A stretch of DNA of 64,000 bases, from NCBI GenBank assembly GCA_964187785.1, contig OZ076415.1:53196001-53260000 (forward strand). Reading direction: 5' to 3'. Position numbers and translations under genes: made by a program. The notes below the pieces were generated by a model. It was not told the DNA's origin. It was given only the letters and a program-made list of their open reading frames with translations, and made no database searches. How positions within the stretch are numbered: the stretch's first letter is position 1; every line of letters begins with the position of its first letter. Source of the stretch: Amphiscolops sp. MND2022. Its lineage: Eukaryota. Shown here piece by piece: positions 1 through 64,000 of this stretch.

Positions 1-195
1 ACATCATGGCCAAATAAGGAATGTGTGCAGCGTCGCTGAACAAGGGAGTGAACACGTTCGAGCGTGTTCAAAATTCAGAGCTAAGCGAGAAAAAAATAAT
101 AAAGATAAAACTGCGCAAGTTACAAAAGACACAATTATATATTACAAGTTTTGGGTTTATTTCTTTTTGAGTTTTCACGGTAAGTTTCTTTCTTT

Positions 196-2630
196 TTATT
201 TGCCATCAGTCGCACACGACACTACCACGCGGAAATGAATGCTAAAAGGCAAAATTTTTTAGGATTAAGCAAGTTGGTGAAACTGCACTAAACATATTCC
301 GTTAACACGGAATACTTCACATGAATCATAGTTCAACCAAGCCATGCATTTTGACTAGTATCAAGACTGGAAAGCTACTCAGTAAATAAACTTCACTATG
401 CTTCCTGGGGCACTGACTTGAATGGTTATAACTTTAAACTACACGTATAATAGAAAAATAGAAAAATGTTAACATATTGAACCTTACCTTTCTTTCATTA
501 GAACATCTTCTACTACCTTTTCGATTGATTCGGAGTCGATGAACTAACAAAATAGCACATTGAATTTGCACGGGTGGAACTATCCGTTGACTCAAAATAA
601 GCCTCCTGGTATGCTGCCTGAGACATCCACTACTCAGCTGAATTTATTCAACTACTGTCAACGCTGATTGGTTGAAGTGTTATACAACTATGATTGATAA
701 AACTCTGAGCTGTCGCTGAGGCAACACTCCAAGTTAGCGTGCTTTTTGTTCTCTTTTAGTCAACACACTGACTGTTTGACTTAGTATTTGACTTCTTTAC
801 TTTACAATAATATCTTTTATGTTTACATATATATGTATATATTGTGCGTATTGGAAATATTATTACAAACCATTTACATATAATGTATACTTTAATTTAT
901 TATTGTTTTGATTATCTGTTCATTTTAGTTTAATTCCTGAACTTCTCCGTTTCTTTTCCTTGACACTTCCTTAATGTTGTTGTTTCCCTCGCAACTTTGT
1001 GAGTGTTTCGACAATGTTCTTACTATGAAGCATGATAACCACAGGATAATGATACTACGAAACATGCTCACCATGGTAGGTTCTTGGCATGATATGATGC
1101 AAAAGGACTTTCTTTGATAATTTTTTGGCACTGTAAAAGTTTCTAGATTCGCTTAAATAAAGCCCCTAAGACCTTTAGAAACATTTCGCGCTTTAAACCC
1201 GCAAGCGGGGTGCCGAAATGACACCTACCAGTGTTCTTCCGTGATACAGGAGATCAGTGCAATTGCGTTATCTCTAGATAATTACACTTCGTAAAGTTTG
1301 ATATCAAACTTTTATCAGGATTAAGGATCTTTAAAAAATGACATCCTTTTGTAAGGGGAATGCTGGCTCCACTGAAATTAAATCTGAAAGAAAATGAAGT
1401 TCTGAATATTGAATCAAGTATCTAAAATTCATTACATCTAGGCCAAACTTTCGAATGCACGACTTTGTTCTTCAACGAAGCATCTAATTGCAAGTTGCTG
1501 TCCCATTGTTTGATCACATTGTGGACCTGAAACCCACATTCCACCAATCACGAGTCATCAAAATGACATCTCTTTTGGATTTAGATTAAATCTAACTCGC
1601 TTTTTTAGTCAACCAGGGTGGATTTGACAACGAGTAGATGCTGTTCATGTAGCAATAGCCCAACGAAGGAGGAAGCACTCTGTAGATTTCTCTCATGAAT
1701 GCTGTCACGATGACGTCACAGGTGATGTGATTGCGTAATGAACCCTAGAATGCAAAAACCCATAATATGAGCTATAACTGTGTAAGAATACATGTAAATA
1801 AATATTCCTAGTACCGAATACTTGATAGTAAAGTATTAAGTCAAAACTCAATTTAGAAAACTAACCCTGTCATAACCCGGTGCTATTGAGACTTCTTTCC
1901 TGGAAAAAGGTGAACTATTAAAATTATACAACAGTGAAACCCTATCAGGCTGGGTGAAAAAAATCAGCCTTCATTCAATTTTCGCCTAATTACTTGTAAT
2001 AGTCTGTGTAATTCTGGATTACTATAAGAAGAACGAAAGGAGATGTTCTCCACTAGTGAGAAAAATGTCCCTTTTTAATAAGGCGAATTTTGCTGCAGAA
2101 ACTAGATTTGAAAAATTCGATACACACTTTAATGGGAAAACGAGGCTTTCTCTGCACCTTGTAAGAGAAATTCTGAGGAAACCACCTTTTTTGTAAAATA
2201 GGCTACTTGCCTTCTCATAACAGGTAGTTGTTGAAGTTAGGCATTGAAAAAATATCGCGTAATTTCCCGCTTAATTTTTGCATTTTCCCGTGTTATTTAA
2301 AAACGTCTGTCAATCCTGAATTTGATTGGTAAATGCACCTACAAACTTACACAGTCAAAGTTTGACTTGAGTTGTTGGCAACAAATACCGCGAAAGGGAC
2401 CAAAACCACCTCTTTGACCATTCCGTGGTAGGCACATTTGCTGAAGCTGTTCTCTGTGCATCTCAGCATTGACATCCACAACTGCGAGATGGAAAGAAAT
2501 AGCGGCCAGTTCCATTTCACATGAAACATTGTGCTTCCTAAAACAACCTTAGAATGAACATGAACAAGACTTTCTTCATGATCTCCGAAATGCTTACCGA
2601 AAGCCACTGTGAAAATCAATTGAAGTGAAT
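196..2630 (-). CDS. 3' exons of an unidentified multi-exon host gene; exons 2630-2598, 2537-2351, 1744-1601, 1526-1436, 1130-1072, 543-488, 241-196(stop)
   Basis: Six consecutive junctions are phase-compatible with pyrimidine-AG acceptors and GT donors (one GC donor at 1600). They give one open frame FTSIDFHSGFRKHNVSCEMELAAISF...FDCGSLRNHITCDVIVTAFMREIYRVLPP...IHFRVVVSCATDGK*. 5' end not located; product not recognised. Confidence 0.7.
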
Positions 2631-4199
2631 CTGATGCAGGAAAAAAGGTAAAAATTTGATATACATCGAATTATATTTTGTTAATATTGGTAACTATTCG
2701 TAACAAAGTTTTGTCCCCAAGATTTGAAGATCTAACCGTTTTGCCAATAATATCTAAAAATTTGAAAAATTGATTAGTTTTATAGAAAGAATCTACCTTT
2801 TCTAGAAGACCTTTCCAAAATTTTGCCATTAATTTCTGCATTACGTGATGTTAACTATGTTACGTGTTTTTACACTATGAGACTTGTTCCGAGTTTTTTA
2901 AAAATAAGACTTCTAAGAAGAAACTCACCAGTTTTCCTCGATGACGTAAAATTAGTGTTTGACTTCTGACATTTGTTTGGTTTAGCCTTCCGGAGCTAGG
3001 GTCGGGTCGACTTCTGACTTTGAGAACTTGTTCCAATCGTGAAACCTGAAAATCATAGAGTACTCCAATTTCGGTAAACGTCAAAAAAAGCGAAGCCTGA
3101 ATAACTGCATTCCTCTGAGTGAATTGCCATGAATAAACCTACACACTGATAATTCTGCACACTGATAAAACTTAATTGGTGAAATTTCTCAATTTGTGAA
3201 GTTTACAACATAGTATTGTGAAATACTGAAATAGCCTGTAATAACCTCTGTAAAAACCAAGGTAATTTAATTAAAAAAAACATGTTGCTGTAATCACTCG
3301 TCAGGCGTTTCATCGTTGCATCGAAAGTGATGAGATGTTATATATCATACATCAAGCTTAAAGTGAGCAAAAAATTTTTGAGCAATACATTGATTGACCA
3401 TTTGGTGTATGGGGCAACGATCCCTCCCTCTAGATGTTCGACAGAAATCAAATTCTGAATTTATATGTCTAATAAGAAAACTGATCATTGTTTATTCCAA
3501 GTTTAAAAACATCAGAATAATATGTGGCGCAAAACTCTGACTGAACTACAGCAAAGTCAACTAACAGTTACTCCAGAGTTACACCCGGAAGTAAAATACC
3601 GGCGATATCACTACAAAGGAGAAGTATATCATTCAAAACACATTGATAGGCACCTTTAAAAGGAAATACAGAAACTGAGATATCTAGGAAGAACATGAGG
3701 AGAGATATAAAGATAGTGTTAATTCAACCACGTCATTCTGGAGAAACAGAAGAACTAGAGTGCTTTTCTTGCCAAAAGAACACAAACCACGTATGAAGGC
3801 TGCTTCAAAATGAGAAGAAATGTAAGAACAGTAACAAAGAGAATTCGTCGGACAACACCAGTCTAAACATATGAGTCACCAATTTTCAGCGACAGCCCGT
3901 GTGTCTCTACTGATGAAAAGAAAAGCTAAGGCATTACTGATGTTCGGCATCTCGTTCTTCACGGAAAAAACACAAAGCTTTCAAATAGCATTTCAAGTAG
4001 GAATAGTGTCAAATTGTGACGCTTTGAGCATCAACGAACAAACAGTTTAGGAACATTAGGAATACTGGACATCACCAAATCGATAGGACCTGATAGTTCG
4101 CCATCTCGAGTTCTTAATGATCCACCAGCAAACTGCTAATTAGACAAACTTTATAGAGTCTCTCGGGAAAAAGTGAGAATTTCTTGTAAACTAATTTTT

Positions 4200-4745
4200 T
4201 AAAACGAAAAATTCAAAGAAAAAGCGTCGAAACACCCAATGGTGTCTTTCTGTGCTCGAAAAACGCTTCAGAAGTTTGAATATAGCATGCTGGGACAAAT
4301 GGGACCCTTCAGTCTCGTCCGGTATTGCAAATGCACAAAAAGTTTCTGGCTGAATTAGGGGCTCGAACCACTGGGTTCCCACTAAATCGATTAAAGTCTG
4401 TACTAAAAGTGTTACATACAGGGTGCCCTCTGTGGTCTTTGGAGACATAAAAAATTTGAAAAAGTCTCACCAAGGCCAAATGCGGGAAGGCCATCACCAA
4501 GATGCGGGAAAAGTCTCACAGTGGCGAAAATATGGACAGGGGGACCATTCAACTGTGGAATGGTTTTATTTTTCATGTTAGAGGCTTTGGATGCGTCCAA
4601 CATCAAGTACTAAGTACTTATGGTAAAAATGCACAGTCCACTGGTAAAGTGGTACAAAAGTGGACCATTCAGAGTGAGATTTACCAAAAATCTAGTCACT
4701 GTAATAGTCGGGCTCTTTGCCTTGAAATAAAAGCGTCGACTAACA
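4200..4745 (+). repeat. Copy of dispersed non-autonomous repeat family (also 9730-10260, 57730-58488)
   Basis: Shares AAGTGGACCATTCAGAGTGAGATT, CACTGTAATAGTCGGGCT and GCGTCGACTAA with the 10160-10260 segment. Confidence 0.6.
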
Positions 4746-4822
4746 AGACTTGAAGTGTTCGAAACAACTTTACGGTTGTGTTAAATGTGGAACATAAAAA
4801 TCAAAAGGCACATCTTTGGCTA

Positions 4823-6135
4823 CTCGGGTTTCCCTCCCATACAAAAACAGGTTTATCATACTATGGACCATAAACGTTTATGGTTCTAGACTGACCATAC
4901 ACTGGACAAAATATGGTCCAGAGTATGGTCAGCCAGGAAGCATAAACCTTTATAATCTAGAGTATGGTCAGCCTGTAAAAAATAAATAGAAAATTAGGAT
5001 AATGTAGTCAATTAACGCATACAATGATGAAATTACTGATATTCCTCACCCAAAAGGCCAATACAATCATTAAACTGAAAACAATTTGCAATCATCTGTT
5101 TTTGGCAGCTTTCGCTGAGTTCTTGGTTATTGTTCTCGAAGAAATGAAACATCACACTAAAAAGTGGGTACTGCTGTACCAAAAGAGTTAGTTATTAAAT
5201 AGGGCGTGGCTGAGAACAAATTGAGTGACTATAATTTGTTTTTAACTCCGCTGAGAGTTTACCGGAGTTCTGACCTCCAATGGATTGTTCGCAGATACAA
5301 AAGGTCGAATATGACTCTATTGCCTTTAGCCTATAAAGCGGGCGCTTGTAAATATTTGAACTCAGCCTATAAAGTCGGCGGCTCTCAATATTTGAGCGTT
5401 TTTGTTCATATTGCATATCACGTCAGCCCGCGTTTGGAACAAAATTTTATGATTTCAGTTTGAACATAGTCTGGGCCGTTTTTGATTCCAGACTGGATCA
5501 TTTATAGTTTCAGGCTGAGCCATAGAGTTTTATGGTTCCAGGTTGACCATACTCTGAATCATATATGATTCCAGATTGACCATGATTAGATCATAGAAAA
5601 AAATTGTATGATTTGTATGGTACCATACATGATCAGAGTCATGGCTGTCAAAAATATGCGGGTTTTTTCCACAAAATATGCAACTTTACGTTATTTAATA
5701 TCGTGAAAAATATGCAAATTCATGTTTTCCAAAATTACTGACATCATGACATTTCTGGTTAGAAATAAAGTTAGTATGGTTTGAAAATGTGCCCATTCAT
5801 CTGATCGAGCTCAAAAACAACTGAAAAAAGTGTTTTTGTTGGCTAGCTTGCATTAGGTGATAAAATGAGGGGTACAAAATTAGCTGTAGCGATAACAAAG
5901 AGTTTATCCAACATAAAACTTTCAAGCGCATTTTTCTCAAAAATTAGAGTCAACTCTTGAGAAAAACGCAGTTAAATCTTCAATTTTAGGTATCAACATT
6001 TAGATTTCTCGGGAATATGCAGCTGAATATGCGGAACATCAAAAGCTAAAAATATGCGGGAATATGCAAAAACACGTCCGGTATATTCCTGACAGCCATG
6101 ATTAGAGTATGATAAACTTTGCCGGGAAACCCGGG
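4823..6135. mobile_element. TA-flanked TIR element (MITE-like) with internal short inverted repeats
   Basis: Left TA|CTCGGGTTTCCC...GGTTTATCATACT (4821-4862); right AGTATGATAAAC...GGGAAACCCGGG|TA (6106-6137). ATGGTCCAGAGTATGGTCAG-type motifs recur in both orientations near both ends. Confidence 0.7.
5640..6100. mobile_element. 461-bp MITE with 8-bp TSD (hAT-type), nested in the 4823-6135 element
   Basis: TIR CATGGCTGTCAAAAATATGCGG / CCGGTATATTCCTGACAGCCATG; flanks ATCAGAGT (5632-5639) and ATTAGAGT (6101-6108); internal AATATGC repeats. Confidence 0.75.
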
Positions 6136-6258
6136 TACTGGAAATGCAATCAAATCATCAGGTCAGCAATTTGGTTTCTTTCCTTGTTGCTTGAATATTT
6201 CAAACCCTCAGAACACACCTGACTTCTGAGTTGAATGGAGATATAGAAAATGACGCTT

Positions 6259-6678
6259 TTAAAATGACTTGCAGAAGACATTTGGTGGTGTCATACACAA
6301 ACGACTCCTCTGATTACAAACGTTGGAACCAAGGTTAAAAGCACCAATTTGGATAGCTGCAACTTTCGCCGGAGATGTTTTCAATAATAGCAACTCACAG
6401 TGTTCAAACAAATTCAGTGGAGTCCAAAGAGAATCGACTATGGGTCCAAGTTTTCGGTTTTGTTCATAGGTTCTGTAACGGGAACCTTTGGTACAGCGAT
6501 TTTCCAACTTTGACATGTTCAGAAATTTTGTCAAAAATTCTATTTCGCTTTGTGACGTGGCACTGACCATGTGATTGCTCTTTTCATTGTTTTCGCCATT
6601 TCCAATGCAAGACGAGGACCGAGCAAGACCGAGCGAGCCGACCGAACGGGAATACGAAGTGTAGAAGCCCATGCGCAT
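6259..6678 (-). CDS. 139-aa ORF, possible 5' coding exon of a host gene
   Basis: Long ATG-initiated ORF for AT-rich DNA in a GC-richer patch; no recognisable domain. Confidence 0.3.
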   Translation of the reverse strand: MRMGFYTSYSRSVGSLGLARSSSCIGNGENNEKSNHMVSATSQSEIEFLTKFLNMSKLENRCTKGSRYRTYEQNRKLGPIVDSLWTPLNLFEHCELLLLKTSPAKVAAIQIGAFNLGSNVCNQRSRLCMTPPNVFCKSF

Positions 6679-7060
6679 AGAAAACTCATAAATAGACTCT
6701 TTTTGAGGTGCTAATCCCGGTTTTTACCGATTTTCAGCATTATGCTACCCAAAGTAGCAAGAACCGGAAAAATGCGTCTTTTCGCTTAATTATCCCTTTT
6801 TGGTGCTCGGAGTCCCTGCGCCCCAGCTTTTAGTTGTGTGGTTTGCCATATTCATGCCTATTTTGATGTTTTTAACTGGTTTTAGCTAGCTCGAGCGCTA
6901 GTTTCCGCAGTTTAGGTCTTAGTACCCATTTTAGACATTATTACCCATGTCACGCTGGAATTGGAAATTTACCTTGTTCTTGGCATTGTTTTTATAAGCT
7001 AGTTAAGCAGTGGTCTTCAGAGAGTCAGATAGATGCCCGTTACTATTAGCAATCAAAGAC

Positions 7061-7934
7061 TAGGACCGGTTGGACAGTATTCGTCGAAGCACCCACGGCC
7101 TCTGGACGTATTTCACCCCTGGAGGCAATATGGATCTGTGGCGATGGGCGCCTGTCCCGAGCGATTCACCCATTCCTGCAGGTTCCTCCACCTCTGTTAA
7201 CGCGTTAAGCGACCGATAACAGCTTGCCGTTACATTCTTTGCAGGAAGTGTTTCTTCGAAAATGTTCGCACCTCTTTTATGCAGAGCAAGCATCGAAACT
7301 AACTGATGAAGCACATCCAGAAACGGAAAAACAATTAGAGAAAAAAAACAAACAGGGTCATCCAATGCGTTTCTCGAAAGTGCTATCAAGGTAGGGTAGG
7401 GAATCTGTAACAGCCCACCCTTGCCTATAAAAGACGTCGCGCCATAGTAATTTAGACATGAAATCATGAACGAAGAAAATGACGAATTGGTACCAAGGGA
7501 ATCTCTGTTCCAAACTATCCGAGATCCTAGAAGAAACATCGAACAACTGCACTTTTTAATAGTCACTTAGTCGCCCAATACCAATACTTCTAGGCAAACT
7601 GTCTTGGTGATATAGACTGTATAATGCCTCTCAACACTTCAACTATAAAAATTTGAGTATAAAACATGCCTCGGATATGTTCCCATTTCCTATGATGCCC
7701 CGCAGCCTCTTGGGTCCGCTTATTCACCCAATTTGGCATGATTTAAAACAGGCTGGGTAAGTATGAAGAACTGAATTGAAAATAATTAGTTACGATCAGG
7801 CTTGGTTGATGTTTTTGCAGAAGCAATTGATGGTAGAAAAGTTCAGCATCGAGTTAATATAGTACCGAGACCTGTGCGTCAACAAAAATCTGCGGGATCA
7901 AGCAACGGATGTCGTATCACAGAAGCAGAAACGT
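7061..7934 (+). CDS. Candidate short-intron exons of an unidentified gene or pseudogene
   Basis: Exon 7245-7390 (TTTGCAG acceptor, GTAGGG donor, EVFLRKCSHLFYAEQ...) joins in phase to an exon at 7456 (HEIMNEENDELVPRESLFQTIRD). Further GTAAGT/GTGAGT donors lie near 7758 and 7934 but could not all be joined in frame. Confidence 0.3.
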
Positions 7935-8039
7935 GAGTGAGAGTCATCAATATTTGGTGTACCATATCATCTAGCAGGTAATTGAACTTTTAGGGTCTCC
8001 GCTCAACATACAACAAATCGAGCGTTTCGAAGCAAACTG

Positions 8040-8570
8040 CAAACCTTGATACCCCCGCATTATTGACAGCCGAGCAAGATGATGTTTCTTCTTCAAATCA
8101 AACAGTTCCTTCGTGTAAAGGTCAGATCGATCGACTAGTCCTTTATTATCTCCCGAACATCCGTATTGAAAGTGTTTCGTCTTAGCGCTGTCATCATCAT
8201 TGCGTGATAGACTGCCCGTGAACGAAATCGCATGCACTGATTCCGCAGGGGTATCCAGAATCCCCGCAAACGCGGCGCTTCCTTGAGAGCTTCGCTCAAG
8301 GCTCTGACTTCTGTCTCGGTGGTTGATGTGCTAAAGACGTCTGTCGCCTAGTAGCAATTAAAATTGCCCCACTGACGACGGTAAAAACAGATGCTTCGTC
8401 TATTGTCCTTGCCGCTGGGAAAGTCAGAGTCTGTGTACTCGTTGAGGCTTATTTCGTCGCACTTCGCGAGGTCGAACAAAAGCAAAGCTCGAGCAGCAAC
8501 GTAGATCGCGACGCGATTGTAGTGAGAGATCGTCCTCGCTTCGCAGAGGTCATGTCGAGAGTGCATAAAC
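8040..8570 (-). mobile_element. Ty1/copia RT-RNase H remnant
   Basis: Minus-strand peptides YTDSDFPSGKDNRRSI, QTSLA/STTETEVRALSEALKEA and KTKHF match copia RNase H motifs. A GCGGGGGTA PPT-like tract follows (about 8050-8058). Confidence 0.75.
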
Positions 8571-8619
8571 CGCAAGTGTTCTACAATAGATGATATAGTA
8601 CTTCAAAATTTCCAAGACA

Positions 8620-8945
8620 TTTACGAATGGTTTTTGGTAAATGGTCACTTGGCTTAAGGTAATTTGGCTGAAAGTCATCTGGCTTAAAGTAACTTGGTCC
8701 AAAATTAGTTGGCTTTATACATTTGGTCACTTGTCTTAATTTCAAGTGAATGGCCACTTGGCCTAATACCATTTGGCTAAAAAGCCCTAAGTTAAAAACG
8801 CGTGGCAAATATTGTCGAAGTTAATTCAACGCAGTCAGCTTTGTTTACATACCCCTAAAGCCTTAAATGCAGGGGTGAAGCGGAGCGCCATGTGCCATAT
8901 GCCATTTCCTCAATGTTGCTACTTGTCAACGAAGGAAGCGAAGCA
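8620..8945. repeat. MITE-like remnant: degenerate ~20-bp ACTTGGC repeats plus a segment shared with 37000-37100
   Basis: 8845-8945 matches the reverse complement of 37000-37100 (GCAGGxGxGAAGCGGAGCG...GTGCCATATG...CCTCAATGTTGCTACTTG). Confidence 0.55.
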
Positions 8946-9729
8946 ATTGAGCCATACAACAATTTTCCTAAACATTTCGTAACATTTTTTGTTTCTCGAA
9001 TGTTTCGTCAAAATTCAATTCAGTTTTAGTCTTTAATAAGTTGTTTTCAGCAATTGCTTGAGTTAGAATGGGTTTGGTTTAAATGTAATATCAAAAATTT
9101 CAGGTCAAATTACTGGAGCAAAAAATTAGGCCAAAGGACTTTAAGCGAAATGACTTGAAACCTGGTTTTCCAATAAAATTTTGTTAATCGTTTTGGAATC
9201 ACATTGCCTATTTTTTAAGCCAAGTGTCTCAGTTTTGAAGAAATAACATGGTTTCGATGTGTCTTGTAACCGGAGTAATCGTGACTTTTCATACATAGTG
9301 GTCTTGTCAGTAGAAACAAGCAATTTATGCTGGATTTGTTTACGGTTTTGTTATTAGTTACTTTAATTGGCAAAAACTCCCTGATGAGTTTTTCGAGGCG
9401 ATGGGTTGTTATCAAGCAATCAGTACCCGAAAGTTTTTATTCACCCGAAAATGAATCAATCTCCAAGATCAAGCTTCCGTGTCATGCTAGTCCGGTCCAA
9501 TTTCGCGCAATTGTTTGTTCAAGTTTATGAAAACTTCTCCATTTGGCATTGACATACAAAAACAATTCTTTCTGAAATTCATATTCTAGAATTAGATCCT
9601 GATTTGTCAGAAGTTTCAGGTGGTTGCTATAATTTTGCTGTATCGGTGCTGATTTGCATACAAAAATTTTCTGCTGAAATTTTTTTCTTGTATATTCCTT
9701 TCAATATCACGCCATTTCACCTAGATTTG

Positions 9730-10260
9730 AACAAGTCGGGATCGTCTCAAGTCGGCGCTATATCTAAGGCTCAAAAATATTCAAGGAACAACTATTGGAA
9801 ACATTTGGAAAAATTTTTTTTTCAAAAAAATTTTTTTGAAATTTTTTTTTCGAAAAAAAGTATTTTTTAAAAAAGTCGCACAATGCTGAAAAACCAAAAA
9901 GAGGCCATTCAGGCTCATTAAACGTTTTTACAAACCGAAAACTTCAAAAAAATGCAAGAGGGTACCCTTTGATAGAATCCGAAAATTTTCGAAAAAAGTC
10001 GCATAGTGCCGAAAAAAACCAAACGAAAAAAATCAAATGAAAAACCTTTGGTCTCGCATCTACTTTTGGAAGCATAAAAAAATTTGTGGTTTAGTGCGAG
10101 AATCGAACCCAGGATCGGTTTCTCAGAAAATTAGTTGAACAAATGAACAAAGATTGTAAGAAAAGTGGACCATTCAGAGTGAGATTGTAGGCTGAAAAAG
10201 AAAAAAACTACCCACTGTAATAGTCGGGCTTTTTTCCTTAAGGGAAAAGGCGCCGACTAA
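9730..10260 (+). mobile_element. Non-autonomous element with subterminal inverted repeats (HINE/DINE-1-like)
   Basis: Starts AACAAGTCGGGA...CAAGTCGGCGC (9730-9758), ends GCGCCGACTAA (10250-10260); same architecture at 57730-58488 on the minus strand. Confidence 0.6.
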
Positions 10261-12089
10261 AAAACGAGCTAATTCACGCTTTTTGTGACACATTGAATTT
10301 TGATTGCCAAAATTTCACGCGTTTACACGATTTCACAGCGGAGCCTACACTCAACACGGTATTTATGAGAAATCCAAAACCGAGAATGAACGAGATTCTG
10401 ACAAGGCAAACTTTTGTCCACCTTTCGCAAATTTAACAATCACGAACTTGTGAACTCAAGTTTGCAACCTGGAGGAATCGGTTCCTTTGCTCCAGAAGAG
10501 TAATGGTATTTACCAAATTCTGTATCCACGTTTTTATGAAGCTTATATCCGTCAAACGGTACATCTCTCAATTGGGGTCAAGGAAACGCTACAATCTAAC
10601 AACCACGTGTCCGTCATTACAATGAAAGACGTCATTACTATGTGAAAATTATGTATTCCCCTGGTCCTTGAAGAACTCGCGTTGCAGTAGGAGGGACACT
10701 CTGCAATATGTGTTCTAATTCCAACAACACTACCCGCTCTGAATACTTTCCTGTCTGATAACTTGCTGTCGTAGTGCTAAACTCGATCTTCATCGCTTTT
10801 TTCTGATGTACTTCTGACACTGATGTTTAAAATTCGATTTATGACGCCCTTTTACTAATAACTTATCTAGACAATCGAAAGCTTTTACATTATACGTATT
10901 TGATCTTGTTTGTTGTGATAAACTTAATGAAGAGAAATATTCATTAGGTTTATCACGTGTTGTTTCAGAATAAATGTTTTACTATTGGATATGCATACCA
11001 TTGCTGCTAGCAGTCTCAGTCGAAATGCGGACTGAGCAGAAAAACAATATCAATCACCGGAGACATTTAACAGCAGTTTCCATGGCTTTGTCTCAACCCA
11101 CATCTTTATATCGAAAACAGCAATTGTAATTTCTACTGGACAACGACCAAACAATGAAAAACAAATTTGATTTTATTTATAACTTGGCACGACATTATCA
11201 GCAACACCATATCCTGATTTCCCAACCTATGAAACAATCCACGAAATGATTTCCCACATCGCAGATTCCGCAGAACTTTGCTGTTATTTGCTCCTTCAAA
11301 CCACGTGTTCGCGCAATTCTGCACTGCCAGCAACACACAGCGATCAGTTTATGTCACAATCAACTGGAAACTGTTTTTCAAATTATCGACGTCGACGAAA
11401 AACTTTTATCCCACTGCAAGAAAACCGATACTATCGTACGAACTAACGTCGGCAAAGTTCATTTGAACCTTTATCTGGGTAAACAGTTCATATCTATCAC
11501 TTTTGGCAACTATCCAGATCTAGAGACTTCCAGATCTGTCAGAAAGATGGGAATGAAAATAACATCTCACAACTGAATTAACACAAATTCTTCTTGATCT
11601 CAGTGGCTCTCGTAGAGTGAGAAGTTGAGTAACGATCATTGCAGATCAAAAAATGTAGTTTATGTACGGGAGCTTTGGTAATGAAGCAAGGATTCTTGTG
11701 CCCTCTTTAACGTTTTGTCCAAGTCCAAGTGGACTTCTTCCATCAGCCAAATTTATAATCATGAAGTGTCGCGATCGAATGATGGAAACCATATGAGCTG
11801 GCGCCTGCAACGAAAATGATATTTCGACTGATCTATCGAAGGGCATGCAAGCGCTGTCATTTACTTCGTCTTGCTCGGAGCCTAGTAGTCCCTATGATCA
11901 AGAAACTTGAATCACTGGACGAAAAAATTTATCGAAGATTTAATGAAATCTGCGAGGGCGCTGTCATTTGGAGGAATATCTTTTCGATCTACATGATATT
12001 GCAGGGAAAAAATTCGTTCAAGAAGTTGAATGAATCTTTCTACTATTTCTCATCAACTATTCCCTTCACCACAAATCGCTGAACATAGT

Positions 12090-12451
12090 CCACGTCCGCT
12101 GCATGTTAAAGTAGGAAAACCTTTCAAAAATACCAATGCGAAAGGTTATTAGAGAAGTGACTGAAGCGGTGGGTTGACGGCGGAGTTGAATTGATACACA
12201 AGGAATTGACGGCAGTCCAAAAAGGCTTGCATGGATCTAAAACGTTTGCCAAATCGCAATAAACCATTCGCCCAACTAGTTCTCGAAAAGAGATTTCTCA
12301 CAAAAATGAATGCCATGATCAAGTGGAACCCGAAGGTGTCTGCAGCCCAATGAAAATTTTCAAGAGTAGTTTTTAAAGAGTAGTTTTCAAGAGTCGTAGT
12401 ACACCCACAGTGTAGCAAAGTAAAAACATCATAAAAGAAGCGGATCACCAC
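12090..12451 (-). pseudogene. Degenerate class-A GPCR TM6-TM7 fragment
   Basis: LVYQFNSAVNPPLQSLL**PFR resembles the TM7 NSxxNPxxY and helix-8 FR motif; hydrophobic stretch upstream; in-frame stops. Confidence 0.4.
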
Positions 12452-12639
12452 CAGAAATTATAACTGTTGACTGGAATCCATAAACCACTCTGACGTATAT
12501 CACAATGCAATGCAGACACGATGATTGAGAGCACCTATCGGTTTAGATGCTGCAGTTTTCTGACGGATGGTTTGCTCGACCAAATTCGAACAAGGTAGTG
12601 AAAGTTTTTGCATCATATTGTCCAAGATTGCCAGCTAAA

Positions 12640-12880
12640 CACGTTGTGAAAAATGTGACAGTGGCAATCGAGACCTGCATCCAGAATTATTGCGTTGGAT
12701 ACGGATCGGCAATGCGCTATCAGACCGATTGGCACTGGAGTCTTAAGAAGAGTCATCGGTAAGACTGTGTCAAGCCTCTGGAAAACGGATGAGTGCCAAA
12801 CAGTTGACGGCCGTCAACCCTGCGGTAGACACCAAGGCTATATCGAAACTGTTATCCACGCGGAAAAAACTCTCCCTCAA
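12640..12880 (+). mobile_element. CRE-clade non-LTR RT fragment
   Basis: AIRPIGTGVLRRVIGKTV...QPCGRHQGYIETVIHA parallels VRQIGVGEVIRRIIG...QLCLRSKCGIEHAIHS in the CRE element at 23810-23955. Confidence 0.65.
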
Positions 12881-13246
12881 CCGCCTCATAAGCTGGACAC
12901 AGCGACTTTTTCAATTACATGAACCAAGAATTTTCGCTACACAGCGTTCAGTTCTTCTACCTATAATTCATTGCTAGCTTTTCATCACGTAATAGAAGCA
13001 GTTTTCCCGTTCATTGAAAAAGGCATTGCTATTGAATTGCAAGACGCTCTCTACAAAGAGACAACTTTTGCCCAACAAAAACACGTGCAACGAGATAAAC
13101 GTCAGGTGCCCAAACGAAGATTATGGTCCCAATGCATCAAAAATAGGCCTCATTTACAAGTTCAAGCAGTAGCATAAAAGCTGCGACATTTTGAACGAAA
13201 CATTGGAAAAAAACAACATTCAAGGAACCATTTTTCGGAAGAGAAG

Positions 13247-13803
13247 TGTTGGAAACGAAGTTTTTGAAGCATGTCAAGAAACATCTTGAAAAAAATTTGA
13301 AACATGGTTTTCAATCAAAAGGAAAAAAGTTGGACCCGGAAAAGATTAAAACACACGTTGGAGCAACTACCTATGAAAATTTCTGCCAATGATGGGTGAA
13401 TAATTTCCTTTAGACTCTGCTTGATGCCCTATTTAATGAATATTGACTTTCTAGTACATCATAACTGCTACGATAGTAAATCAAATTTATCAAAGTTGAT
13501 TTCTTCATTGACAAAGCGTTGATATTATGTTGAATTTCACCAGTGTTTTACCGCAGTTTTCTGTCAATATTGTCTTGCCCAAGCAAATTGGCTTCTTGAA
13601 TCCGAGTATTATAAAACTTTGACAATTCTTTTTATATTAGGTGTTTTATCTCACAAACTGTGAGTGGTCCGTCGACAGAGAAGGTTCATTAATACACAAC
13701 AAATATTGAAAATTGAAGACATTGCTTGGTACATTACCGAGACTTGAAGGTTTGAAATTCAAACAAAAGCTCAATTTGAGTAATTTTAAAGAACTATTGT
13801 ACA
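13247..13803 (+). repeat. BEL-1 5' LTR (557 bp)
   Basis: TGTTGGAAACGAAG...TTGTACA; colinear with 19755-20314 but visibly diverged (old insertion). Confidence 0.85.
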
Positions 13804-13807
13804 TAAT

Positions 13808-13825
13808 TGGTCCTTATCGACCCGG
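13808..13825 (+). promoter_or_regulatory. BEL-1 primer-binding site
   Basis: TGGTCCTTATCGACCCGG 4 nt after the LTR end; resembles BEL-type PBS and the BEL-2 PBS. Confidence 0.75.
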
Positions 13826-14807
13826 ACACTGAAGTTCCAGCACACAATGTTTTTCTACAAAACTTCCATGGAAGAACAAAGCCTATCGAGAAACCCAGAT
13901 ACTGCAATATCAGCAAACTTTCGAGACTTTTTCATCGAAATTGTTGGTTCATGACGTTTTTATACGAAATTGATGGTTTATATCGTTGGCTCAATTTCAC
14001 TGAAGAACGCAATCGGAAATCTCACTTTAAAGATTAGCTTTTTTTTTCAAAATTCGTCACGGCAGTCTCATCATTGGGTCAAATTCTTAAAACGCTTCTA
14101 CAAAAAAGCTTTTTATCAGCGTCTCTCACCGCTTGGAACGAGGGTGCCTACGTCGGAAAACAAAAAAAGTGATTTGGCCCAACGTTCTCAATAACAGTCT
14201 CAACAAGTATAAGTCTAATTCTGATACTGGTCTTGAAGGAAGTCAACAGGCGTCAATTTTGCTAAAATACAAGGAAAAAATAGCAGCTATTGTCGACTGC
14301 CAAATGCCAAAAGTTTGGAGCGCCTCAAATCTTCGAAGTTTAACGTTCAACCAATATTGTCGTCATCAGAGTTACAAAAAACTTGATTTCGCGTCGTAGG
14401 CAACATGATAATTTCTCCTACATATATATTTGCAGCTTCATCAAGAAGGATTGCTGGAGATACGTTCCTTACAGCTTGTTTTAAGGTAATCCTTCTTTTT
14501 GGAAGTCCTCTCGTAGAATACAAGGCTGTCAAAGGAACGCGTTTCGCAGAAAAAACGGCAGTTCTTTGTGAAAAAAATTCTAAAACCTTTTAAGTTAGAC
14601 TTTATGCCCGTTTTGTCGTTGGAATTAGTGTAACCTACAGAATTGTACTCGTCGTAGGTTTATCTGATTCTGAACGTTGGCAGTAGATCTAGTGTAGCCT
14701 ACTGACGTGATTTCGTCATGGGCTTATCTACAACTACTGGAAAAGGTCTTTGCAGCTTATCAGTTGTTACATTTCAGTAAAAAGTAAAACAAACCAAGCT
14801 CATTTTG

Positions 14808-17800
14808 ATGGATGAGGATTCCGCTGCGGAAAAGTAAAACCTGAAGCAAAAAATTAAGGTACAAAGGTGGTCACAAAGGAGCATTTACGCGTCCAGAAAA
14901 CCTTTTAGATTTCGAATTTAAGCTCGAAACAGAAGACGATGCTAAACTTACGCCGTCGTAGATAATGCTACTGAGTTTGATAGATGCAGTGGCATTGCAA
15001 TTGCTAGATTATTCGACCTAATCAAAAATTACAAAAAAGGTAGAATTGAGTGATCTACAATTTTGCGGAGAAGTTCTTCCCCAAGGAGTGCCAGATGCAA
15101 ACTCCGCTGGCCGAAATTGAACTTGCCAATCTTCAGTGGATCGTATCCTGAATGGATATCATTCTTTGATCTTTTCAATGCGGCAGTGAACTCTAATACA
15201 CAATTGAGTGACTCTGAAAAACTCAATAATCTGCGCGCATGCTTAAAAGGCGATACTGCCAAATTGATTTGCTTGGTTTCAAAAACTGATGTCAAATACA
15301 CTATTGCCCTCGGGCTTACTGACCATAAGATTTACCAACAAACGTAGCATCGTACAAGCTCACCTCCAATCTATTTAGTCTCAACCCTCAATGAAGGTTG
15401 AATCTGCAAGCGGCCTAAGAAAACTATTGAAAGTCACAAATGAGCATCCTATATCCTTTAAAAAACGCGGGCAACGCACTGATCATTGGGACGCGCTCCT
15501 CGTGTTTTGGCTTTCGAAAAAAAAGGATCCTGAGTCTCGCAAGCAATGGCAACTTGAGCATCCAGGAATCGAACTTCTAACCTGGGTGGGATCGACTAGC
15601 ACAATTCCTCAATGCACGAAGTCGAGCACTAGAATCGAGTAGTTTCAAGCCAGTTTCCCAACAGGCAGGCATTCAAAATGCACGCGAGAGACAGTCGCAG
15701 GTTTATACAGCATCCGTATTGTGTAATGACGGATGCAATGAGGAACACAAGTCACACGAGTGTCAAAAATTCAAACGTCTCTCAATAGCGGAACGCCTAA
15801 CTGTTGTGAAAATCAAGCGTGAATGCTATATTTGTCTTCACCTTGGCCACAATGTCAATATTTGACAATTTTAAATGTAGAGAGTACAGACAAAAGCATC
15901 GTACATTTTTTGCACCGCCCTTCACAAGTGAGAACTACTTTCGTTGAGGTTGAAGAAACTTCTCAAGAAATTCATGCTACCTCAGTAGTGAAAAAAGCTT
16001 CAAGTATTCAGTTTAGAGCTGTCAGCTGTCAGTCAAAGGAAAACTGTTCTTTTATCAATTACATACGTGTTGATCAAGGATGCCGATGGTACTCCAGTGA
16101 CTCTCCGAGCCATGCTTGACTCTGGATATCAAGCTAGCTTTATTAGTGAAAGTAGAGTCAATGCATTGAAATTAAAGCTTCGTGCAAGTTCAATCAGTAT
16201 GACACCGTTTGGATCATCATCTTCACTAACAACGAAAGTAGTTTTGTTGACCATCATGGTAATGAAGTACATGTCGATCTCTATGTTGTTCCCAAGGTTT
16301 TGAATCTTGAGCCCCATCAGAAAGTTAAGATGCCAACACTGGAAAGCATCGAAAATCTCAAGCTAGCTGATCCAAACTTACATTCCCCAGGGCGAATTGA
16401 CTTCTTGCTCGGAGCAGATGTGTTGGAAGATGTGAAGAAAGCGGGAAAATTCAAAGAGAATGGGCTATCCATCCGAAATTCTATTTTTGGGTGGATAGTC
16501 TCTGGACCTGTTGATCAAAGTAATGAATGCATTTGGTTCACGTTGAGCATTTCGACCGTACATCGATGCGAAACGATGACGGAAGGTTCCTCGCTGTGGT
16601 GCCATTCAAATCTTGTGGACATACAATAGTATCAAGCGAAGCTATCGCAATGCGTAGGTTTCTTTATCTTGAGAACAAATTAAATAATGATATGTCACCA
16701 AAGGAACGATACTCTGCGTTTTTCCAAGAATTATTTGATCTTGAACTTTCAGAAAAAGTGCCGGATGATCAACTGGATAATTCTAGAAACTTGTATCTGC
16801 GGCATCAATGCGTGACAAAAAAAGACCTCTACAACAAAATTTCATGTTGTCTGTGATGCTAGTGCGAAATTTTACTCCCGGCAACTCGCTCAAGGATTGT
16901 TTATTAGTGGGACCACAATGTCAAGTTGACTTTTTCAACATTCTATTCAGGCTTTCAAAAGTGCAGTCAGCAGATGTGACGAAAATATATCGTCAGGTTG
17001 AACTCTCTCTTGAAGGTTGCGCTTTCCACAGAATTTCATGGTGCAAGAATTCGAGAGTCCAAGAATGAACCACTTTTGGCGTATCGAATGACTCGAGTAA
17101 CCTATGGTGTTGTAAGTTCTTCCTTTCATGCAATCCTATCACTTTCAGGTCATGCCAAATTTTTGAACACACCTGAAATTGCGAACGAAGCCATTGAACG
17201 CGACCTCTATGTCGGTGATATCCTAAATAGTGCAAAAAATTTGGAAGAGACGAAAATAATGCAGACCGGTCTCATTGAGACCACAAAGCGTGGACAATAT
17301 GATGTTCGTAAATGGGCATGAAGTGATGCTGCGTTCTCCAAGTGAGTATCGCGAGGCAAACGAAAACTTTCAATTCTTGAATGGGAAAGATGCCATCAAG
17401 ACACCTGGCATCGTATGGTGGAGTCCCATCAAAGACAACTTCAAATTCGACCAGTTGGTTATAACCAAAATTCTTACCGAACGACAAATCTTGAGTGATA
17501 TTGCAAAAGTCTTTGACCCTTGGTTGGCTTTCGCCAGTCATAATGCAATTGAAGCAGTTATTGCAAGAAGTCTGGAAATGCAGAACGGACTCGGAAGCTA
17601 TGTTGCCTTCTGAAATTTCAAAGTTTTTTAGCAAATGGAGGTCAAAACTGATATTTCTAGAGAAATCGCGATTGATCGCTCTTTGTAATGAACAACTTGA
17701 TAAGGTGAGTATACACCTCCTTTTGATGCCTCGGAAAAGGCTACGCGGCCTGTGTTTATGTTGTCTCTTGTAAGACACAAGGAAACATAAAATCTAGCTT

Positions 17801-19640
17801 CCTGACTAGTAAATCAAAAGTTTCCCCGTTGAAAATTTAACCCATTCCTCGACTCGAATTGTTCGGTGCACTCTTAGGGTTGAATCTTCCGGACGCTGTA
17901 TCTAAAGATCTCTCAAAGCTGAAAATGAAAATTCAGTCAGAAAAGTCATGGACAGACTCCACAATTGTTTTAGCTAGGTTTTTGAAGGAACCTAGCCAAT
18001 GGTCTATTTTCGTGGCGATTACGATTTCTAAGATTCAGGAACATGCGGATGTTTCTTGGCGACAAGTGCCAAATGAAGCTAACGCAGCTGATGCCACATC
18101 CAGAGGAATTGATCCTCATGCGCTGAGAGATCATTCGCTTTGGTGATGTGGTCCTCAGTGGTTGGTCACAAACAAGTTTCCAGGACAGTGTCAGTTGTGC
18201 GAGACAAAAGAAGAACTGAAACGTTCAGATCATAAGGAAACGCAGAATAACCCTGATCAAACGGAGTCAAGGTGTGCGTAGATTTCCTTCGGGTAATTGC
18301 TGAGAATTGATGCAACTGTTAAACGAGCACTTTCCCGGTTCAAAGGAGAGGATAAAAAGATTCCAAGTGATATAACATCTGATGAAAAGACTGAAGCTCT
18401 GTGCTTTTTACGACGACAGGAACAAGGATTCTTCTACAAGGATGAGGAGGTATCCACTTTGAAGACTGAAAGCCAAGTGGACAAATCCAGTGAGATTTTA
18501 AAGCTCTATCCATTTTATAAAGAAGACATTTTGTGTGTGGATGGACGTCTTGTTCATGCGAACTTGCCCGATGGCGCAAAGTACCAAAGAATTGTTCCCC
18601 CTGACAGTCAACTTGCTCGACTAATAATCGCGTAACGCCCATGAAAAAACCCTGCATCGAGGCGCCAACCAAGTTCTGGCACAAATCCGATCAAAGTTTT
18701 GGATCCCAGCCAGTCGTGGTAAAATCAGAAAGTTTACCTTTGTGTGAAATGTAGTCGGTGTTCAACGAAAGCCACTATCCCCTAATGGGTTACCTTCCCG
18801 AATCTCGCATAGATTAGCCCACGAAAGCATTTGAAGTTGTGAGAATAAACTTTGTAGGTCCCTTCGCTTGTAAGGGAACTCATAACAAATCAAAAAAGGC
18901 AGATTTCGATCTTTTCGTCTGCATCGCTAGTCGAGCAGTGTACCTCGGAGCAGTTTCTAATTTACCAACACTAGATTGTATTGCTGCTCTACGTCGCTTG
19001 ACTGCCAGGTGAGGATGCCAAGCTATGGTTTACACCGACAAGGGGTCAAATTTCGGAGGAAAAAAACTGAAACTGAACCGTGGCAGAATATTCTGAAAAT
19101 TGAGTGTGCAGGGTCCTTTCAAGCTGGAGCTGCCTACTTGCAAATGAAGTGGAATCTGATACAGACACGTTTCGGAGGGCTCTGGAAGACATCAATAAAA
19201 ATTTCCAAGTACCATTTGAGGAGAGTTATGGAGAACCATGTGCTCACTTTCTCGGAATTAACATCATTGTTCTTGCTAAATCGAATGGGTCTTCAACTCA
19301 AGACCAATAGGCGTCGTGTCAGAAAGTCCAAAGTACCCCCAAACGTTTAACACCGGTGCATCTTTGTTGTGGTGGCATCTTTGTTGTGGTGGAGTAGGTT
19401 TCTCCGTTGCAAGAACGTCTAAAATAAAAAATGAATATGAAAATTCAAAAATCGGTGATCTTGTATATTTGCCGATGATAATGTTGCTCCTCTCCATGGC
19501 CCCTCGTTTGATTAACGTATGTATATAGCGGACCCAAGAAGTTTGTTCGCGTTGTAAATGTGAAAACGACGAAAGGTATTTTCAACAGACGAGTCGCCAA
19601 ACTACGAAAATTTCCTTTGCTGAATGACAGTTTGGAATAG
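14808..19640 (+). pseudogene. BEL-1 gag-pol, heavily disrupted
   Basis: KLNLPIFSGSYPEWISFFDLF (BEL gag/DUF1759), LRAMLDSG (protease), MTRVTYGV and DLYVGDIL (RT), PRLELFGALL (RNase H), integrase fragments; many stops and frameshifts. Confidence 0.9.
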
Positions 19641-19754
19641 ATCTCAGACACTTTGCAGCTGTGTTACGTTTGTTTTGGAACTGTCCCTGAAGTATTAGCA
19701 ATTGTCAAAAATAATTCCTGCTTGATTTACTCGGCGAAATCGAGGTGGGCGGTA

Positions 19755-20314
19755 TGGTGGAAACGAAATTTTTGAAGCATGTAAAGAAACGTTTTGTATG
19801 AAAGTTTGAATCGTGGTTTCCGATCAAATGGAAGAAAATTGAACGCGGAATCAGTTAAAAACAATTTGGAGCAACTACATATGAAACTTTCTGCTGACAA
19901 TGGTTAAATGATATTAATTTAGACTCTGCTTGATTACCCTATTTAATGAATTTTGACTTTCTAGAACATCTTAACTGCTACGCGCTGCAGGGCAGCCAAT
20001 CAAATTTAAATACATTGAATTCTTCATTGACAAAACGTTGATATTCTGTTGAAAATCTCCGGTGTTTTACCGCAGTTTTCTGTCAATATTGTCTTGCCCA
20101 ATCCAAATTGGCCTCTTGAATCCGACTATTACAATATTTGGACAATTCTTTTTATTATATTTGTTTTATCTCACAAATTGTGAGTGGTCCGTCGACAGAG
20201 AAGGTTCGGTAATTCTAGAATATAACATTTGAAGACATTGCTGGGTACATTACCCCAGACTTGAATGTCTGAAGTTCCAACAAAATTTGAGCAATTCCAA
20301 ACAACTTTTGAACA
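19755..20314 (+). repeat. BEL-1 3' LTR (560 bp)
   Basis: Begins TGGTGGAAACG directly after the PPT; ends TTGAACA before TSD AGAGG. Confidence 0.85.
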
Positions 20315-21359
20315 AGAGGATTAGGGGCTCCAAACATGCCAGGAAGGCAATGAAAAAGCGACTCTGATTTTTTACCTGAAGAACTGCAAGAAGCAATCAA
20401 ATCTGGATAAATTTTCAGTTTGGAAGAAAAACACTTTCTTCACAAAGAATTTTTCAGTTTGATAGGCAGAAATCCAAAACACTTTCGAGGAACAACATTG
20501 AAAAGCGTAGTGCTGGGTGAAACAACATTTCTTTGACCATTATATGTCATGCAGAGTTACAAAAGCTTGAGTCACATCCAGCATCTTTTGGTGTTTTCCT
20601 TTTGACTATCATTGATAAAATGTTTTGACATTCTTTTCCTGAGTTAGAATGATGTTTACTCGACTTTTTTCTATGTTTCGTTTCATTCAATAAAAAGATA
20701 ACTGTTCCCTACCATGAAACTGTATTGCCATATATGGAGTGATTGTTCTTAAACCAATATTCTACATCAAAAATGAACATATGTCTGAATAATTCATCAA
20801 AGTTTGTGTCACTGTTTCTGACAGGGGTGTTCAATATATAATGGCAATATGTATTGGAAGAAAAAACACAAATGACAGTATATATTTTTTTGCGAATTGA
20901 ACAATAGTTTGATGCAATTTTTGCGATGTTTTGCGAGACAATTCAACATTTCATAAAAGAACTCATTTTTGGTTCAAGAAAAGCTTCTCTTCCAAGTCAA
21001 CTACCATTAGCGTTTGCCTCAAATCATTTCTAGCAAAGTGAACTTAAAAATGCTCTAGAATCTTGCAAGTTTGGAGGATCAATCAAAGACAAAATACTTG
21101 CATCGTCATTAGTTTCAACACGTATCTCATCATTATCAATTGGCATTTTGGTTTACCAAGCTGTTGGTTCTTCAGTTAATTGTTCATCTTCGCGATTATC
21201 CAGAATGTAATGACAAGGGTTGTCAAAATCGAAAACTTGACAATACGTCACTGTATCACTCTCGTATGTAACGAACGTTAGCGGATCTAACGTCAGATCT
21301 AACAGGTTGGGTTCTTTCTCGATGTTTCTTCCAGTAGCAATTGGGCTCCAAAATCTCAA
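20315..21359 (-). pseudogene. Unidentified degenerate coding sequence, apparently interrupted by BEL-1
   Basis: Long near-open minus frames (DLTLDPLTFVTYESD..., YILNTPVRNSDTNFDELFRHMFIFDVEYWFKNNHSIYG...) with scattered stops. Confidence 0.35.
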
Positions 21360-22133
21360 ATTCTCCCTCTGTAAGGCCTTAGTTACTGCCTCGGAAGTTC
21401 GAAGTCATCTATCTCTTCAGCGTTAGGAAAAAATCAAACAAACTTCTCATTTTGCAGAGACTTTAGTGCTGACTCCAATTCAAAAAAGTAGTAGTAGAAG
21501 ACTTAATTCCAAGATTATGGAGTTATAAAATACGTACATGTTATGAATAAAACGAAAAACCGAAAGATTATGAGCGACAAAACGAACACTAGCATTTTAT
21601 ATATAAACAGTGAACAGGAGTTCGAGATATCAAAGTTTGAGATCTTTGATAGAAGAAAGTTACGTAGCACCAGTTTTAAATGTTGAAGCGACATTCTAAA
21701 ATCGAGCACTTTTAGACTAATGAGAGCCTAATTGTTGTGATAAACTTATTAAATAGGCCTTTCCCTTTCTCTTTCACAAACTTGATTTGTTTCATATCCT
21801 TATGCGCGCTGGGCCTGGACAAATTCTGCTTACAGTCGAAAAGTCCCAGCATCCCAGCCGTAGGTGAGCAGAACCTGGGCAGCTTCTGAGCTTGTATCAC
21901 TAACTAAAGGTACGGTGAGGCACAAGAAGGAGAGGAACCTGCAACCAACCGCCCCAAGCATCCCCCTACCAGGTTGTACCTCTCCTGTTTTCTATCATTA
22001 TAACTTTGATTGAACTTGAATTTTTACCTAAGGTATTTAAGAAAAAAAGATGTCATCATTTTTAATCATTTTTTAACGCTGAAGTTGTCCTTCAAATGCG
22101 CTTCGGATACTGCTTCAATCCTGTTTTAGAACC

Positions 22134-22667
22134 ATGTGCCGATTTAAACCAGGAAGACTACACCCAAGAACGACAAATTTAGTTATCGGAACCTCTAGAA
22201 CCAAATACATCAAAGTCAACTAAGTCGGCGCCGCAGTACACTCCTACAGAGGCGCGAACTTGAGTGAATTGAGCCATATAATTGAAAGATACCCGCAACA
22301 GCAATTGAATACTGTCATTGTAATAGCTGGCTTCGACGACCACCGAAAATCCCCAGCCATTTTTGTTGAAAATTGGAAGTATATTATTCAGCTTATCTAA
22401 TGGAAATTCAACCCTTCAACGGTCATAATCCCTAAGACAATTGCAACCGCTAACGATTCAATCACCAATCGACGAATCTATTGGCTGAACTTCGGTCTAT
22501 ACAAGCTTTTAGGCTCACTGAATCTACCCATTGTGTCCCCAAATTTCAATCCTGATTTTAAAACCAATATATTCTACCGTGACTTTTCCTTCTTTGGCAA
22601 TCATATTTTCACCCGCATTCTTTCCTTCTATATTTCTTATTATAGTTGTAACCTTACTCATATGTAA
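22134..22667 (+). pseudogene. SGNH/GDSL esterase-like ORF upstream of the CRE RT ORF (2 in-frame stops)
   Basis: One frame: NLVIGTSRTKYI (block I), VHSYRGANLSEL (II), VIVIAGFDDH (III), FYRDFSFFGN (block V with the DxxH segment missing). Confidence 0.65.
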
Positions 22668-22715
22668 ATAAATGAAGTGTATATATAACTGACCTGACAA
22701 CCTTCCCTCAAATCC

Positions 22716-25696
22716 ATGGCAGATCAAACGCATTGTAAAAAATGCAACGGGCATCTGAAAGGGGGACGTGTATGGTGCAACGAGTGCGGATACCTTCTTA
22801 TACGATGCAGTAGTCTTGCATCCGGACGAGACTACTACCCGGGCTTCATCAGTCAAACCTGCAATCCTGCCGCCGCCCCGCAAGATGACACCAACCCACC
22901 GCCCGCAGTGACACCACAAGTCGCTCCGCTTACAACTGCCGAAACAAATCAAAACGACTCTGACACTTCCCCCAATGTCACTCCGCCCACACCCGGCGAC
23001 TTTTGGAGGAAAATAACATCAACACATACTAACTTTATCAAATACTGCTATTCTGAAATAGTCCACTGGAAGCCACAATTTGTCACTCTCAGCAAAAACA
23101 AAACCGGGCATTGCTTCATCGAAAGCCTCAGCATTATCTTCAACGAAGTAGCAGAAAAATCGCAAAACTCGAATGTGGCACTCAACTACGCGATGGTAAT
23201 GCCCCGTTTAGTTCTGACCCGCACGAAAGAGAACCGTGAAACACCCACCGGAAAAACCATTCAAAGACGAATGAAAGCATGGCTTAGCTGCAAATTCGAG
23301 GCGCTGCAGCTACGCATCCCAAAGGTGCGGAAAACCCAGAACTTTGACGCAATGAAAAGTTTTGACATCCAAATGTCAACCGGGAAAATCTCGAATGCAT
23401 TGCGATGTCTGGATGAGTCTCAGAAAAGCAACGTCCTTTCGCTGCAAGAAAAAGTGGGAAAGAAAACCGTTATGCAAGTCTTTCAGGAGAAACACCCAAA
23501 ACCGATGAAATCAGAAGACAGCTACGTCACTAACGAAATCGTCGACACCCTCGAACACCATTACAGTATTTTTGGCAAAATCAACGCCTCGACACTCCGA
23601 AAAACAGCCATGGTATCGCAAGGTAGTCACTGACCATCCGGCGTCGACGCCAACGACTGGCGCAGGTGGCTTTCACATTTCGGTCAAGCCTCTCCGAACA
23701 TCTGCAAGGCTCTGGCTGCAATTGCCCAGAGGCTAGCAACAGAACAAAAGCACGATCTAACCTCCTACAACGCATGTCGTCTCATACCGCTTGACAAAAA
23801 CGCAGGCGTCAGACAAATCGGAGTGGGCGAAGTCATCAGACGCATAATTGGGAGAAACATTCTTCGATGTATCGGAAACGATCTCAAGCTTTTGGGCCAG
23901 AATAGGCAACTCTGCCTTCGTTCAAAATGTGGCATAGAACACGCCATTCATAGTCTACGTGAGAAGTTCGAGCAGCCAGAGACAGAAGGGCTTCTCCTCA
24001 TTGACGCCAAAAACGCGTTCAATAGTCTAAACAGGGCTCTGGCACTGAAAATATTCAGATAATTTGTCCATCCATCATAACGGCGCTCCGAAACTCATAT
24101 GGTGCACCTTCAAACCTTTACGTGAATGGGAAACCCTCTTGTCCATGTATGGCATTGCATTACTACCGTTAATGGACCTCGTGAACGAAGAAGGAGTGCT
24201 TCAAAAATGGTATGCTGACGCTGGCAATGCAGCCGGTAGCATCGAATCGCTCCGAAATCTCTTCGAAAAGTTGAAGCTCCATGGTCCCGCATTCGGATAT
24301 AACGTCACTAATTGCCACCTCATCACGAAAGATTCCTCCCTGGACAAAGCAAAAGACCTCTTTAAAGACGAGAATGTTGAACTGGTGGGAGGACATTGCA
24401 TACTGGGTTCCGATATTGGATTGTCCGAGGCCTGTCACGCTTTCCAGTCCTCTAAACTCACCGAGTACGCGGACATTGTAAACAGACTTGCGTCACATGC
24501 GAAAAAGTCACCACAGAATGTCTATCATGCATTTACAAAAGGTGTTCATCACAAACTCACCTTCCTGTCAAGAACAACACCTAACATGGAAAACACACTA
24601 CAAAACACCGAATCTCTCTTAACGACGAAACTGATCCCGAACGTCACCGGCCGTGGTCAGCCATCTGTAACAGAACGCCGTCTTTTCGCTTTACCGCTCA
24701 GCAAAGGTGGGCTGAATATCTTTTCACCCGAAGACAGGAGAAACGATCTGCAGTGGTCAAAAGCCGTTACCTCGCATCTAGATGAAGAGAATCTAACCAC
24801 CGCGGAAGCTAAGCAACATGCAACAGTAAACATGATAAAGAAACAGAAGCAAGAAATTCAAAAATTGAAGCTTGAAGCAGTCAATGCAACTTGAATGACA
24901 AACAATGACACGCAGCTACACTTGTTTCGGAAAAAGGGGCATCCAGCTGGCTAGCAGCCCTCCAACTGAAACGGTATGGTTTCACTCTTACGAAGTCTGA
25001 ATTGCGGGGCGGTCTTGCGCTGCGCTACGATTGAGAGCCAAAGAACTTACCTGCCAAATGCCCATGTGGTGAACCCTTAACCGTTGCCCATTCCCTACAC
25101 TGCGGAAAAGGAGGCTACACCCACATGAGACTTGACGAAATACGTGATACGTTCGCAAAGATAATGAAAGACGTTTGCTTCGACGTCGAGGTGGAGCCGA
25201 AACTTCAGAGGTTAGGAGGGGAATCCTTCGTACATAAATCAACCTGCGTTGAAGATGAAGCTCATCTCGATATCAGAGCCAATAGACTCTGGGATTCCCG
25301 ATTCTCCAGAACGTATTTTGACGTCAAAATGTTTAATTCGCTGGCAAGTCATGTCCTAAAGAAGTAAAATAAGCATTTAAATATCATGAGTTTTTGAAAA
25401 AACTGAAGTACGAACAGAGAATCCTTGATGTGGAAAACAGCTCATTCAATCCTATCGCGTTCGCGTTTTCAGGAGGCGCAGGTTCTTCAGCCTCGAACGT
25501 TATGTCCCGACTTGCCCTGAAGATCAGCGGAAAAGGACATGACAGCTACTCGGACGCCATAGGATACATCAAGACGCAAATTAGCTTCGCTTTGCTACGC
25601 AGTTCGGTGCTATGCCTTAGAGGGTCTCGATCTACTCGCCGTCAAACCGACAAATCATCTATCTCTGCAATGGTTGAAGAGGGAAGGTTGTCGTGA
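22716..25696 (+). mobile_element. Degenerate CRE-clade non-LTR retrotransposon: PHD-like finger, RT, CCHC, restriction-like endonuclease
   Basis: N-terminal CxxC...WCNECG...RC; RT motifs RLIPLDK, LLIDAKNAFNSLNR, WYADA, GPAFGY; CPCG...HSLHCGKGG; EVEP...LDIRA...YFDV; terminal ISFALLRS...CLRGSR; AATAAA near 25730. Stops, frameshifts and loss of the QGDP segment near 24135. Confidence 0.9.
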
Positions 25697-26431
25697 CTTA
25701 CCTCGACGATCCTAATTTGGTGATTCTTGCAATAAATTTATAGTTGATGTTTTAAAATTTTTGATACGATGACCTGATTTATAAATTTTTTCTCCAGTAT
25801 ACCAACAATTAGCTTGCTGCTCTTTCTCACTGTTAACGTTGTGAAAATTTGAAACCGGTGCAATTTATTAAACAATGTTGGCCATTTGTGTTGACTGTGA
25901 TCGTGGTTGTGTGGTGTGATCTGTTTTTTTTTACTATTTGCTTGAATTTTATTCAATACCTTTTTCACATATTTTGGTATTGAATGAATTTGTTGACTTG
26001 TTGTTTGGTGGAATTTTCTCGTGTAATCAGGTCACTCTCAACTGAGTATTTTTTGTCAAAAAATGAGAGCATTTGCTGTTCTAGTAGATCTGACAAAGAA
26101 GTTACTTTCAGAGCCAACTTTTTTGGTTTTTGGAACATCAAAAAACCCAAGCGTGGATGATCTTTTGTGCAGATCTTGAATGCAGTTTTTTGAAGCAGCG
26201 GATTTCAATGGCTCTTCAGATCGGCAATGCAGCCTGTGTTCTAGGAGGTGATTTCCCATAGCTCCGAATATTCATAGCTCCGAAAACAAAATCGAGTGCC
26301 ATACTTCCGAAAATTAATTTGTTACATAAAATAAGCAACTCAAGCAGAGAATGAAAATTCAACTAATGCTCTCGTTCCGGTGCGCCCTAAATTTTAAAAA
26401 TCCTAAAACCGCCACTGATTATTAGGTCAAA

Positions 26432-27128
26432 ATGCAAATTTTGGAAGTTGTTGACTCTAAGCGAGGCAAAATCGTCATTTTTGATAATTTTCGTTATACC
26501 ATCAATAAAATACACCAGTATCGACGTATTTACAATGCTTCAGAAAATGCGGGGTTCGGATGGTGGCAAACAGCAATTTGTCAGCGGTGATAAAACTCCC
26601 ACGTTTCCATAATCATGAAGTAGAAACTGAAGAAATTCAAAATGAAAATATTCGCCAGAAAATGATACAAAAGGTGCAAAAAGACCCGACGAAACTTTTG
26701 AAAGAAATTTATGACAACGTTCTCGAGCGTAACCCGACGGAATCTTGCACTGAGTATCATTCCGTTAAATCGTCTCTTTATCGTGAACGACGTAAAGAAC
26801 TTCCCTCACCACCCCAAATGTTGACTCTGGACATTAGGGGGTAATGGAAAAAAACGTTAACTGGTCACAGATTTTTATTGAAAAACAACCGGAGCTCTGG
26901 TGTTGTTGTTTATGCTACCCTCCAAATGATGCAAAATTATCGGAAACTAGCATCATCATTGCAGACGGCACTTTCAAGGCTTGTCCAGAACCGTTTGAAC
27001 AAAATTACGTAATTTTCGGAGTCTTCGACGAGCGAACAATTCCTTTGGTATTTGCTTTTCTTGAAGGGAAAACAACACATCATCATCTTCGATTGTTCGA
27101 AATTATCAAACAAAAAATTGGGGAAAAT
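26432..27128 (+). pseudogene. MULE transposase 5' half (FLYWCH-like finger and first catalytic region)
   Basis: SKRGKIVIFDNFRYTINK...HNH; IIIADGTFKACPEPFEQNYVI...IPLVFAFL; frameshifted. Confidence 0.85.
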
Positions 27129-27613
27129 TTCACAAAGTTGCAGCACGCCATCAAATATAGAAGATTGCTCTCCCATGAAACGTTGGGCATTCACACAAAA
27201 TTTACTCCAATGGTTCTGGACACTGTGGTCTAAGTAATATGTGTCATCTCTTCCAGAACGAGGAAAATGGACATCGGAGAAGGAAAATCTCAATATCTCA
27301 GAAGGATATTGTATATATCACAGATGACAATAGACCGCCCTTGCAATGGCCCATAGGTTGAGTAATACATGTTTACAGTGGACCTGACAGATTCGTCCGT
27401 GTTGTGCAGATCAAAACAGCAACTGGAACTTACAATCGTGCAGTCCACAAATTACGAAGGATGCCTTTAGCTTGATGCTAATCTATTGAAATTCGAATGA
27501 TGGGCCGTATACCCACTCCTTATAGCAGATAGTGTAACCCTGTAAATTATTATTCACCAATCTTCAAGACATTCTTTTTGATTTCTGACGTGGAGAAATC
27601 AAGGCGGGCGGTA
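27129..27613 (+). mobile_element. 3' fragment of a BEL-2 copy (end of integrase, 3' UTR, PPT)
   Basis: 27129-27512 is nearly identical to 34445-34824; PPT AAGGCGGGCGGTA at 27601-27613. Confidence 0.9.
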
Positions 27614-29495
27614 TGTCTGAAATGGATATTTGGCTATTTCTCGAGACCCAGAAATCGGATCGGCACCAAATTTGATAGGAAAACAGATAATTTTATGCCT
27701 AATTCAACGCCTCTAAAACCCTCACTTTTTATTGGGATTTAGACTATCCGACGGGCATCCGAAGTTCTACCCTATCTTAATACATGGGGTTTTCCCACTC
27801 TCCACACTAAAAATCGTCCCCCAGAAAAACTCAAGGAGCAAACCCCCTGGTTTTTTGGCCGTATAACCTCTGGACTTCACGTTCTACTTATGCACAGTAC
27901 TTTGGAACCCTTCCTGTTATTGAATGGATTTTTATGACAATAACAAAAATGAAGATACTTACTCAATTGACTTGATAGGAACCCTTTCTCGTAATACTTG
28001 CAAACCGAGAGTTTTTCCAGGCTTCTCTGGCTAGCCTATCGGTCTCTGTACCATTTATCACGTACGAAATCCTTGGTGTAGTTGCTGTGCCCATTCTGTC
28101 TGACATTGTCAGGACGCAATGGGCTAATCCCCAAGGCAAGATTATACTGTCGCCGGTCTTCTGGATCGCCCAGTGAATATGTTTTAATCACTCTCCGCCG
28201 CACTCAAGCAGCTTCAACAGATCCACGAGGCGTCCACTGTCACGGCAGAGCTCACGGGCAAGCTCCGTTTGGGTGCACACCAACCACAACTTCCATACGG
28301 AGATGACCGTTGTAACTGATGGGGATGCTGGATCGAAGTCGACGTGCCACAGCGTCCATGATCGTCCAACAGCCACAAACAGGCATGCCTCATGCAAGTC
28401 GCAGTCTTGGTGCTCTTTAACCCTCGTTACCGCCGTCGATGTTCCATTTTCCACTGCGTTGCACCAGTTCTTCTCGTAGCAGTGCTCAAAGCGAGTAGCA
28501 CCAAATTCTCTGCATTGCTTGGCTTTTATGTACTCTTGATCGACTCTTTTACGTAAAGTGGCTTCATTGCCAGATAATTTGGCCGAGAATCTACCCCAGT
28601 TTTTGTCTACCAATCTAATAATTGGCTCACGAACAATTTGGGGAATCGACAGATCGGGAGTATCAGGCAGCTCGCCTTTATTAATTTCCTTCATTGGTGT
28701 CAGCAAATTGCCGCAAGTGATCAATGACACTATGTGATCGGCAAGATTATTGGCACCCATCTGGAAAACAAAATAGTGCAAACATCGTCATATCAACTTG
28801 GAAATCAATCATAGACATCAAGAATTCCAAAAAACATCAAAGAGACCAAACTCCTGACAACGACCGACCATTTTTCATCAAATGGCGATTTCAACGACCA
28901 ATGCTGGATCGAAATATGACGGAAATGAACCATTTATTGTTTTCCTATATTCATTGCGACTAATTTGCATCAACAAGACGTTCGATAGTGAATTTCGTCA
29001 TTTTCGGCATTTTCGACTATTTTGGGTGAAACAGCCAAATCGCGACTTGAGCAGAAGAGGGTGTCGACAACGAAATTTTCACCTGCAATTATATAACATG
29101 TGAAAGTCACATCAGTGACGACAGGCCTGAATTGAGTTTGTTTTATCATTTTTAAACTCTACTAAAGATTATTACTATAAATTGAATGCGTATTTGTCGA
29201 GATTGCGTATATTGGTAAAGGTGCTTTATTGCCGAATTCAAATCAGCCAATCAAAATGCGCCATTTGTCCGTACTGACATGCTTGATTTCTCCATCTTTT
29301 TTGTTCACTTTTTTGCTTTGTTTTGACTATTTATAGTTGCTTTTCGAGGGAATTTGTCAGAAGAAATTCACCGCTTTATATTAAAGCACCTGTTTTACGT
29401 CGAACATTTCGAGTGGTCCGCCAGGGGACGACAGTCAAGGACGTAAATTACTTCTGCAACTGTTGTTAATCCTACGAAGAGTGTCGGCGCGTACA
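27614..29495 (+). repeat. BEL-2 LTR, 1882 bp, shared between the upstream fragment and the downstream full element
   Basis: Starts TGT right after the PPT, ends ACA 3 nt before the PBS; 27998-29490 is repeated at 34825-36308; CCAAT (about 29248) and TATA-like (about 29376) motifs. Confidence 0.85.
27963..28760 (-). pseudogene. JmjC-domain 2OG/Fe(II) dioxygenase (KDM2/KDM7-like) antisense ORF inside the LTR; 265 codons with one internal TGA at 28190-28188
   Basis: DLSIPQIVRE; CLFVAVGRSWTLWHVDFDP...SVWKLWLV (T, HxD, K); reading past the TGA gives WAIQKTGDSIILPWGLAHCVLT (distal His at 28121-28119). ATG preceded by TTTTGTTTTCCAG; AATAAA at 27733-27728. Confidence 0.85.
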
Positions 29496-29498
29496 TTG

Positions 29499-29516
29499 TG
29501 GTCCGCCGACCCGGAC
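29499..29516 (+). promoter_or_regulatory. BEL-2 primer-binding site
   Basis: TGGTCCGCCGACCCGGAC 3 nt after the LTR end. Confidence 0.8.
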
Positions 29517-29569
29517 ACAGTAAATTACTTCAGTACTCATCTTCAAATCGACAAGTTTCTCACAAGAAA

Positions 29570-32500
29570 ATGACTACCGAAGAAGCAACAAAAAACATCA
29601 TGAAGCTGAAGAGAGTGCGCGGTGGACACAAGGCGGCTTTTACCCTTCTGACAACAAGGGTTGAAGATCTTCTCAGAGCTTCAATTGAAGATGATGAAAA
29701 GCTATGTGAAGCTGAAGCACTTTTGACCAGCTTGAACAGAAAAATGCTAGACAATTACAGATGGGATACAGAAATTCAGCTGGAAATAGAAGACGAGGCT
29801 GAATTAGAAGCCGATACACAAGCTTCAACAACATTCGACGTCTCCTCTGGTATCACAATTGCTCGTCTAACTGCACTAATTGACAATTACAAGAAAAGAA
29901 CTGCAGCACGAACAAATTCATCACCACAAAGTAGTTATTCTCCATCAAGTACAAGTAGCCTTAAACTACCCAAGCTACAATTACCCAGTTTCAGTGGTTC
30001 ATATACAGAGTGGAATTCCTTTAGAGATCTTTTCAACGCATCAGTAGACTCCAACACACAGCTCAGCAACTCAGAGAAATTGAATTAACTGCGTGCCTGC
30101 GTCAAAGGTGATGCAGCAAAATTAATCAGCTCGCTCACCATCACAGATGCTAATTACAGTATCGCCCAGCGTTTGCTGACTGAGAGGTATGAAAATAAGC
30201 GTAGTATTGTTAACGCTCATCTCAAGACCATCTGGTCCCAACCTTCTATCCGGACAGAATCAGGAAGTGCGCTAAGAAAATTGTTAGAAACTTGCAATGA
30301 AAAATTGCGCGCACTCCAAGAGCAGGTTCAAGGTACCGAGTATTGGGACCCTCTTTTAGACTTCTAGTTATGCGACAAGATGGACCCGGAATCCAGAAAG
30401 CAGTGGGATTTGGATAATCCTGGTACGGAGCTATTAACATGGAAACAGCTGTCAAAGTTCCTTGACACCAAAAGTAGAGCACTTGAAACCAGCGGAACCA
30501 ACATGGTATCCATTACCAATCAATCACAGCCACCTCGTGAAAAGCGAGCTCAAGTCTATACTGCTTCAACAGTGTGTAGCCAAAATTGCACTGAAGAACA
30601 CAAACTTCACGCTTGTCCCCAATTCAAGCAAGTGTCAATTCCAGATAGATATAACTGCGTGAAGACCAATCGGGCATGCTTCAATTGTCTACAATCTGGT
30701 CACAGCGCTTCCAAATGCCCATCCAAGTTTACTTGTCGCGAATGCAAACAAAGACATCATACACTTTTACACCGAACCCTCAAAGGCAATCAGGATAAAA
30801 AGGAAAATGCAGCAGGACTATTCAGTAATCTTCCAGACACAGCTTCAGAACATACTTCAGAACTTCAACAGACAGCAGATCGGGACATTGCAATGCCAGT
30901 GTACCAATCAACAATGTGTTGTTATCTACTGCTCTGGTTTCAATCAAGGACTCTACTGGCAAGACTGTGAAGCTTCGAGCATTGCTTGATTCGGGTTCTC
31001 AAGCCAGTTTCATTACGGAAAAAATGGCAGCAGCTTTGATGCTCAAAGTCAAAAGAAGTCAAGTCGCAATCACCACTTTGGGAGCATCAGCTACTGAAAA
31101 GACGAAAGAGATATTAGCAACGAAGCTTAACGGCACTGTGCCTGTTAATCTTCACGTCATCCCGAGAATAACAAATCAGGTGCCCCCAAGTAAAGTCGAT
31201 GCCTCTCAATTGCATCTTATTCGCAATCTGAAACTTGCTGATCCAGCATTCAATACCCCTGGAAAAAATGATGTACTACTTGGAGCTGATGTTCTCGAGG
31301 ATGTGATGATGGAAGCCAAACTCAAGGATGGTGGTCTATCAGTTCGTGACTCGATCTTCAGTTGGGTAGTGTCAGGCCCAGTGAAACCTCTTCAAGAAAT
31401 GAGCATCACCTCTCATCATATTGCATTTGAACCCAACCACGATACTGATCAATTGCTGTCTCGTCTATGGGATTTGGAGAATGTGCCTGAGAAAAGACAT
31501 ATATCTTCAGAAGAAAAAGGATGTGAAGAGCATTTTGATCGCACGACTAAAAGAAAGGATGACGGACGTTTCATTGTGGAAATGCCCTTCAAGGAAGACT
31601 GCTCGCAGCTTGGGCACAGCAAAGCCTTAGCTATGCGTCGCTTTCTAAACCTTGAACGAAAGCTAAGTGGTGACCAGTCCCTCCATGAACGTTACTCTGC
31701 ATTCATCAAGGAATTCATTGACATGGGTCATCTCGAAAAAGTACCCATTTATGAACTGGAAACATCTCGCAATTACTACCTTCCTCATCACTGTGTCACA
31801 AAGGAAAGCAGTTCAACAACGAAACTTCGAGTTGTCTTTGACGCTAGCGCAAAAACCACAAGTGGACTGTCTCCTAATGATTGCTTGCTAGTGGGGCCGA
31901 AATTGCAAGATGACTTATTTCACATTCTGACAAGATTTCGCTTCTTCAAGGTGGCAATGTCTGCTGACGTTGCTAAGATGTACAGGCAAGTGAAGCTATG
32001 CCCAAGGGATAAAGATCTACATAGACTTTTGTAGCGATTCCAACAAACAGAGCCAGTTGACACGTACAGAATGACACGAGTAACGTACGGCGTGGCTAGC
32101 TCTTCATACCACTCTATTCGCAGCCTCAGGGAGTGCGCCAATTTTGAAGACACTCAGGAGTCTGTGCGTGATGCACTCACAAGGGACTTTTATGAGGACG
32201 ACATCCTGACCGGTGCTAGCTCGGAGACGGAAGCAGTGGAGCTGCAAGACGGACTCATCAAGACACTCAAGAAGGGCCAATTTGACTTGCGAAAATGGAC
32301 CTGTAATCTGCCAGAACTCGTATTGAGGCTTCCACAAGAATACCGTGAAGCGAATGAAGAAGTCAAGTTTCTTGATGAGACGCACACCATAAAGACGTTA
32401 GGCGTCGTCTGGAATCCTTCTAGCGACAAATTTACCTTCACAGTATCTCATCTTTCAAACGATCTCGATGAAGCAACCATCATCAAAAGAAAGATGTTAA

Positions 32501-34787
32501 GTGACATCGCCAAAATCTTCGATCCTCTCGGTTGGATGTCACCAGTTTCACTAGAGCTGAAACACTTGATGCAACAGGTGTGGTAATGCCGAGTTGACTG
32601 GGATAAAAAACTTCCGACCGAATTGACAACAGCCTATCTTGATTGGAGAAGGGAACTCGAAGCCTTGAAGGACATTCGACTGCAAAGATTCTGCCTTTCC
32701 AAGGAACAATCTGACAAAGTTGCACTCCATGTATTCTGCGATGCATCAGAGAAAGGCTATGCTGCGTGCATCTACGTGGTAGCTGAAAATGATTTTGGAG
32801 AAAAGACATCAATGCTCCTAGCTGCCAAGTCAAGAGTGGCTCCCCTCAAAGTGCAATCAATACTTCGATTGGAGCTATGTGGTGCATTATTGGGACAACG
32901 ACTGCTCTCTTCAGTACTCCAAGGACTCTCCAAACTGAAGTTGGCAATCGTTCAGAGATTTGCCTGGACCGATTCGACCATTGTATTGTGCTAGCTGAAG
33001 CAGGAACCCAATCACTGGACAACGTTTGTTGCAAATCGAGTGGAGAAATCCAGCAGGATAGCGAATTAGACTGGCGACATGTCCCAACGCATGAGAATCC
33101 AGCTGATATAGCATCTCGTGGGCTCAATCCGTCTCTTTTGGCAGAAAACAAGCTTTGGTGGTCTGGCCCCAAATGGCTCAAAACTGGACAAATTCCACAG
33201 CCCTATCATTTATTGGAAAAGAAGGAAGAATGCAAGAAGACAGCACCCTCCACACAAGTTCTCCTAGCAGGGACTACTTCTAATGGAATCTCGTCTGAAG
33301 GAGTCATCGACTTATCAAAACAGAATTCATTGACGAAGGCCATTCGAATTGTTGCTATCATTCGGAGGTTCTACAACCGCCAGAGGAAGAATCTCAATCA
33401 ATTACCCATGTACATCACAAGGGAAGAATCATCAGAAGCTCTCAAGATTCTCCTTCGACAAGAGCAACAGAAATTTTTGGAAGAGGAAATTAGAACACTC
33501 GAAAAGGATGTTCAAGTGAAAAAGACTAGCAGACTTGTCAAACTATACCCTTTTCTTCATGAAGGCGTCTTGTGCGTGGGAGGACGATTGGTTCACGCCA
33601 CCCTGGCAGATCAATCAAAATATCCAAGAGTCGTTCCCGCCGAAAGTCATCTGGCAGAATTAATTATCCAAAACTCTCACAGAATCACCCTTTATGGGGG
33701 CACTAACCAAGTCATCACCCACATTAGACAGCATTTTTGGATCCCTGCATCCAGAAATCTCGTCCGGAAGACAATCATGAATTGTACTACATGTTCACGA
33801 TTTACATTGAAACCTTGTTATCCTCTTATAGGGGATTTCCCTAAGCAACGAGTGGACATTCCCAATCGGGCGTTTCAAGATGTAAGCTTGGATTTTGCTG
33901 GACCTTTGTTGTGCAAGGGTCCTAATCGCACTTCAACCAAAGCCTATTTGGTCATTTTTATATGCTTTGCAAGCCGTGCTGTACATCTAGCTGCTGTATC
34001 CGATTTAACAGCACAAGCATGCATCGCTGCCTTGAGACGCTTTGTGTCCCGACGAAGCTGTCCTGACACAATATACTCTGACAATGGGAGTAACTTCGTT
34101 GGAGCTCAAGCTGAGATCAAAACTTTGCAACATTTGCTCCAAAGCGAACATGAGAATTCTCTACAAGCAACAGCCGCCGGGTTGCAGCTAAAGTGGTCTT
34201 TCATTCCCCTTCGAGCGCCACAATTTGGAGGACTTTGGGAGGCAGCAGTGAAGAGTGCAAAGAAACATCTGCGTCGAACAATGGGTAATAATGTGCTAAA
34301 CTTCGAAGAACTTTCCACACTAATCTGCCAAATCGAAAATGTACTCAATTCCAGACCTATTGGAACAATCTCAGAAGATCCAAAGGACGAAACTCCGATA
34401 ACGCCTGCAGATTTGTGTAGTGGTGGAAAATTGCATCTAATCCCTTCACAAAGTTGCAGCACGCCATCAAAAATAGAAGATTGCTCTCCCATGAAACGTT
34501 GGGCATTGACACAAATTTTAATTCAATGGTTCTGGACACCGTGGTCTAAGGAATATGTGTCATCTCTCCAAGAACGAGGAAAATGGACATCGGAGAAGGA
34601 AAATCTTAAACTCTGGGATATTGTATATATTACAGATGACAATACACCGCCCTTGCAATGGCCCATAGGATGAGTAATACATGTTTACAGTGGACCTGAC
34701 AGATTCGTCCGTGTTATGAAGATCAAAACAGCAACTGGAATTTACAATCGTGCAGTCCACAAATTACGAAGGATGCCTTTAGCTTGA
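29570..34787 (+). pseudogene. BEL-2 gag-pol (DUF1759 gag, Cys/His fingers, aspartic protease, RT, RNase H, integrase)
   Basis: LKLPKLQLPSFSG; CFNCLQSGHSASKC; LRALLDSGSQASF; DFYEDDIL; FCDASEKGYAAC; RLELCGALL; LCVGGRL; GGLWEAAVKSAK. About 6 in-frame stops and 2 frameshifts. Confidence 0.95.
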
Positions 34788-34824
34788 TGCTAATCTATTA
34801 AAATTCGAACGGTGGGCCGTATAC

Positions 34825-35588
34825 TTGCAAACCGAGAGTTTATCCAGACTTCTCTGGCTAGCCTATCGGTCTCTGTACCATTTATCACGTACGAAATCCT
34901 TGGTGTAGTTGCTGCGCCCATTCTGTCTGACATTGTCAGGACGCAATGGGCTAATCCCCAAGGCAAGATTATACTGTCGCCGGTCTTCTGGATCGCCCAG
35001 TGAATATGTTTTAATCACTCTCCGCCGCCCTCAAGCAGCTTCAACAGACCCACGAGGCGTCCACTGTCACGGCAGAGATCACGGGCAAGCTCCGTTTGGG
35101 TGAACACCAACCACAACTTCCATCCGGAGATGACTGTTGTAACTGATGGGGATGCTGGATCGAAGTCGACGTGCCACAGCGTCCATGATCGTCCAACAGC
35201 CACAAACAGGCATGCCTCATGCAAGTCGCAGTCTTGGTGCTCTTTAACCCTCGTTACCGCCCACGATGTTCCATTTTCCACTGCGTTGCACCAGTTCTTC
35301 TCGTAGCAGTGCTCAAAGCGAGTAGCACCAAATTCTTTGCATTTCTTGACTTTTATGTACTCTTGATCGACTCTTTCACGTAAAGTAGGCTTCATTGCCA
35401 GAAAATTTGGCCAAGAATTTACTCCAGTTTTTGTCTACCATTCTAATAATTGGCTCACGAACACTTTGGGGAATCGACCGATCGGGAGTATCAGGCAGCT
35501 CGCCTTTATTAATTTCCTTCATTGGTGTCAGCAAATTGCCGCAAAAGATCAATGACACTATGTGATCTGCAAGAATATTGGCATCCAT
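34825..35588 (-). pseudogene. Second copy of the LTR-borne JmjC ORF
   Basis: Same motifs (WHVDF, SGWKLW, QKTGDSIILPWGLAHCVLT), same TGA (35017-35015), extra frameshift near 35395, last codons deleted. Confidence 0.85.
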
Positions 35589-36308
35589 CTGGAAAACAAA
35601 ATAGTGCAAACATCGTCATATCAACTTGGAAATCAATCATAGACATCACGATTTCCAAAAAACATCAAAGAGACCAAACTCCTGAAAACGACCGACCATT
35701 TTTCATCAAATGGCGATTTCAACGATCAATGCTGGATCGAAATATGACGGAAATGAACCATTTATTGTTTTCCTATATTCATTGCGACTAATTTGCATCA
35801 ACAAGACGTTCGATAGTGAATTTCGTCATTTTCGGCATTTTCGACTATTTTGGGTGAAACAGCCAAATCGTGACTTGAGCAGAAGAGGGTGTCGTCAACG
35901 AAATTTTCACCAGCAATTATTTAACATGTGAAAGTCACATCGGTGAAGACAGGCCTAAATTGAGGTTGTTTTATCATTTTTAAACTCTACTAAAGACTAT
36001 TAATATAAATTGAATGCATATTTGTCGAGATTGCGTATATTGGTAAAGGTGCTTTTTTGCCGAATTCAAATCAGCCAATCAAATTGCGCCATTTGTCAGT
36101 ACTGACATGCTTGATTTCTCCATCATTTTTGTTCAGTTTTTTGCTTTGTTTTGACTACTTATAGTTGCTATTTGTCAGAAGAAATTCACCGCTTTATATT
36201 AAAGCACCTGTTTTACCTCGAACATATCGAGTGGTCCGCCAGCGGACGACAGTCAAGGACGTAAATTACTTCTGCAACTGTTGTTAATCCTACGAAAAGT
36301 GTCGGCGC
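34825..36308 (+). repeat. BEL-2 3' LTR, truncated at both ends
   Basis: Lacks the PPT and first ~385 bp (485-bp deletion at ATAC microhomology relative to 27513-27997); stops at GTCGGCGC, 5 nt short of the LTR end. Confidence 0.85.
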
Positions 36309-36881
36309 CTTAAAGGGCTGTTACTTTCATTTCACCCAAGCAATTTTCCGCCGGGTGCAAAATTCAGGATTGCAGATGGGTTACCGGAGGGATGAAGAAT
36401 TGAAAATGTTCTTTAGGAAGTTCATTTCGGTCGGATTTTTGCCAATGGACGAAATTGGGGGTTCCATAGTTCGACTTTTAGAAGACCAAGAAACTCAAAG
36501 ACTTGTCAGAAGGTATATTGATTTACAAGATTTTCTGCAATATTTTTATAGAACGTGGTTCCGCACCTTCCCCCAGAAATGTGCGTTTTTGAGCGCCCCT
36601 CTAGAATACGCACGACAAATAATTGTGAGGGCTGTAACAATGCCTGGAATAGAAGAAATGGCCGAAAAAGTCCGAATTTTTGGCTGGCAATACGTTTCTT
36701 GAAAAGAGAGGAGAGAATTATCAGGAACACAATTGAAAGCATGGAGGCCGGGGCAATGCCACCGCGGCAACGCAAAAAATGGCGAACCTTGAACTTGCAA
36801 ATTGATGTCTTGAAATTTTCCTTAATTGCAGGTAACCGGTCTGTGATGAAATATTGGAAAGCTGTTTCATTTGTTTGTAAA
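36309..36881 (+). pseudogene. MULE transposase 3' half
   Basis: KGCYFHFTQAIFRRVQ (CxFH motif), FLQYFYRTW, RTTNNCEGCNNAWN, SPNFWLAIRFLKREE. Confidence 0.9.
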
Positions 36882-37224
36882 GGGTGGCTGTAAATAGGTC
36901 GAATTTTTCTGGTCGAAAGGACAGAGGTCGAACCTTTTGATCGAATTACAGGGATCGAAAGGAATGCGGTCGAATTTTATCGTATTTGTTTTATGGGTCG
37001 GTCGCTTCGCTCCCTTCGCCAAGTAGCAACATTGAGGCATGGCCATATGGCACGTCGCTCCGCTTCGCTCCTGCATTCAGGGCACTAGGTGTATGTAAAC
37101 ATATCACTACGTTATAAAAATTTCGATCCGAGTTGTTTCGATCCCATTCAAAAAATTTGGTATGTCGACCTGAGGACTAACTCTGATTTTCGATCCCGTT
37201 CCTTCGACCTACTTCCGCCCACCC
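36882..37224. mobile_element. 343-bp MULE-type MITE with 9-bp TSD, inserted in the last codons of the transposase
   Basis: TSD GTTTGTAAA at 36873-36881 and 37225-37233; TIR GGGTGG...TAGGTCGAA / TTCGACCTA...CCACCC; internal GTCGAA/TTCGAT repeats. Confidence 0.85.
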
Positions 37225-37278
37225 GTTTGTAAATCAATGTAATTGATTTCAAATAAATGAAGTGAATTCAGTTCTAGT

Positions 37279-37371
37279 TTCGGAGCTATGGCACTGTGTT
37301 TTAAATTCGGAGCTATGGCACTGTGTTTTAAATTCGGAGCTATGGCACTGAATTTGAAATTCGGAGCTATG
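37279..37371 (+). repeat. 27-bp tandem repeat x3.5 in the right MULE terminus
   Basis: TTCGGAGCTATGGCACTGTGTTTTAAA units; inverse motif repeated at 26257-26310. Confidence 0.9.
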
Positions 37372-37619
37372 AATAGTCACTGTTCTAGGAACTGTGAGCG
37401 ACAGAGATGCGTTCGAAGAAACTTATTACATTTTAACCTATATTTTATCCTATATATCATTGCAGCTTAAAAAAATTCTACCGGTCGACTGGGATAGTGG
37501 CTGGTATGAGTAGTTTGTTGGTTGTTTTTTTTGTTACTGGGATAGTGGCTGGTATGGGGTTCCCTACTTTCGCTGCAGACCACGGGTGTGTCTTCTCCCC
37601 CCAACATGATGATACACAT

Positions 37620-37800
37620 GGCACTTGATTGATGACGAAGATCCATGAAATCTGATAGAACTTGTAGGAAAAAAAAGCAAACACAGCATCATATAGAGTT
37701 TTGCGACAACCATCCAGTACCAGTGAGAATTTGCCTGGCAATTCCGAAGCAACTGATCTCAGCAAAGTATGCTGTCATTTTGACAATGTGGCAATTTCAG
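37620..37800 (-). mobile_element. hAT-like transposase fragment (first catalytic Asp region)
   Basis: ELPGKFSLVLDGC...YDAVFA resembles LPxxFxLxxDGW...YxAVFA. Confidence 0.5.
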
Positions 37801-38518
37801 TTTGTTCGTATTCTCGGTTACTTTCGTCAGTGTACATTTGTTGAATATGGTTTTCAAATCCTTCGTTTCCCTGAAATAAAACCGAATTTTTCTCTTGAGC
37901 AACGTAGACTAGAACGATGATTTATCTGAGGTTCTTAAGATAAAGCGTGTGAATGTTAACGGTCGCATGTTTTCTTCGAATTACTATATTGTAACTGTTC
38001 TTAAATTGTTCTGTTTCATACCTGCCCGCAAAGAGGGGCTTCATTTTAGAATTTATATATATACTATATATTATACTATATACTATATATAATTCTTCGA
38101 ATTTCTGAAATATTGAAAAATTGGCGAATTTGCAATCAATATAATGGAAATTGTAATTCTTAAAATCAAATTATTGATTTACAATAATTGATTGCACAAT
38201 CGTGGGAAAAAATCGAAATGATAGTAGTCGAATCTTTGGCAAACTTCGCTTTGGTTAATGACCCTGTGTTTGGATAGTCATCCCACGATTATGAATAGGT
38301 TTAGAGGGTCCCATCTGGTGCTATGTGGTTAATTAATACTTAGTTGTTCTTAGATTTTTTCGTTCTCTTTGAATGAGAATAAATTTATTTCTTTAATAAT
38401 AGTACTCGCTGTTCATTACATGATTTGCACTCAAGTAATTTCTCGAAACAATATCACGTCATTGTCGGCCCTGTTTGGGTTACATGTCTCCTTGTTTGGG
38501 TTTCAGAAATTGATTGAG

Positions 38519-41500
38519 ATGGAGGAAATTTACGGTTCAACTGCTAAAAAGGTTTGCATTTTGTCATTTTTTTCCTCTCAGATGACATAGATCATTATAT
38601 TCTACGAGTTCATCGAATACGAATGTATCGAATAAATTGTCCTTTTTCAAAATCATTCTTTTCAGCTATCAATCACAGATGACACTTTGAAGCAAATGAA
38701 GCCTAAAGATTTCCTAAATTTCTGGAAGTTGCAAGAAAAATACATAGCCAAATTGGAATCTGATCTTAGTAAGTTTTTACTTATTTCATGCCTGACTATT
38801 TTTGAATAAATGTCCTAAAAGACTCGATCATTGCTAGCTATTGCAATACATTACTTCAACAAGATGTTTTTACAATCATTCATTTGGAAAAATATTTTTT
38901 CGATTTCAGATGACATAAAGCGTCGTCAATAATCCGGTGGTGGGGGGGGGATTGGGAGTGTTAATAGGCGATACACTCGGGTCTACCAACGAGTAGGAAC
39001 ATTAAGAAATTGTATTCATCTATTCAGGTTTTTCTCACATTTTTGAAAATTATTGGAATGAGAATCGTATGTGTCCAAGCGTAAGCTGAAGTAGATTTGC
39101 CTGATCCATTTCATCAAATATATTCATCAATAACTTTGTGTTGCTGCTGTTAGTAACTTCGAAATCTTCATTTTGGAAGAGTACACGACATAAGTGACCA
39201 GTGTACTCTTATCTTTGAGTGCAACAGGTTCAGTTCACAATTTTCAATTCTTGTTTCAGGAGAGTCTGGAGGTACAAAAGCACAACTGTTGGAGAAATTG
39301 AAAACAGTGTCCGAATTACAGGTACTAGAATTTTTCAGTATTGTAGAATTAGCGCAGCTTTTTCTATACTCGTTATACGGCAATGTGTAACATTGATACA
39401 AATAGAGGGTCATCGAGGACTCTTTGAGCTGAGGACATCCTCTAGCTGCTAAGACCTTATATAATGCCGTATAGCATGTTTGAACGGAATATAGACACCA
39501 TGAAAAAACGATTCCATGAAGAACATTTTTTCATCGCCCATTCTTATAATTTCCGGTTTCATGTGGAAATTCAGAATCACCTGTTAAATGTATTCCACAG
39601 AAACGCCTCTGAAAATAATCATTAATCACTAGTCGGAAATTGGTGAATAATACTTCCCAATAACAATCGAAAATTGGGTTATCATTCCTTACGAGGTAAG
39701 GCCTCCGTTGTTTCCATCGGTTGGTTACCCTCTTGGTTAACTCTTGTGTTCTTATTAACCGACAGCTGATCCATATATATGCCGTCCGACAAAAAATTCA
39801 TGTAGCACATTCCGAAATTATCTTCAATCGGAAGTATCGATAGGCTCAAAATGCATATTTTTGATGACATCAGTTCTTGAAGCTATTGAAAGTGTATAAT
39901 TAAATAGTGATTATCCATAGTTCTCTCTTCAAGGTTTGCTTTGATGATTTTTCATAGGCTATTGTTATACAGTCAACGTCTGCAGCGATTATCATTGAGA
40001 AATAACCGCATACGACTTACGCTTAGCTGTTTTTACACTTGCGATAAGCAAGTGTTATGGGAACGTGCGAATTTTTTTTCCGGGTGACAACTCTCTCATT
40101 TCAGACCGCAAGTCGCATAATTCAGACTTTTTTGGTCTAGTGGTAAGATGCTTGCTTTTCAACCCAGAGGGCCTGGGTTCGAACCCGTGCCTATGCACTA
40201 TTTTTTTTACAAGCTGTGCTGCTTCCAATACTTGCAATTGTTTTGAAACACTTGCTTTTCAACCCAGAGGGTCTGGGTTCGAACCCGTGCCTATGCACTA
40301 ATTTTTTTACAAGCTGTGCTTCTTCCAATACTTGCAATTGTTTTGAAACACATTTTTTAAATGATCAAGTTGAGTCCATGCATTCATGTAACATGTAATG
40401 ATGTACCTAGCAAGGTTTTATTTTCGAGTGTATGAGGTTTACCTGAAAAACGTTCCGGCAAATCTTGGTACAAATCAGCCATAATAAAAAGGTTTGTTAG
40501 GCTGAAGATTGCAGCAGTTGATGTCGACGACGAAATACAAAATTTCAAGAGTTGAGACATGGCGTACCAAGACTGTCGAGTCCGAGATTTTAGCAAGTTG
40601 CATGTAGAAGGGGTGCGAAACTAGCGAGTCCTTCCCGGGCAGGTCGTTCCGGGCCACCCAAGGTTAAACACATGTAACAAAATATGAAACTGAGTTCACC
40701 GAATTAAAAATTTTTTTAGTATAATTATGGTTCATTTTGTTTTTCGTATTTTCACAATGTGTTTTGGCGGACGTTTTATGTTACATCAGTTTATGGATGT
40801 TTTCCTATTGCGGAATCATTTGATCCCTAAGATGTCATTTTTTTGGTCCTCAACTGAGCAGAGGTTGCTGGCCTTTTTTTCGGTAATTTAGCTTTTCATA
40901 TAAAGACTGAGGAAACTTTTCAGGTTGTTTCAACATTTTTTTCGAACTCAGTTGATCCAGTTTTTAATGAAACATTATTCTACCCAAAAATGCCAAATTT
41001 AAGTTGCATGTAGAAGGGGTGCGAAACTAGCGAGTCTTTCCCGGGCACGTCGTTCCGGGCCACCCAAGGTTAAACACATGTAACAAAATATGAAACTGAG
41101 TTCATCGAATTTAAAATTTTTTTAGTATAAATATGGTTCACTTGTTTTTCGTATTTTCACAATGTGTTTTGGCGGACATTTTATGTTACATCAGTTTATG
41201 GATGTTTTCCTATTGGGAAATGATTTGATCCCTAAGATGTCATTTTTGGTCCTCAACTGAGCACATGTTGCTCGCCTTTTTTCGGTAATTCAGCTTTTCA
41301 TATTAAGACTGAGGAAACTTTTCAGGTTGTTTCAACATTTTTTTCGAACTCAGTTGATCCATTTTTTAATGAAACATCATTCTATCCAAAAATGCCAAAT
41401 TTGAAGCGATCGTCCCAATTTTTAACGGACGCCATTCGTGCTTGAATTCACTCAATACGATCTCGAACAGTATCTCTCGATGTTGCTCAGAAGAAAACTT

Positions 41501-44500
41501 TGTTAAACCTAAAATCTGAGACCGCAAACCGGGTTCGACCTTGCCCTGATCCAGTTTTTCTGGATTGTCGAACCTGTGTATGGGAAAACCCTGTCCTAGT
41601 GGTTAACCTATGCCCAAATTTTTTCCAACCCCTATGCTTTGCCCGTGTGATTTTTCTTCCGTAGATTCGATGTTAGCAACTCTACTAAATTGAGACTTCG
41701 GACGAAAAGTTCGTTGCCTATTCAATCGAACATTTCAGTGATGTTTCAACGAATTCACTCTTCCAAAATAATTTCGAGGAAAGTCTTTCCTTTGCCAACT
41801 GATATTCATCGAGTTGTTCACATTAAACGCTATTAGTGTAGTGCTACATGTGTTGTATATTTTTCTGCGATAATTTTTTCATCAATCATCAACTCCTTTG
41901 GCTTCATCATGAATTATTGTCACTCCCGCCTCGTGTTTTAGTTACTTCTTTTCAACCAGGTCATTTTGAGCGACCTGAAAATGGCAATTATTCACTAAAT
42001 AGAATTGCCAAGCCTCACGAAAGCTGAAGTTTTTTCTGAGAATGAACGTTATCCAATTCGTTTGCTAGGAAATTTTTCATTAGTTTTTTGCGTTTGTTTT
42101 GTGGGGATCTCTTGAGTTTTGCACAGGTTACTGGCCTTTTTTCGGTAATTCAGCTTTTCATATTAAGACTGAGGAAACTTTTCAGGTTGTTTCAACATTT
42201 TTTTCGAACTCAGTTGATCCATTTTTTAATGAAACATCATTCTATCCAAAAATGCCAAATTTGAAGCGATCGTCCCAATTTTTAACGCACGCCATTTGTG
42301 CTTGAATTCACTCAAACCGATCTCGAACAGCATTTCCCGGTTTCAGCGTTTGTTTGTTGTCACTAAGCTATATCGTTCAGCAATAGAAACATGTATGTCT
42401 CCTCAGGTAATTTTGCTGGGTTAAATTAGGTATGCTGATAGGCTGCAGTTATCTACCGTTTTTTGGAATGTTCCCGAGCTTTTTGTAAGCTTCGTAATGC
42501 AAGATCCGACTCACTCGAATGTTCAATTCAATCATCTCATCTTTTTCAGACAAAATGAAAACATCTTCTACCTTGCAACCCATGTCTGATGACCAGAGGT
42601 TTCTGAGCATCAAAATGCAGTCCAATATTATGTCGTCCTATCGTAACAAGAATGAGGCGAAGGAGTTTTTCATCCAGCAGATTCAGTCTTTGGGATTTAC
42701 TGGATTTAAAGTTCAGGTCACAAACTACCGATTCCTCATTCTTCACGTCAATTGCGACAACTCTGAGGTTTTTGTCTTTTAGTGTTAAAAATATGTTCAA
42801 AGATGAAAAGTAAAATTTTTAATGCTGTACGTTACATCGATTCTCCATTTGCGGAGTACGTTTTTTCTGCTTTGATCCTGATTCAGCATCTGCATTTCAC
42901 GCCACATTTGATGCCTCTAGTGTAAAAATCTTTTGTTCTTTGAAGTCTAATCTACTTTTTTAACAGACTGCATCGGCCCTCTTCAGAGCTTTGAAGTTGA
43001 AGAATTTCATCCACAGTCAAAAAATTGTTCTTACACCGGCGAATTTGCAACTCCGGAACCCCATCTTTCGAGACGGTATCCAAAGAAAACACAACGCCTA
43101 TCGCGATAGAAGTGACAGGCTACATGCAAGCAATGTATACAGCGCACAGGAAGCGAAGAAAAAGAAATCCGAGAAAGCGGCTTTTCAACAGAATGCTACA
43201 ACTCGTTGCCTGCCGCTAAAAATTCGACAGTCCTTGAAAAAAAAAGCTGATAAGCATCCGTCCGAGAGGGAGTGAATGTTTCAAGGTTTTGATTTTGTTA
43301 TTTTAAGATTGATTTTGCACTTTTAGTTCGTTCAGTCATGGTTTTTTCTGCTTGGCACAAAGATTTTACTTTGTTTTCGGAGTTTCCAGAATCTTCTGAG
43401 AATTTTTGACATTGATTTTATTTTCCATTTGAAGTTTTATTTATTGTTTTTAGTTTCTTAGGTTATGTTTTTTTTGGCAAACCGTTTTTATTCGAGTGAA
43501 TTCACCTGTACTCCGATCCTGTTTTCTCCAGAAAGGTGCTCATGAGTTCAATATTCGTCTGTGTCGAAGTATTAATTTTAAATTCTGGCGTTTTTTCTGG
43601 TGCTTCTGCATCTACAGGTTTGAGAATATTTGTAACTAAATTTGGTAATTTTTTGAATCATAGTGACTACGAACGAGCGAGCTACGATTGGTTGCATTGG
43701 TTGATGGAAGTCTTAGTTATTCTTTATATTTCAAAAAATGCGCGTGTTATTTGTCCTGTATCCAAGTTTTCTCAATGTTTTGAATGACCTACTTTTTAAC
43801 TTTTCTTTGAAATACCTCAAACTGTGACGAAAAAATGAGTAATATCTTCTTTAACTCTGCTTTTATGAAATTGCTTTTTAGATGCGCATGGCTTCTCCGT
43901 ACAAAAAACTCAACACTGAGGTTCTGTTCCATGATGGCTTTGTTCATCATGTTTCAAGTGTTAGCAAAACAGCCAACGGCCACCTTTTTCGTTTCTGCTT
44001 TTCAACCGCTGACAGGTGTGTCGATGGATCTTGTTTCGACAAAGGACAGCATAACCTTTATAAGAAATTTGCTGATGAGAAGACTTTTGTTACTCTGCAA
44101 TCACGTGTTGGTTTGGACGAGGAAAAGCGGATCGTAAGCCTAACCTCACTGAGCAACAAACCACCTGTTGTGTGTGATAAAGAAGCACCGGATACAATCA
44201 TCTGTCAGAATTATCCACTAAAAACGTTGGTTTTTGTGTCCGACGAGAGCCTCAAATGTAAAATTACAATTGTGGCAAAAATTGTCCAGAAACGTGAAAG
44301 CGACTTTTCCTACTCCTTAAAGAAGTCCTTGGATGTATATGAGCTAACAGATGATACGAGCACGGGCGTAATGAAAATCTGGGAACCACGCTTTGATCTA
44401 CTCGTTGGTGCCATTTACGAAATTCGTGGCACTGTTAAGGCATTCAAAAACGAAGTCTATCTCGAGGTTTTTTTCATATTTTACACTTGGAATGAGGTTT

Positions 44501-47500
44501 GAACTTCAAATAAGTTTGTTACTTTTATTCTCTTCAGGTGGCTCAGTACCCCTCCAACCTGATTATGCTTGAGGATGCGCCCGCGTGCTCAGGCGGAGTC
44601 ACCAACCAACCGGATTTGACATTCGCTTTGAAAAATAAAGCTGTGGCGAGTGTTCAAGTTAGTAATTCCGGCTGGGTTTGATTTTATTACATAATGCCTG
44701 AGTGGTTTTCTTTCTTCAGGTAACCAAAACATTCAAAACTCAGCTTTGCCTGGTGTGTAGCAAAAACTTCACGCCCTTAGCTGAATCTGCCATTAACAAG
44801 AAGTACGTTTCTGTGGAATGCCGTCATTGCCACGCCAGTGTGAAGGTTCTAAGAAAGGAAGTCCGAATTTTGCGGACAACTTTGGTTGTAGACGATCACG
44901 TTCTAGAAGTTGATCTGTCTCTACTTGCGGAATTATCAACAGAGAAGGAAGTGAAAGACTTTTTCCTTACACACAAATTTGACTTCGAAGTTCGAGGGAA
45001 AAACATTCTGTCGTTGCAGCAAAAAGGACTTGAAAGCGACTCAGACGCTAGCAAATCTTCCTCGTCCCGTGTCGGCAGTGTCAGTTACTGACTCACGAGT
45101 TTTCTCAAAATGAATGAAACTAGACAATGATTTACATAACTATGCTCTTCACTTACTCGTTTGGTATGGAGCTATTTATTTTGTGTTGTTAGTAATTACT
45201 TAAATACTTCTGATACCTTGAATGATTTTTGCTAGTTTTTTGAATTGTTTGTTCACATCGTTTTGCTCCCTGGCATCATTTCGATGTGAAACAAGTACAT
45301 GTTCATATTTCTGCCCTTTAGCTTTATGATAAAAACATTCCAGCTGTTTTTAAACGTTTGTCAGCTTTTTAAATGATCTTGATGTTAATTAGCTGGTTAG
45401 TGTTTTTCCATTTCTTTCCAGTTTGTCTGTCGAGTCATGCAGAATAGATTCTGAAAGAACATTTTTTGATTCTGCTGAGTTTCATAACCGTTTTTCGGTA
45501 ATGCTGCATAACTTGCTTCGAGTTTTTGTTCTTGTGCGTTCACATGCTATTCCGAAGGCTGTTACCTACTGGCTCCTTTATAAGTATTACCAAGTCAAAC
45601 TTCTCAATGTTGCCATTTCTATCAGAGGAATGTTTCCAACATGTTACTTGAATGCAATTGCAAAAATAAGTCAATGTTTTTTCAGAAGTGAAAGATGTTT
45701 GGTAATCAAAGATGGTTTCAACTAATACCTCGAAACAACTGCAATTCAGAGGATTGACCAACGTGGACAATATTTGCTACTTGAATTCAATTTTGCAGTC
45801 GCTGTTTGCTTCAAAAGTTTTCCGAGAATATTTATTGGGTTTTACAAACCGTGGCTCTGTTCATTCATGCTTGAGGCGAATTTTCCAAACATACACGAGC
45901 TGCCGGTCCTGTTTGCGAATTGAGAGATTTGAAAATAAAGCTACTGAATCTTTTGAACAAGCTCTCTGATGCCACCGTTTTTCATGTGGGCGCTCAACAA
46001 GATGCACACGAAGTCTTGACGTCCTTGTTGCATTGTTTGGAGCACGAAGCTTCTCCGAATGACATTTGGCCCTTCAAGCTCAAACTGATACGATTTTTCC
46101 GATGTATGGTTTGCCTTCGACAATGGCAGAAAACTGACACTTCAAATTGTTACAATATTGTAGTCCCCAAAAACGGCTCTCATATCGAAGATGTTCTAAC
46201 TGCCTCCTTCGCAGCAGAAACAATTGACGTGAAATGCCATGAAACATCAGCATGTTCCGGTACGAAGGCTGTTGTTACCAGCGAATTATTTCCAAATGCT
46301 CTCTTTTTAAATCTGAAACGTTATCGTCATACTGCTGGAGGTCGTCAGTATTTGAAAGTTTCAATTACAACAGCATTGTCTTTGACGTTCCACAATCGTT
46401 ATAGTTGGAGAGCAGCCATTGTACATTCAGGATCTTTCGATTTCGGTCATTATCATGCAGTTGTGACCGATGATGTCAGTTGTTTTTACCTTAGCGACAC
46501 AGATATTCGGCAGTCGTCTGTCAGCGAAAGTAATTTAGCTTACATTCTTTTTTATGAGAAATTTTCTGATGATTCTATTCATGATCAACTTAGTACCACC
46601 GCGACTAATCCTTCGTATCCACCGCTGTTTTCATCTTCCAAAAAAGCTTCATCAATTGCAGCTAAAGAATTTCCGACGTCTATAACCAGTTCAAAACCAT
46701 CTACTGAAACTCCAACCACCGAATTCCAAGTTAAAGGGTTGACGAATACAAATAACATTTGCTATTTGAACTCGATTTTACAATGTCTTTTTGCTTCGAA
46801 TCTGTTTCGAAGTTACATTTCGAAGTTTACTAGTTCTGGTGAGACGCATTTATGTTTACGTCAGATTTTTGAGGCCTATGTACACTGCCAGGAGCGCATA
46901 TGCCAAGTGGGACAATTGAAAATCAATCTCTTGGGACTTCTTAACAAGAAGTCAAACAACGTTTTTCATTTGGGTGATCACCAAGATGCACATGAAGTGC
47001 TGACATTGTTCTTGCATTGTTTGGAGCAAGAAGTTTCGTCAGATGACCTCTGGCCCTTCAGTCTGAAAGTGGTAAGGTCTTTCCGATGTACCATTTGTCA
47101 TCGCCAATGGCACCAAACAGAAACCTCAAATTGTTACGATGTAGAAGTTCCCAAAAGAGCATCCCACATAAAAAAAGTTTGGATGCGTCTTTTGGTGCAG
47201 AAACCATTGAAGTGGATTGTCACGGGAGAACATGTTCCGGAAAGAAGGCTGTTGTCACAGTCGATTTATATCCGAATTCGCTGTTGTTTTTGAATTTGAA
47301 ACGTTACCGACACACGGCTACCAGTCGTCAGTATTTGAAAGTTCACATTACACCTGCCTCGTCTTTGAATTTTAACACTCGGTATACTTTACGGGCAGCA
47401 ATAATACATTCAGGGTCGTTCGACTTCGGTCATTATCATACAATTCTGGTTGACGGTGTCAGTCTGCAACGTGTGAGTGACACAGATATCAGTGTAACGA

Positions 47501-50500
47501 CAGCCGATGAACTGAAACTAAGCTATATATTTTTGTATGAATCAGACGTTTCATCTACAGTGAATGATATCAATTGTCTAAGCTCCTCGCTGACATCAGA
47601 AAAATGTCAAACCGTCTCGCCTGTGTCCACACAACTACCAGTACAAACAAAAAAGAAAACTACCTTTTCATCCTTTGACTTCGCTGCTAAAATTTTCAAG
47701 ACAAGTATTGAAGAAACTCCTACTAAAAAAATCAGGACCGAAAGCACCCTTAGAAATGAAAAACAATCGACACCTCAAAGCATTCGTGCTAATTCTGACT
47801 TGAACCTGCAATCAGAGAATACTCATTTTTCTCTTACTTCGATTTCACCACAGTTTTCGAAAAGAAATCAACAACAGCGTAACTTTCGACAGAATGTTAT
47901 GAAAAATCTCAGCAATAGATTGCTTAAGAGAAAAGCTGATCGTATCAACTATCAAGAACGTCCTCAAAAGAAGATTCTAATTCAAAAAAAGTCTGACGCT
48001 ACTAAACTACTCTTGATGGCAAACTCAAATTACAAATTGATGAATAAAGATCGCGCACGGCTAAGAATGAGAAGACCTGAAGTTTTGGAAATAAATCGGG
48101 CGCGAGCTTCCAGGAGATACCATCTGAATGTCAGAAAACACAAGCCCAAGAAACAAAAAGAACAGATGACACTACAGAAGTTGGTCAGAAAGTGGAATCA
48201 TCACATTAATTTCAATTGCTTGCAGTATGTTTGCGTATCTTGCAATCAAAAATTTTATCAGAATCAAGTCAGCAAATTGAATAACGCTCTTATTGATCGC
48301 GCTCGTCTTATAAGAGTGTCTCTTAAAGAGTCCACCTCTGTACAAAACAAACGATGGATTTGTTTAACTTGCTCGAAACACTTACTTAGGAATAAGGTAC
48401 CTCCAATGTCCATTAGTAACGGTTTTTCTTATCCTGAGCAACCTGAAATATTTCGGCGATCGACGAGGATTAGCCGTTTGATGCTTTCGCCGAGAGATGG
48501 CTTCATGAAATTGGTATCAAAACCCAAGGGTGGTCAACGGGGTCGTATAGGTGGAGTTGTGAACGTGCCCAGCCTCGTTGAAGAACTTCATAAAACTCTG
48601 CCTCGTTGCAATAATGACAAACATCTTTTTGCAGTGCAGTTGTTCCGTGATTCGTTTCAATCCAAACCATATATACAACAAATGTCTATAATGGCTGATG
48701 CTTTTGAGATGGCGAAGTTTCTTTGCCAAAAACCTCTTTTCATTGAAAATGGTATTTCTTTCCAACAGTCTCATGTTACTTGCTGTCAAAACACCGTACA
48801 CGCTGACCCAATTGCAGTTGAAACAGACTCAGATTCATCGACAGATACCCAAAGCCTGATTGACCGAGACCTGAATTTACCAACTGTAGTGACCTGCGAA
48901 ACTCCCTGGAGCTCAAATTCTCTAATTCGCGTTTATCCCACTTCTGGTCAACAACCTTTATCTATTTTCACTGACCAGAACTCCGAAGAGTTGACATACC
49001 CCGAACTTTTTTGTGGCGAAGCAAGGGTCGATAATAGTCGCCGCAGAATTCCAGTAAGTTACTCAACAATTGCGCAAGCTGAATTGAAGTCAAGTGACCG
49101 ACGCTGGGCACGACATGAAGAAAATCTATTCTGGAAAGCTACCAAGTTGAAAATTTCTTCTCTTTTTGAGAAGTTGAATGTCGTGACGAGGAAGCGCTAC
49201 AATAACCTAACAGCCAAGGATTTGTCTGAAGATTCTATCAAGTCACTCTTCGCCTCCGACCGTGCTTATGCTTTCACAAGTGCGTTCCGAAATTTCCCCG
49301 AGTTTTTTAGGAATTTGCAAAACGAATTTTTTGCAATGGTCAAAACCCTTGGACCACCGCAGTTTTTTATCACGTTTTCAATGAGTGAATCCCGATGGCC
49401 TGATCTTTTACGTTTGCTATATCAATCCAAATACCCTCAGAAACCGACTCCTCAGGACCATGAACTTCTAACGCTTCCATGGCTTGAAGTTTGCTCTCTG
49501 ATTCAAACAGATCCTGTCAGAATTGTACGTCATTTTGTGCGCAAACTGCGTTTCATTCAGAATCAGGTTTTGAAAAGTAATCTGAGCCCGATTGGAAAAG
49601 TCGTTGATTTCAAGTCTCGAGAGGAAGACCAAAAACGTGGTACTTTGCATGACCATGGAATCTATTACGTTGAAAATGCTCCAGTTTTTGGTGAATCCAC
49701 TGATGCTTCCATTGTCACTTTTATTGATAAAGCTGTTAGTTGTTCTCTATTTTTACCCGACATCGTGGACTGCAACTTAACGGAAGCAGACAAAAGATTG
49801 CCATTGGTTCAAATACATAAACATCATGCAAACTGCAAAAGACCTTTCGTCTGCCGCACAGGTTTCCCCCAACCGCCTCTTCCCAAGACAATGATTCTAC
49901 GTCCTCTTGAAAATGATATTACGTCGTCGGAACACGCGTCAATTTTCGCTCTCCACAAAATTGTTTACACGTTTTTGAATGATCCTACGAAAGTGCCTCC
50001 TGGTGAGGATTGTACTTTCGGTTTCAATGAAATGCTTACCAGGATGAATGTTTCATACACAGATTATCTCAAAGCTGTACGATATCCGTTGAAACGCCCA
50101 GCTGTTTTTCTACGAAGGGAGCCAAATGCCACCAGGGTCAATGCTTACAACCCCCTTTTGCTGTACCTTTGGCGATCGAATATGGATATTCAATATATTC
50201 TCGATGCATATGCGGTTGCGAAATATATCTGCTCCTATATTGCAAAGGCTCAGAAAAATATTTCCAGAACTCTCAAAATGGCGTCGGATCAAGCTAAAAA
50301 CGGGTTGCTCGAGTATTCTGACCAGTTGAAAGAGATCGCTCGAGCATTCATTAAGCATGAAGAAATCGGTGCACAGATGGCTGCTTTGCTGGTACTACAA
50401 TTGCCGATAACGGTGTCCACGAGATCGACTCTCTTCGTTAATACTTCCCCTCCGGAACAAAGAGTGAGAATGCTGAAAAGTCACCAGGAACTGGCTCAGC

Positions 50501-53500
50501 TTCATCCTGACTCAACCGAAGTTTATGCGAACAACTTGTTCCATTATTATACATCACGCCCGCGGACTCTGGAGAACTTATGTTTAGCAGATTTTGCCGC
50601 TAAATTTGTTCGTCGCTCTCATAATGAAACGTTTGAAACATCTGAAAAAGTCATAACATGGCCCAACAAGGCACAATTCTATAAATTAAAACGGAATCGA
50701 ATCCTACGATACGTCAGGTTCGATATTAGAAAAGACCCTGAAAACCATTATCGAGAGTTGTTACTTCTCTTCCATCCATTTCGTGATGAAATGAAGATCT
50801 TGGGTAATTCCGACACGTTTGAACAACAGTACCATCTTTTAAAAGAAAAAATTGAAGCAAAACGAGTTGAGTTCGAACACTGGCGGTCTGTTACACAAAG
50901 AGCTTGTGATGAAATAGAACTTCTCAGCCCCGACGAACTGGAACGAATTAACACCTTCTTGCAAGACGAAGACGAAAACTTGCAAACGGAAGCAGTAACT
51001 CATCTGGACGATACGGAGTCTCCAATTGTCACCATTGGTCAACTACCTGCCCTGATAACAGAAGCTGACTTCGTCTCGCTAATTGCTAGTTTTAACCCCG
51101 AGCAGTCAATGATCTTTCATTCCATTTTACATGAGCTTATTCGGAAATCACAGACTTTAAGGGTTTTCGTTACAGGTGGTGCCGGTACTGGCAAAACAGT
51201 TCTTGTTCAAGCTCTTTACCAAGCTATATCCCGAACGAATGATCAACCCGGACGTTCACTCGACCAACCGCTCGTCCTGTTCCTACACAGGCATCGCTGC
51301 TTCCCTTATTAAAGGAACTACTATTCACAGCGCTTTGGGGTTTACGAGTCGATCCAATAACCCAAACGAGCTTTTGAAAGTATCTCGCTCTCGACTTCAT
51401 ACCTTACAAATTCGATACCAATTTCTTCAAGTTGTGATTATAGATGAAATTTCATTTCTTGGGTCGAACTTTCTTTGCCTCGTTGATTACCGCCTGCGAG
51501 AAATTCGCGCGTCTACTTTACCCTTTGGTGGCTTGACCGTTTTGTTTTTCGGTGATTTATACCAATTACCTCCAGTCAAAGATAGGTTGATTTTCCAACA
51601 ACCTTCTGATGTGATAGAGTTTCCACGCTTCAACGTCCAACTGTGGAAACTTTTCTCAATGTTTGAGCTCAAAATAATCATGCGACAATCGGATGACTTG
51701 CCTTTCGCTGAGCTACTTTCTCGAGTTCGAACAGCTTCACATACAGTTGATGATATTCGTATCCTTGAAAGCAGAATAATTCCAGATGAGATTCATCACC
51801 CACCCCGCTTACGTATCTGTCATACAAATCAACGAGTTGCTGAATACAATGAAAGAGTTTCGTCGGTATCAAGTTGCCAGTCACACACGATACTTGCCAT
51901 TGACAACATTTCAAGGGAATGGTCCACTGCAGAAGTTCAAAACGACGCTTTGTCACGGAAAATATCAAAGATGACTTCTCATCGAACAGGAAATCTCGAA
52001 AGCAGTTTGTGTGTCGCAACCGGTGCTCGTGTTATGCTAACTTGCAATCTTAACTTAGACGATTCACTGTGCAATGGAAAGATTGCTGTTCTCAAAAAAG
52101 TTCAATTAACGAATGGTGAACCAGTCATACTTTGGCTCCATTTCGAAAACAGTGATGTTGGCCAACTTCAACGAATAAAGCATCACCGTTTGTATCGTGA
52201 CGGCATTCAATCGAATTGGGTCCCCATTTTCAAATTATTTCAAAGCTTCGATGTAACTCATGGAACAACATCAACTAGAGTTACCAGAATTCAGTTTCCT
52301 GTCGTTCCTGCATCTGCTATCACCATTCATAAATCGCAAGGTGAGCTATTTTTGTTCTTTTCGGGAACGTATTTTAGCACTTGTTACTAATCGTTTCAAC
52401 CTGAAGTGAAACGCTATCTTCCTTTTATATTAGATTTCACAACTCCCTGGTTTTTTTCTCGGAGAATGAATCTGTTAATACTTCAGGCGATACCTTCAAT
52501 GACTTGGAGTGTGACTTCCGTTCTCGACCAACAATTCATCATTTGGTGTACACGGCACTGAGTAGAGTCCGAAAGTTGGAAAATTTGTTCATTGTCGATG
52601 AATTCCTCTCCAGAAAGATATCTGTTCACCCAGAAGTTAGTTCAATCGTTGTCGACCCTGCTTCGGTTTTTGAACTGCTCTACAGCCAATTGTTACTTTC
52701 CCTGAGTTGTTTGGTTATACTGAATCCTCTTGCTCAATATACACTTTTTTAGTTACAGGTTACGCTGGAGATGGACCGACTTAGACAAGAGGCTGTTTTT
52801 CCAACTTTACAATCTCTGTCCAAGTGTTGCAAAATCCGCCTATTGTTCCAAAATGTACAGAGTCTTCGAAAAAATTTTTGCATTGCTACCAAGCAACAAT
52901 TTTTCGACACTGCAACTTTCAACGTTTTCTGTGAAACTTGGTTGATGTCATCAGACACACTTCCAGCCACATTCAATGATATGTTCATCACACGACTTGA
53001 TTTTCCTACGTGTAATTCGAATCAGAGACACAGAGGAGGATTTGTAATTTTCTCGAAAGTTCGTCTCGACATAACATCCGAAGTCACGAACAATGTGCAA
53101 ATAGCATGTTTCGAATTCATGAATCTTGTTTTCATTTTTGTTCATCGACGACCGTCAGAAACACCAGTATCATTGTTCAAAGAATGTCTTTCTCAGAAGT
53201 TTCGCCAACAGAAGAAACCAACCATTGTTATGGATGATTTCAATGTAAACTTGAAATGCGACAACAGCTCCTTTTTACGCTTTATGGGGTCAGAAGGTTT
53301 CCACTGTCTAATTGATGATACCACCACGAAAGAGCACACACTTCTTGATCACGTATACTGCAATGAATCGAATCTTCTTCATAAGTTGAACTGTTTTGTG
53401 GCCTACAATGTTTATAGTTTCCATGAGCCCATTGTTTTAGAAGTTTGTGATTGATTTTGTTTCAGTAGTTTAGCTTGTTTATCTTATCTTGAATTATATC

Positions 53501-56365
53501 CAGCTGAGATGAGAAATTTCGAAACAAGAAAAATGATAGCGTATAATGTTTTTTCTCGCTTTTCGATTTTCGGAAATCCAGGCACCATATGTGCAAAGAT
53601 TTTCGCGCTTAGTCAAAAGCCTACTTCACGTTGCGAGCCATGATTGCTAACATTTGAGAGAAAGCTTTAGGCCATCTTATCGGGCCGAATGAGTTGCCGG
53701 AGTTGTTTTTAAAGAGATTCCACAGTTTGAAGTTGAAGGCCGGAGGCTCGAGAAGTGAACTCAAGGTTAAAACTCAATAATTTCTATTTTCAATTCCAAA
53801 TTACAACCCAATGATTTTCTCTTTAGAATTAGTACCCACTTTTGTAGTATGATTTATTAGTGCTAATGAATATGATTTATTTTCAGAGGTGTAAAATGCA
53901 TTTTCGTTGGTAAAATCTCAAATGTTTCCTGGCAAATAGCGATGTGACGTGTTGTGCTTTAATAAAAGCGATGTGTTTTGCGCTGTGCTGTTGCCTTCGT
54001 CAAGAATGCAGGCTTTTTTTCAGAGGAAATCGGCCACTCAAGACATTTTTTGGCTGGTTCCCCCAACAAGCATTTTCATTTCAGGACCTAATTTGTGTCT
54101 TTTTGTGCTGTTTTTAAATTGATCAGTAAGTAAAAAATTGTCTTGCCTTTTAAGCCATGGTCCTTCGTGTGATATTGCTTATGCGGTTTTTTCAAAATTT
54201 GCAACTTCGCAAGTGTTTGCGAAGCACGGCTTCGCCTCTGTGTCAATACGGCCTAAAGCTATATACGGTTGGCCGTCTCCATCCCTGACGATTCATCCTA
54301 CTGATTTGTGCTTTTTGAATTATCAGGATGAAATTGCGAAAGCTAAGAAATCTGAAAACATCAGTTCTTCAACTGTCCCAGTCGACCCTGTGGCCTATTC
54401 ATTGATGACGTCATTGAATGAAGCTCTGGTGGCTAAGAAGCAAGAACAGCGGCAACTAGAAGAGGAAGTTATGAAGTGCTCCTACACAGCTGAGAGGTAG
54501 GTTTCAGATAGCTAACGATTTTAGTTAAAGTTTGAGAAATGAATGATTCTTTGAAAATCTAACATGTGAAGTCACATTCTCTTGCCGTCGAATTTCTAAA
54601 CCAACTTTGAACTTCATTAACTTAAGTGTAAATGAATCCCGTCGAATCATCGATAGTTTTTTTCTGAGTTTTTAAATAGTTTTGTTCCATGACTGTAGTT
54701 GAAGAACCTAATGATGCTTCCTTTTTTATACGACGCACAGGACCTGCTAGAGTTGGAACCAAGCACGTGATTAAATGTTGCCGGGCCGGGCGGGCTTTTT
54801 CGAGCTTAAATTTCTTCGAGTATAACAATTCGGAAAATAAATCGAAGATTTATACATTAAACTGGGCTATATAATTTCCGCAATTGATTCCTTTCATTTG
54901 CTCAAAGTGAACGAAATTTTAGTCAAGCTTGTCTTATTCGCACAGCTCGTAGAGCCCAGATGTCTGCCAAGAACTGTTTGATGTTGAATTTTTGAAGTCT
55001 GTTGTAAAAACTGGGATTTTTTAAATTATTATGATGCTTATACCTGATTATAATTTACAATTTACTTTCGGGTATCAGATTCGCTTCCGGGCAGTTTTGT
55101 CGGGTATTTAAAATAATCAAAAATCGGGTCGTGTCGAGATTTTTGAAACGGGCTTCGGGTAGAAAATCATGACCCGGTTCCTACTCTTCCTCTAGATTCA
55201 TTTTTGCGGTGGTCAATAGATTTTGTGATAACCCTACTTTCAATATATATTATCCACTTAACGATGTTTTCGTATTTATTTGATGGGGCCGTAATTGACA
55301 CTGCAAGAAGGCTCTGTTGTTTACAGCAAAATTCACACATTTTCATTCATACTCTTAACTTTGCCCCTACAGAATGGGCTCAAACATGTTGCTCCATGAT
55401 AGCTTTGGTGGTTTCAGTAAGCACGGGTCCCTTAAGAAATGTTGGTTAAATGTTATCCTAAGGGACCCTTGAAAGTGTTGATTTGCGTTTTAGTCAGGTG
55501 GGTAAACTATTGATAGCGAAATGCCAGAAGCTGAGCGCAGAGAACATCGAGTTGCGTCATGCCATTACGGAGGGTAAAGTTGCTCAGGCAGAGGCAGAAG
55601 CTAGTCTGCAGAAACAGAACCGGGATGAGCTCGTACAACAGTTGCAAGGTCTGTTCTTAATACCATCTATGATCACCCCTCTTTTCGGCCCTACTCAGGC
55701 CATATGTCCCTTTCTTATTTTATTGAACTCTCAATACCGCGAAACTGAACACGTTCATAGTAAACAAGAAACTGATGTTAACGTTATCAATTAAGAAAGG
55801 TGTTTGGCAAAAAGAAAAAGAAGACTTTATTGAATGATAGTGGTTAAGTTTCATCCGCTCATAAACTTCCATTACATAATCAACAGATTTTTTGCCATTT
55901 GCTTTTCACTCTCCATGATATATTTTTAAAAGGTGCAACATTGATATAAAAGTTCAGTGTAATTAAATTTAGCCAATAGTGGAATTGAAATGTCTTTGTG
56001 AAATCTTCACGTCTTCAACTCATCCGAGCAAACCAATGAGTGCAAACACGAATCTTTTGAAAGAACTTTTTGATTTTTTTTTGGGCTCATAAGCTGACCT
56101 AAGAATGAAATTTGTTGTAGACCATTCTGAGCAAACAGTGGAACTGGAAGATGAGTTGAAAGAAGCTCAACTGAGATTGTCAGACATCCAAAACTGCTAC
56201 AAACAACTTTTCAGAGAGGAAATGAGTGCCTCGAATTCGTCTTCAGCTGGCACTTCGTCCAGTAGACACCCGACGTCTCATGATAGCAGAAACAGCAGCA
56301 GTCGAAAAAGAAACTCTCTCGACAAAGAAAAGACTCGCGACAATAGTCATAACAGATCCAAATGA
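38519..56365 (+). CDS. WTAP: WTAP/Fl(2)d m6A-writer subunit homologue, 255 aa; exons 38519-38551, 38666-38768, 39260-39321, 54327-54496, 55494-55648, 56121-56365
   Basis: All five junctions are GT-AG and phase-compatible (768 nt). The protein has TAKK|LSITDDTLKQMKPKDFLNFWKLQEKYIAKLE, PVDPVAYSL and YTAESQVGKLLIAKCQKLSAENIEL...EGKVAQAEAEASLQK, matching WTAP (FTPDSQTGKKLMAKCRMLIQENQEL...QGRIAQLEAELALQK). Confidence 0.9.
40126..40197 (+). pseudogene. tRNA-derived (Glu-like) sequence or SINE head
   Basis: A box TGGTCTAGTGG, TTC anticodon-like loop, B box GGTTCGAACCC; no acceptor-stem pairing. Confidence 0.55.
40151..40351 (+). repeat. Near-identical 100-bp-period tandem duplication
   Basis: CTTGCTTTTCAACCCAGAGG...TTTTGAAACA at 40151 and 40251. 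Confidence 0.9.
40595..41455 (+). repeat. 406-bp tandem repeat x2, with a further partial copy at 42130-42315
   Basis: AAGTTGCATGTAGAAGGGG at 40595 and 41001; 41270-41455 is near-identical to 42130-42315. Confidence 0.9.
42550..43275 (+). CDS. Probable spliced accessory ORF(s) upstream of the RPA-like gene; function unknown
   Basis: ORFs 42519-42782 and 42991-43275 have pyrimidine-CAG acceptors at 42549 and about 42988; basic C-terminus. Confidence 0.35.
43882..45091 (+). CDS. RPA70-like tandem OB-fold protein with C4 zinc ribbon; exons 43882-44466 (or 44496), 44538-44657, 44720-45091
   Basis: OB-fold-like ITIVAKIV...YELTDDTS...MKIWE...VGAIYEI...VKAFKNEVYL; third repeat has CLVC...CRHC; two short phase-0 GT-AG introns. 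Confidence 0.65.
45712..53454 (+). mobile_element. Helentron polyprotein: USP1-USP2-ZnF-HUH Rep-PIF1 helicase-AP endonuclease
   Basis: Cys boxes GLTNxxNICYLNSILQ (Cys 45775, 46760); QDAHE; His boxes AAIxHSGSFDFGHY (46448, 47431); LGPPQFFITFS; QKRGTLHDH (HUH); YICSYIAK; GGAGTGKT; IIDEIS; FGDLYQLPPV; TIHKSQG; YTALSRV; EN motifs NVQSL, ETWL, DDFN, LLDHVY. Introns 52341-52486 and 52636-52758; frameshifts near 45915, 47170, 51280. Confidence 0.92.
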
Positions 56366-57729
56366 TTTTGAACTCCAGAGCGTTTTCTCTTATTTTTGTT
56401 TTTACTATTTTTTATTTTAACTTTTGGAACAAATGCAACGATTTGTTTTCAAAAATGTTCTATATTTACTCTTTCGTAGATCGGTTGGTTATTTCTTGTA
56501 CAGAACCTTGTTATATAACATGTATTTCTGAAATAGCTGAAATATTGAAATCTTCCTGACTACATGCACCCATCTAACGAGTGAATGCAAAAGGTGATAT
56601 TCAAAGAAGGTTTTTCCTCTACATTCAAATTTTGGTAAATCACAAAAATTAGTTGTATCAAGAAATTTGTCTGGAAGTTGAAGATTCCTACAAAATGCAA
56701 CCAAAAAGGAAACCAGAAGTATTTAAAATCTTCACGTAGTAAAGAAATAAATTTCACGTTTTTAGCACGTTTAAAAAAGTTTACGTTTTTTTGTAGAAAA
56801 CGGAAAACTAATTCCACCAATCACTTGACCCAGAATTAAAAGTTTCCAAGCTTAATGTCCAAAGAGCAAATTTGAAAGTCCTAAATGTCAACGTGAACCG
56901 AAATCATTCATTCGACAGACAACAATACCGAAACTGTTTGAATGCCTAGAGCCAGAAGCTGTCTGTACTAGGCCATAATCATTCGGCTAGAGACGTTATT
57001 TTTATTTTCCTTCCATATTTCATATGGGAAAGGGAAATATTTGAATCAAACTGTTTTTTACAAAATTGGCAAGCACCAGATTTATATCCAAGCTGAAGGG
57101 TTCCACCCTTGGAATCCAACTGACGTAAGGGAAAAATTTCGTTGGAGAGCGAAAAATTTCGTTATACAAGAGGCTTTTTCGAAGAAATAAATGCAAGTTT
57201 TGACGAAAAAATGCCTCAAATCGAGACCGAATTTTGAATCCAAAAAATTCAGATTTTTCACCGTTTTATTGCAATTTTTGTCAAAGTTTTGATACATTTG
57301 CTAGCTTAGAAAATTGAAAACGTTCAACAAGGAAAGAATTCGTTTTCCAAGAGGCTTCCTTGGAAAGATGATTGCAATTTGTTTCGAAAAACGACTCAAA
57401 TTCAAACCGAAATGGACAAAAAAACCCATAAATTCAGTTTTTCAGAAAATAAATGCAATTTTGTATGTTTTTCAAAAACTTGGTGGCTTAGATTATTATT
57501 TCTGCGATATCAGGAATATTATTGAAACCTCAAGATATCTACTTTTTCAGTAAAATTCTTCGCGTGATACTGAATAATTCAGAAATTTTGTTCGGCAGTA
57601 ACTATGAGTGTGAGAATTAAATTTCTCAAGCTGCCGACGACATTTCAATTCTCGTGCGATGGAACGAGCGAGTGGTAATTATGCATTCTTACGCTGACGT
57701 CATTGGGATGAAACCAGCGAATGTTCGTA

Positions 57730-58488
57730 AATATGCTTTCGCGAAGCTAAGGCATTGTCTGTTTCAATGTGATCCAATATAAGGGCAACGGCGTTCTCTA
57801 GTTAGTCGGCGCTTCATGAAGTGAAACGCGACTATTATAGTGACTCTTTTTTTTTCTATCCACACGAACTGACCAAAATAGTTCTACAAAAGTTCTACAA
57901 AATATTATTGCACCAAAATGCACTATTTGGTCTAGCGAACTGAACCAAAATGGTTTTACCTGTTTTTCCGCGTAACATACCAAACCGGGCGAGACCAAAG
58001 AGTCCCCCCTTTCAATTTTTTTCGGCACTGCGAGACATTTTTTTCAGAACTTTTTTTTCGAAATTTTTTTTCCCCAAAGGGTACCCCCTGCATTTTTTTG
58101 ATGTTTTGCGACAGAATGGATGTTGAAAAACCTCAAAGGATCCCCCTTTCAGTTTTTTCGGCATTGTGAGATTTTTTTTCCCGAAAATGAAAAAAAAAAT
58201 TTTTCAATTTCTTCATGTTTTGCGACAGAATGGATGTTGAAAAACCTCAAAGGGTCCCCCCTTTCAGTTTTTCGGCATTGTGAGACTTTAGCGCGCCAGG
58301 GGCTCGCTAGCTAGCGAGCCCCGGCGCGCCACTCGGTCCATTTTTTTAGTATGTAATTTTTTCAAAAAAAAATTCTCGAAAAATTTTCGATTTTTGAGTA
58401 CTGTAAAAGAATACTTGACACTTGGAAGTCTTTTTGCTATTTTTGAGCCTTGGATATGGCGCCGACTTGGGCCGGTCCCGGCTTGTTT
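57730..58488 (-). mobile_element. HINE/DINE-1-like non-autonomous element
   Basis: Minus strand starts AACAAGCCGGGACCGGCCCAAGTCGGCGC and carries GCGCCGACTAA (57812-57802); hairpin-like GCTTCGCGAAAGC near 57735-57747; same family as 9730-10260. Confidence 0.65.
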
Positions 58489-60690
58489 TTCCATTCATGT
58501 CGAGTGTATAATCGAGTAAATCCCACTGCTCTTCGGCATCAATGAGGTTTCAACTTTGAGTGGGCTGAAGGATAACATTGCTATTTCGGAACTGTTAACG
58601 TGCTTGATATTGGAATACGAAGACGTTCCACAAGGAAAAAACGCAGTTCTCTGATGGGAAAAAGCTCAAATTGCGACCAAAAATTACAAGAATTTCAAAA
58701 TGTTTTCAACTTTTCTCGTTTTCATGCAACTTTTGTCAATATTTCTAAAAAATTCATGAATCAGAATGTTGAAAACGTTCAACAACGAATAAATTGTTTG
58801 TCCAATAGGGTTGTTTGTGGAGTTAAATGCAGTTTTGAAAAAAACTGCCACAATGGCCTCAAAGTATTCGAATCTTTTTGACAATTTTTGCAACGCATTT
58901 TACAAAGACAATTTCAACGTTTTCATAGATTAGAACTCGAAACTAGTTAAACAACAACTGAATGCGTTTTCCAGTATGTTTTTTGATAGGATAAGTGCCG
59001 GCTTATGATAGAAATGAGCTTCAATTTGACACAAAAGTTGTCAAAAAGTCCAAAAATCCCAGTTTCTGTAGCTTCTTCATGTTTTTTTTGCGTTCAATTT
59101 TCAGGAGTTTTTTTTAAACTAGAAATTTCAAATAATCAAAGGTGTGAAAGAGCAGGTTTGTAGTTTCCTTTTTTGATGAGAAAATAACCTTGTTTTTTAT
59201 CAGAGTCACCACAAAACGACACAAGTGAGTCGGAAAGTAGAAGACTTGAAATTGTAAACGTTTTTGTACATAGTCTGTGAACTTTAAGAAACGTTTCGAA
59301 AGTTAGAATTATATAATGGTTCAACAAAAATGCGGTTGATACCCAGTTGGCTTTTATGGAAGCTTTTGCTGATTCGTGTTTGGAAAATGTCTCGATACGA
59401 ACCAAAAAAGTATAAAATATCGAAAGTTTCATTTGTTTGACAATTTTAGTGATTTTTTGCTGAACTTTTCGTGAACTAGATGGTTTTAGAGCTCCACACA
59501 ATTTACCAAGCTATGGAGTACGCCTTTGAAGGAAAACTTTGTTTTTTCTAGGTAGAACATCACTATGAATGAGTCAAAAATCCAAAACTTTTCCGAATCA
59601 CTTCAAAAATGACCTTGATGAGTCGGAAATGAAATATTCCAAATTCAACGTTTCTAATGCAAAGTTGTTTTGATGAGTTGGAATTGAAAAAATCCAAATT
59701 CAACGTTTCTTTTGCAAAGTTCTGATTTTTTTGAGAAACTTTTATCGTTGGAAGAATGAAAACGTTCAATAGCGAACAAATGCGTTATCCAGTAAGCGTT
59801 TTGAAGGTCATTTGCAGTTTCATGTTAGAAAAGAGCCTCAAAACAATAAAAAAATGGCAGTTAGTCAATTTAGTGAATTTTCGATAAAAGTTACCAAACT
59901 TCCGTAATGTTCTAAAGGTCTAATTTTTAAAGGGAGCAGAAACTTCAAAAATGTTTGATGTGTTCTTGATGTGTTTCCTTTTGAAATAAGATGACATTGT
60001 TCAAAAAATGTCAAACTAGTTTTCATCGAACTTCTATGCGTTTTCATAGTGCAATGGCTACTCTTGAGTCTCAAAAATACTTCATTGCTAGAACAGTTTG
60101 GACGGAAAATATCCTGCTGGTCTGCGGGCGTATTGTCCAAAAAAATTGATTCATCTCGTCTCGAGATTACAACATGGTAAGTTAGTCATTCCTATAAAGT
60201 TTAGAATACCTGTGCAGTTCAAGCAATCAAAAAATTAAAATCAACCGGAAATGACCGAGGGAAAAATAATCTGTCCCAAGCAGAGATTGGATTGCTCAAA
60301 ATATAAGACAACAAAGTGTGTACATTGCCCTGTCGATAGAAGACAACTCGATAAAAAATAAAGCAAACAAAACGAATTTTGTTAAACCGAAACTGTTAAA
60401 CGTACACTACTTGTCAAAAAAGAGCCCAAAACAGCGTAAAAACACGTATCTATAAATTCATGATCACGTTTTACCAAGAGAAAATTACCTTGAAATGAAA
60501 AAACTACCGCTGAGTTTTGCGAAATGATGCACCCTTGAGTCAAAAATTGTGAAAACTCGACTCAACACGAAAATAAAAACACTCTGAACTACACGAAATA
60601 ACCAGCAAAGCATGCAGATTCCACAAACTACCGAACTGGGATTGGGTCATTGGGATTGGGATGGAACATTATTTATCTCAAAATGCAGTC

Positions 60691-60975
60691 ATTGATGGAA
60701 AAGCGTCTGATTTAACTGATCGAGAGAAACAAGCGCTCTAAAGTTTCGCGGTCAGTTTTGCAGAGTCTGTCTTGAGGGCGAAAAAGATGAAGCGGGCTTC
60801 AAATGGCTATGAGCGCTTAGACTGGTTACTAGGAACTTCCAATCAGTGTGAACGACTTTTTAGTCGGGCGAAACTCACTCTCGGCCATCTTCCTCAAGGT
60901 CTGTCACCAATGCATCTCGAAGCGGTTATTTTTGGTTCTAAATAGAAACTACTGGGATGCTCAATTGGTGTCGAG
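60691..60975 (+). mobile_element. hAT transposase C-terminal dimerisation-domain remnant
   Basis: LLGTSNQCERLFSRAKLTLG...LSPMHLEAVIF, then frameshifted NRNYWD. Confidence 0.75.
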
Positions 60976-63900
60976 AGTTGTAAATTGTAAAAACAATCCT
61001 AAATAATTGTTTCAATAATTTAAATTATTGCAATTATTTATTTTTTTTACCAAGTTAGGGAGAATTATTGATTGATGAGAGAGGAAAAAGGAATAATTGA
61101 GGGGAAGACTTCAATATTATTGCAATTCTTTTTACGGAGGCCCTGTATGTTGACGATGCTTGCGAAATCTTATTTTTCGATCTTGTGTGATCAAATATTT
61201 ATTTTCGACGCTGTGGATAGCAACCGTGCTTTAATTTCAATGACATGAGATTTTCAGTGGACTAAATTTTGACCAAAAAAATTTCGACCACTTGATCAAA
61301 AAATTCAAGTGTGCCAAATGGTACGAAGATTATTTTACTTGTATGCTTTTTAGCTCGTCTGCTCAATTCATGCACTTCCATATCAATAAGTACTCCATCA
61401 AATTCGTTTTGTGAACATAGTAGTTAAAATAGCAAAAGATGATATATTTAGTTCGTGATTAGCGAATACAGTCGAACTTCTATATTATATACCTATACGG
61501 GAAGAATGAGTAGAAAACATTAATTCGAAGTTTACGTTATAAAGGATGACGGTTATATATAGAACTTGGGAAGAAGGAGATTCAAATTATTTCGAATTGA
61601 TTAACAATAACGAGTTTTACCTTATAATGAGGGTACATGAAAGTGAAGTTCGACTGTATTCGATATTTTTAAATCTGAAAGTTAGTTCGACAAAACCAGG
61701 TAACTTACACTCATTGAATTCCAAATGTTATACTGGAAACGATTGAAATAGTACGTGATTAAACTAAAAGGTAATTTGTCAAAATTTGTTCCTATTTCAT
61801 TTCGGATTATTCTTGACAAAAAGGTAAGTATTTCATTCAGATTGATGTTGATTGGAGAGTTTGAGACTGGTAAGCAGATTGTAAACGATAAGTTTAGTGA
61901 ATGACTTTCTTCTTGAATCCATTGTTATTATTTGTCTGACTTCTTTATGACTGGTTAGGGCTTCCACAGTTTGGCTCTGACGCGGTAAAATTTCTGACCC
62001 ACCTCCAAATTGAAGCGATTGGCGGACTAGTAGAAAACAAAACTCTGTTAGTTTACCCCGAGCGCAACTCAAAGATGTCTAATTGTTCAAGTTTTTCATT
62101 ACTATTTCTGGACTCTAATTAAGACCGTTTTTAGAGTTGTAGGTGATAAACTGTTCATACGTTTAAGGTACCGTTAGAGCAGAGACATGCATCTAAGTTT
62201 CAACTGAAGTTCGGGATTAGAAATCCCATTCACAAAAATTCATTAGTTTAACTGAATGCATGCTCTCTATGCAGGTTAAATTTTTTTAAAAATTGAGAAA
62301 CAAGCAAGATTAAAATAAAGAAAAATTATATTACCAACTTTTTTGACTTGGCAAAGTTCTTTGGAGATAAATACAGCCACGTACTTCAAATTGCCCTTTT
62401 CTAGAACACAGCACAGATGACTTGAGCGAATGAGTTCATGAAGACACATGAATGCATATGATACTTATTTCGAATACTGTCATGGTACTATTCTCGTTTC
62501 GAACTACTGCTTATTAACCAAACTAAAATTCGACCAATTTTCCTTGCTTGCCACTGGGAACTCAACTAATTTGAAATATAAAGTTCCAATTAAATTAGGC
62601 ATCAAATTGGCAACCTTACTTACAAGGTCAAAAACCGAAATTGAACAAAAGTTAGTTGTATGACATGAATTTTGACTTTGGAAGCTTTGTCGGTCTTTCT
62701 AAAGCAGTGGCACTTCGTTCTTTTTTGCTTCTACATTTAGGGCACTCATTACAAGCAAAACGAATGATCTTCTTCTATTTCTCAATTTTCCCAACTTTTT
62801 CAATCAGCATCAGTTCTCCACCGTTGATCTGAAGCTGGTCTTGCAGAAGGATTAAACTTTTCTTGATGTTCCCTGACAGAGCTTTGGATAGCTAGATGAT
62901 AAAAGGTAGGTGTCGCAGGCGGCCGCCTGCGATAGCAATTGGTACTCCATTGCCTACAACCACTACAACACTCTCCCTGGTACAATCCCCCTCGAGTGAG
63001 GAGAAAGGACACGTTGTCCGGCCAACAAAACTGGGACTTCTATGATTTAATTATTTCACATGATGCTAATAATATTCAAGGTTATAAGAGGATAACCTTC
63101 ATATAGTCCGATGTATTTATTGATAAAACATGTAATTTATACAATGCATACAATACATAAAAGTTCATTCAGGTATTTGAAATTGGACACCAAGGCGTAC
63201 AGGCAGAGGAAACGTGTTCAAATGTTTCCTCTCCTGTCGCCAGGACTAGCTGTCCAGTTTAAAATCAACCAATCACAGTGCAGCATTTGCTTAATTCAAT
63301 TACGCCGCTAAGGCTTGTGCTGTATTTGCGCCGTACCTGTCTTTCATTACTTGAGAGTGAATTAAAGGACAGTATGTCCACCTTGCCATGAGTTGCCGCA
63401 ATAAAATCAACTTAATAGTCTCATCAAGCTAATCAGACAACATGATCATCCTAACTGTGCTCTAAAAGGTGCAAATGCTAAACATGAATTGTTTCTACCA
63501 TGTACTGTTGCTACCATATGTACTCTCAGCCTGCGAGGCCAAACGTTATCATACCGGTTAAAGCATGTAAAATTGAAAATGCATGTAAAAACATATATTG
63601 CTATGATGATGAACTGATGAAGCGGACATTGGCTCGGCATAAACAATTTACGCCGACAGGTTTTGAAGTCTATTTTTAGAATGAGTGTCATGGCTCGGTG
63701 CTATTTTTAGTCTCCTCTCCTATTTCTAAAAATAACCCTATGACACCCCAAATTTAGGCTGTCACCCAGTCTCAGGTATAAATATCTGGGACTCATTGTC
63801 CTAAGGACACAATTGAGATTTATCTGCGAGTATCAGTTTGTACAATCATACTTTGTGAATCATTTTGAACCATTTCTGTCAACCATCTTGTTGATAAAGG

Positions 63901-64000
63901 TATATTTTACTATCAGCCTTACTGTTGATAAAGTTATTGGGACAATTCAAATATTTCCCCAAAAGAGACCTTTATGCTTTCCACAAGAAGACAGAAAGCG

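Follow-up and report, generated by a model that had tools for sequence, protein, structure and literature searches.

The window (the whole stretch of 64,000 nucleotides that was analysed) contains a BEL/Pao retrotransposon whose long terminal repeats (LTRs) carry a JmjC-like frame on the strand opposite gag-pol (Table 1). According to the initial annotation, the first LTR runs from a TGT at 27614 to an ACA ending at 29495 and is followed by a primer-binding site (PBS); these limits are correct, as the same termini occur in two complete elements bounded by 5-bp duplications. In addition, at precisely 27614 and 29495, contigs assembled from DNA runs diverge into several different flanks. The second LTR copy has a 485-bp deletion that takes the end of the ORF, the polypurine tract (PPT) and the start of the LTR, and this deleted form is represented by a joint in one DNA run.

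The assignment to BEL/Pao was borne out by Pfam, which matched DUF1759, DUF1758/Asp_protease, Peptidase_A17, Integrase_H2C2, rve and DUF5641 in pieces of the window. Their arrangement is that of BEL/Pao elements: gag (DUF1759), Pao-type protease, RT/RNase H, and an integrase with a DUF5641 tail. Upstream of the first LTR, positions 27129-27512 match 34445-34824 as a repeat; the pol fragment there was also identified by tblastn with a piece of the window's integrase, and a peptide ending in ...DIVYITDDNRPPLQWPIG in this fragment matches the pol end at 34673. Because a pol 3′ fragment precedes the first LTR, what the window contains is not a simple provirus but a tandem or recombined arrangement. 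For the same reason, a target duplication of the first LTR is not scorable within the window.

The JmjC frame begins with an ATG at 28760, ends with a TGA at 27963-27965, and comprises 266 codons when the internal TGA and the final TGA are both counted; the ORF lister split it into 28188..28781 (197 aa) and 27963..28139. The initial annotation described a frame at 27963-28760 inside the LTR with a single TGA, and we located that codon at 28188-28190. The peptides CLFVAVGRSWTLWHVDF, VWKLW and, past the in-frame TGA, QKTGDSIILPWGLAHCVLT are likewise all encoded on the minus strand where it had placed them. The codons of the predicted iron-binding triad occupy 28344-28346, 28338-28340 and 28119-28121.

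We surveyed the codon at the TGA site in 15 genomic copies outside the window's own. Arginine (CGA/CGG) is encoded in 14 of the 15 and TGG is present in the remaining one (L015), so TGA is found only in the two copies of the window. A 31-nt intron spanning the TGA was considered and rejected, as its removal would shift the frame; the TGA is a plain nonsense change. Both JmjC copies in the window are dead. Since the two LTRs of the window element carry the same nonsense codon, it appears that a parent lacking any functional copy was still able to multiply or recombine.

Table 1. Features of the BEL/Pao element and its antisense JmjC-like gene, in positions of the window
Feature	Position	Strand	Basis
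Truncated upstream copy of this element, represented by its pol 3′ end (DUF5641, C-terminal part), untranslated tail and PPT	27129..27613	+	
Polypurine tract AAGGCGGGCGG, separated from the LTR by two bases	27601..27611	+	also found ahead of the 3′ LTR in the complete C11 element
LTR copy 1, 1,882 bp, TGT...ACA, with the whole antisense gene inside	27614..29495	+	termini identical to those of the C11 element LTRs
AATAAA on the strand of the JmjC gene, within the LTR	27728..27733	-	window-family copies
Candidate 3′ UTR intron of 49 nt, GTAAGT...AACAG, directly after the stop	27914..27962	-	sequence comparison
JmjC coding frame, pseudogene in this copy	27963..28760	-	90% identical to intact 265-aa copies
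Distal His codon (GLAHCVLT), predicted third Fe(II) ligand	28119..28121	-	aligns to IHAVLT of ceKDM7A and PHF8
In-frame TGA, CGA-to-TGA (CpG-to-TpG) nonsense change	28188..28190	-	codon survey of genomic copies
Lys codon of WKLW, predicted 2-oxoglutarate contact	28290..28292	-	aligns to Lys of KGEKIF (ceKDM7A, PHF8)
His-Val-Asp codons (WTLWHVDF), predicted first two Fe(II) ligands	28338..28346	-	align to HVD of ceKDM7A and HID of PHF8
Candidate acceptor for 3′ splicing (or trans-splicing): pyrimidine tract and CAG abutting the ATG	28761..28775	-	also in L017 (68% family) and Tara L048
Conserved block between gag and the divergently oriented JmjC gene, with a CCAAT box reading ...CCAATCA... on the plus strand	29241..29264	.	
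Near-palindromic putative TATA-like site, CTATAAATAG on the minus strand	29327..29336	.	poorly conserved in the Tara copy
Primer-binding site TGGTCCGCCGACCCGGA	29499..29515	+	also after the 5′ LTR in the C11, C7b and Tara elements
BEL/Pao gag-pol in at least six open pieces	29570..34673	+	ORFs; Pfam
LTR copy 2, first 380 bp gone, last few bases missing	34821..36306	+	alignment; repeats D2, D3, D6
Second JmjC copy: shared TGA at 35015-35017, 1-nt insertion, truncated 3′ end	34821..35588	-	

Copies in the genome and in related elements

Every search used natural copies, singly or aligned, as its query. Within the same genome, at least 85 matches were identified, many of them paired ~7.3 kb apart; at least eight copies are open over 265-266 codons, and over half are broken. 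Two complete elements outside the window have TG..CA LTR ends, a PBS, a PPT, and the antisense ORF in each LTR. The LTRs of the C11 element are 1,879 bp long, 99.3% identical to each other and flanked by the target duplication AGACT, and those of the C7b element are 2,106 bp long, 98.1% identical and flanked by GGTAC. The gene thus lies antisense within a genuine LTR and is copied with every LTR, as the initial annotation had proposed. Placement within the LTR is not general, as a divergent family carries the gene outside it.

Pairwise dN/dS among copies ranged from 0.09 to 0.5, with the lowest values in deeper comparisons and higher values among the youngest copies. This pattern is as expected for selection on an active lineage followed by decay after insertion. 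The initial annotation had envisaged that the ORF might be confined to this locus, or that all copies might be disrupted with dN/dS about 1; instead, the ORF belongs to the LTRs of the family, many copies are intact, and dN/dS is well below 1. We are confident that this is a real gene carried by the element and maintained under selection.

In the divergent BEL/Pao family of the same genome (C9/C6/C2), the gene lies antisense between pol and a 223-bp LTR, with its ATG ~45 nt from the 3′ LTR; target duplications of this family are GCATC and GAGAT. The integrase is ~40% identical to that of the window family and the JmjC gene is 38-46% identical. The gene in this family contains a 66-nt phase-0 GT-AG intron, and its removal restores exact colinearity. 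A Tara Oceans scaffold encodes an intact gag-pol polyprotein of 1,763 aa, in which Pfam matched the same domains, and has the antisense gene on both flanks; its JmjC gene is 65% identical to that of the window family and its LTR terminus is the same. A genome search identified no near-identical copy of the Tara element in this genome. Across these elements the JmjC gene diverges in step with pol, down to ~40% identity, with catalytic residues kept. Contigs of three further relatives (P0020, P0036 and P0047) are too short for gene context.

Apart from BEL/Pao, the same genome contains a tyrosine-recombinase-like element with SET-like and JmjC ORFs, as well as at least 30 near-identical 207-aa JmjC frames; with these, related erasers appear to be present in other transposon classes.

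Candidate expression signals

All six lineages examined have a GT immediately after the stop codon. When the window family is compared with the Tara copy, the donor and acceptor of the candidate 49-nt intron are conserved and its interior has diverged. In the C9 family, TTTCAG lies 8 nt before the ATG. The AATAAA is absent from the Tara copy, which makes it only a weak candidate. The block with the CCAAT box is kept between the window and Tara LTRs, with diverged flanks on either side, and is a candidate promoter element shared by the two divergent genes. An upstream 5′ donor at 29082 (CAG/GTGAAA) was dropped, as it is not conserved in the Tara copy. Taken together, we infer the promoter, splicing and polyadenylation of the JmjC gene from sequence.

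The four runs that hold this DNA look genomic, with short repeat-broken contigs and no splice joints. A seawater metatranscriptome yielded a few short contigs, 80-88% similar, over 28012-28372 and without strand information. For an antisense transcript, the conserved antisense GT-AG intron is an indirect indication. Two joints in these data were rejected as splicing: the joint from 27907 to 28012 lacks GT..AG ends on either strand, and the joint from 29081 to 29390 has GT..GG ends on the minus strand. DNA contigs also break at 29081, so the latter joint may be a structural variant.

Fold and nearest relatives of the encoded protein

A Pfam scan of the window pieces and intact copies returned no JmjC match, only Cupin_2 at E 0.2 in L017 and otherwise noise. 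The best direct JmjC score among the BEL/Pao proteins was that of P0020 (18.2 bits; cut-off 24). A profile of the family searched against 1.8 billion sequences matched small proteins at E 1e-13 to 2e-4, and six of 10 tested relatives found in this way passed the Pfam JmjC threshold (e.g., P0034 at 30.7 bits and P0045 at 31.1 bits). When the BEL family was aligned with these JmjC-positive relatives, hhalign gave 99.8% and E 8e-30. The JmjC match, on whose presence the initial annotation had made its reading depend, is therefore present in indirect form.

Searching the PDB with a wider profile identified ceKDM7A (E 3.5e-8), PHF8 (1.6e-6), KDM7A (1.5e-5), PHF2 (9e-4), JMJD6 (0.026) and KDM2A (0.08), and the JMJD5, FIH and TYW5 chains all missed E 10. 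PDB sequence searches by phmmer, and by hmmsearch with a BEL-only profile, returned no JmjC chain. A word-indexed homologue search identified close relatives only, none of them with a name, and a scan of JGI metagenomes gave no confirmed relative.

Structure prediction from a 12-sequence BEL-only alignment reached a pLDDT of 49, too poor for a fold search. With an alignment that includes distant JmjC-positive proteins, on which the model rests, a JmjC fold was predicted confidently, and the model shows the double-stranded beta-helix (jelly-roll). In the structure search, the top 18 alignments all belonged to the KDM7/PHF/KDM2 clade, although the lead of the KDM7/PHF clade over the JMJD5, FIH and JMJD6 hydroxylases was small.

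In the family alignment A3, His138, His213 and Gly154 are invariant, and Asp140, Lys156 and Trp137 are nearly so; the distal His is invariant in both A3 and A5. A Thr or Ser is present at His -3 in all proteins but P0046, and a Lys at His +15 to +18 corresponds to Lys156. The HxD...H triad, the Thr and the Lys are kept even in proteins that are 22-28% identical. In L017, an otherwise intact lineage that includes P0005, Ala replaces the iron-binding Asp, at one locus only. The initial annotation had proposed an HxD...H iron triad and a Thr/Lys pair for 2-oxoglutarate, and these residues align to the corresponding contacts of ceKDM7A and PHF8.

The 265-aa protein aligns over its whole length to PHF8 residues 80-357, which is the catalytic core only, with ~12% identity to KDM7 and PHF8. 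Capture of a host demethylase by the element, in the sense of the initial annotation, is only a possibility at this level of identity. Pfam identified no PHD finger or other extra domain. The proposed match to KDM2/KDM7 was upheld insofar as KDM7, PHF8 and PHF2 are nearest, followed by KDM2A, by both profile and structure; however, as a catalytic core that lacks a PHD reader, the protein is probably not a KDM7 orthologue. A JmjC fold with the KDM7/PHF clade as nearest relatives is very probable.

Interpretation and comparison with known systems

We propose that a BEL/Pao lineage carries an accessory gene on the strand opposite gag-pol and that this gene would encode a bare JmjC catalytic core of ~265 aa. 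In the window family, the PPT lies beyond the 3′ end of the gene, which makes the gene part of U3 in a 1.9-kb LTR; from that position it would be duplicated by reverse transcription, so that a provirus has two copies and a solo LTR has one. Introns of the gene would survive retrotransposition because they are antisense to the genomic RNA and so are not spliced out of it. The gene most likely forms its own transcription unit, with a promoter region shared with the LTR. Histone and DNA methylation silence transposons. Most likely, the protein would act as an Fe(II)/2-oxoglutarate oxygenase on repressive histone lysine methylation (of the H3K9me2, H3K27me2 or H4K20me1 type), and removal of these marks would counter chromatin silencing of the element in trans.

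As a whole, this reading, in which a JmjC oxygenase carried by the BEL/Pao lineage most likely removes repressive histone methylation against silencing, is the one that we favour, with reasonable but limited confidence. The protein is probably a catalytically active oxygenase. Its use as a histone demethylase against silencing is a more tentative proposal, in which the activity, the substrate and the benefit to the element are all putative. Among the points against the favoured reading, the protein has no reader or targeting domain, and a diffusible enzyme would help competing elements too.

Among the alternatives, a JmjC enzyme that works as a hydroxylase, or that demethylates something other than histones (RNA, a host protein, or Gag or integrase of the element itself), and that helps the element via translation, splicing, stability or integration, is unlikely but deserves to be taken seriously. 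Small JmjC-only proteins are mostly hydroxylases, and the Thr/Lys contacts with 2-oxoglutarate are common to JMJD5, TYW5, FIH, JMJD4 and JMJD6. The protein here is such a bare 265-aa core with no PHD or other reader domain, and in fold searches these five proteins are nearly equal to KDM7. On the other hand, the profile search places KDM7A, PHF8 and PHF2 above JMJD6 by three to six orders of magnitude, no JMJD5, FIH or TYW5 chain appears at E 10 in the PDB, and every one of the 18 leading structural alignments falls in the KDM7/PHF/KDM2 clade. The metal site is altered in PHF2 and in Epe1 of fission yeast, and Epe1 opposes heterochromatin with little detectable demethylase activity. A non-catalytic factor of the Epe1 or PHF2 kind, which would attach to histone tails or heterochromatin proteins and stop silencing from spreading, could accommodate the Asp-to-Ala change in the otherwise intact L017 and P0005 and the place of PHF2 among the best structural matches. 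We consider it improbable, as this form was seen at one locus only and every other lineage has the full set of HxD...H, Thr and Lys, even at 22-28% identity; a non-catalytic role would hardly account for such conservation.

The state of the window copies themselves suggests a decaying passenger with no present function, or conservation of a cis-acting LTR sequence instead of a coding one: both copies here and over half of those in the genome are broken, and the window element spread or recombined despite its nonsense codon. This explanation is largely refuted and very improbable, given the dN/dS of 0.09-0.5, the parallel divergence of the gene and pol to ~40% with catalytic residues kept, the intact orthologue in an element of a different organism (the Tara scaffold), the intron with conserved splice sites, and the confidently predicted JmjC fold. 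That a host gene merely lies beside LTR-like repeats at this locus is suggested by nothing beyond a single-locus view, and it is refuted by dozens of copies at a constant position and orientation relative to gag and pol, in LTRs bounded by target-site duplications.

To return to the counter-silencing oxygenase, carriage by BEL/Pao before the families diverged is suggested by the drift of both the gene and pol to ~40% identity. A broader scenario, which we put forward as speculative, is that a diffusible KDM7-like eraser has served counter-defence in BEL/Pao since before that divergence, that one family doubled its dose via the LTR, and that, with related erasers in other transposon classes, anti-silencing of this kind is a general strategy in this animal lineage. 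A histone-demethylase-like gene that an animal LTR retrotransposon lineage maintains under selection would offer a direct and testable example of an eraser of a host silencing mark encoded by a retroelement. The case would also connect LTR growth with cargo dose, as the position of the PPT decides whether the gene is internal or within the LTR, and it would suggest why antisense orientation is favoured, as the introns of an antisense gene outlast retrotransposition. Because natural intact copies exist, the biochemistry is testable without reconstruction.

Compared with KDM7, PHF8 and PHF2 of the KDM2/7 group, the protein described here is ~12% identical, consists of a 265-aa core with no PHD finger or C-terminal regions, and is borne by a retrotransposon. 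A full-text literature search identified no description of histone-demethylase-like cargo in animal LTR retrotransposons. Some eukaryotic retrotransposons carry DNA methyltransferases, and KDZ transposons carry TET/JBP genes; these share with the present case a mobile element with an epigenetic writer or eraser, and they differ in enzymes, carriers and hosts. HBZ and ASP are retroviral antisense genes. As with these genes and with plant Retand elements, a conserved accessory gene occupies the 3′ end of an LTR element in the orientation opposite to gag-pol; here the conserved ORF runs opposite gag-pol, either 3′ of pol or in the LTR, and the C9/C6/C2 layout corresponds exactly.

The antisense ORFs of Retand, which lie between pol and the 3′ LTR, encode a domain of unknown function, TRP28 (PMC11963269). 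TRP28 is not an enzyme there, and, unlike in Retand, the gene of the window family has moved inside the LTR itself. Rice Retrosat2, an LTR retrotransposon, has LTRs over 3.2 kb and an extra, strongly diverging ORF0 with no assignable function (PMC3485330); the two systems share an unusually long LTR and a second ORF of non-retroviral origin in the family.

Endogenized giant viruses of Amoebidium contain many JmjC-only KDM4-like genes, which have been read as a means of interaction with host chromatin (Sci Adv 2024, PMC11244446). Both cases involve a genomic parasite with a multicopy JmjC protein stripped to its catalytic domain; the Amoebidium proteins, however, belong to the KDM4-like subfamily and reside in giant DNA virus insertions of a protist host, whereas the carrier here is a retrotransposon. 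In Phalaenopsis orchids, giant Ty3/Gypsy elements contain an AlkB ORF whose product is active in vitro and is proposed to counter host surveillance (PMC9289625). As in those elements, an LTR retrotransposon lineage has fixed an additional ORF whose product is an Fe(II)/2-oxoglutarate oxygenase, predicted here and with removal of a methyl mark demonstrated there; the orchid enzyme differs in having the AlkB fold and not JmjC, in acting on m6A in RNA, and in its plant Gypsy carrier.

Location of the JmjC gene in the LTR

The minus strand of the window contains the JmjC frame with all of the peptides quoted in the initial annotation, and the frame is enclosed by the first of two long repeats. Pfam identified the domains of a BEL/Pao gag-pol between the two repeats (DUF1759, aspartyl protease/DUF1758, Peptidase_A17, Integrase_H2C2, rve and DUF5641), in agreement with the element class originally assigned; this gag-pol is split into at least six open pieces. 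In LTR copy 2, the JmjC gene has the same in-frame TGA as copy 1 plus a 1-nt insertion, and a 485-bp deletion has removed the end of the ORF, the PPT and the start of the LTR. Both window copies are pseudogenes, but at other places in the genome the family is still alive. Because a 3' fragment of pol precedes the first repeat, the window holds a tandem or recombined array with a common LTR and not a clean provirus.

Positions of features in the window
Feature	Position	Strand	Remarks
JmjC frame	ATG 28760 to TGA 27963-27965	minus	one in-frame TGA, 28188-28190
LTR copy 1	27614-29495		1,882 bp; encloses the JmjC frame
LTR copy 2	34821-36306		95-98% identical to copy 1
pol 3' fragment	27129-27613		directly before LTR copy 1
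Candidate 3' UTR intron	27914-27962		
CCAAT-box block	29241-29264		conserved with Tara LTR; between head-to-head gag and JmjC genes
Second conserved block	29403-29421		minus strand CTGGCGGACCACTCGAAAT; conserved with Tara LTR; ~75 nt inside LTR end
129-aa ORF	26844-27233	plus	…ADGTFKACPEPFEQNYVIFGVFDE…; adjoins truncated pol fragment
Two long ORFs (305 and 276 aa)	22716-24894	plus	
Two 100-nt units in tandem	40151-40350		repeat family D14

When the same genome was searched, the first ORF piece matched at least 85 times and the second 50 times; many of the matches are paired, with ~7.3 kb between partners. We examined two complete elements of the window's family. The C11 element has LTRs of 1,879 bp (99.3% identical) with TGT...ACA ends and a target duplication (AGACT); a PBS follows its 5' LTR, and a PPT precedes its 3' LTR. 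The C7b element has LTRs of 2,106 bp (98.1% identical) and the target duplication GGTAC. The ORF is present in every LTR of both elements, antisense to gag-pol. Contigs from DNA runs break precisely at 27614 and 29495, where they continue into several distinct flanks. Based on the target duplications, the ORF in each C11 and C7b LTR and the contig breaks at the LTR ends, the JmjC gene is therefore part of the LTR in the window's family, as the initial annotation had placed it; it lies presumably in U3, with two copies per provirus.

Whole or partial JmjC-bearing LTR copies also occur in tandem, with ~10 copies spaced roughly 1.2-1.5 kb apart at G000:C9:11606252-11617422 and four copies spaced 4.4-7 kb apart at G000:C10:26795356-26813143; these arrays suggest satellite-like amplification of LTR fragments. 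A young C7 element (L054+L055, G000:C7:47103000-47123000) has a 225-bp tandem duplication in both LTRs, which covers JmjC codons 1-61 (joined positions 5896-6345 and 13437-13887). Elsewhere in the window, the 129-aa ORF resembles a MULE-type transposase core by eye, with no match in Pfam; the two long ORFs have the look of a non-LTR retrotransposon, with no Pfam match at E 1e-3; and the tandem 100-nt units, with GGGTTCGAACCC as a tRNA T-arm-like motif, may derive from a SINE or a tRNA.

Selection and inheritance of the gene

Stop-free copies and a dN/dS measurement had been proposed as checks on the initial annotation, and both were obtained. At least eight genomic copies are open from Met to stop and encode 265-266 aa (loci L002, L004, L005, L006, L009, L010 and L017, together with L015, which is counted with a read-through stop). 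The TGA at 28188-28190 occurs only in the window's two copies; at this codon, the other copies compared read CGA or CGG (Arg) in 14 cases and TGG in one. The TGA is a CpG-to-TpG nonsense change that is older than the duplication of the window's LTR. A CGA to TGA change at a CpG is the expected signature of methylated-cytosine deamination, hinting that JmjC-bearing elements may be DNA-methylated in this genome.

Using NG86 and YN00 on intact natural copies only, we obtained pairwise (not tree-based) dN/dS values of 0.09-0.27 for the deeper within-family pairs and 0.33-0.52 for the youngest pairs; between subfamilies, dS was saturated and dN was just 0.18-0.32. The low values in deep pairs and higher values in the youngest pairs fit a lineage under purifying selection while it transposes, with copies that decay neutrally once inserted.

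A divergent BEL/Pao family in the same genome (the C9/C6/C2 family; ~40% identical to the window's family in IN and 50-60% in RT) has LTRs of 223-226 bp with TG..CA ends, target duplications (GCATC and GAGAT), a PBS and a PPT. Its JmjC gene is 38-46% identical and is found, antisense, in the interval that separates pol from the 3' LTR, its ATG ~45 nt away from that LTR; the side of the gene on which the PPT lies alone decides whether the gene counts as "in the LTR". The JmjC gene and pol show comparable divergence between families, which points to vertical inheritance within BEL/Pao over a long time.

A Tara Oceans metagenome scaffold (L048) encodes an intact 1,763-aa BEL/Pao polyprotein with an antisense JmjC gene on either side, at 65% (JmjC), 68% (gag), 78% (PR-RT) and 66% (IN) identity to the window's family. 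The terminal sequence of its LTR, ~350 nt beyond the JmjC stop codon, is that of the window's family. In this genome, even the closest copies reach just 68-74% DNA identity to the Tara copy; the most likely source of the scaffold is a different species. Gene callers placed a 64-aa ORF ~70 nt past the JmjC stop in the Tara LTR (L048:1679-1873 and 8841-9035; L049:1512-1706); the DNA is partly conserved with window 27762-27834, where there is no matching open frame, and it is more likely conserved LTR sequence than a gene.

Protein fold and predicted transcript

Direct Pfam and PDB sequence searches with the BEL/Pao protein returned no JmjC match. An exhaustive profile search of 1.8 billion representatives identified 37 proteins; distant matches (E 1e-13 to 2e-4) were small proteins of 140-300 aa, and 6/10 of those tested passed the Pfam JmjC gathering score. 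The BEL family aligned to the distant small proteins by hhalign with 99.8% probability (E 8e-30, 199 columns). A protein language-model search landed on JmjC and Cupin_8 clusters, which we treat as a lead only. When a profile of the wider family was compared with PDB, the ranking was led by ceKDM7A (E 3.5e-8) and PHF8 (E 1.6e-6), followed by KDM7A (E 1.5e-5), PHF2 (E 9e-4), JMJD6 (E 0.026) and KDM2A (E 0.08-0.16). The family motifs W-T-x-W-H-V-D, G-x-K-x-W and A-H-x-V-L-T align to the enzymes' Thr, His, Asp, Lys and His. AlphaFold, run on a 16-sequence alignment, predicted a JmjC fold (pLDDT 81, pTM 0.83); the top Foldseek matches in PDB were all JmjC, and those among Swiss-Prot models were JMJD4, JMJD5, JMJD6, TYW5, KDM7 and JHDM1. 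Based on the profile, motif, AlphaFold and Foldseek results, we identify the protein as a bare JmjC catalytic core with the KDM7/PHF clade as its closest neighbour, and the initial reading of a KDM7-like JmjC protein was borne out. Unlike KDM7/PHF enzymes, it has no PHD reader, and identity to them is only ~12%; it is KDM7-like in its predicted working and probably lies outside the KDM7 orthologue group.

The coding region in the C9/C6/C2 family contains a predicted 66-nt phase-0 intron (GTAAGT...TTTAG), read on the strand of the gene itself; once it is removed, the coding sequence is exactly colinear with that of the intronless window family (DKTWR|RF versus DKNWGRF). Only introns antisense to the genomic RNA can persist through retrotransposition, which provides indirect evidence that the gene may have its own independent antisense mRNA, as well as a reason for the antisense orientation. 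A GT directly follows the JmjC stop codon in 6/6 lineages examined and is GTRAGT-like in most. The window family and the Tara copy share this donor and, 48-49 nt downstream of it, a CAG/TAG|GAAGGGT acceptor, around an interior that has diverged, which suggests a candidate 3' UTR intron. In three lineages the ATG is directly preceded by a pyrimidine tract and CAG, and in a fourth TTTCAG is placed 8 nt before it; for this candidate acceptor, a cis leader exon and spliced-leader trans-splicing are both possible. No conserved upstream donor was found in comparison with the Tara copy. The seawater metatranscriptome contained only short, unstranded contigs with 80-88% similarity. The second conserved block near the LTR end contains a nine-base copy of part of the primer-binding site (GGCGGACCA, minus-strand view) and could be a second primer-binding or regulatory element.

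Proposed function and comparison with known elements

Beyond the carrier, gene position, duplication with the LTR, selection, fold and catalytic residues, all of which are established, we propose that the LTR region would drive a separate antisense, spliced mRNA of the gene. A host gene may have been its source, in line with the captured demethylase of the initial interpretation. The product would be an Fe(II)/2-oxoglutarate oxygenase, with repressive histone methyl-lysine as the most likely substrate class, and the element would benefit through relief from chromatin silencing in trans. The nonsense codon in both LTRs of the window's element is consistent with the protein being provided in trans by other copies.

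A less likely rival to the histone substrate is that the protein is a non-histone hydroxylase; the PDB ranking headed by KDM7 enzymes speaks against it. Less likely still, it could be a non-catalytic factor like Epe1 or PHF2, against which the kept catalytic residues speak. An unlikely third reading is that the ORF is a functionless passenger; the pseudogenes in the window speak for it and the low dN/dS against it.

Other JmjC-bearing loci occur in the same genome. At least 30 near-identical 207-aa JmjC frames, each scoring 39.8 bits on Pfam JmjC, are scattered over it (e.g., G000:C1:6292791-6293099) and are a young, high-copy family distinct from the BEL/Pao one. There is also a neighbourhood of tyrosine-recombinase-like, SET-like and JmjC ORFs on contig C1826 (L047:2171-8108 and L044:820-5412). 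Its JmjC protein, similar to P0049, is a distant member of the small-JmjC clade to which the BEL protein belongs and is 27% identical to it; one neighbouring ORF (315-346 aa) falls near tyrosine recombinases by language-model search (score 0.88, lead only), and a second has a SET-domain C-terminal fragment (Pfam E 0.015). This locus looks like a different mobile element with a writer and an eraser.

Full-text literature searches identified no report of an LTR retrotransposon, BEL/Pao or other, with a JmjC gene. The closest parallels in print are the JmjC-only KDM4-like genes of endogenized giant viruses in Amoebidium (PMC11244446), orchid Gypsy elements that encode a functional AlkB RNA demethylase (PMC9289625), plant Retand elements with antisense ORFs located from pol to the 3' LTR (PMC11963269) and rice Retrosat2 with a long LTR and two ORFs (PMC3485330). 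A mobile element that carries an epigenetic eraser is of a known kind, to which the BEL/Pao JmjC gene would add.

What the first reader, a model, noticed from the sequence alone, without database searches (positions are those of the whole stretch)
45712..47560. Two tandem USP-family deubiquitinase domains fused to a Helentron Rep-helicase
Seen: two colinear paralogous domains, each with Cys box, QDAHE, CxxC zinc motif, LNLKRY, His box GHY and a downstream SDTD Asp, at the N-terminus of the RepHel frame. Established: these are peptidase C19/USP motifs; proteases reported on Helitrons are mostly OTU-type. Inference: a transposon-encoded tandem USP could remove ubiquitin from chromatin, PCNA or RepHel itself, or process the polyprotein.
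Basis: partly seen in the sequence, partly recalled or inferred. Interest (0 to 1): 0.8.

Follow-up and report, generated by a model that had tools for sequence, protein, structure and literature searches.

The report
Helentron transposon with tandem USP deubiquitinases
The two ubiquitin-specific-protease domains are real and head the transposase gene of a young, multi-copy Helentron rolling-circle transposon, but this copy is dead, and USP (UCH) domains on such transposons have already been catalogued, so it is a clear example rather than a new kind.

Summary
Observation confirmed. Window 45712-47560 (+) encodes two paralogous USP/UCH (PF00443) domains, 57% identical, each with the Cys box, QDAHE, zinc Cys pairs, GHY His box and catalytic Asp.

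They sit at the extreme N-terminus of the transposase gene of a ~14.2 kb Helentron (window ~40033-54243). The order is USP1, USP2, DUF6570, Rep, PIF1 helicase, a 146-nt GT-AG intron, then an APE-type endonuclease.

This copy is dead: a 2-bp deletion in USP1, a -1 shift at an A7 run in USP2, a 5-bp deletion in the helicase, and a stop before the endonuclease. Three other full-length copies (98-99% identical) carry different breaks. One has both USPs intact in a single ORF, so the ancestral gene was one uninterrupted fusion.

The USPs occupy the N-terminal slot that the closest relatives fill with OTU or herpes-tegument-like (VTD) deubiquitinases. dN/dS between USP1 and USP2 is about 0.2-0.27. 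A distant USP-bearing Helentron from another assembly is the sister lineage.

Novelty is limited. HELIANO (NAR 2024) already lists UCH among domains stably carried by Helentron-type elements. Erven et al. (2022) showed Helentron VTD domains, including a tandem pair, are active deubiquitinases. The in-frame tandem arrangement and the probable acoel host are the new details.

The parts
40033..54243 (+). Whole Helentron copy, about 14.2 kb. It appears to sit between a T and a T; the outermost T at each end may belong to the host.
   Evidence: The ends are defined by the points where five copies (window, L001, L002, L007, L008) stop being alike.
40035..40055 (+). 5' terminal palindrome. Its first 10 nt (40035-40044) are the exact reverse complement of 54207-54216 near the 3' end.
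   Evidence: Read directly from the sequence; identical in the five copies.
43882..44502 (+). 206-aa ORF upstream of the transposase gene, kept in other copies. It is a possible RPA/SSB-like OB-fold protein.
   Evidence: Weak Pfam OB-fold hit, E 0.06. ESM Atlas look-alikes are replication factor A and Ssb-like OB clusters, which is a lead only. The ORF is present in L002 and L007.
45712..46560 (+). USP1. It begins 13 codons after the ATG that follows an in-frame stop. In this copy it is broken by a private 2-bp deletion at about 45905/45906, and it also has a private in-frame 3-bp deletion near 46303.
   Evidence: Pfam UCH. The intact version in L002 and P0121 matches UCH at E 1.3e-34 over profile positions 8-254 of 254. 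Indel table. AlphaFold2 model pLDDT 91.3; Foldseek matches to solved USPs at TM 0.8.
46561..46714 (+). Ser/Thr/Pro-rich linker between the two USP domains.
   Evidence: Translation.
46715..47560 (+). USP2. In this copy it is broken by a -1 frameshift at the A7 run 47170-47176. Its C-half is in frame with RepHel.
   Evidence: The run is A7 in the window and L002, A8 (in frame) in L007, and A9 in L008. P0271 from L007 has both USPs intact in one 640-aa ORF.
48388..48729 (+). DUF6570 domain, described in the literature as a marker of Helentron-type (HLE2) transposases.
   Evidence: Pfam PF20209, E 2.7e-07. Marker status is from PMC11417382.
49195..49662 (+). Rep (HUH endonuclease) core, with an H-x-H motif (LHDHG) and a two-tyrosine motif (YICSYIAK).
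   Evidence: Pfam Helitron_like_N, E 3e-17. Motifs read in the ORF translation.
51091..52340 (+). PIF1-type helicase, first exon part, with Walker A GAGTGKT. In this copy it is broken by a private 5-bp deletion at about 51277.
   Evidence: Pfam PIF1 on both ORF pieces. Indel table.
52341..52486 (+). Putative 146-nt GT-AG intron inside the helicase. Splicing joins the HKSQG motif in frame to the YTALSRV motif and the endonuclease.
   Evidence: Donor CAAG|GTGAGC and acceptor TTCAG|G are read in the sequence. 146 mod 3 = 2, which equals the frame change needed. L007's 13-bp deletion falls inside this interval.
52487..53454 (+). Helicase C-terminal end plus APE-type endonuclease. In this copy it carries a stop codon at 52750-52752.
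   Evidence: The 302-aa ORF of L007 gives a weak Pfam Exo_endo_phos hit, E 2.9e-4. It is homologous to the C-terminal endonuclease of related Helentron proteins, E down to 7e-18. The window version has a stop at residue 69.
54205..54243 (+). 3' terminus, holding an 8-bp-stem hairpin (54205-54224) and an overlapping alternative GCGAAGC/GCTTCGC stem, and ending in CTCTGTGT.
   Evidence: DNA fold -12.1 kcal/mol, z -2.0.

Best explanation
Window ~40033-54243 is one decayed copy of a recently active Helentron (HLE2 rolling-circle transposon). The family has at least 8 copies in this genome. Its ancestral transposase gene encoded one protein of roughly 2,500 aa: USP1, USP2, DUF6570, Rep (HUH), PIF1 helicase and an APE-type endonuclease, with one 146-nt intron. 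These points are shown. The tandem USP pair fills the N-terminal 'deubiquitinase slot' that the nearest relatives fill with OTU or VTD domains. It most likely acts as an active deubiquitinase module. It would remove ubiquitin, or a ubiquitin-like modifier, from the transposase itself or from host replication or chromatin factors, protecting the transposition machinery from ubiquitin-dependent degradation or restriction. This functional step is inferred by analogy, not shown. In this copy the module and the rest of the gene are inactivated by four lesions.
For: - Domains and order: Pfam; the endonuclease by homology; the intron.
- Helentron termini and TT target in five copies.
- Copy number: 7 USP-ORF members and 18 RepHel members in the same assembly. 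The window's own ORFs match contig-303732 proteins exactly.
- Ancestral continuity: each frame-breaking indel is private to one copy, except at a hypervariable A-run that is in frame in L007. P0271 has both USPs intact in one ORF.
- Catalytic N17, C22, H248 and D264 and the zinc Cys residues align with columns that are invariant or nearly invariant in 70 USP domains, and with USP46 and USP12.
- The USP fold is predicted with confidence (pLDDT 91.3) and matches USP30, USP35, USP12, USP46 and USP18 at TM about 0.8, E 1e-23.
- Constraint: dN/dS between USP1 and USP2 is 0.20-0.27. Against old decayed copies, the USP region (0.41-0.54) is about as constrained as RepHel (0.37-0.55).
- The old copies L004 and L005 keep the USP1-USP2-RepHel order.
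- A Helentron from another assembly (L006; RepHel 36-39% identical, USP 27%) also has a USP upstream of RepHel. It is sister to this family in two trees, with support 100.
- Relatives carry VTD or OTU at the N-terminus, before DUF6570.
- Helentron VTD domains, including a tandem pair, are active deubiquitinases in vitro (PMC9741609).
Against: - No copy seen has a fully intact gene. The best, L002, still has the A7 shift and a Cys-to-Arg change in USP2.
- No transcript or activity data exist.
- dS between USP1 and USP2 (1.0-1.5) is near saturation, so that ratio is approximate.
- None of the 120 closest RepHel relatives in the protein database has a UCH domain. The module is therefore dispensable for Helentrons in general.
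- HELIANO interprets such domains as captured genes of unknown use.
Confidence: 0.75

Rival explanations
1. The USP pair is a passenger: a host USP gene fragment captured by the Helentron and carried along, with no role in transposition.
For: Helitron-like elements capture host genes, and HELIANO classes UCH among captured domains (PMC11417382). Most close RepHel relatives lack UCH. Several copies carry broken USP domains.
Against: The USPs are at the very N-terminus, in frame with RepHel, and no copy has an intervening stop. Both paralogues keep all catalytic residues. dN/dS is 0.2-0.27 between them, and constraint equals that of RepHel. The arrangement is retained in an older subfamily and in a sister lineage at 36-39% RepHel identity. 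No close host USP donor was found; the best non-self hits are 27-37% identical.
Confidence: 0.17
2. The USP domains are polyprotein-processing proteases that cut the transposase into separate USP, RepHel and endonuclease products.
For: They lie in a large multidomain protein with long linkers. Some viral papain-like deubiquitinases do both jobs (my own background knowledge).
Against: From established knowledge of the family, USPs recognise a folded ubiquitin and cut after its C-terminal GG. Pfam finds no ubiquitin-like domain in the gene. The only GG motifs in the window's 1408-aa ORF, which spans the USP2 C-half, the linker and Rep, lie inside DUF6570 and in the helicase Walker A, not in linkers.
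Confidence: 0.04
3. The break in USP2 is a programmed -1 ribosomal frameshift (or transcriptional slippage) at A_AAA_AAA. It would set the ratio of a USP-only product to the full USP-RepHel protein.
For: The shift sits exactly on a perfect X_XXY_YYZ heptamer, and a -1 slip restores the homology-predicted reading. Four gene products share it: the window's own copy (P0273), L002 (P0121), and P0274 on a third contig.
Against: The run length differs among 99%-identical copies: A7, A7, A8 and A9. A8 is simply in frame and A9 is out of frame the other way. A second A-run (47648) and a C-run (50151) also vary. The older copy behind P0124 reads straight through this position. This is the pattern of homopolymer mutation or assembly error, not of a conserved recoding signal.
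Confidence: 0.04

Closest known systems
UCH-bearing HLE2 elements catalogued by HELIANO (Li et al., NAR 2024, PMC11417382; HLE2 subgroups c and d, mostly lungfish and axolotl)
   Same: A Pfam UCH domain stably associated with Helentron/Helitron2-type (HLE2) elements that also carry DUF6570, and restricted to one part of the HLE2 tree. Here the two USP-bearing lineages also form their own clade.
   Different: That paper lists only the domain, counts it among the 17 domains it says are encoded in different ORFs from RepHel, and reports no tandem pair. Here the USPs are tandem, at the N-terminus, in frame with RepHel, and the host is probably an acoel.
[quoted passage not shown]
   Same: One or two deubiquitinase domains sit at the N-terminus of a Rep-Hel-EN Helentron protein. 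The relatives P0002 and P0004 have VTD at residues 40-188 and 2-142, before DUF6570. Both are papain-like thiol proteases.
   Different: A different deubiquitinase family. VTD has an Asp-x-His active site, whereas USP has the Cys box, His box and Asp order. VTD activity has been shown in vitro (K48, K63 and K11 chains, and NEDD8). The USP module here is untested.
OTU-domain Helentrons (classical description; relatives P0003 and P0012)
   Same: The same N-terminal position, upstream of DUF6570, Rep, Hel and EN. These are the closest named relatives of the RepHel (32-35% identity).
   Different: OTU (PF02338) versus USP (PF00443). According to PMC9741609, OTU activity in Helitrons has never been assayed.
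Cellular compact USPs with solved structures (USP30, USP35, USP12/46, USP18, USP2, USP21)
   Same: The same fold (TM 0.75-0.80), catalytic triad and zinc-ribbon Cys residues.
   Different: Only 19-25% identity. The domain here is short (about 270 aa), has no accessory domains, and its second zinc pair is spaced C-x5-C or C-x4-C instead of CxxC. It is not an orthologue of any one of them.

Membership tests
Peptidase C19 / USP (Pfam UCH, PF00443) | Profile match above Pfam's gathering score over the whole domain | tested here: met
   The window pieces score 32.4 and 102 bits against a cut-off of 23.9. Intact USP1 in P0121 scores 120.4 bits, E 1.3e-34, over profile positions 8-254 of 254. The USP2 C-piece alone is sub-threshold at 18 bits.
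Peptidase C19 / USP (Pfam UCH, PF00443) | Catalytic Cys in the Cys box, with the oxyanion Asn | tested here: met
   N17 and C22 of USP1 fall in invariant columns of 70 USP domains and align with the USP46 and USP12 Cys box. USP2 has the same motif in the window and in L007. In L002 its Cys is Arg.
Peptidase C19 / USP (Pfam UCH, PF00443) | His box (GHY) and downstream catalytic Asp/Asn | tested here: met
   G247, H248, Y249 and D264 of USP1 fall in invariant or nearly invariant columns. The same residues are present in USP2.
Peptidase C19 / USP (Pfam UCH, PF00443) | USP fold | tested here: met
   AlphaFold2 model with pLDDT 91.3 and pTM 0.89. The top 50 Foldseek PDB hits are all USP catalytic domains, best E 2.7e-23, TM 0.80.
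Peptidase C19 / USP (Pfam UCH, PF00443) | Hydrolysis of ubiquitin or ubiquitin-like conjugates | not testable with these tools
   Needs Ub-PA or Ub-AMC and di-ubiquitin assays.
Helentron (HLE2 with endonuclease) | Rep (HUH) plus PIF1-type helicase in one protein | tested here: met
   Helitron_like_N E 3e-17; PIF1 E 5e-18. H-x-H, two-Tyr and Walker A motifs are read. The 1701-1769-aa uninterrupted version is in L002.
Helentron (HLE2 with endonuclease) | C-terminal APE-type endonuclease | tested here: met
   Pfam Exo_endo_phos is sub-threshold (21.1 bits against 24.5, E 2.9e-4). phmmer aligns the ORF to the C-terminal endonuclease of many Helentron proteins, E to 7e-18. It is joined to the helicase by a GT-AG intron.
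Helentron (HLE2 with endonuclease) | DUF6570 N-terminal to Rep (the HLE2 marker according to PMC11417382) | tested here: met
   PF20209, E 2.7e-07.
Helentron (HLE2 with endonuclease) | Insertion between T and T; 5' end complementary to a 3' subterminal sequence; 3' hairpin | tested here: met
   Five copies share ends that begin with T and finish with T. 40035-44 is the reverse complement of 54207-16. A hairpin lies at 54205-24. No empty site was available to prove the exact target.
HELIANO UCH-bearing HLE2 subgroups c/d | RepHel falls inside those subgroups and the UCH is orthologous | not testable with these tools
   The paper's sequences and supplementary tables are not held. Only an indirect sign exists: the two USP-bearing lineages form a clade apart from the OTU/VTD Helentrons.
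Programmed -1 frameshift site | Slippery heptamer conserved among copies, with the frameshift needed in all | tested here: not met
   The run is A7, A7, A8 and A9 in four copies.

The most novel reading that the evidence does not exclude
USP would be a third, independently recruited deubiquitinase class (after OTU and VTD) in the same N-terminal slot of Helentron transposases. It is duplicated in tandem, as VTD is in zebrafish DrT1. If so, deubiquitination would be a recurrent, selected requirement of Helentron transposition rather than cargo. This young acoel family, with near-intact copies, would give a tractable system to find the ubiquitinated target.
Probability: 0.45. Interest if true: 0.55.

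Novelty: new member of a known kind. Interest (0 to 1): 0.4.

Why it matters
Helentrons repeatedly carry deubiquitinases, and nobody knows what they deubiquitinate. A family in which a classical, well-understood USP fold replaces OTU or VTD in the same position strengthens the published idea (PMC9741609) that the activity matters more than the fold. Here the USP is duplicated, under purifying selection, and fused in frame to the transposase. The abundant USP probes and inhibitors could therefore be used to test how ubiquitin signalling restricts rolling-circle transposition. As a genome feature it is otherwise an ordinary dead transposon copy.

Tried and rejected
- A word-indexed protein search with the USP2 C-half, restricted to long proteins, found nothing.
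- None of the 120 RepHel relatives contains UCH, both by precomputed Pfam and by a local phmmer search with the USP ORF.
- The exhaustive HMMER search gave only four hits at or below E 1e-30. Three are from the same genome, and one is a 1.3-kb Tara Oceans contig fragment with no context.
- The best non-self hits are vertebrate proteins with multiple USP domains and no Helitron domains, so no donor gene could be named.
- Rfam found nothing in the window.
- HELIANO's supplementary tables are not held, so orthology with its UCH elements could not be tested.
- A programmed frameshift at the A-run was considered and rejected.
- A separate endonuclease ORF was considered and replaced by the intron model.
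- The PDB sequence search with the endonuclease ORF found nothing.
Full report
**1. The observation**

ORF listing and three-frame translation of 45400-47700 show two colinear USP-like domains on the + strand. Pfam confirms them:
- UCH (PF00443) on 45712-45966, covering the Cys box, at E 9.5e-08.
- UCH on 45920-47290, covering the USP1 C-part and USP2 N-part as two stretches, at E 5.5e-29.
- UCH, below threshold (E 0.0023), at residues 69-151 of the 1408-aa ORF 47086-51312.

That last ORF continues without a stop into DUF6570, Helitron_like_N and the start of PIF1. A fourth ORF (51176-52390) carries the rest of PIF1.

In this copy neither USP domain lies in one frame. USP1 shifts frame near 45905, and USP2 shifts at an A7 run at 47170-47176. 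The helicase shifts near 51277.

**2. The element and its copies**

The closest RepHel protein in the database (P0001, 99% identical) led to locus L001 in ENA assembly ERZ25074608. Proteins found with the USP ORF led to L002, L007 and L008 in the same assembly. The gene products P0273, P0290 and P0282, all from one 303,732-bp contig, are exact translations of the window, so the window is that contig or the same genome.

All copies are alike from window ~40033 to 54243 and unrelated outside that span. L001 is an internal-deletion derivative that lacks 40706-48753, including the USPs.

The ends are Helentron-like:
- Each copy begins with T and ends with T, in different flanks, which is consistent with insertion between T and T.
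- The first 10 nt after the T's (40035-40044) are the exact reverse complement of 54207-54216.
- A hairpin with an 8-bp stem lies at 54205-54224.

Cluster look-up shows 7 USP-ORF members and 18 RepHel members on at least 10 contigs. The family is young and multi-copy; four aligned copies differ at 120 of about 8,650 columns.

**3. An ancestrally uninterrupted fusion**

The four-copy alignment lists every indel.
- Private to the window: the 2-bp deletion in USP1, an in-frame 3-bp deletion near 46303, and the 5-bp deletion in the helicase.
- Private to L008: a 1-bp loss at 46640.
- Private to L007: an extra A at 47648 and a lost C at 50151.
- Shared position: the A-run in USP2 is A7 in the window and L002, A8 (in frame) in L007, and A9 in L008.

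P0271 from L007 is a 640-aa ORF with both USP domains complete. In L002 the ORF that begins in the USP2 C-half runs 1769 aa through the helicase.

The family's ancestor therefore had one open frame from the ATG at 45712, which is preceded by an in-frame stop three codons upstream, through the helicase. The varying run length argues against a programmed frameshift, although the site is a perfect A_AAA_AAA heptamer.

**4. Endonuclease and intron**

A 302-aa ORF downstream of the helicase is intact in L001, L007 and L008. It gives a weak Exo_endo_phos hit (E 2.9e-4). It aligns to the extreme C-terminal endonuclease of many related Helentron proteins, with E down to 7e-18.

This ORF begins with the PIF1 motif YTALSRV. 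The upstream helicase ORF stops shortly after HKSQG. Between them lie a CAAG|GTGAGC donor at 52340/52341 and a TTCAG|G acceptor at 52486/52487. The 146-nt interval gives exactly the frame change needed. I read this as an intron, so the gene encodes USP1, USP2, DUF6570, Rep, Hel and EN as one protein.

The window copy also has a stop at 52750-52752. In total it carries four disabling lesions.

**5. Are the USP domains likely active?**

USP1 and USP2 are 57% identical. In an alignment with 68 other USP domains, N17, C22, Q29, D98, G247, Y249 and D264 of USP1 fall in invariant columns. H248 and the zinc Cys columns are at least 90% conserved. USP46 and USP12 align residue for residue at the Cys box, QDAHE, the His box and the Asp.

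The AlphaFold2 model of USP1 is confident (pLDDT 91.3, pTM 0.89). Its best PDB matches are USP30, USP35, USP12, USP46, USP18, USP2 and USP21, at TM 0.75-0.80 and E about 1e-23.

dN/dS between the two paralogues is 0.20-0.27. dS is 1.0-1.5, near saturation, so the ratio is approximate. Against two old decayed copies (L004 and L005, 40-65% aa identity), dN/dS is 0.41-0.54 for the USP region and 0.37-0.55 for RepHel, which is equal constraint. Those old copies keep the order USP1, USP2, RepHel, although each is interrupted by a retroelement insertion.

**6. Relatives**

None of the 120 closest RepHel proteins carries UCH. These come from corals, sea cucumbers, bivalves, rotifers, insects and fish, at 23-39% identity. 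Many of them carry OTU (PF02338), Herpes_teg_N/VTD (PF04843) or Ulp1, together with DUF6570 and the endonuclease. In four checked relatives the deubiquitinase is N-terminal to DUF6570: VTD at residues 40-188 and 2-142, and OTU at 129-237 and 439-541. This is the slot the USP pair occupies here.

One USP hit (P0132) also matched RepHel. Its locus L006 comes from a different assembly (ERZ25071366). It is a decayed Helentron with a USP (27% identical) upstream of DUF6570-Rep-Hel (36-39% identical), and a segment of about 2.08 kb holding USP plus DUF6570 is triplicated.

In RepHel trees the window family and L006 are sisters with support 100. This holds in a FastTree of 83 rows and in an IQ-TREE LG+C20 tree of 34 rows. 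They form a lineage apart from the OTU/VTD elements. Both branches are long, so this is supportive rather than conclusive.

The best non-self USP hits are vertebrate proteins with several USP domains and no Helitron domains (27-37% identity). No donor gene can be named.

**7. Host**

The window also holds a BEL/Pao retrotransposon, which points to a metazoan host on my own background knowledge of that element group's range. A cyclin-H gene flanking L008 is 55% identical to that of the acoel Convolutriloba macropyga, and the next named hit is 34% identical. The host is probably an acoel. This rests on a single gene.

**8. Literature**

HELIANO (PMC11417382) lists UCH among 20 domains 'stably included' in Helitron-like elements. 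It finds UCH almost exclusively in HLE2 and enriched in subgroups c and d, which come mostly from lungfish and axolotl. It also counts UCH among the 17 domains it says are encoded in ORFs different from RepHel.

Erven et al. (PMC9741609) showed that Helentron VTD domains are active deubiquitinases, including the tandem pair of zebrafish DrT1. They act on K48, K63 and K11 chains and on NEDD8. [quoted passage not shown]

The association of USP with Helentrons is therefore catalogued, and the functional idea is published. What this locus adds is a clear in-frame, N-terminal, tandem USP module under purifying selection, in a young family of a probable acoel.

**9. Mechanism and verdict**

Shown:
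- the domain architecture,
- the fusion at family level,
- conservation of the catalytic residues,
- purifying constraint,
- equivalence of the position to the OTU/VTD slot.

Inferred:
- that the module is an active deubiquitinase,
- that it stabilises the transposase or removes ubiquitin from host replication or chromatin factors.

Polyprotein processing is unlikely. Pfam finds no ubiquitin-like domain, and no linker in the window ORF from USP2 into Rep has a GG motif. Passenger capture is possible but fits the constraint data poorly.

The finding is real and well read by the first stage. However, this copy is a pseudogene and the kind is already known, so interest is moderate.

Noticed in passing
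window 52341-52486: Putative 146-nt GT-AG intron inside the PIF1 helicase. It joins the helicase to the endonuclease in frame, so this Helentron transposase gene is spliced.
   Followed up: partly
window 43882-44502: A 206-aa ORF conserved in other copies, upstream of the transposase, with weak OB-fold signals resembling RPA or Ssb. HELIANO reports RPA and Ssb-like OB domains upstream of RepHel in HLE2.
   Followed up: partly
window 40151-40351 and 40858-42330: The 5' non-coding part of the element holds roughly 100-bp tandem repeats and a larger repeated block. The copy number of the block differs between element copies.
   Followed up: no
window 29498-34673: BEL/Pao-type LTR retrotransposon genes on the + strand, in several frames: DUF1759, an aspartyl protease, Peptidase_A17, and integrase plus DUF5641.
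   Followed up: no
L006:5077-11872: In a Helentron from another assembly (ERZ25071366), a segment of about 2.08 kb holding the USP C-part and DUF6570 is repeated three times head to tail, before the complete RepHel.
   Followed up: partly
L004:8200-15650 and L005:11675-16325: Two old, decayed copies of a related USP-USP-RepHel element are each split between the USP2 linker and DUF6570 by an insertion of 5-7 kb that encodes a reverse transcriptase.
   Followed up: no
proteins P0125, P0126, P0130: Vertebrate proteins with 7-10 tandem UCH domains and no Helitron domains: a low-quality Thomomys bottae model of 3205 aa, a Pempheris klunzingeri protein and a Menidia menidia protein. They are the top non-self hits, partly because scores sum over the repeated domains.
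   Followed up: partly
L008:18003-18881: A single-exon cyclin-H gene flanks another copy of the element. It is 55% identical to that of Convolutriloba macropyga and at most 34% to other named animals, which suggests an acoel host.
   Followed up: partly
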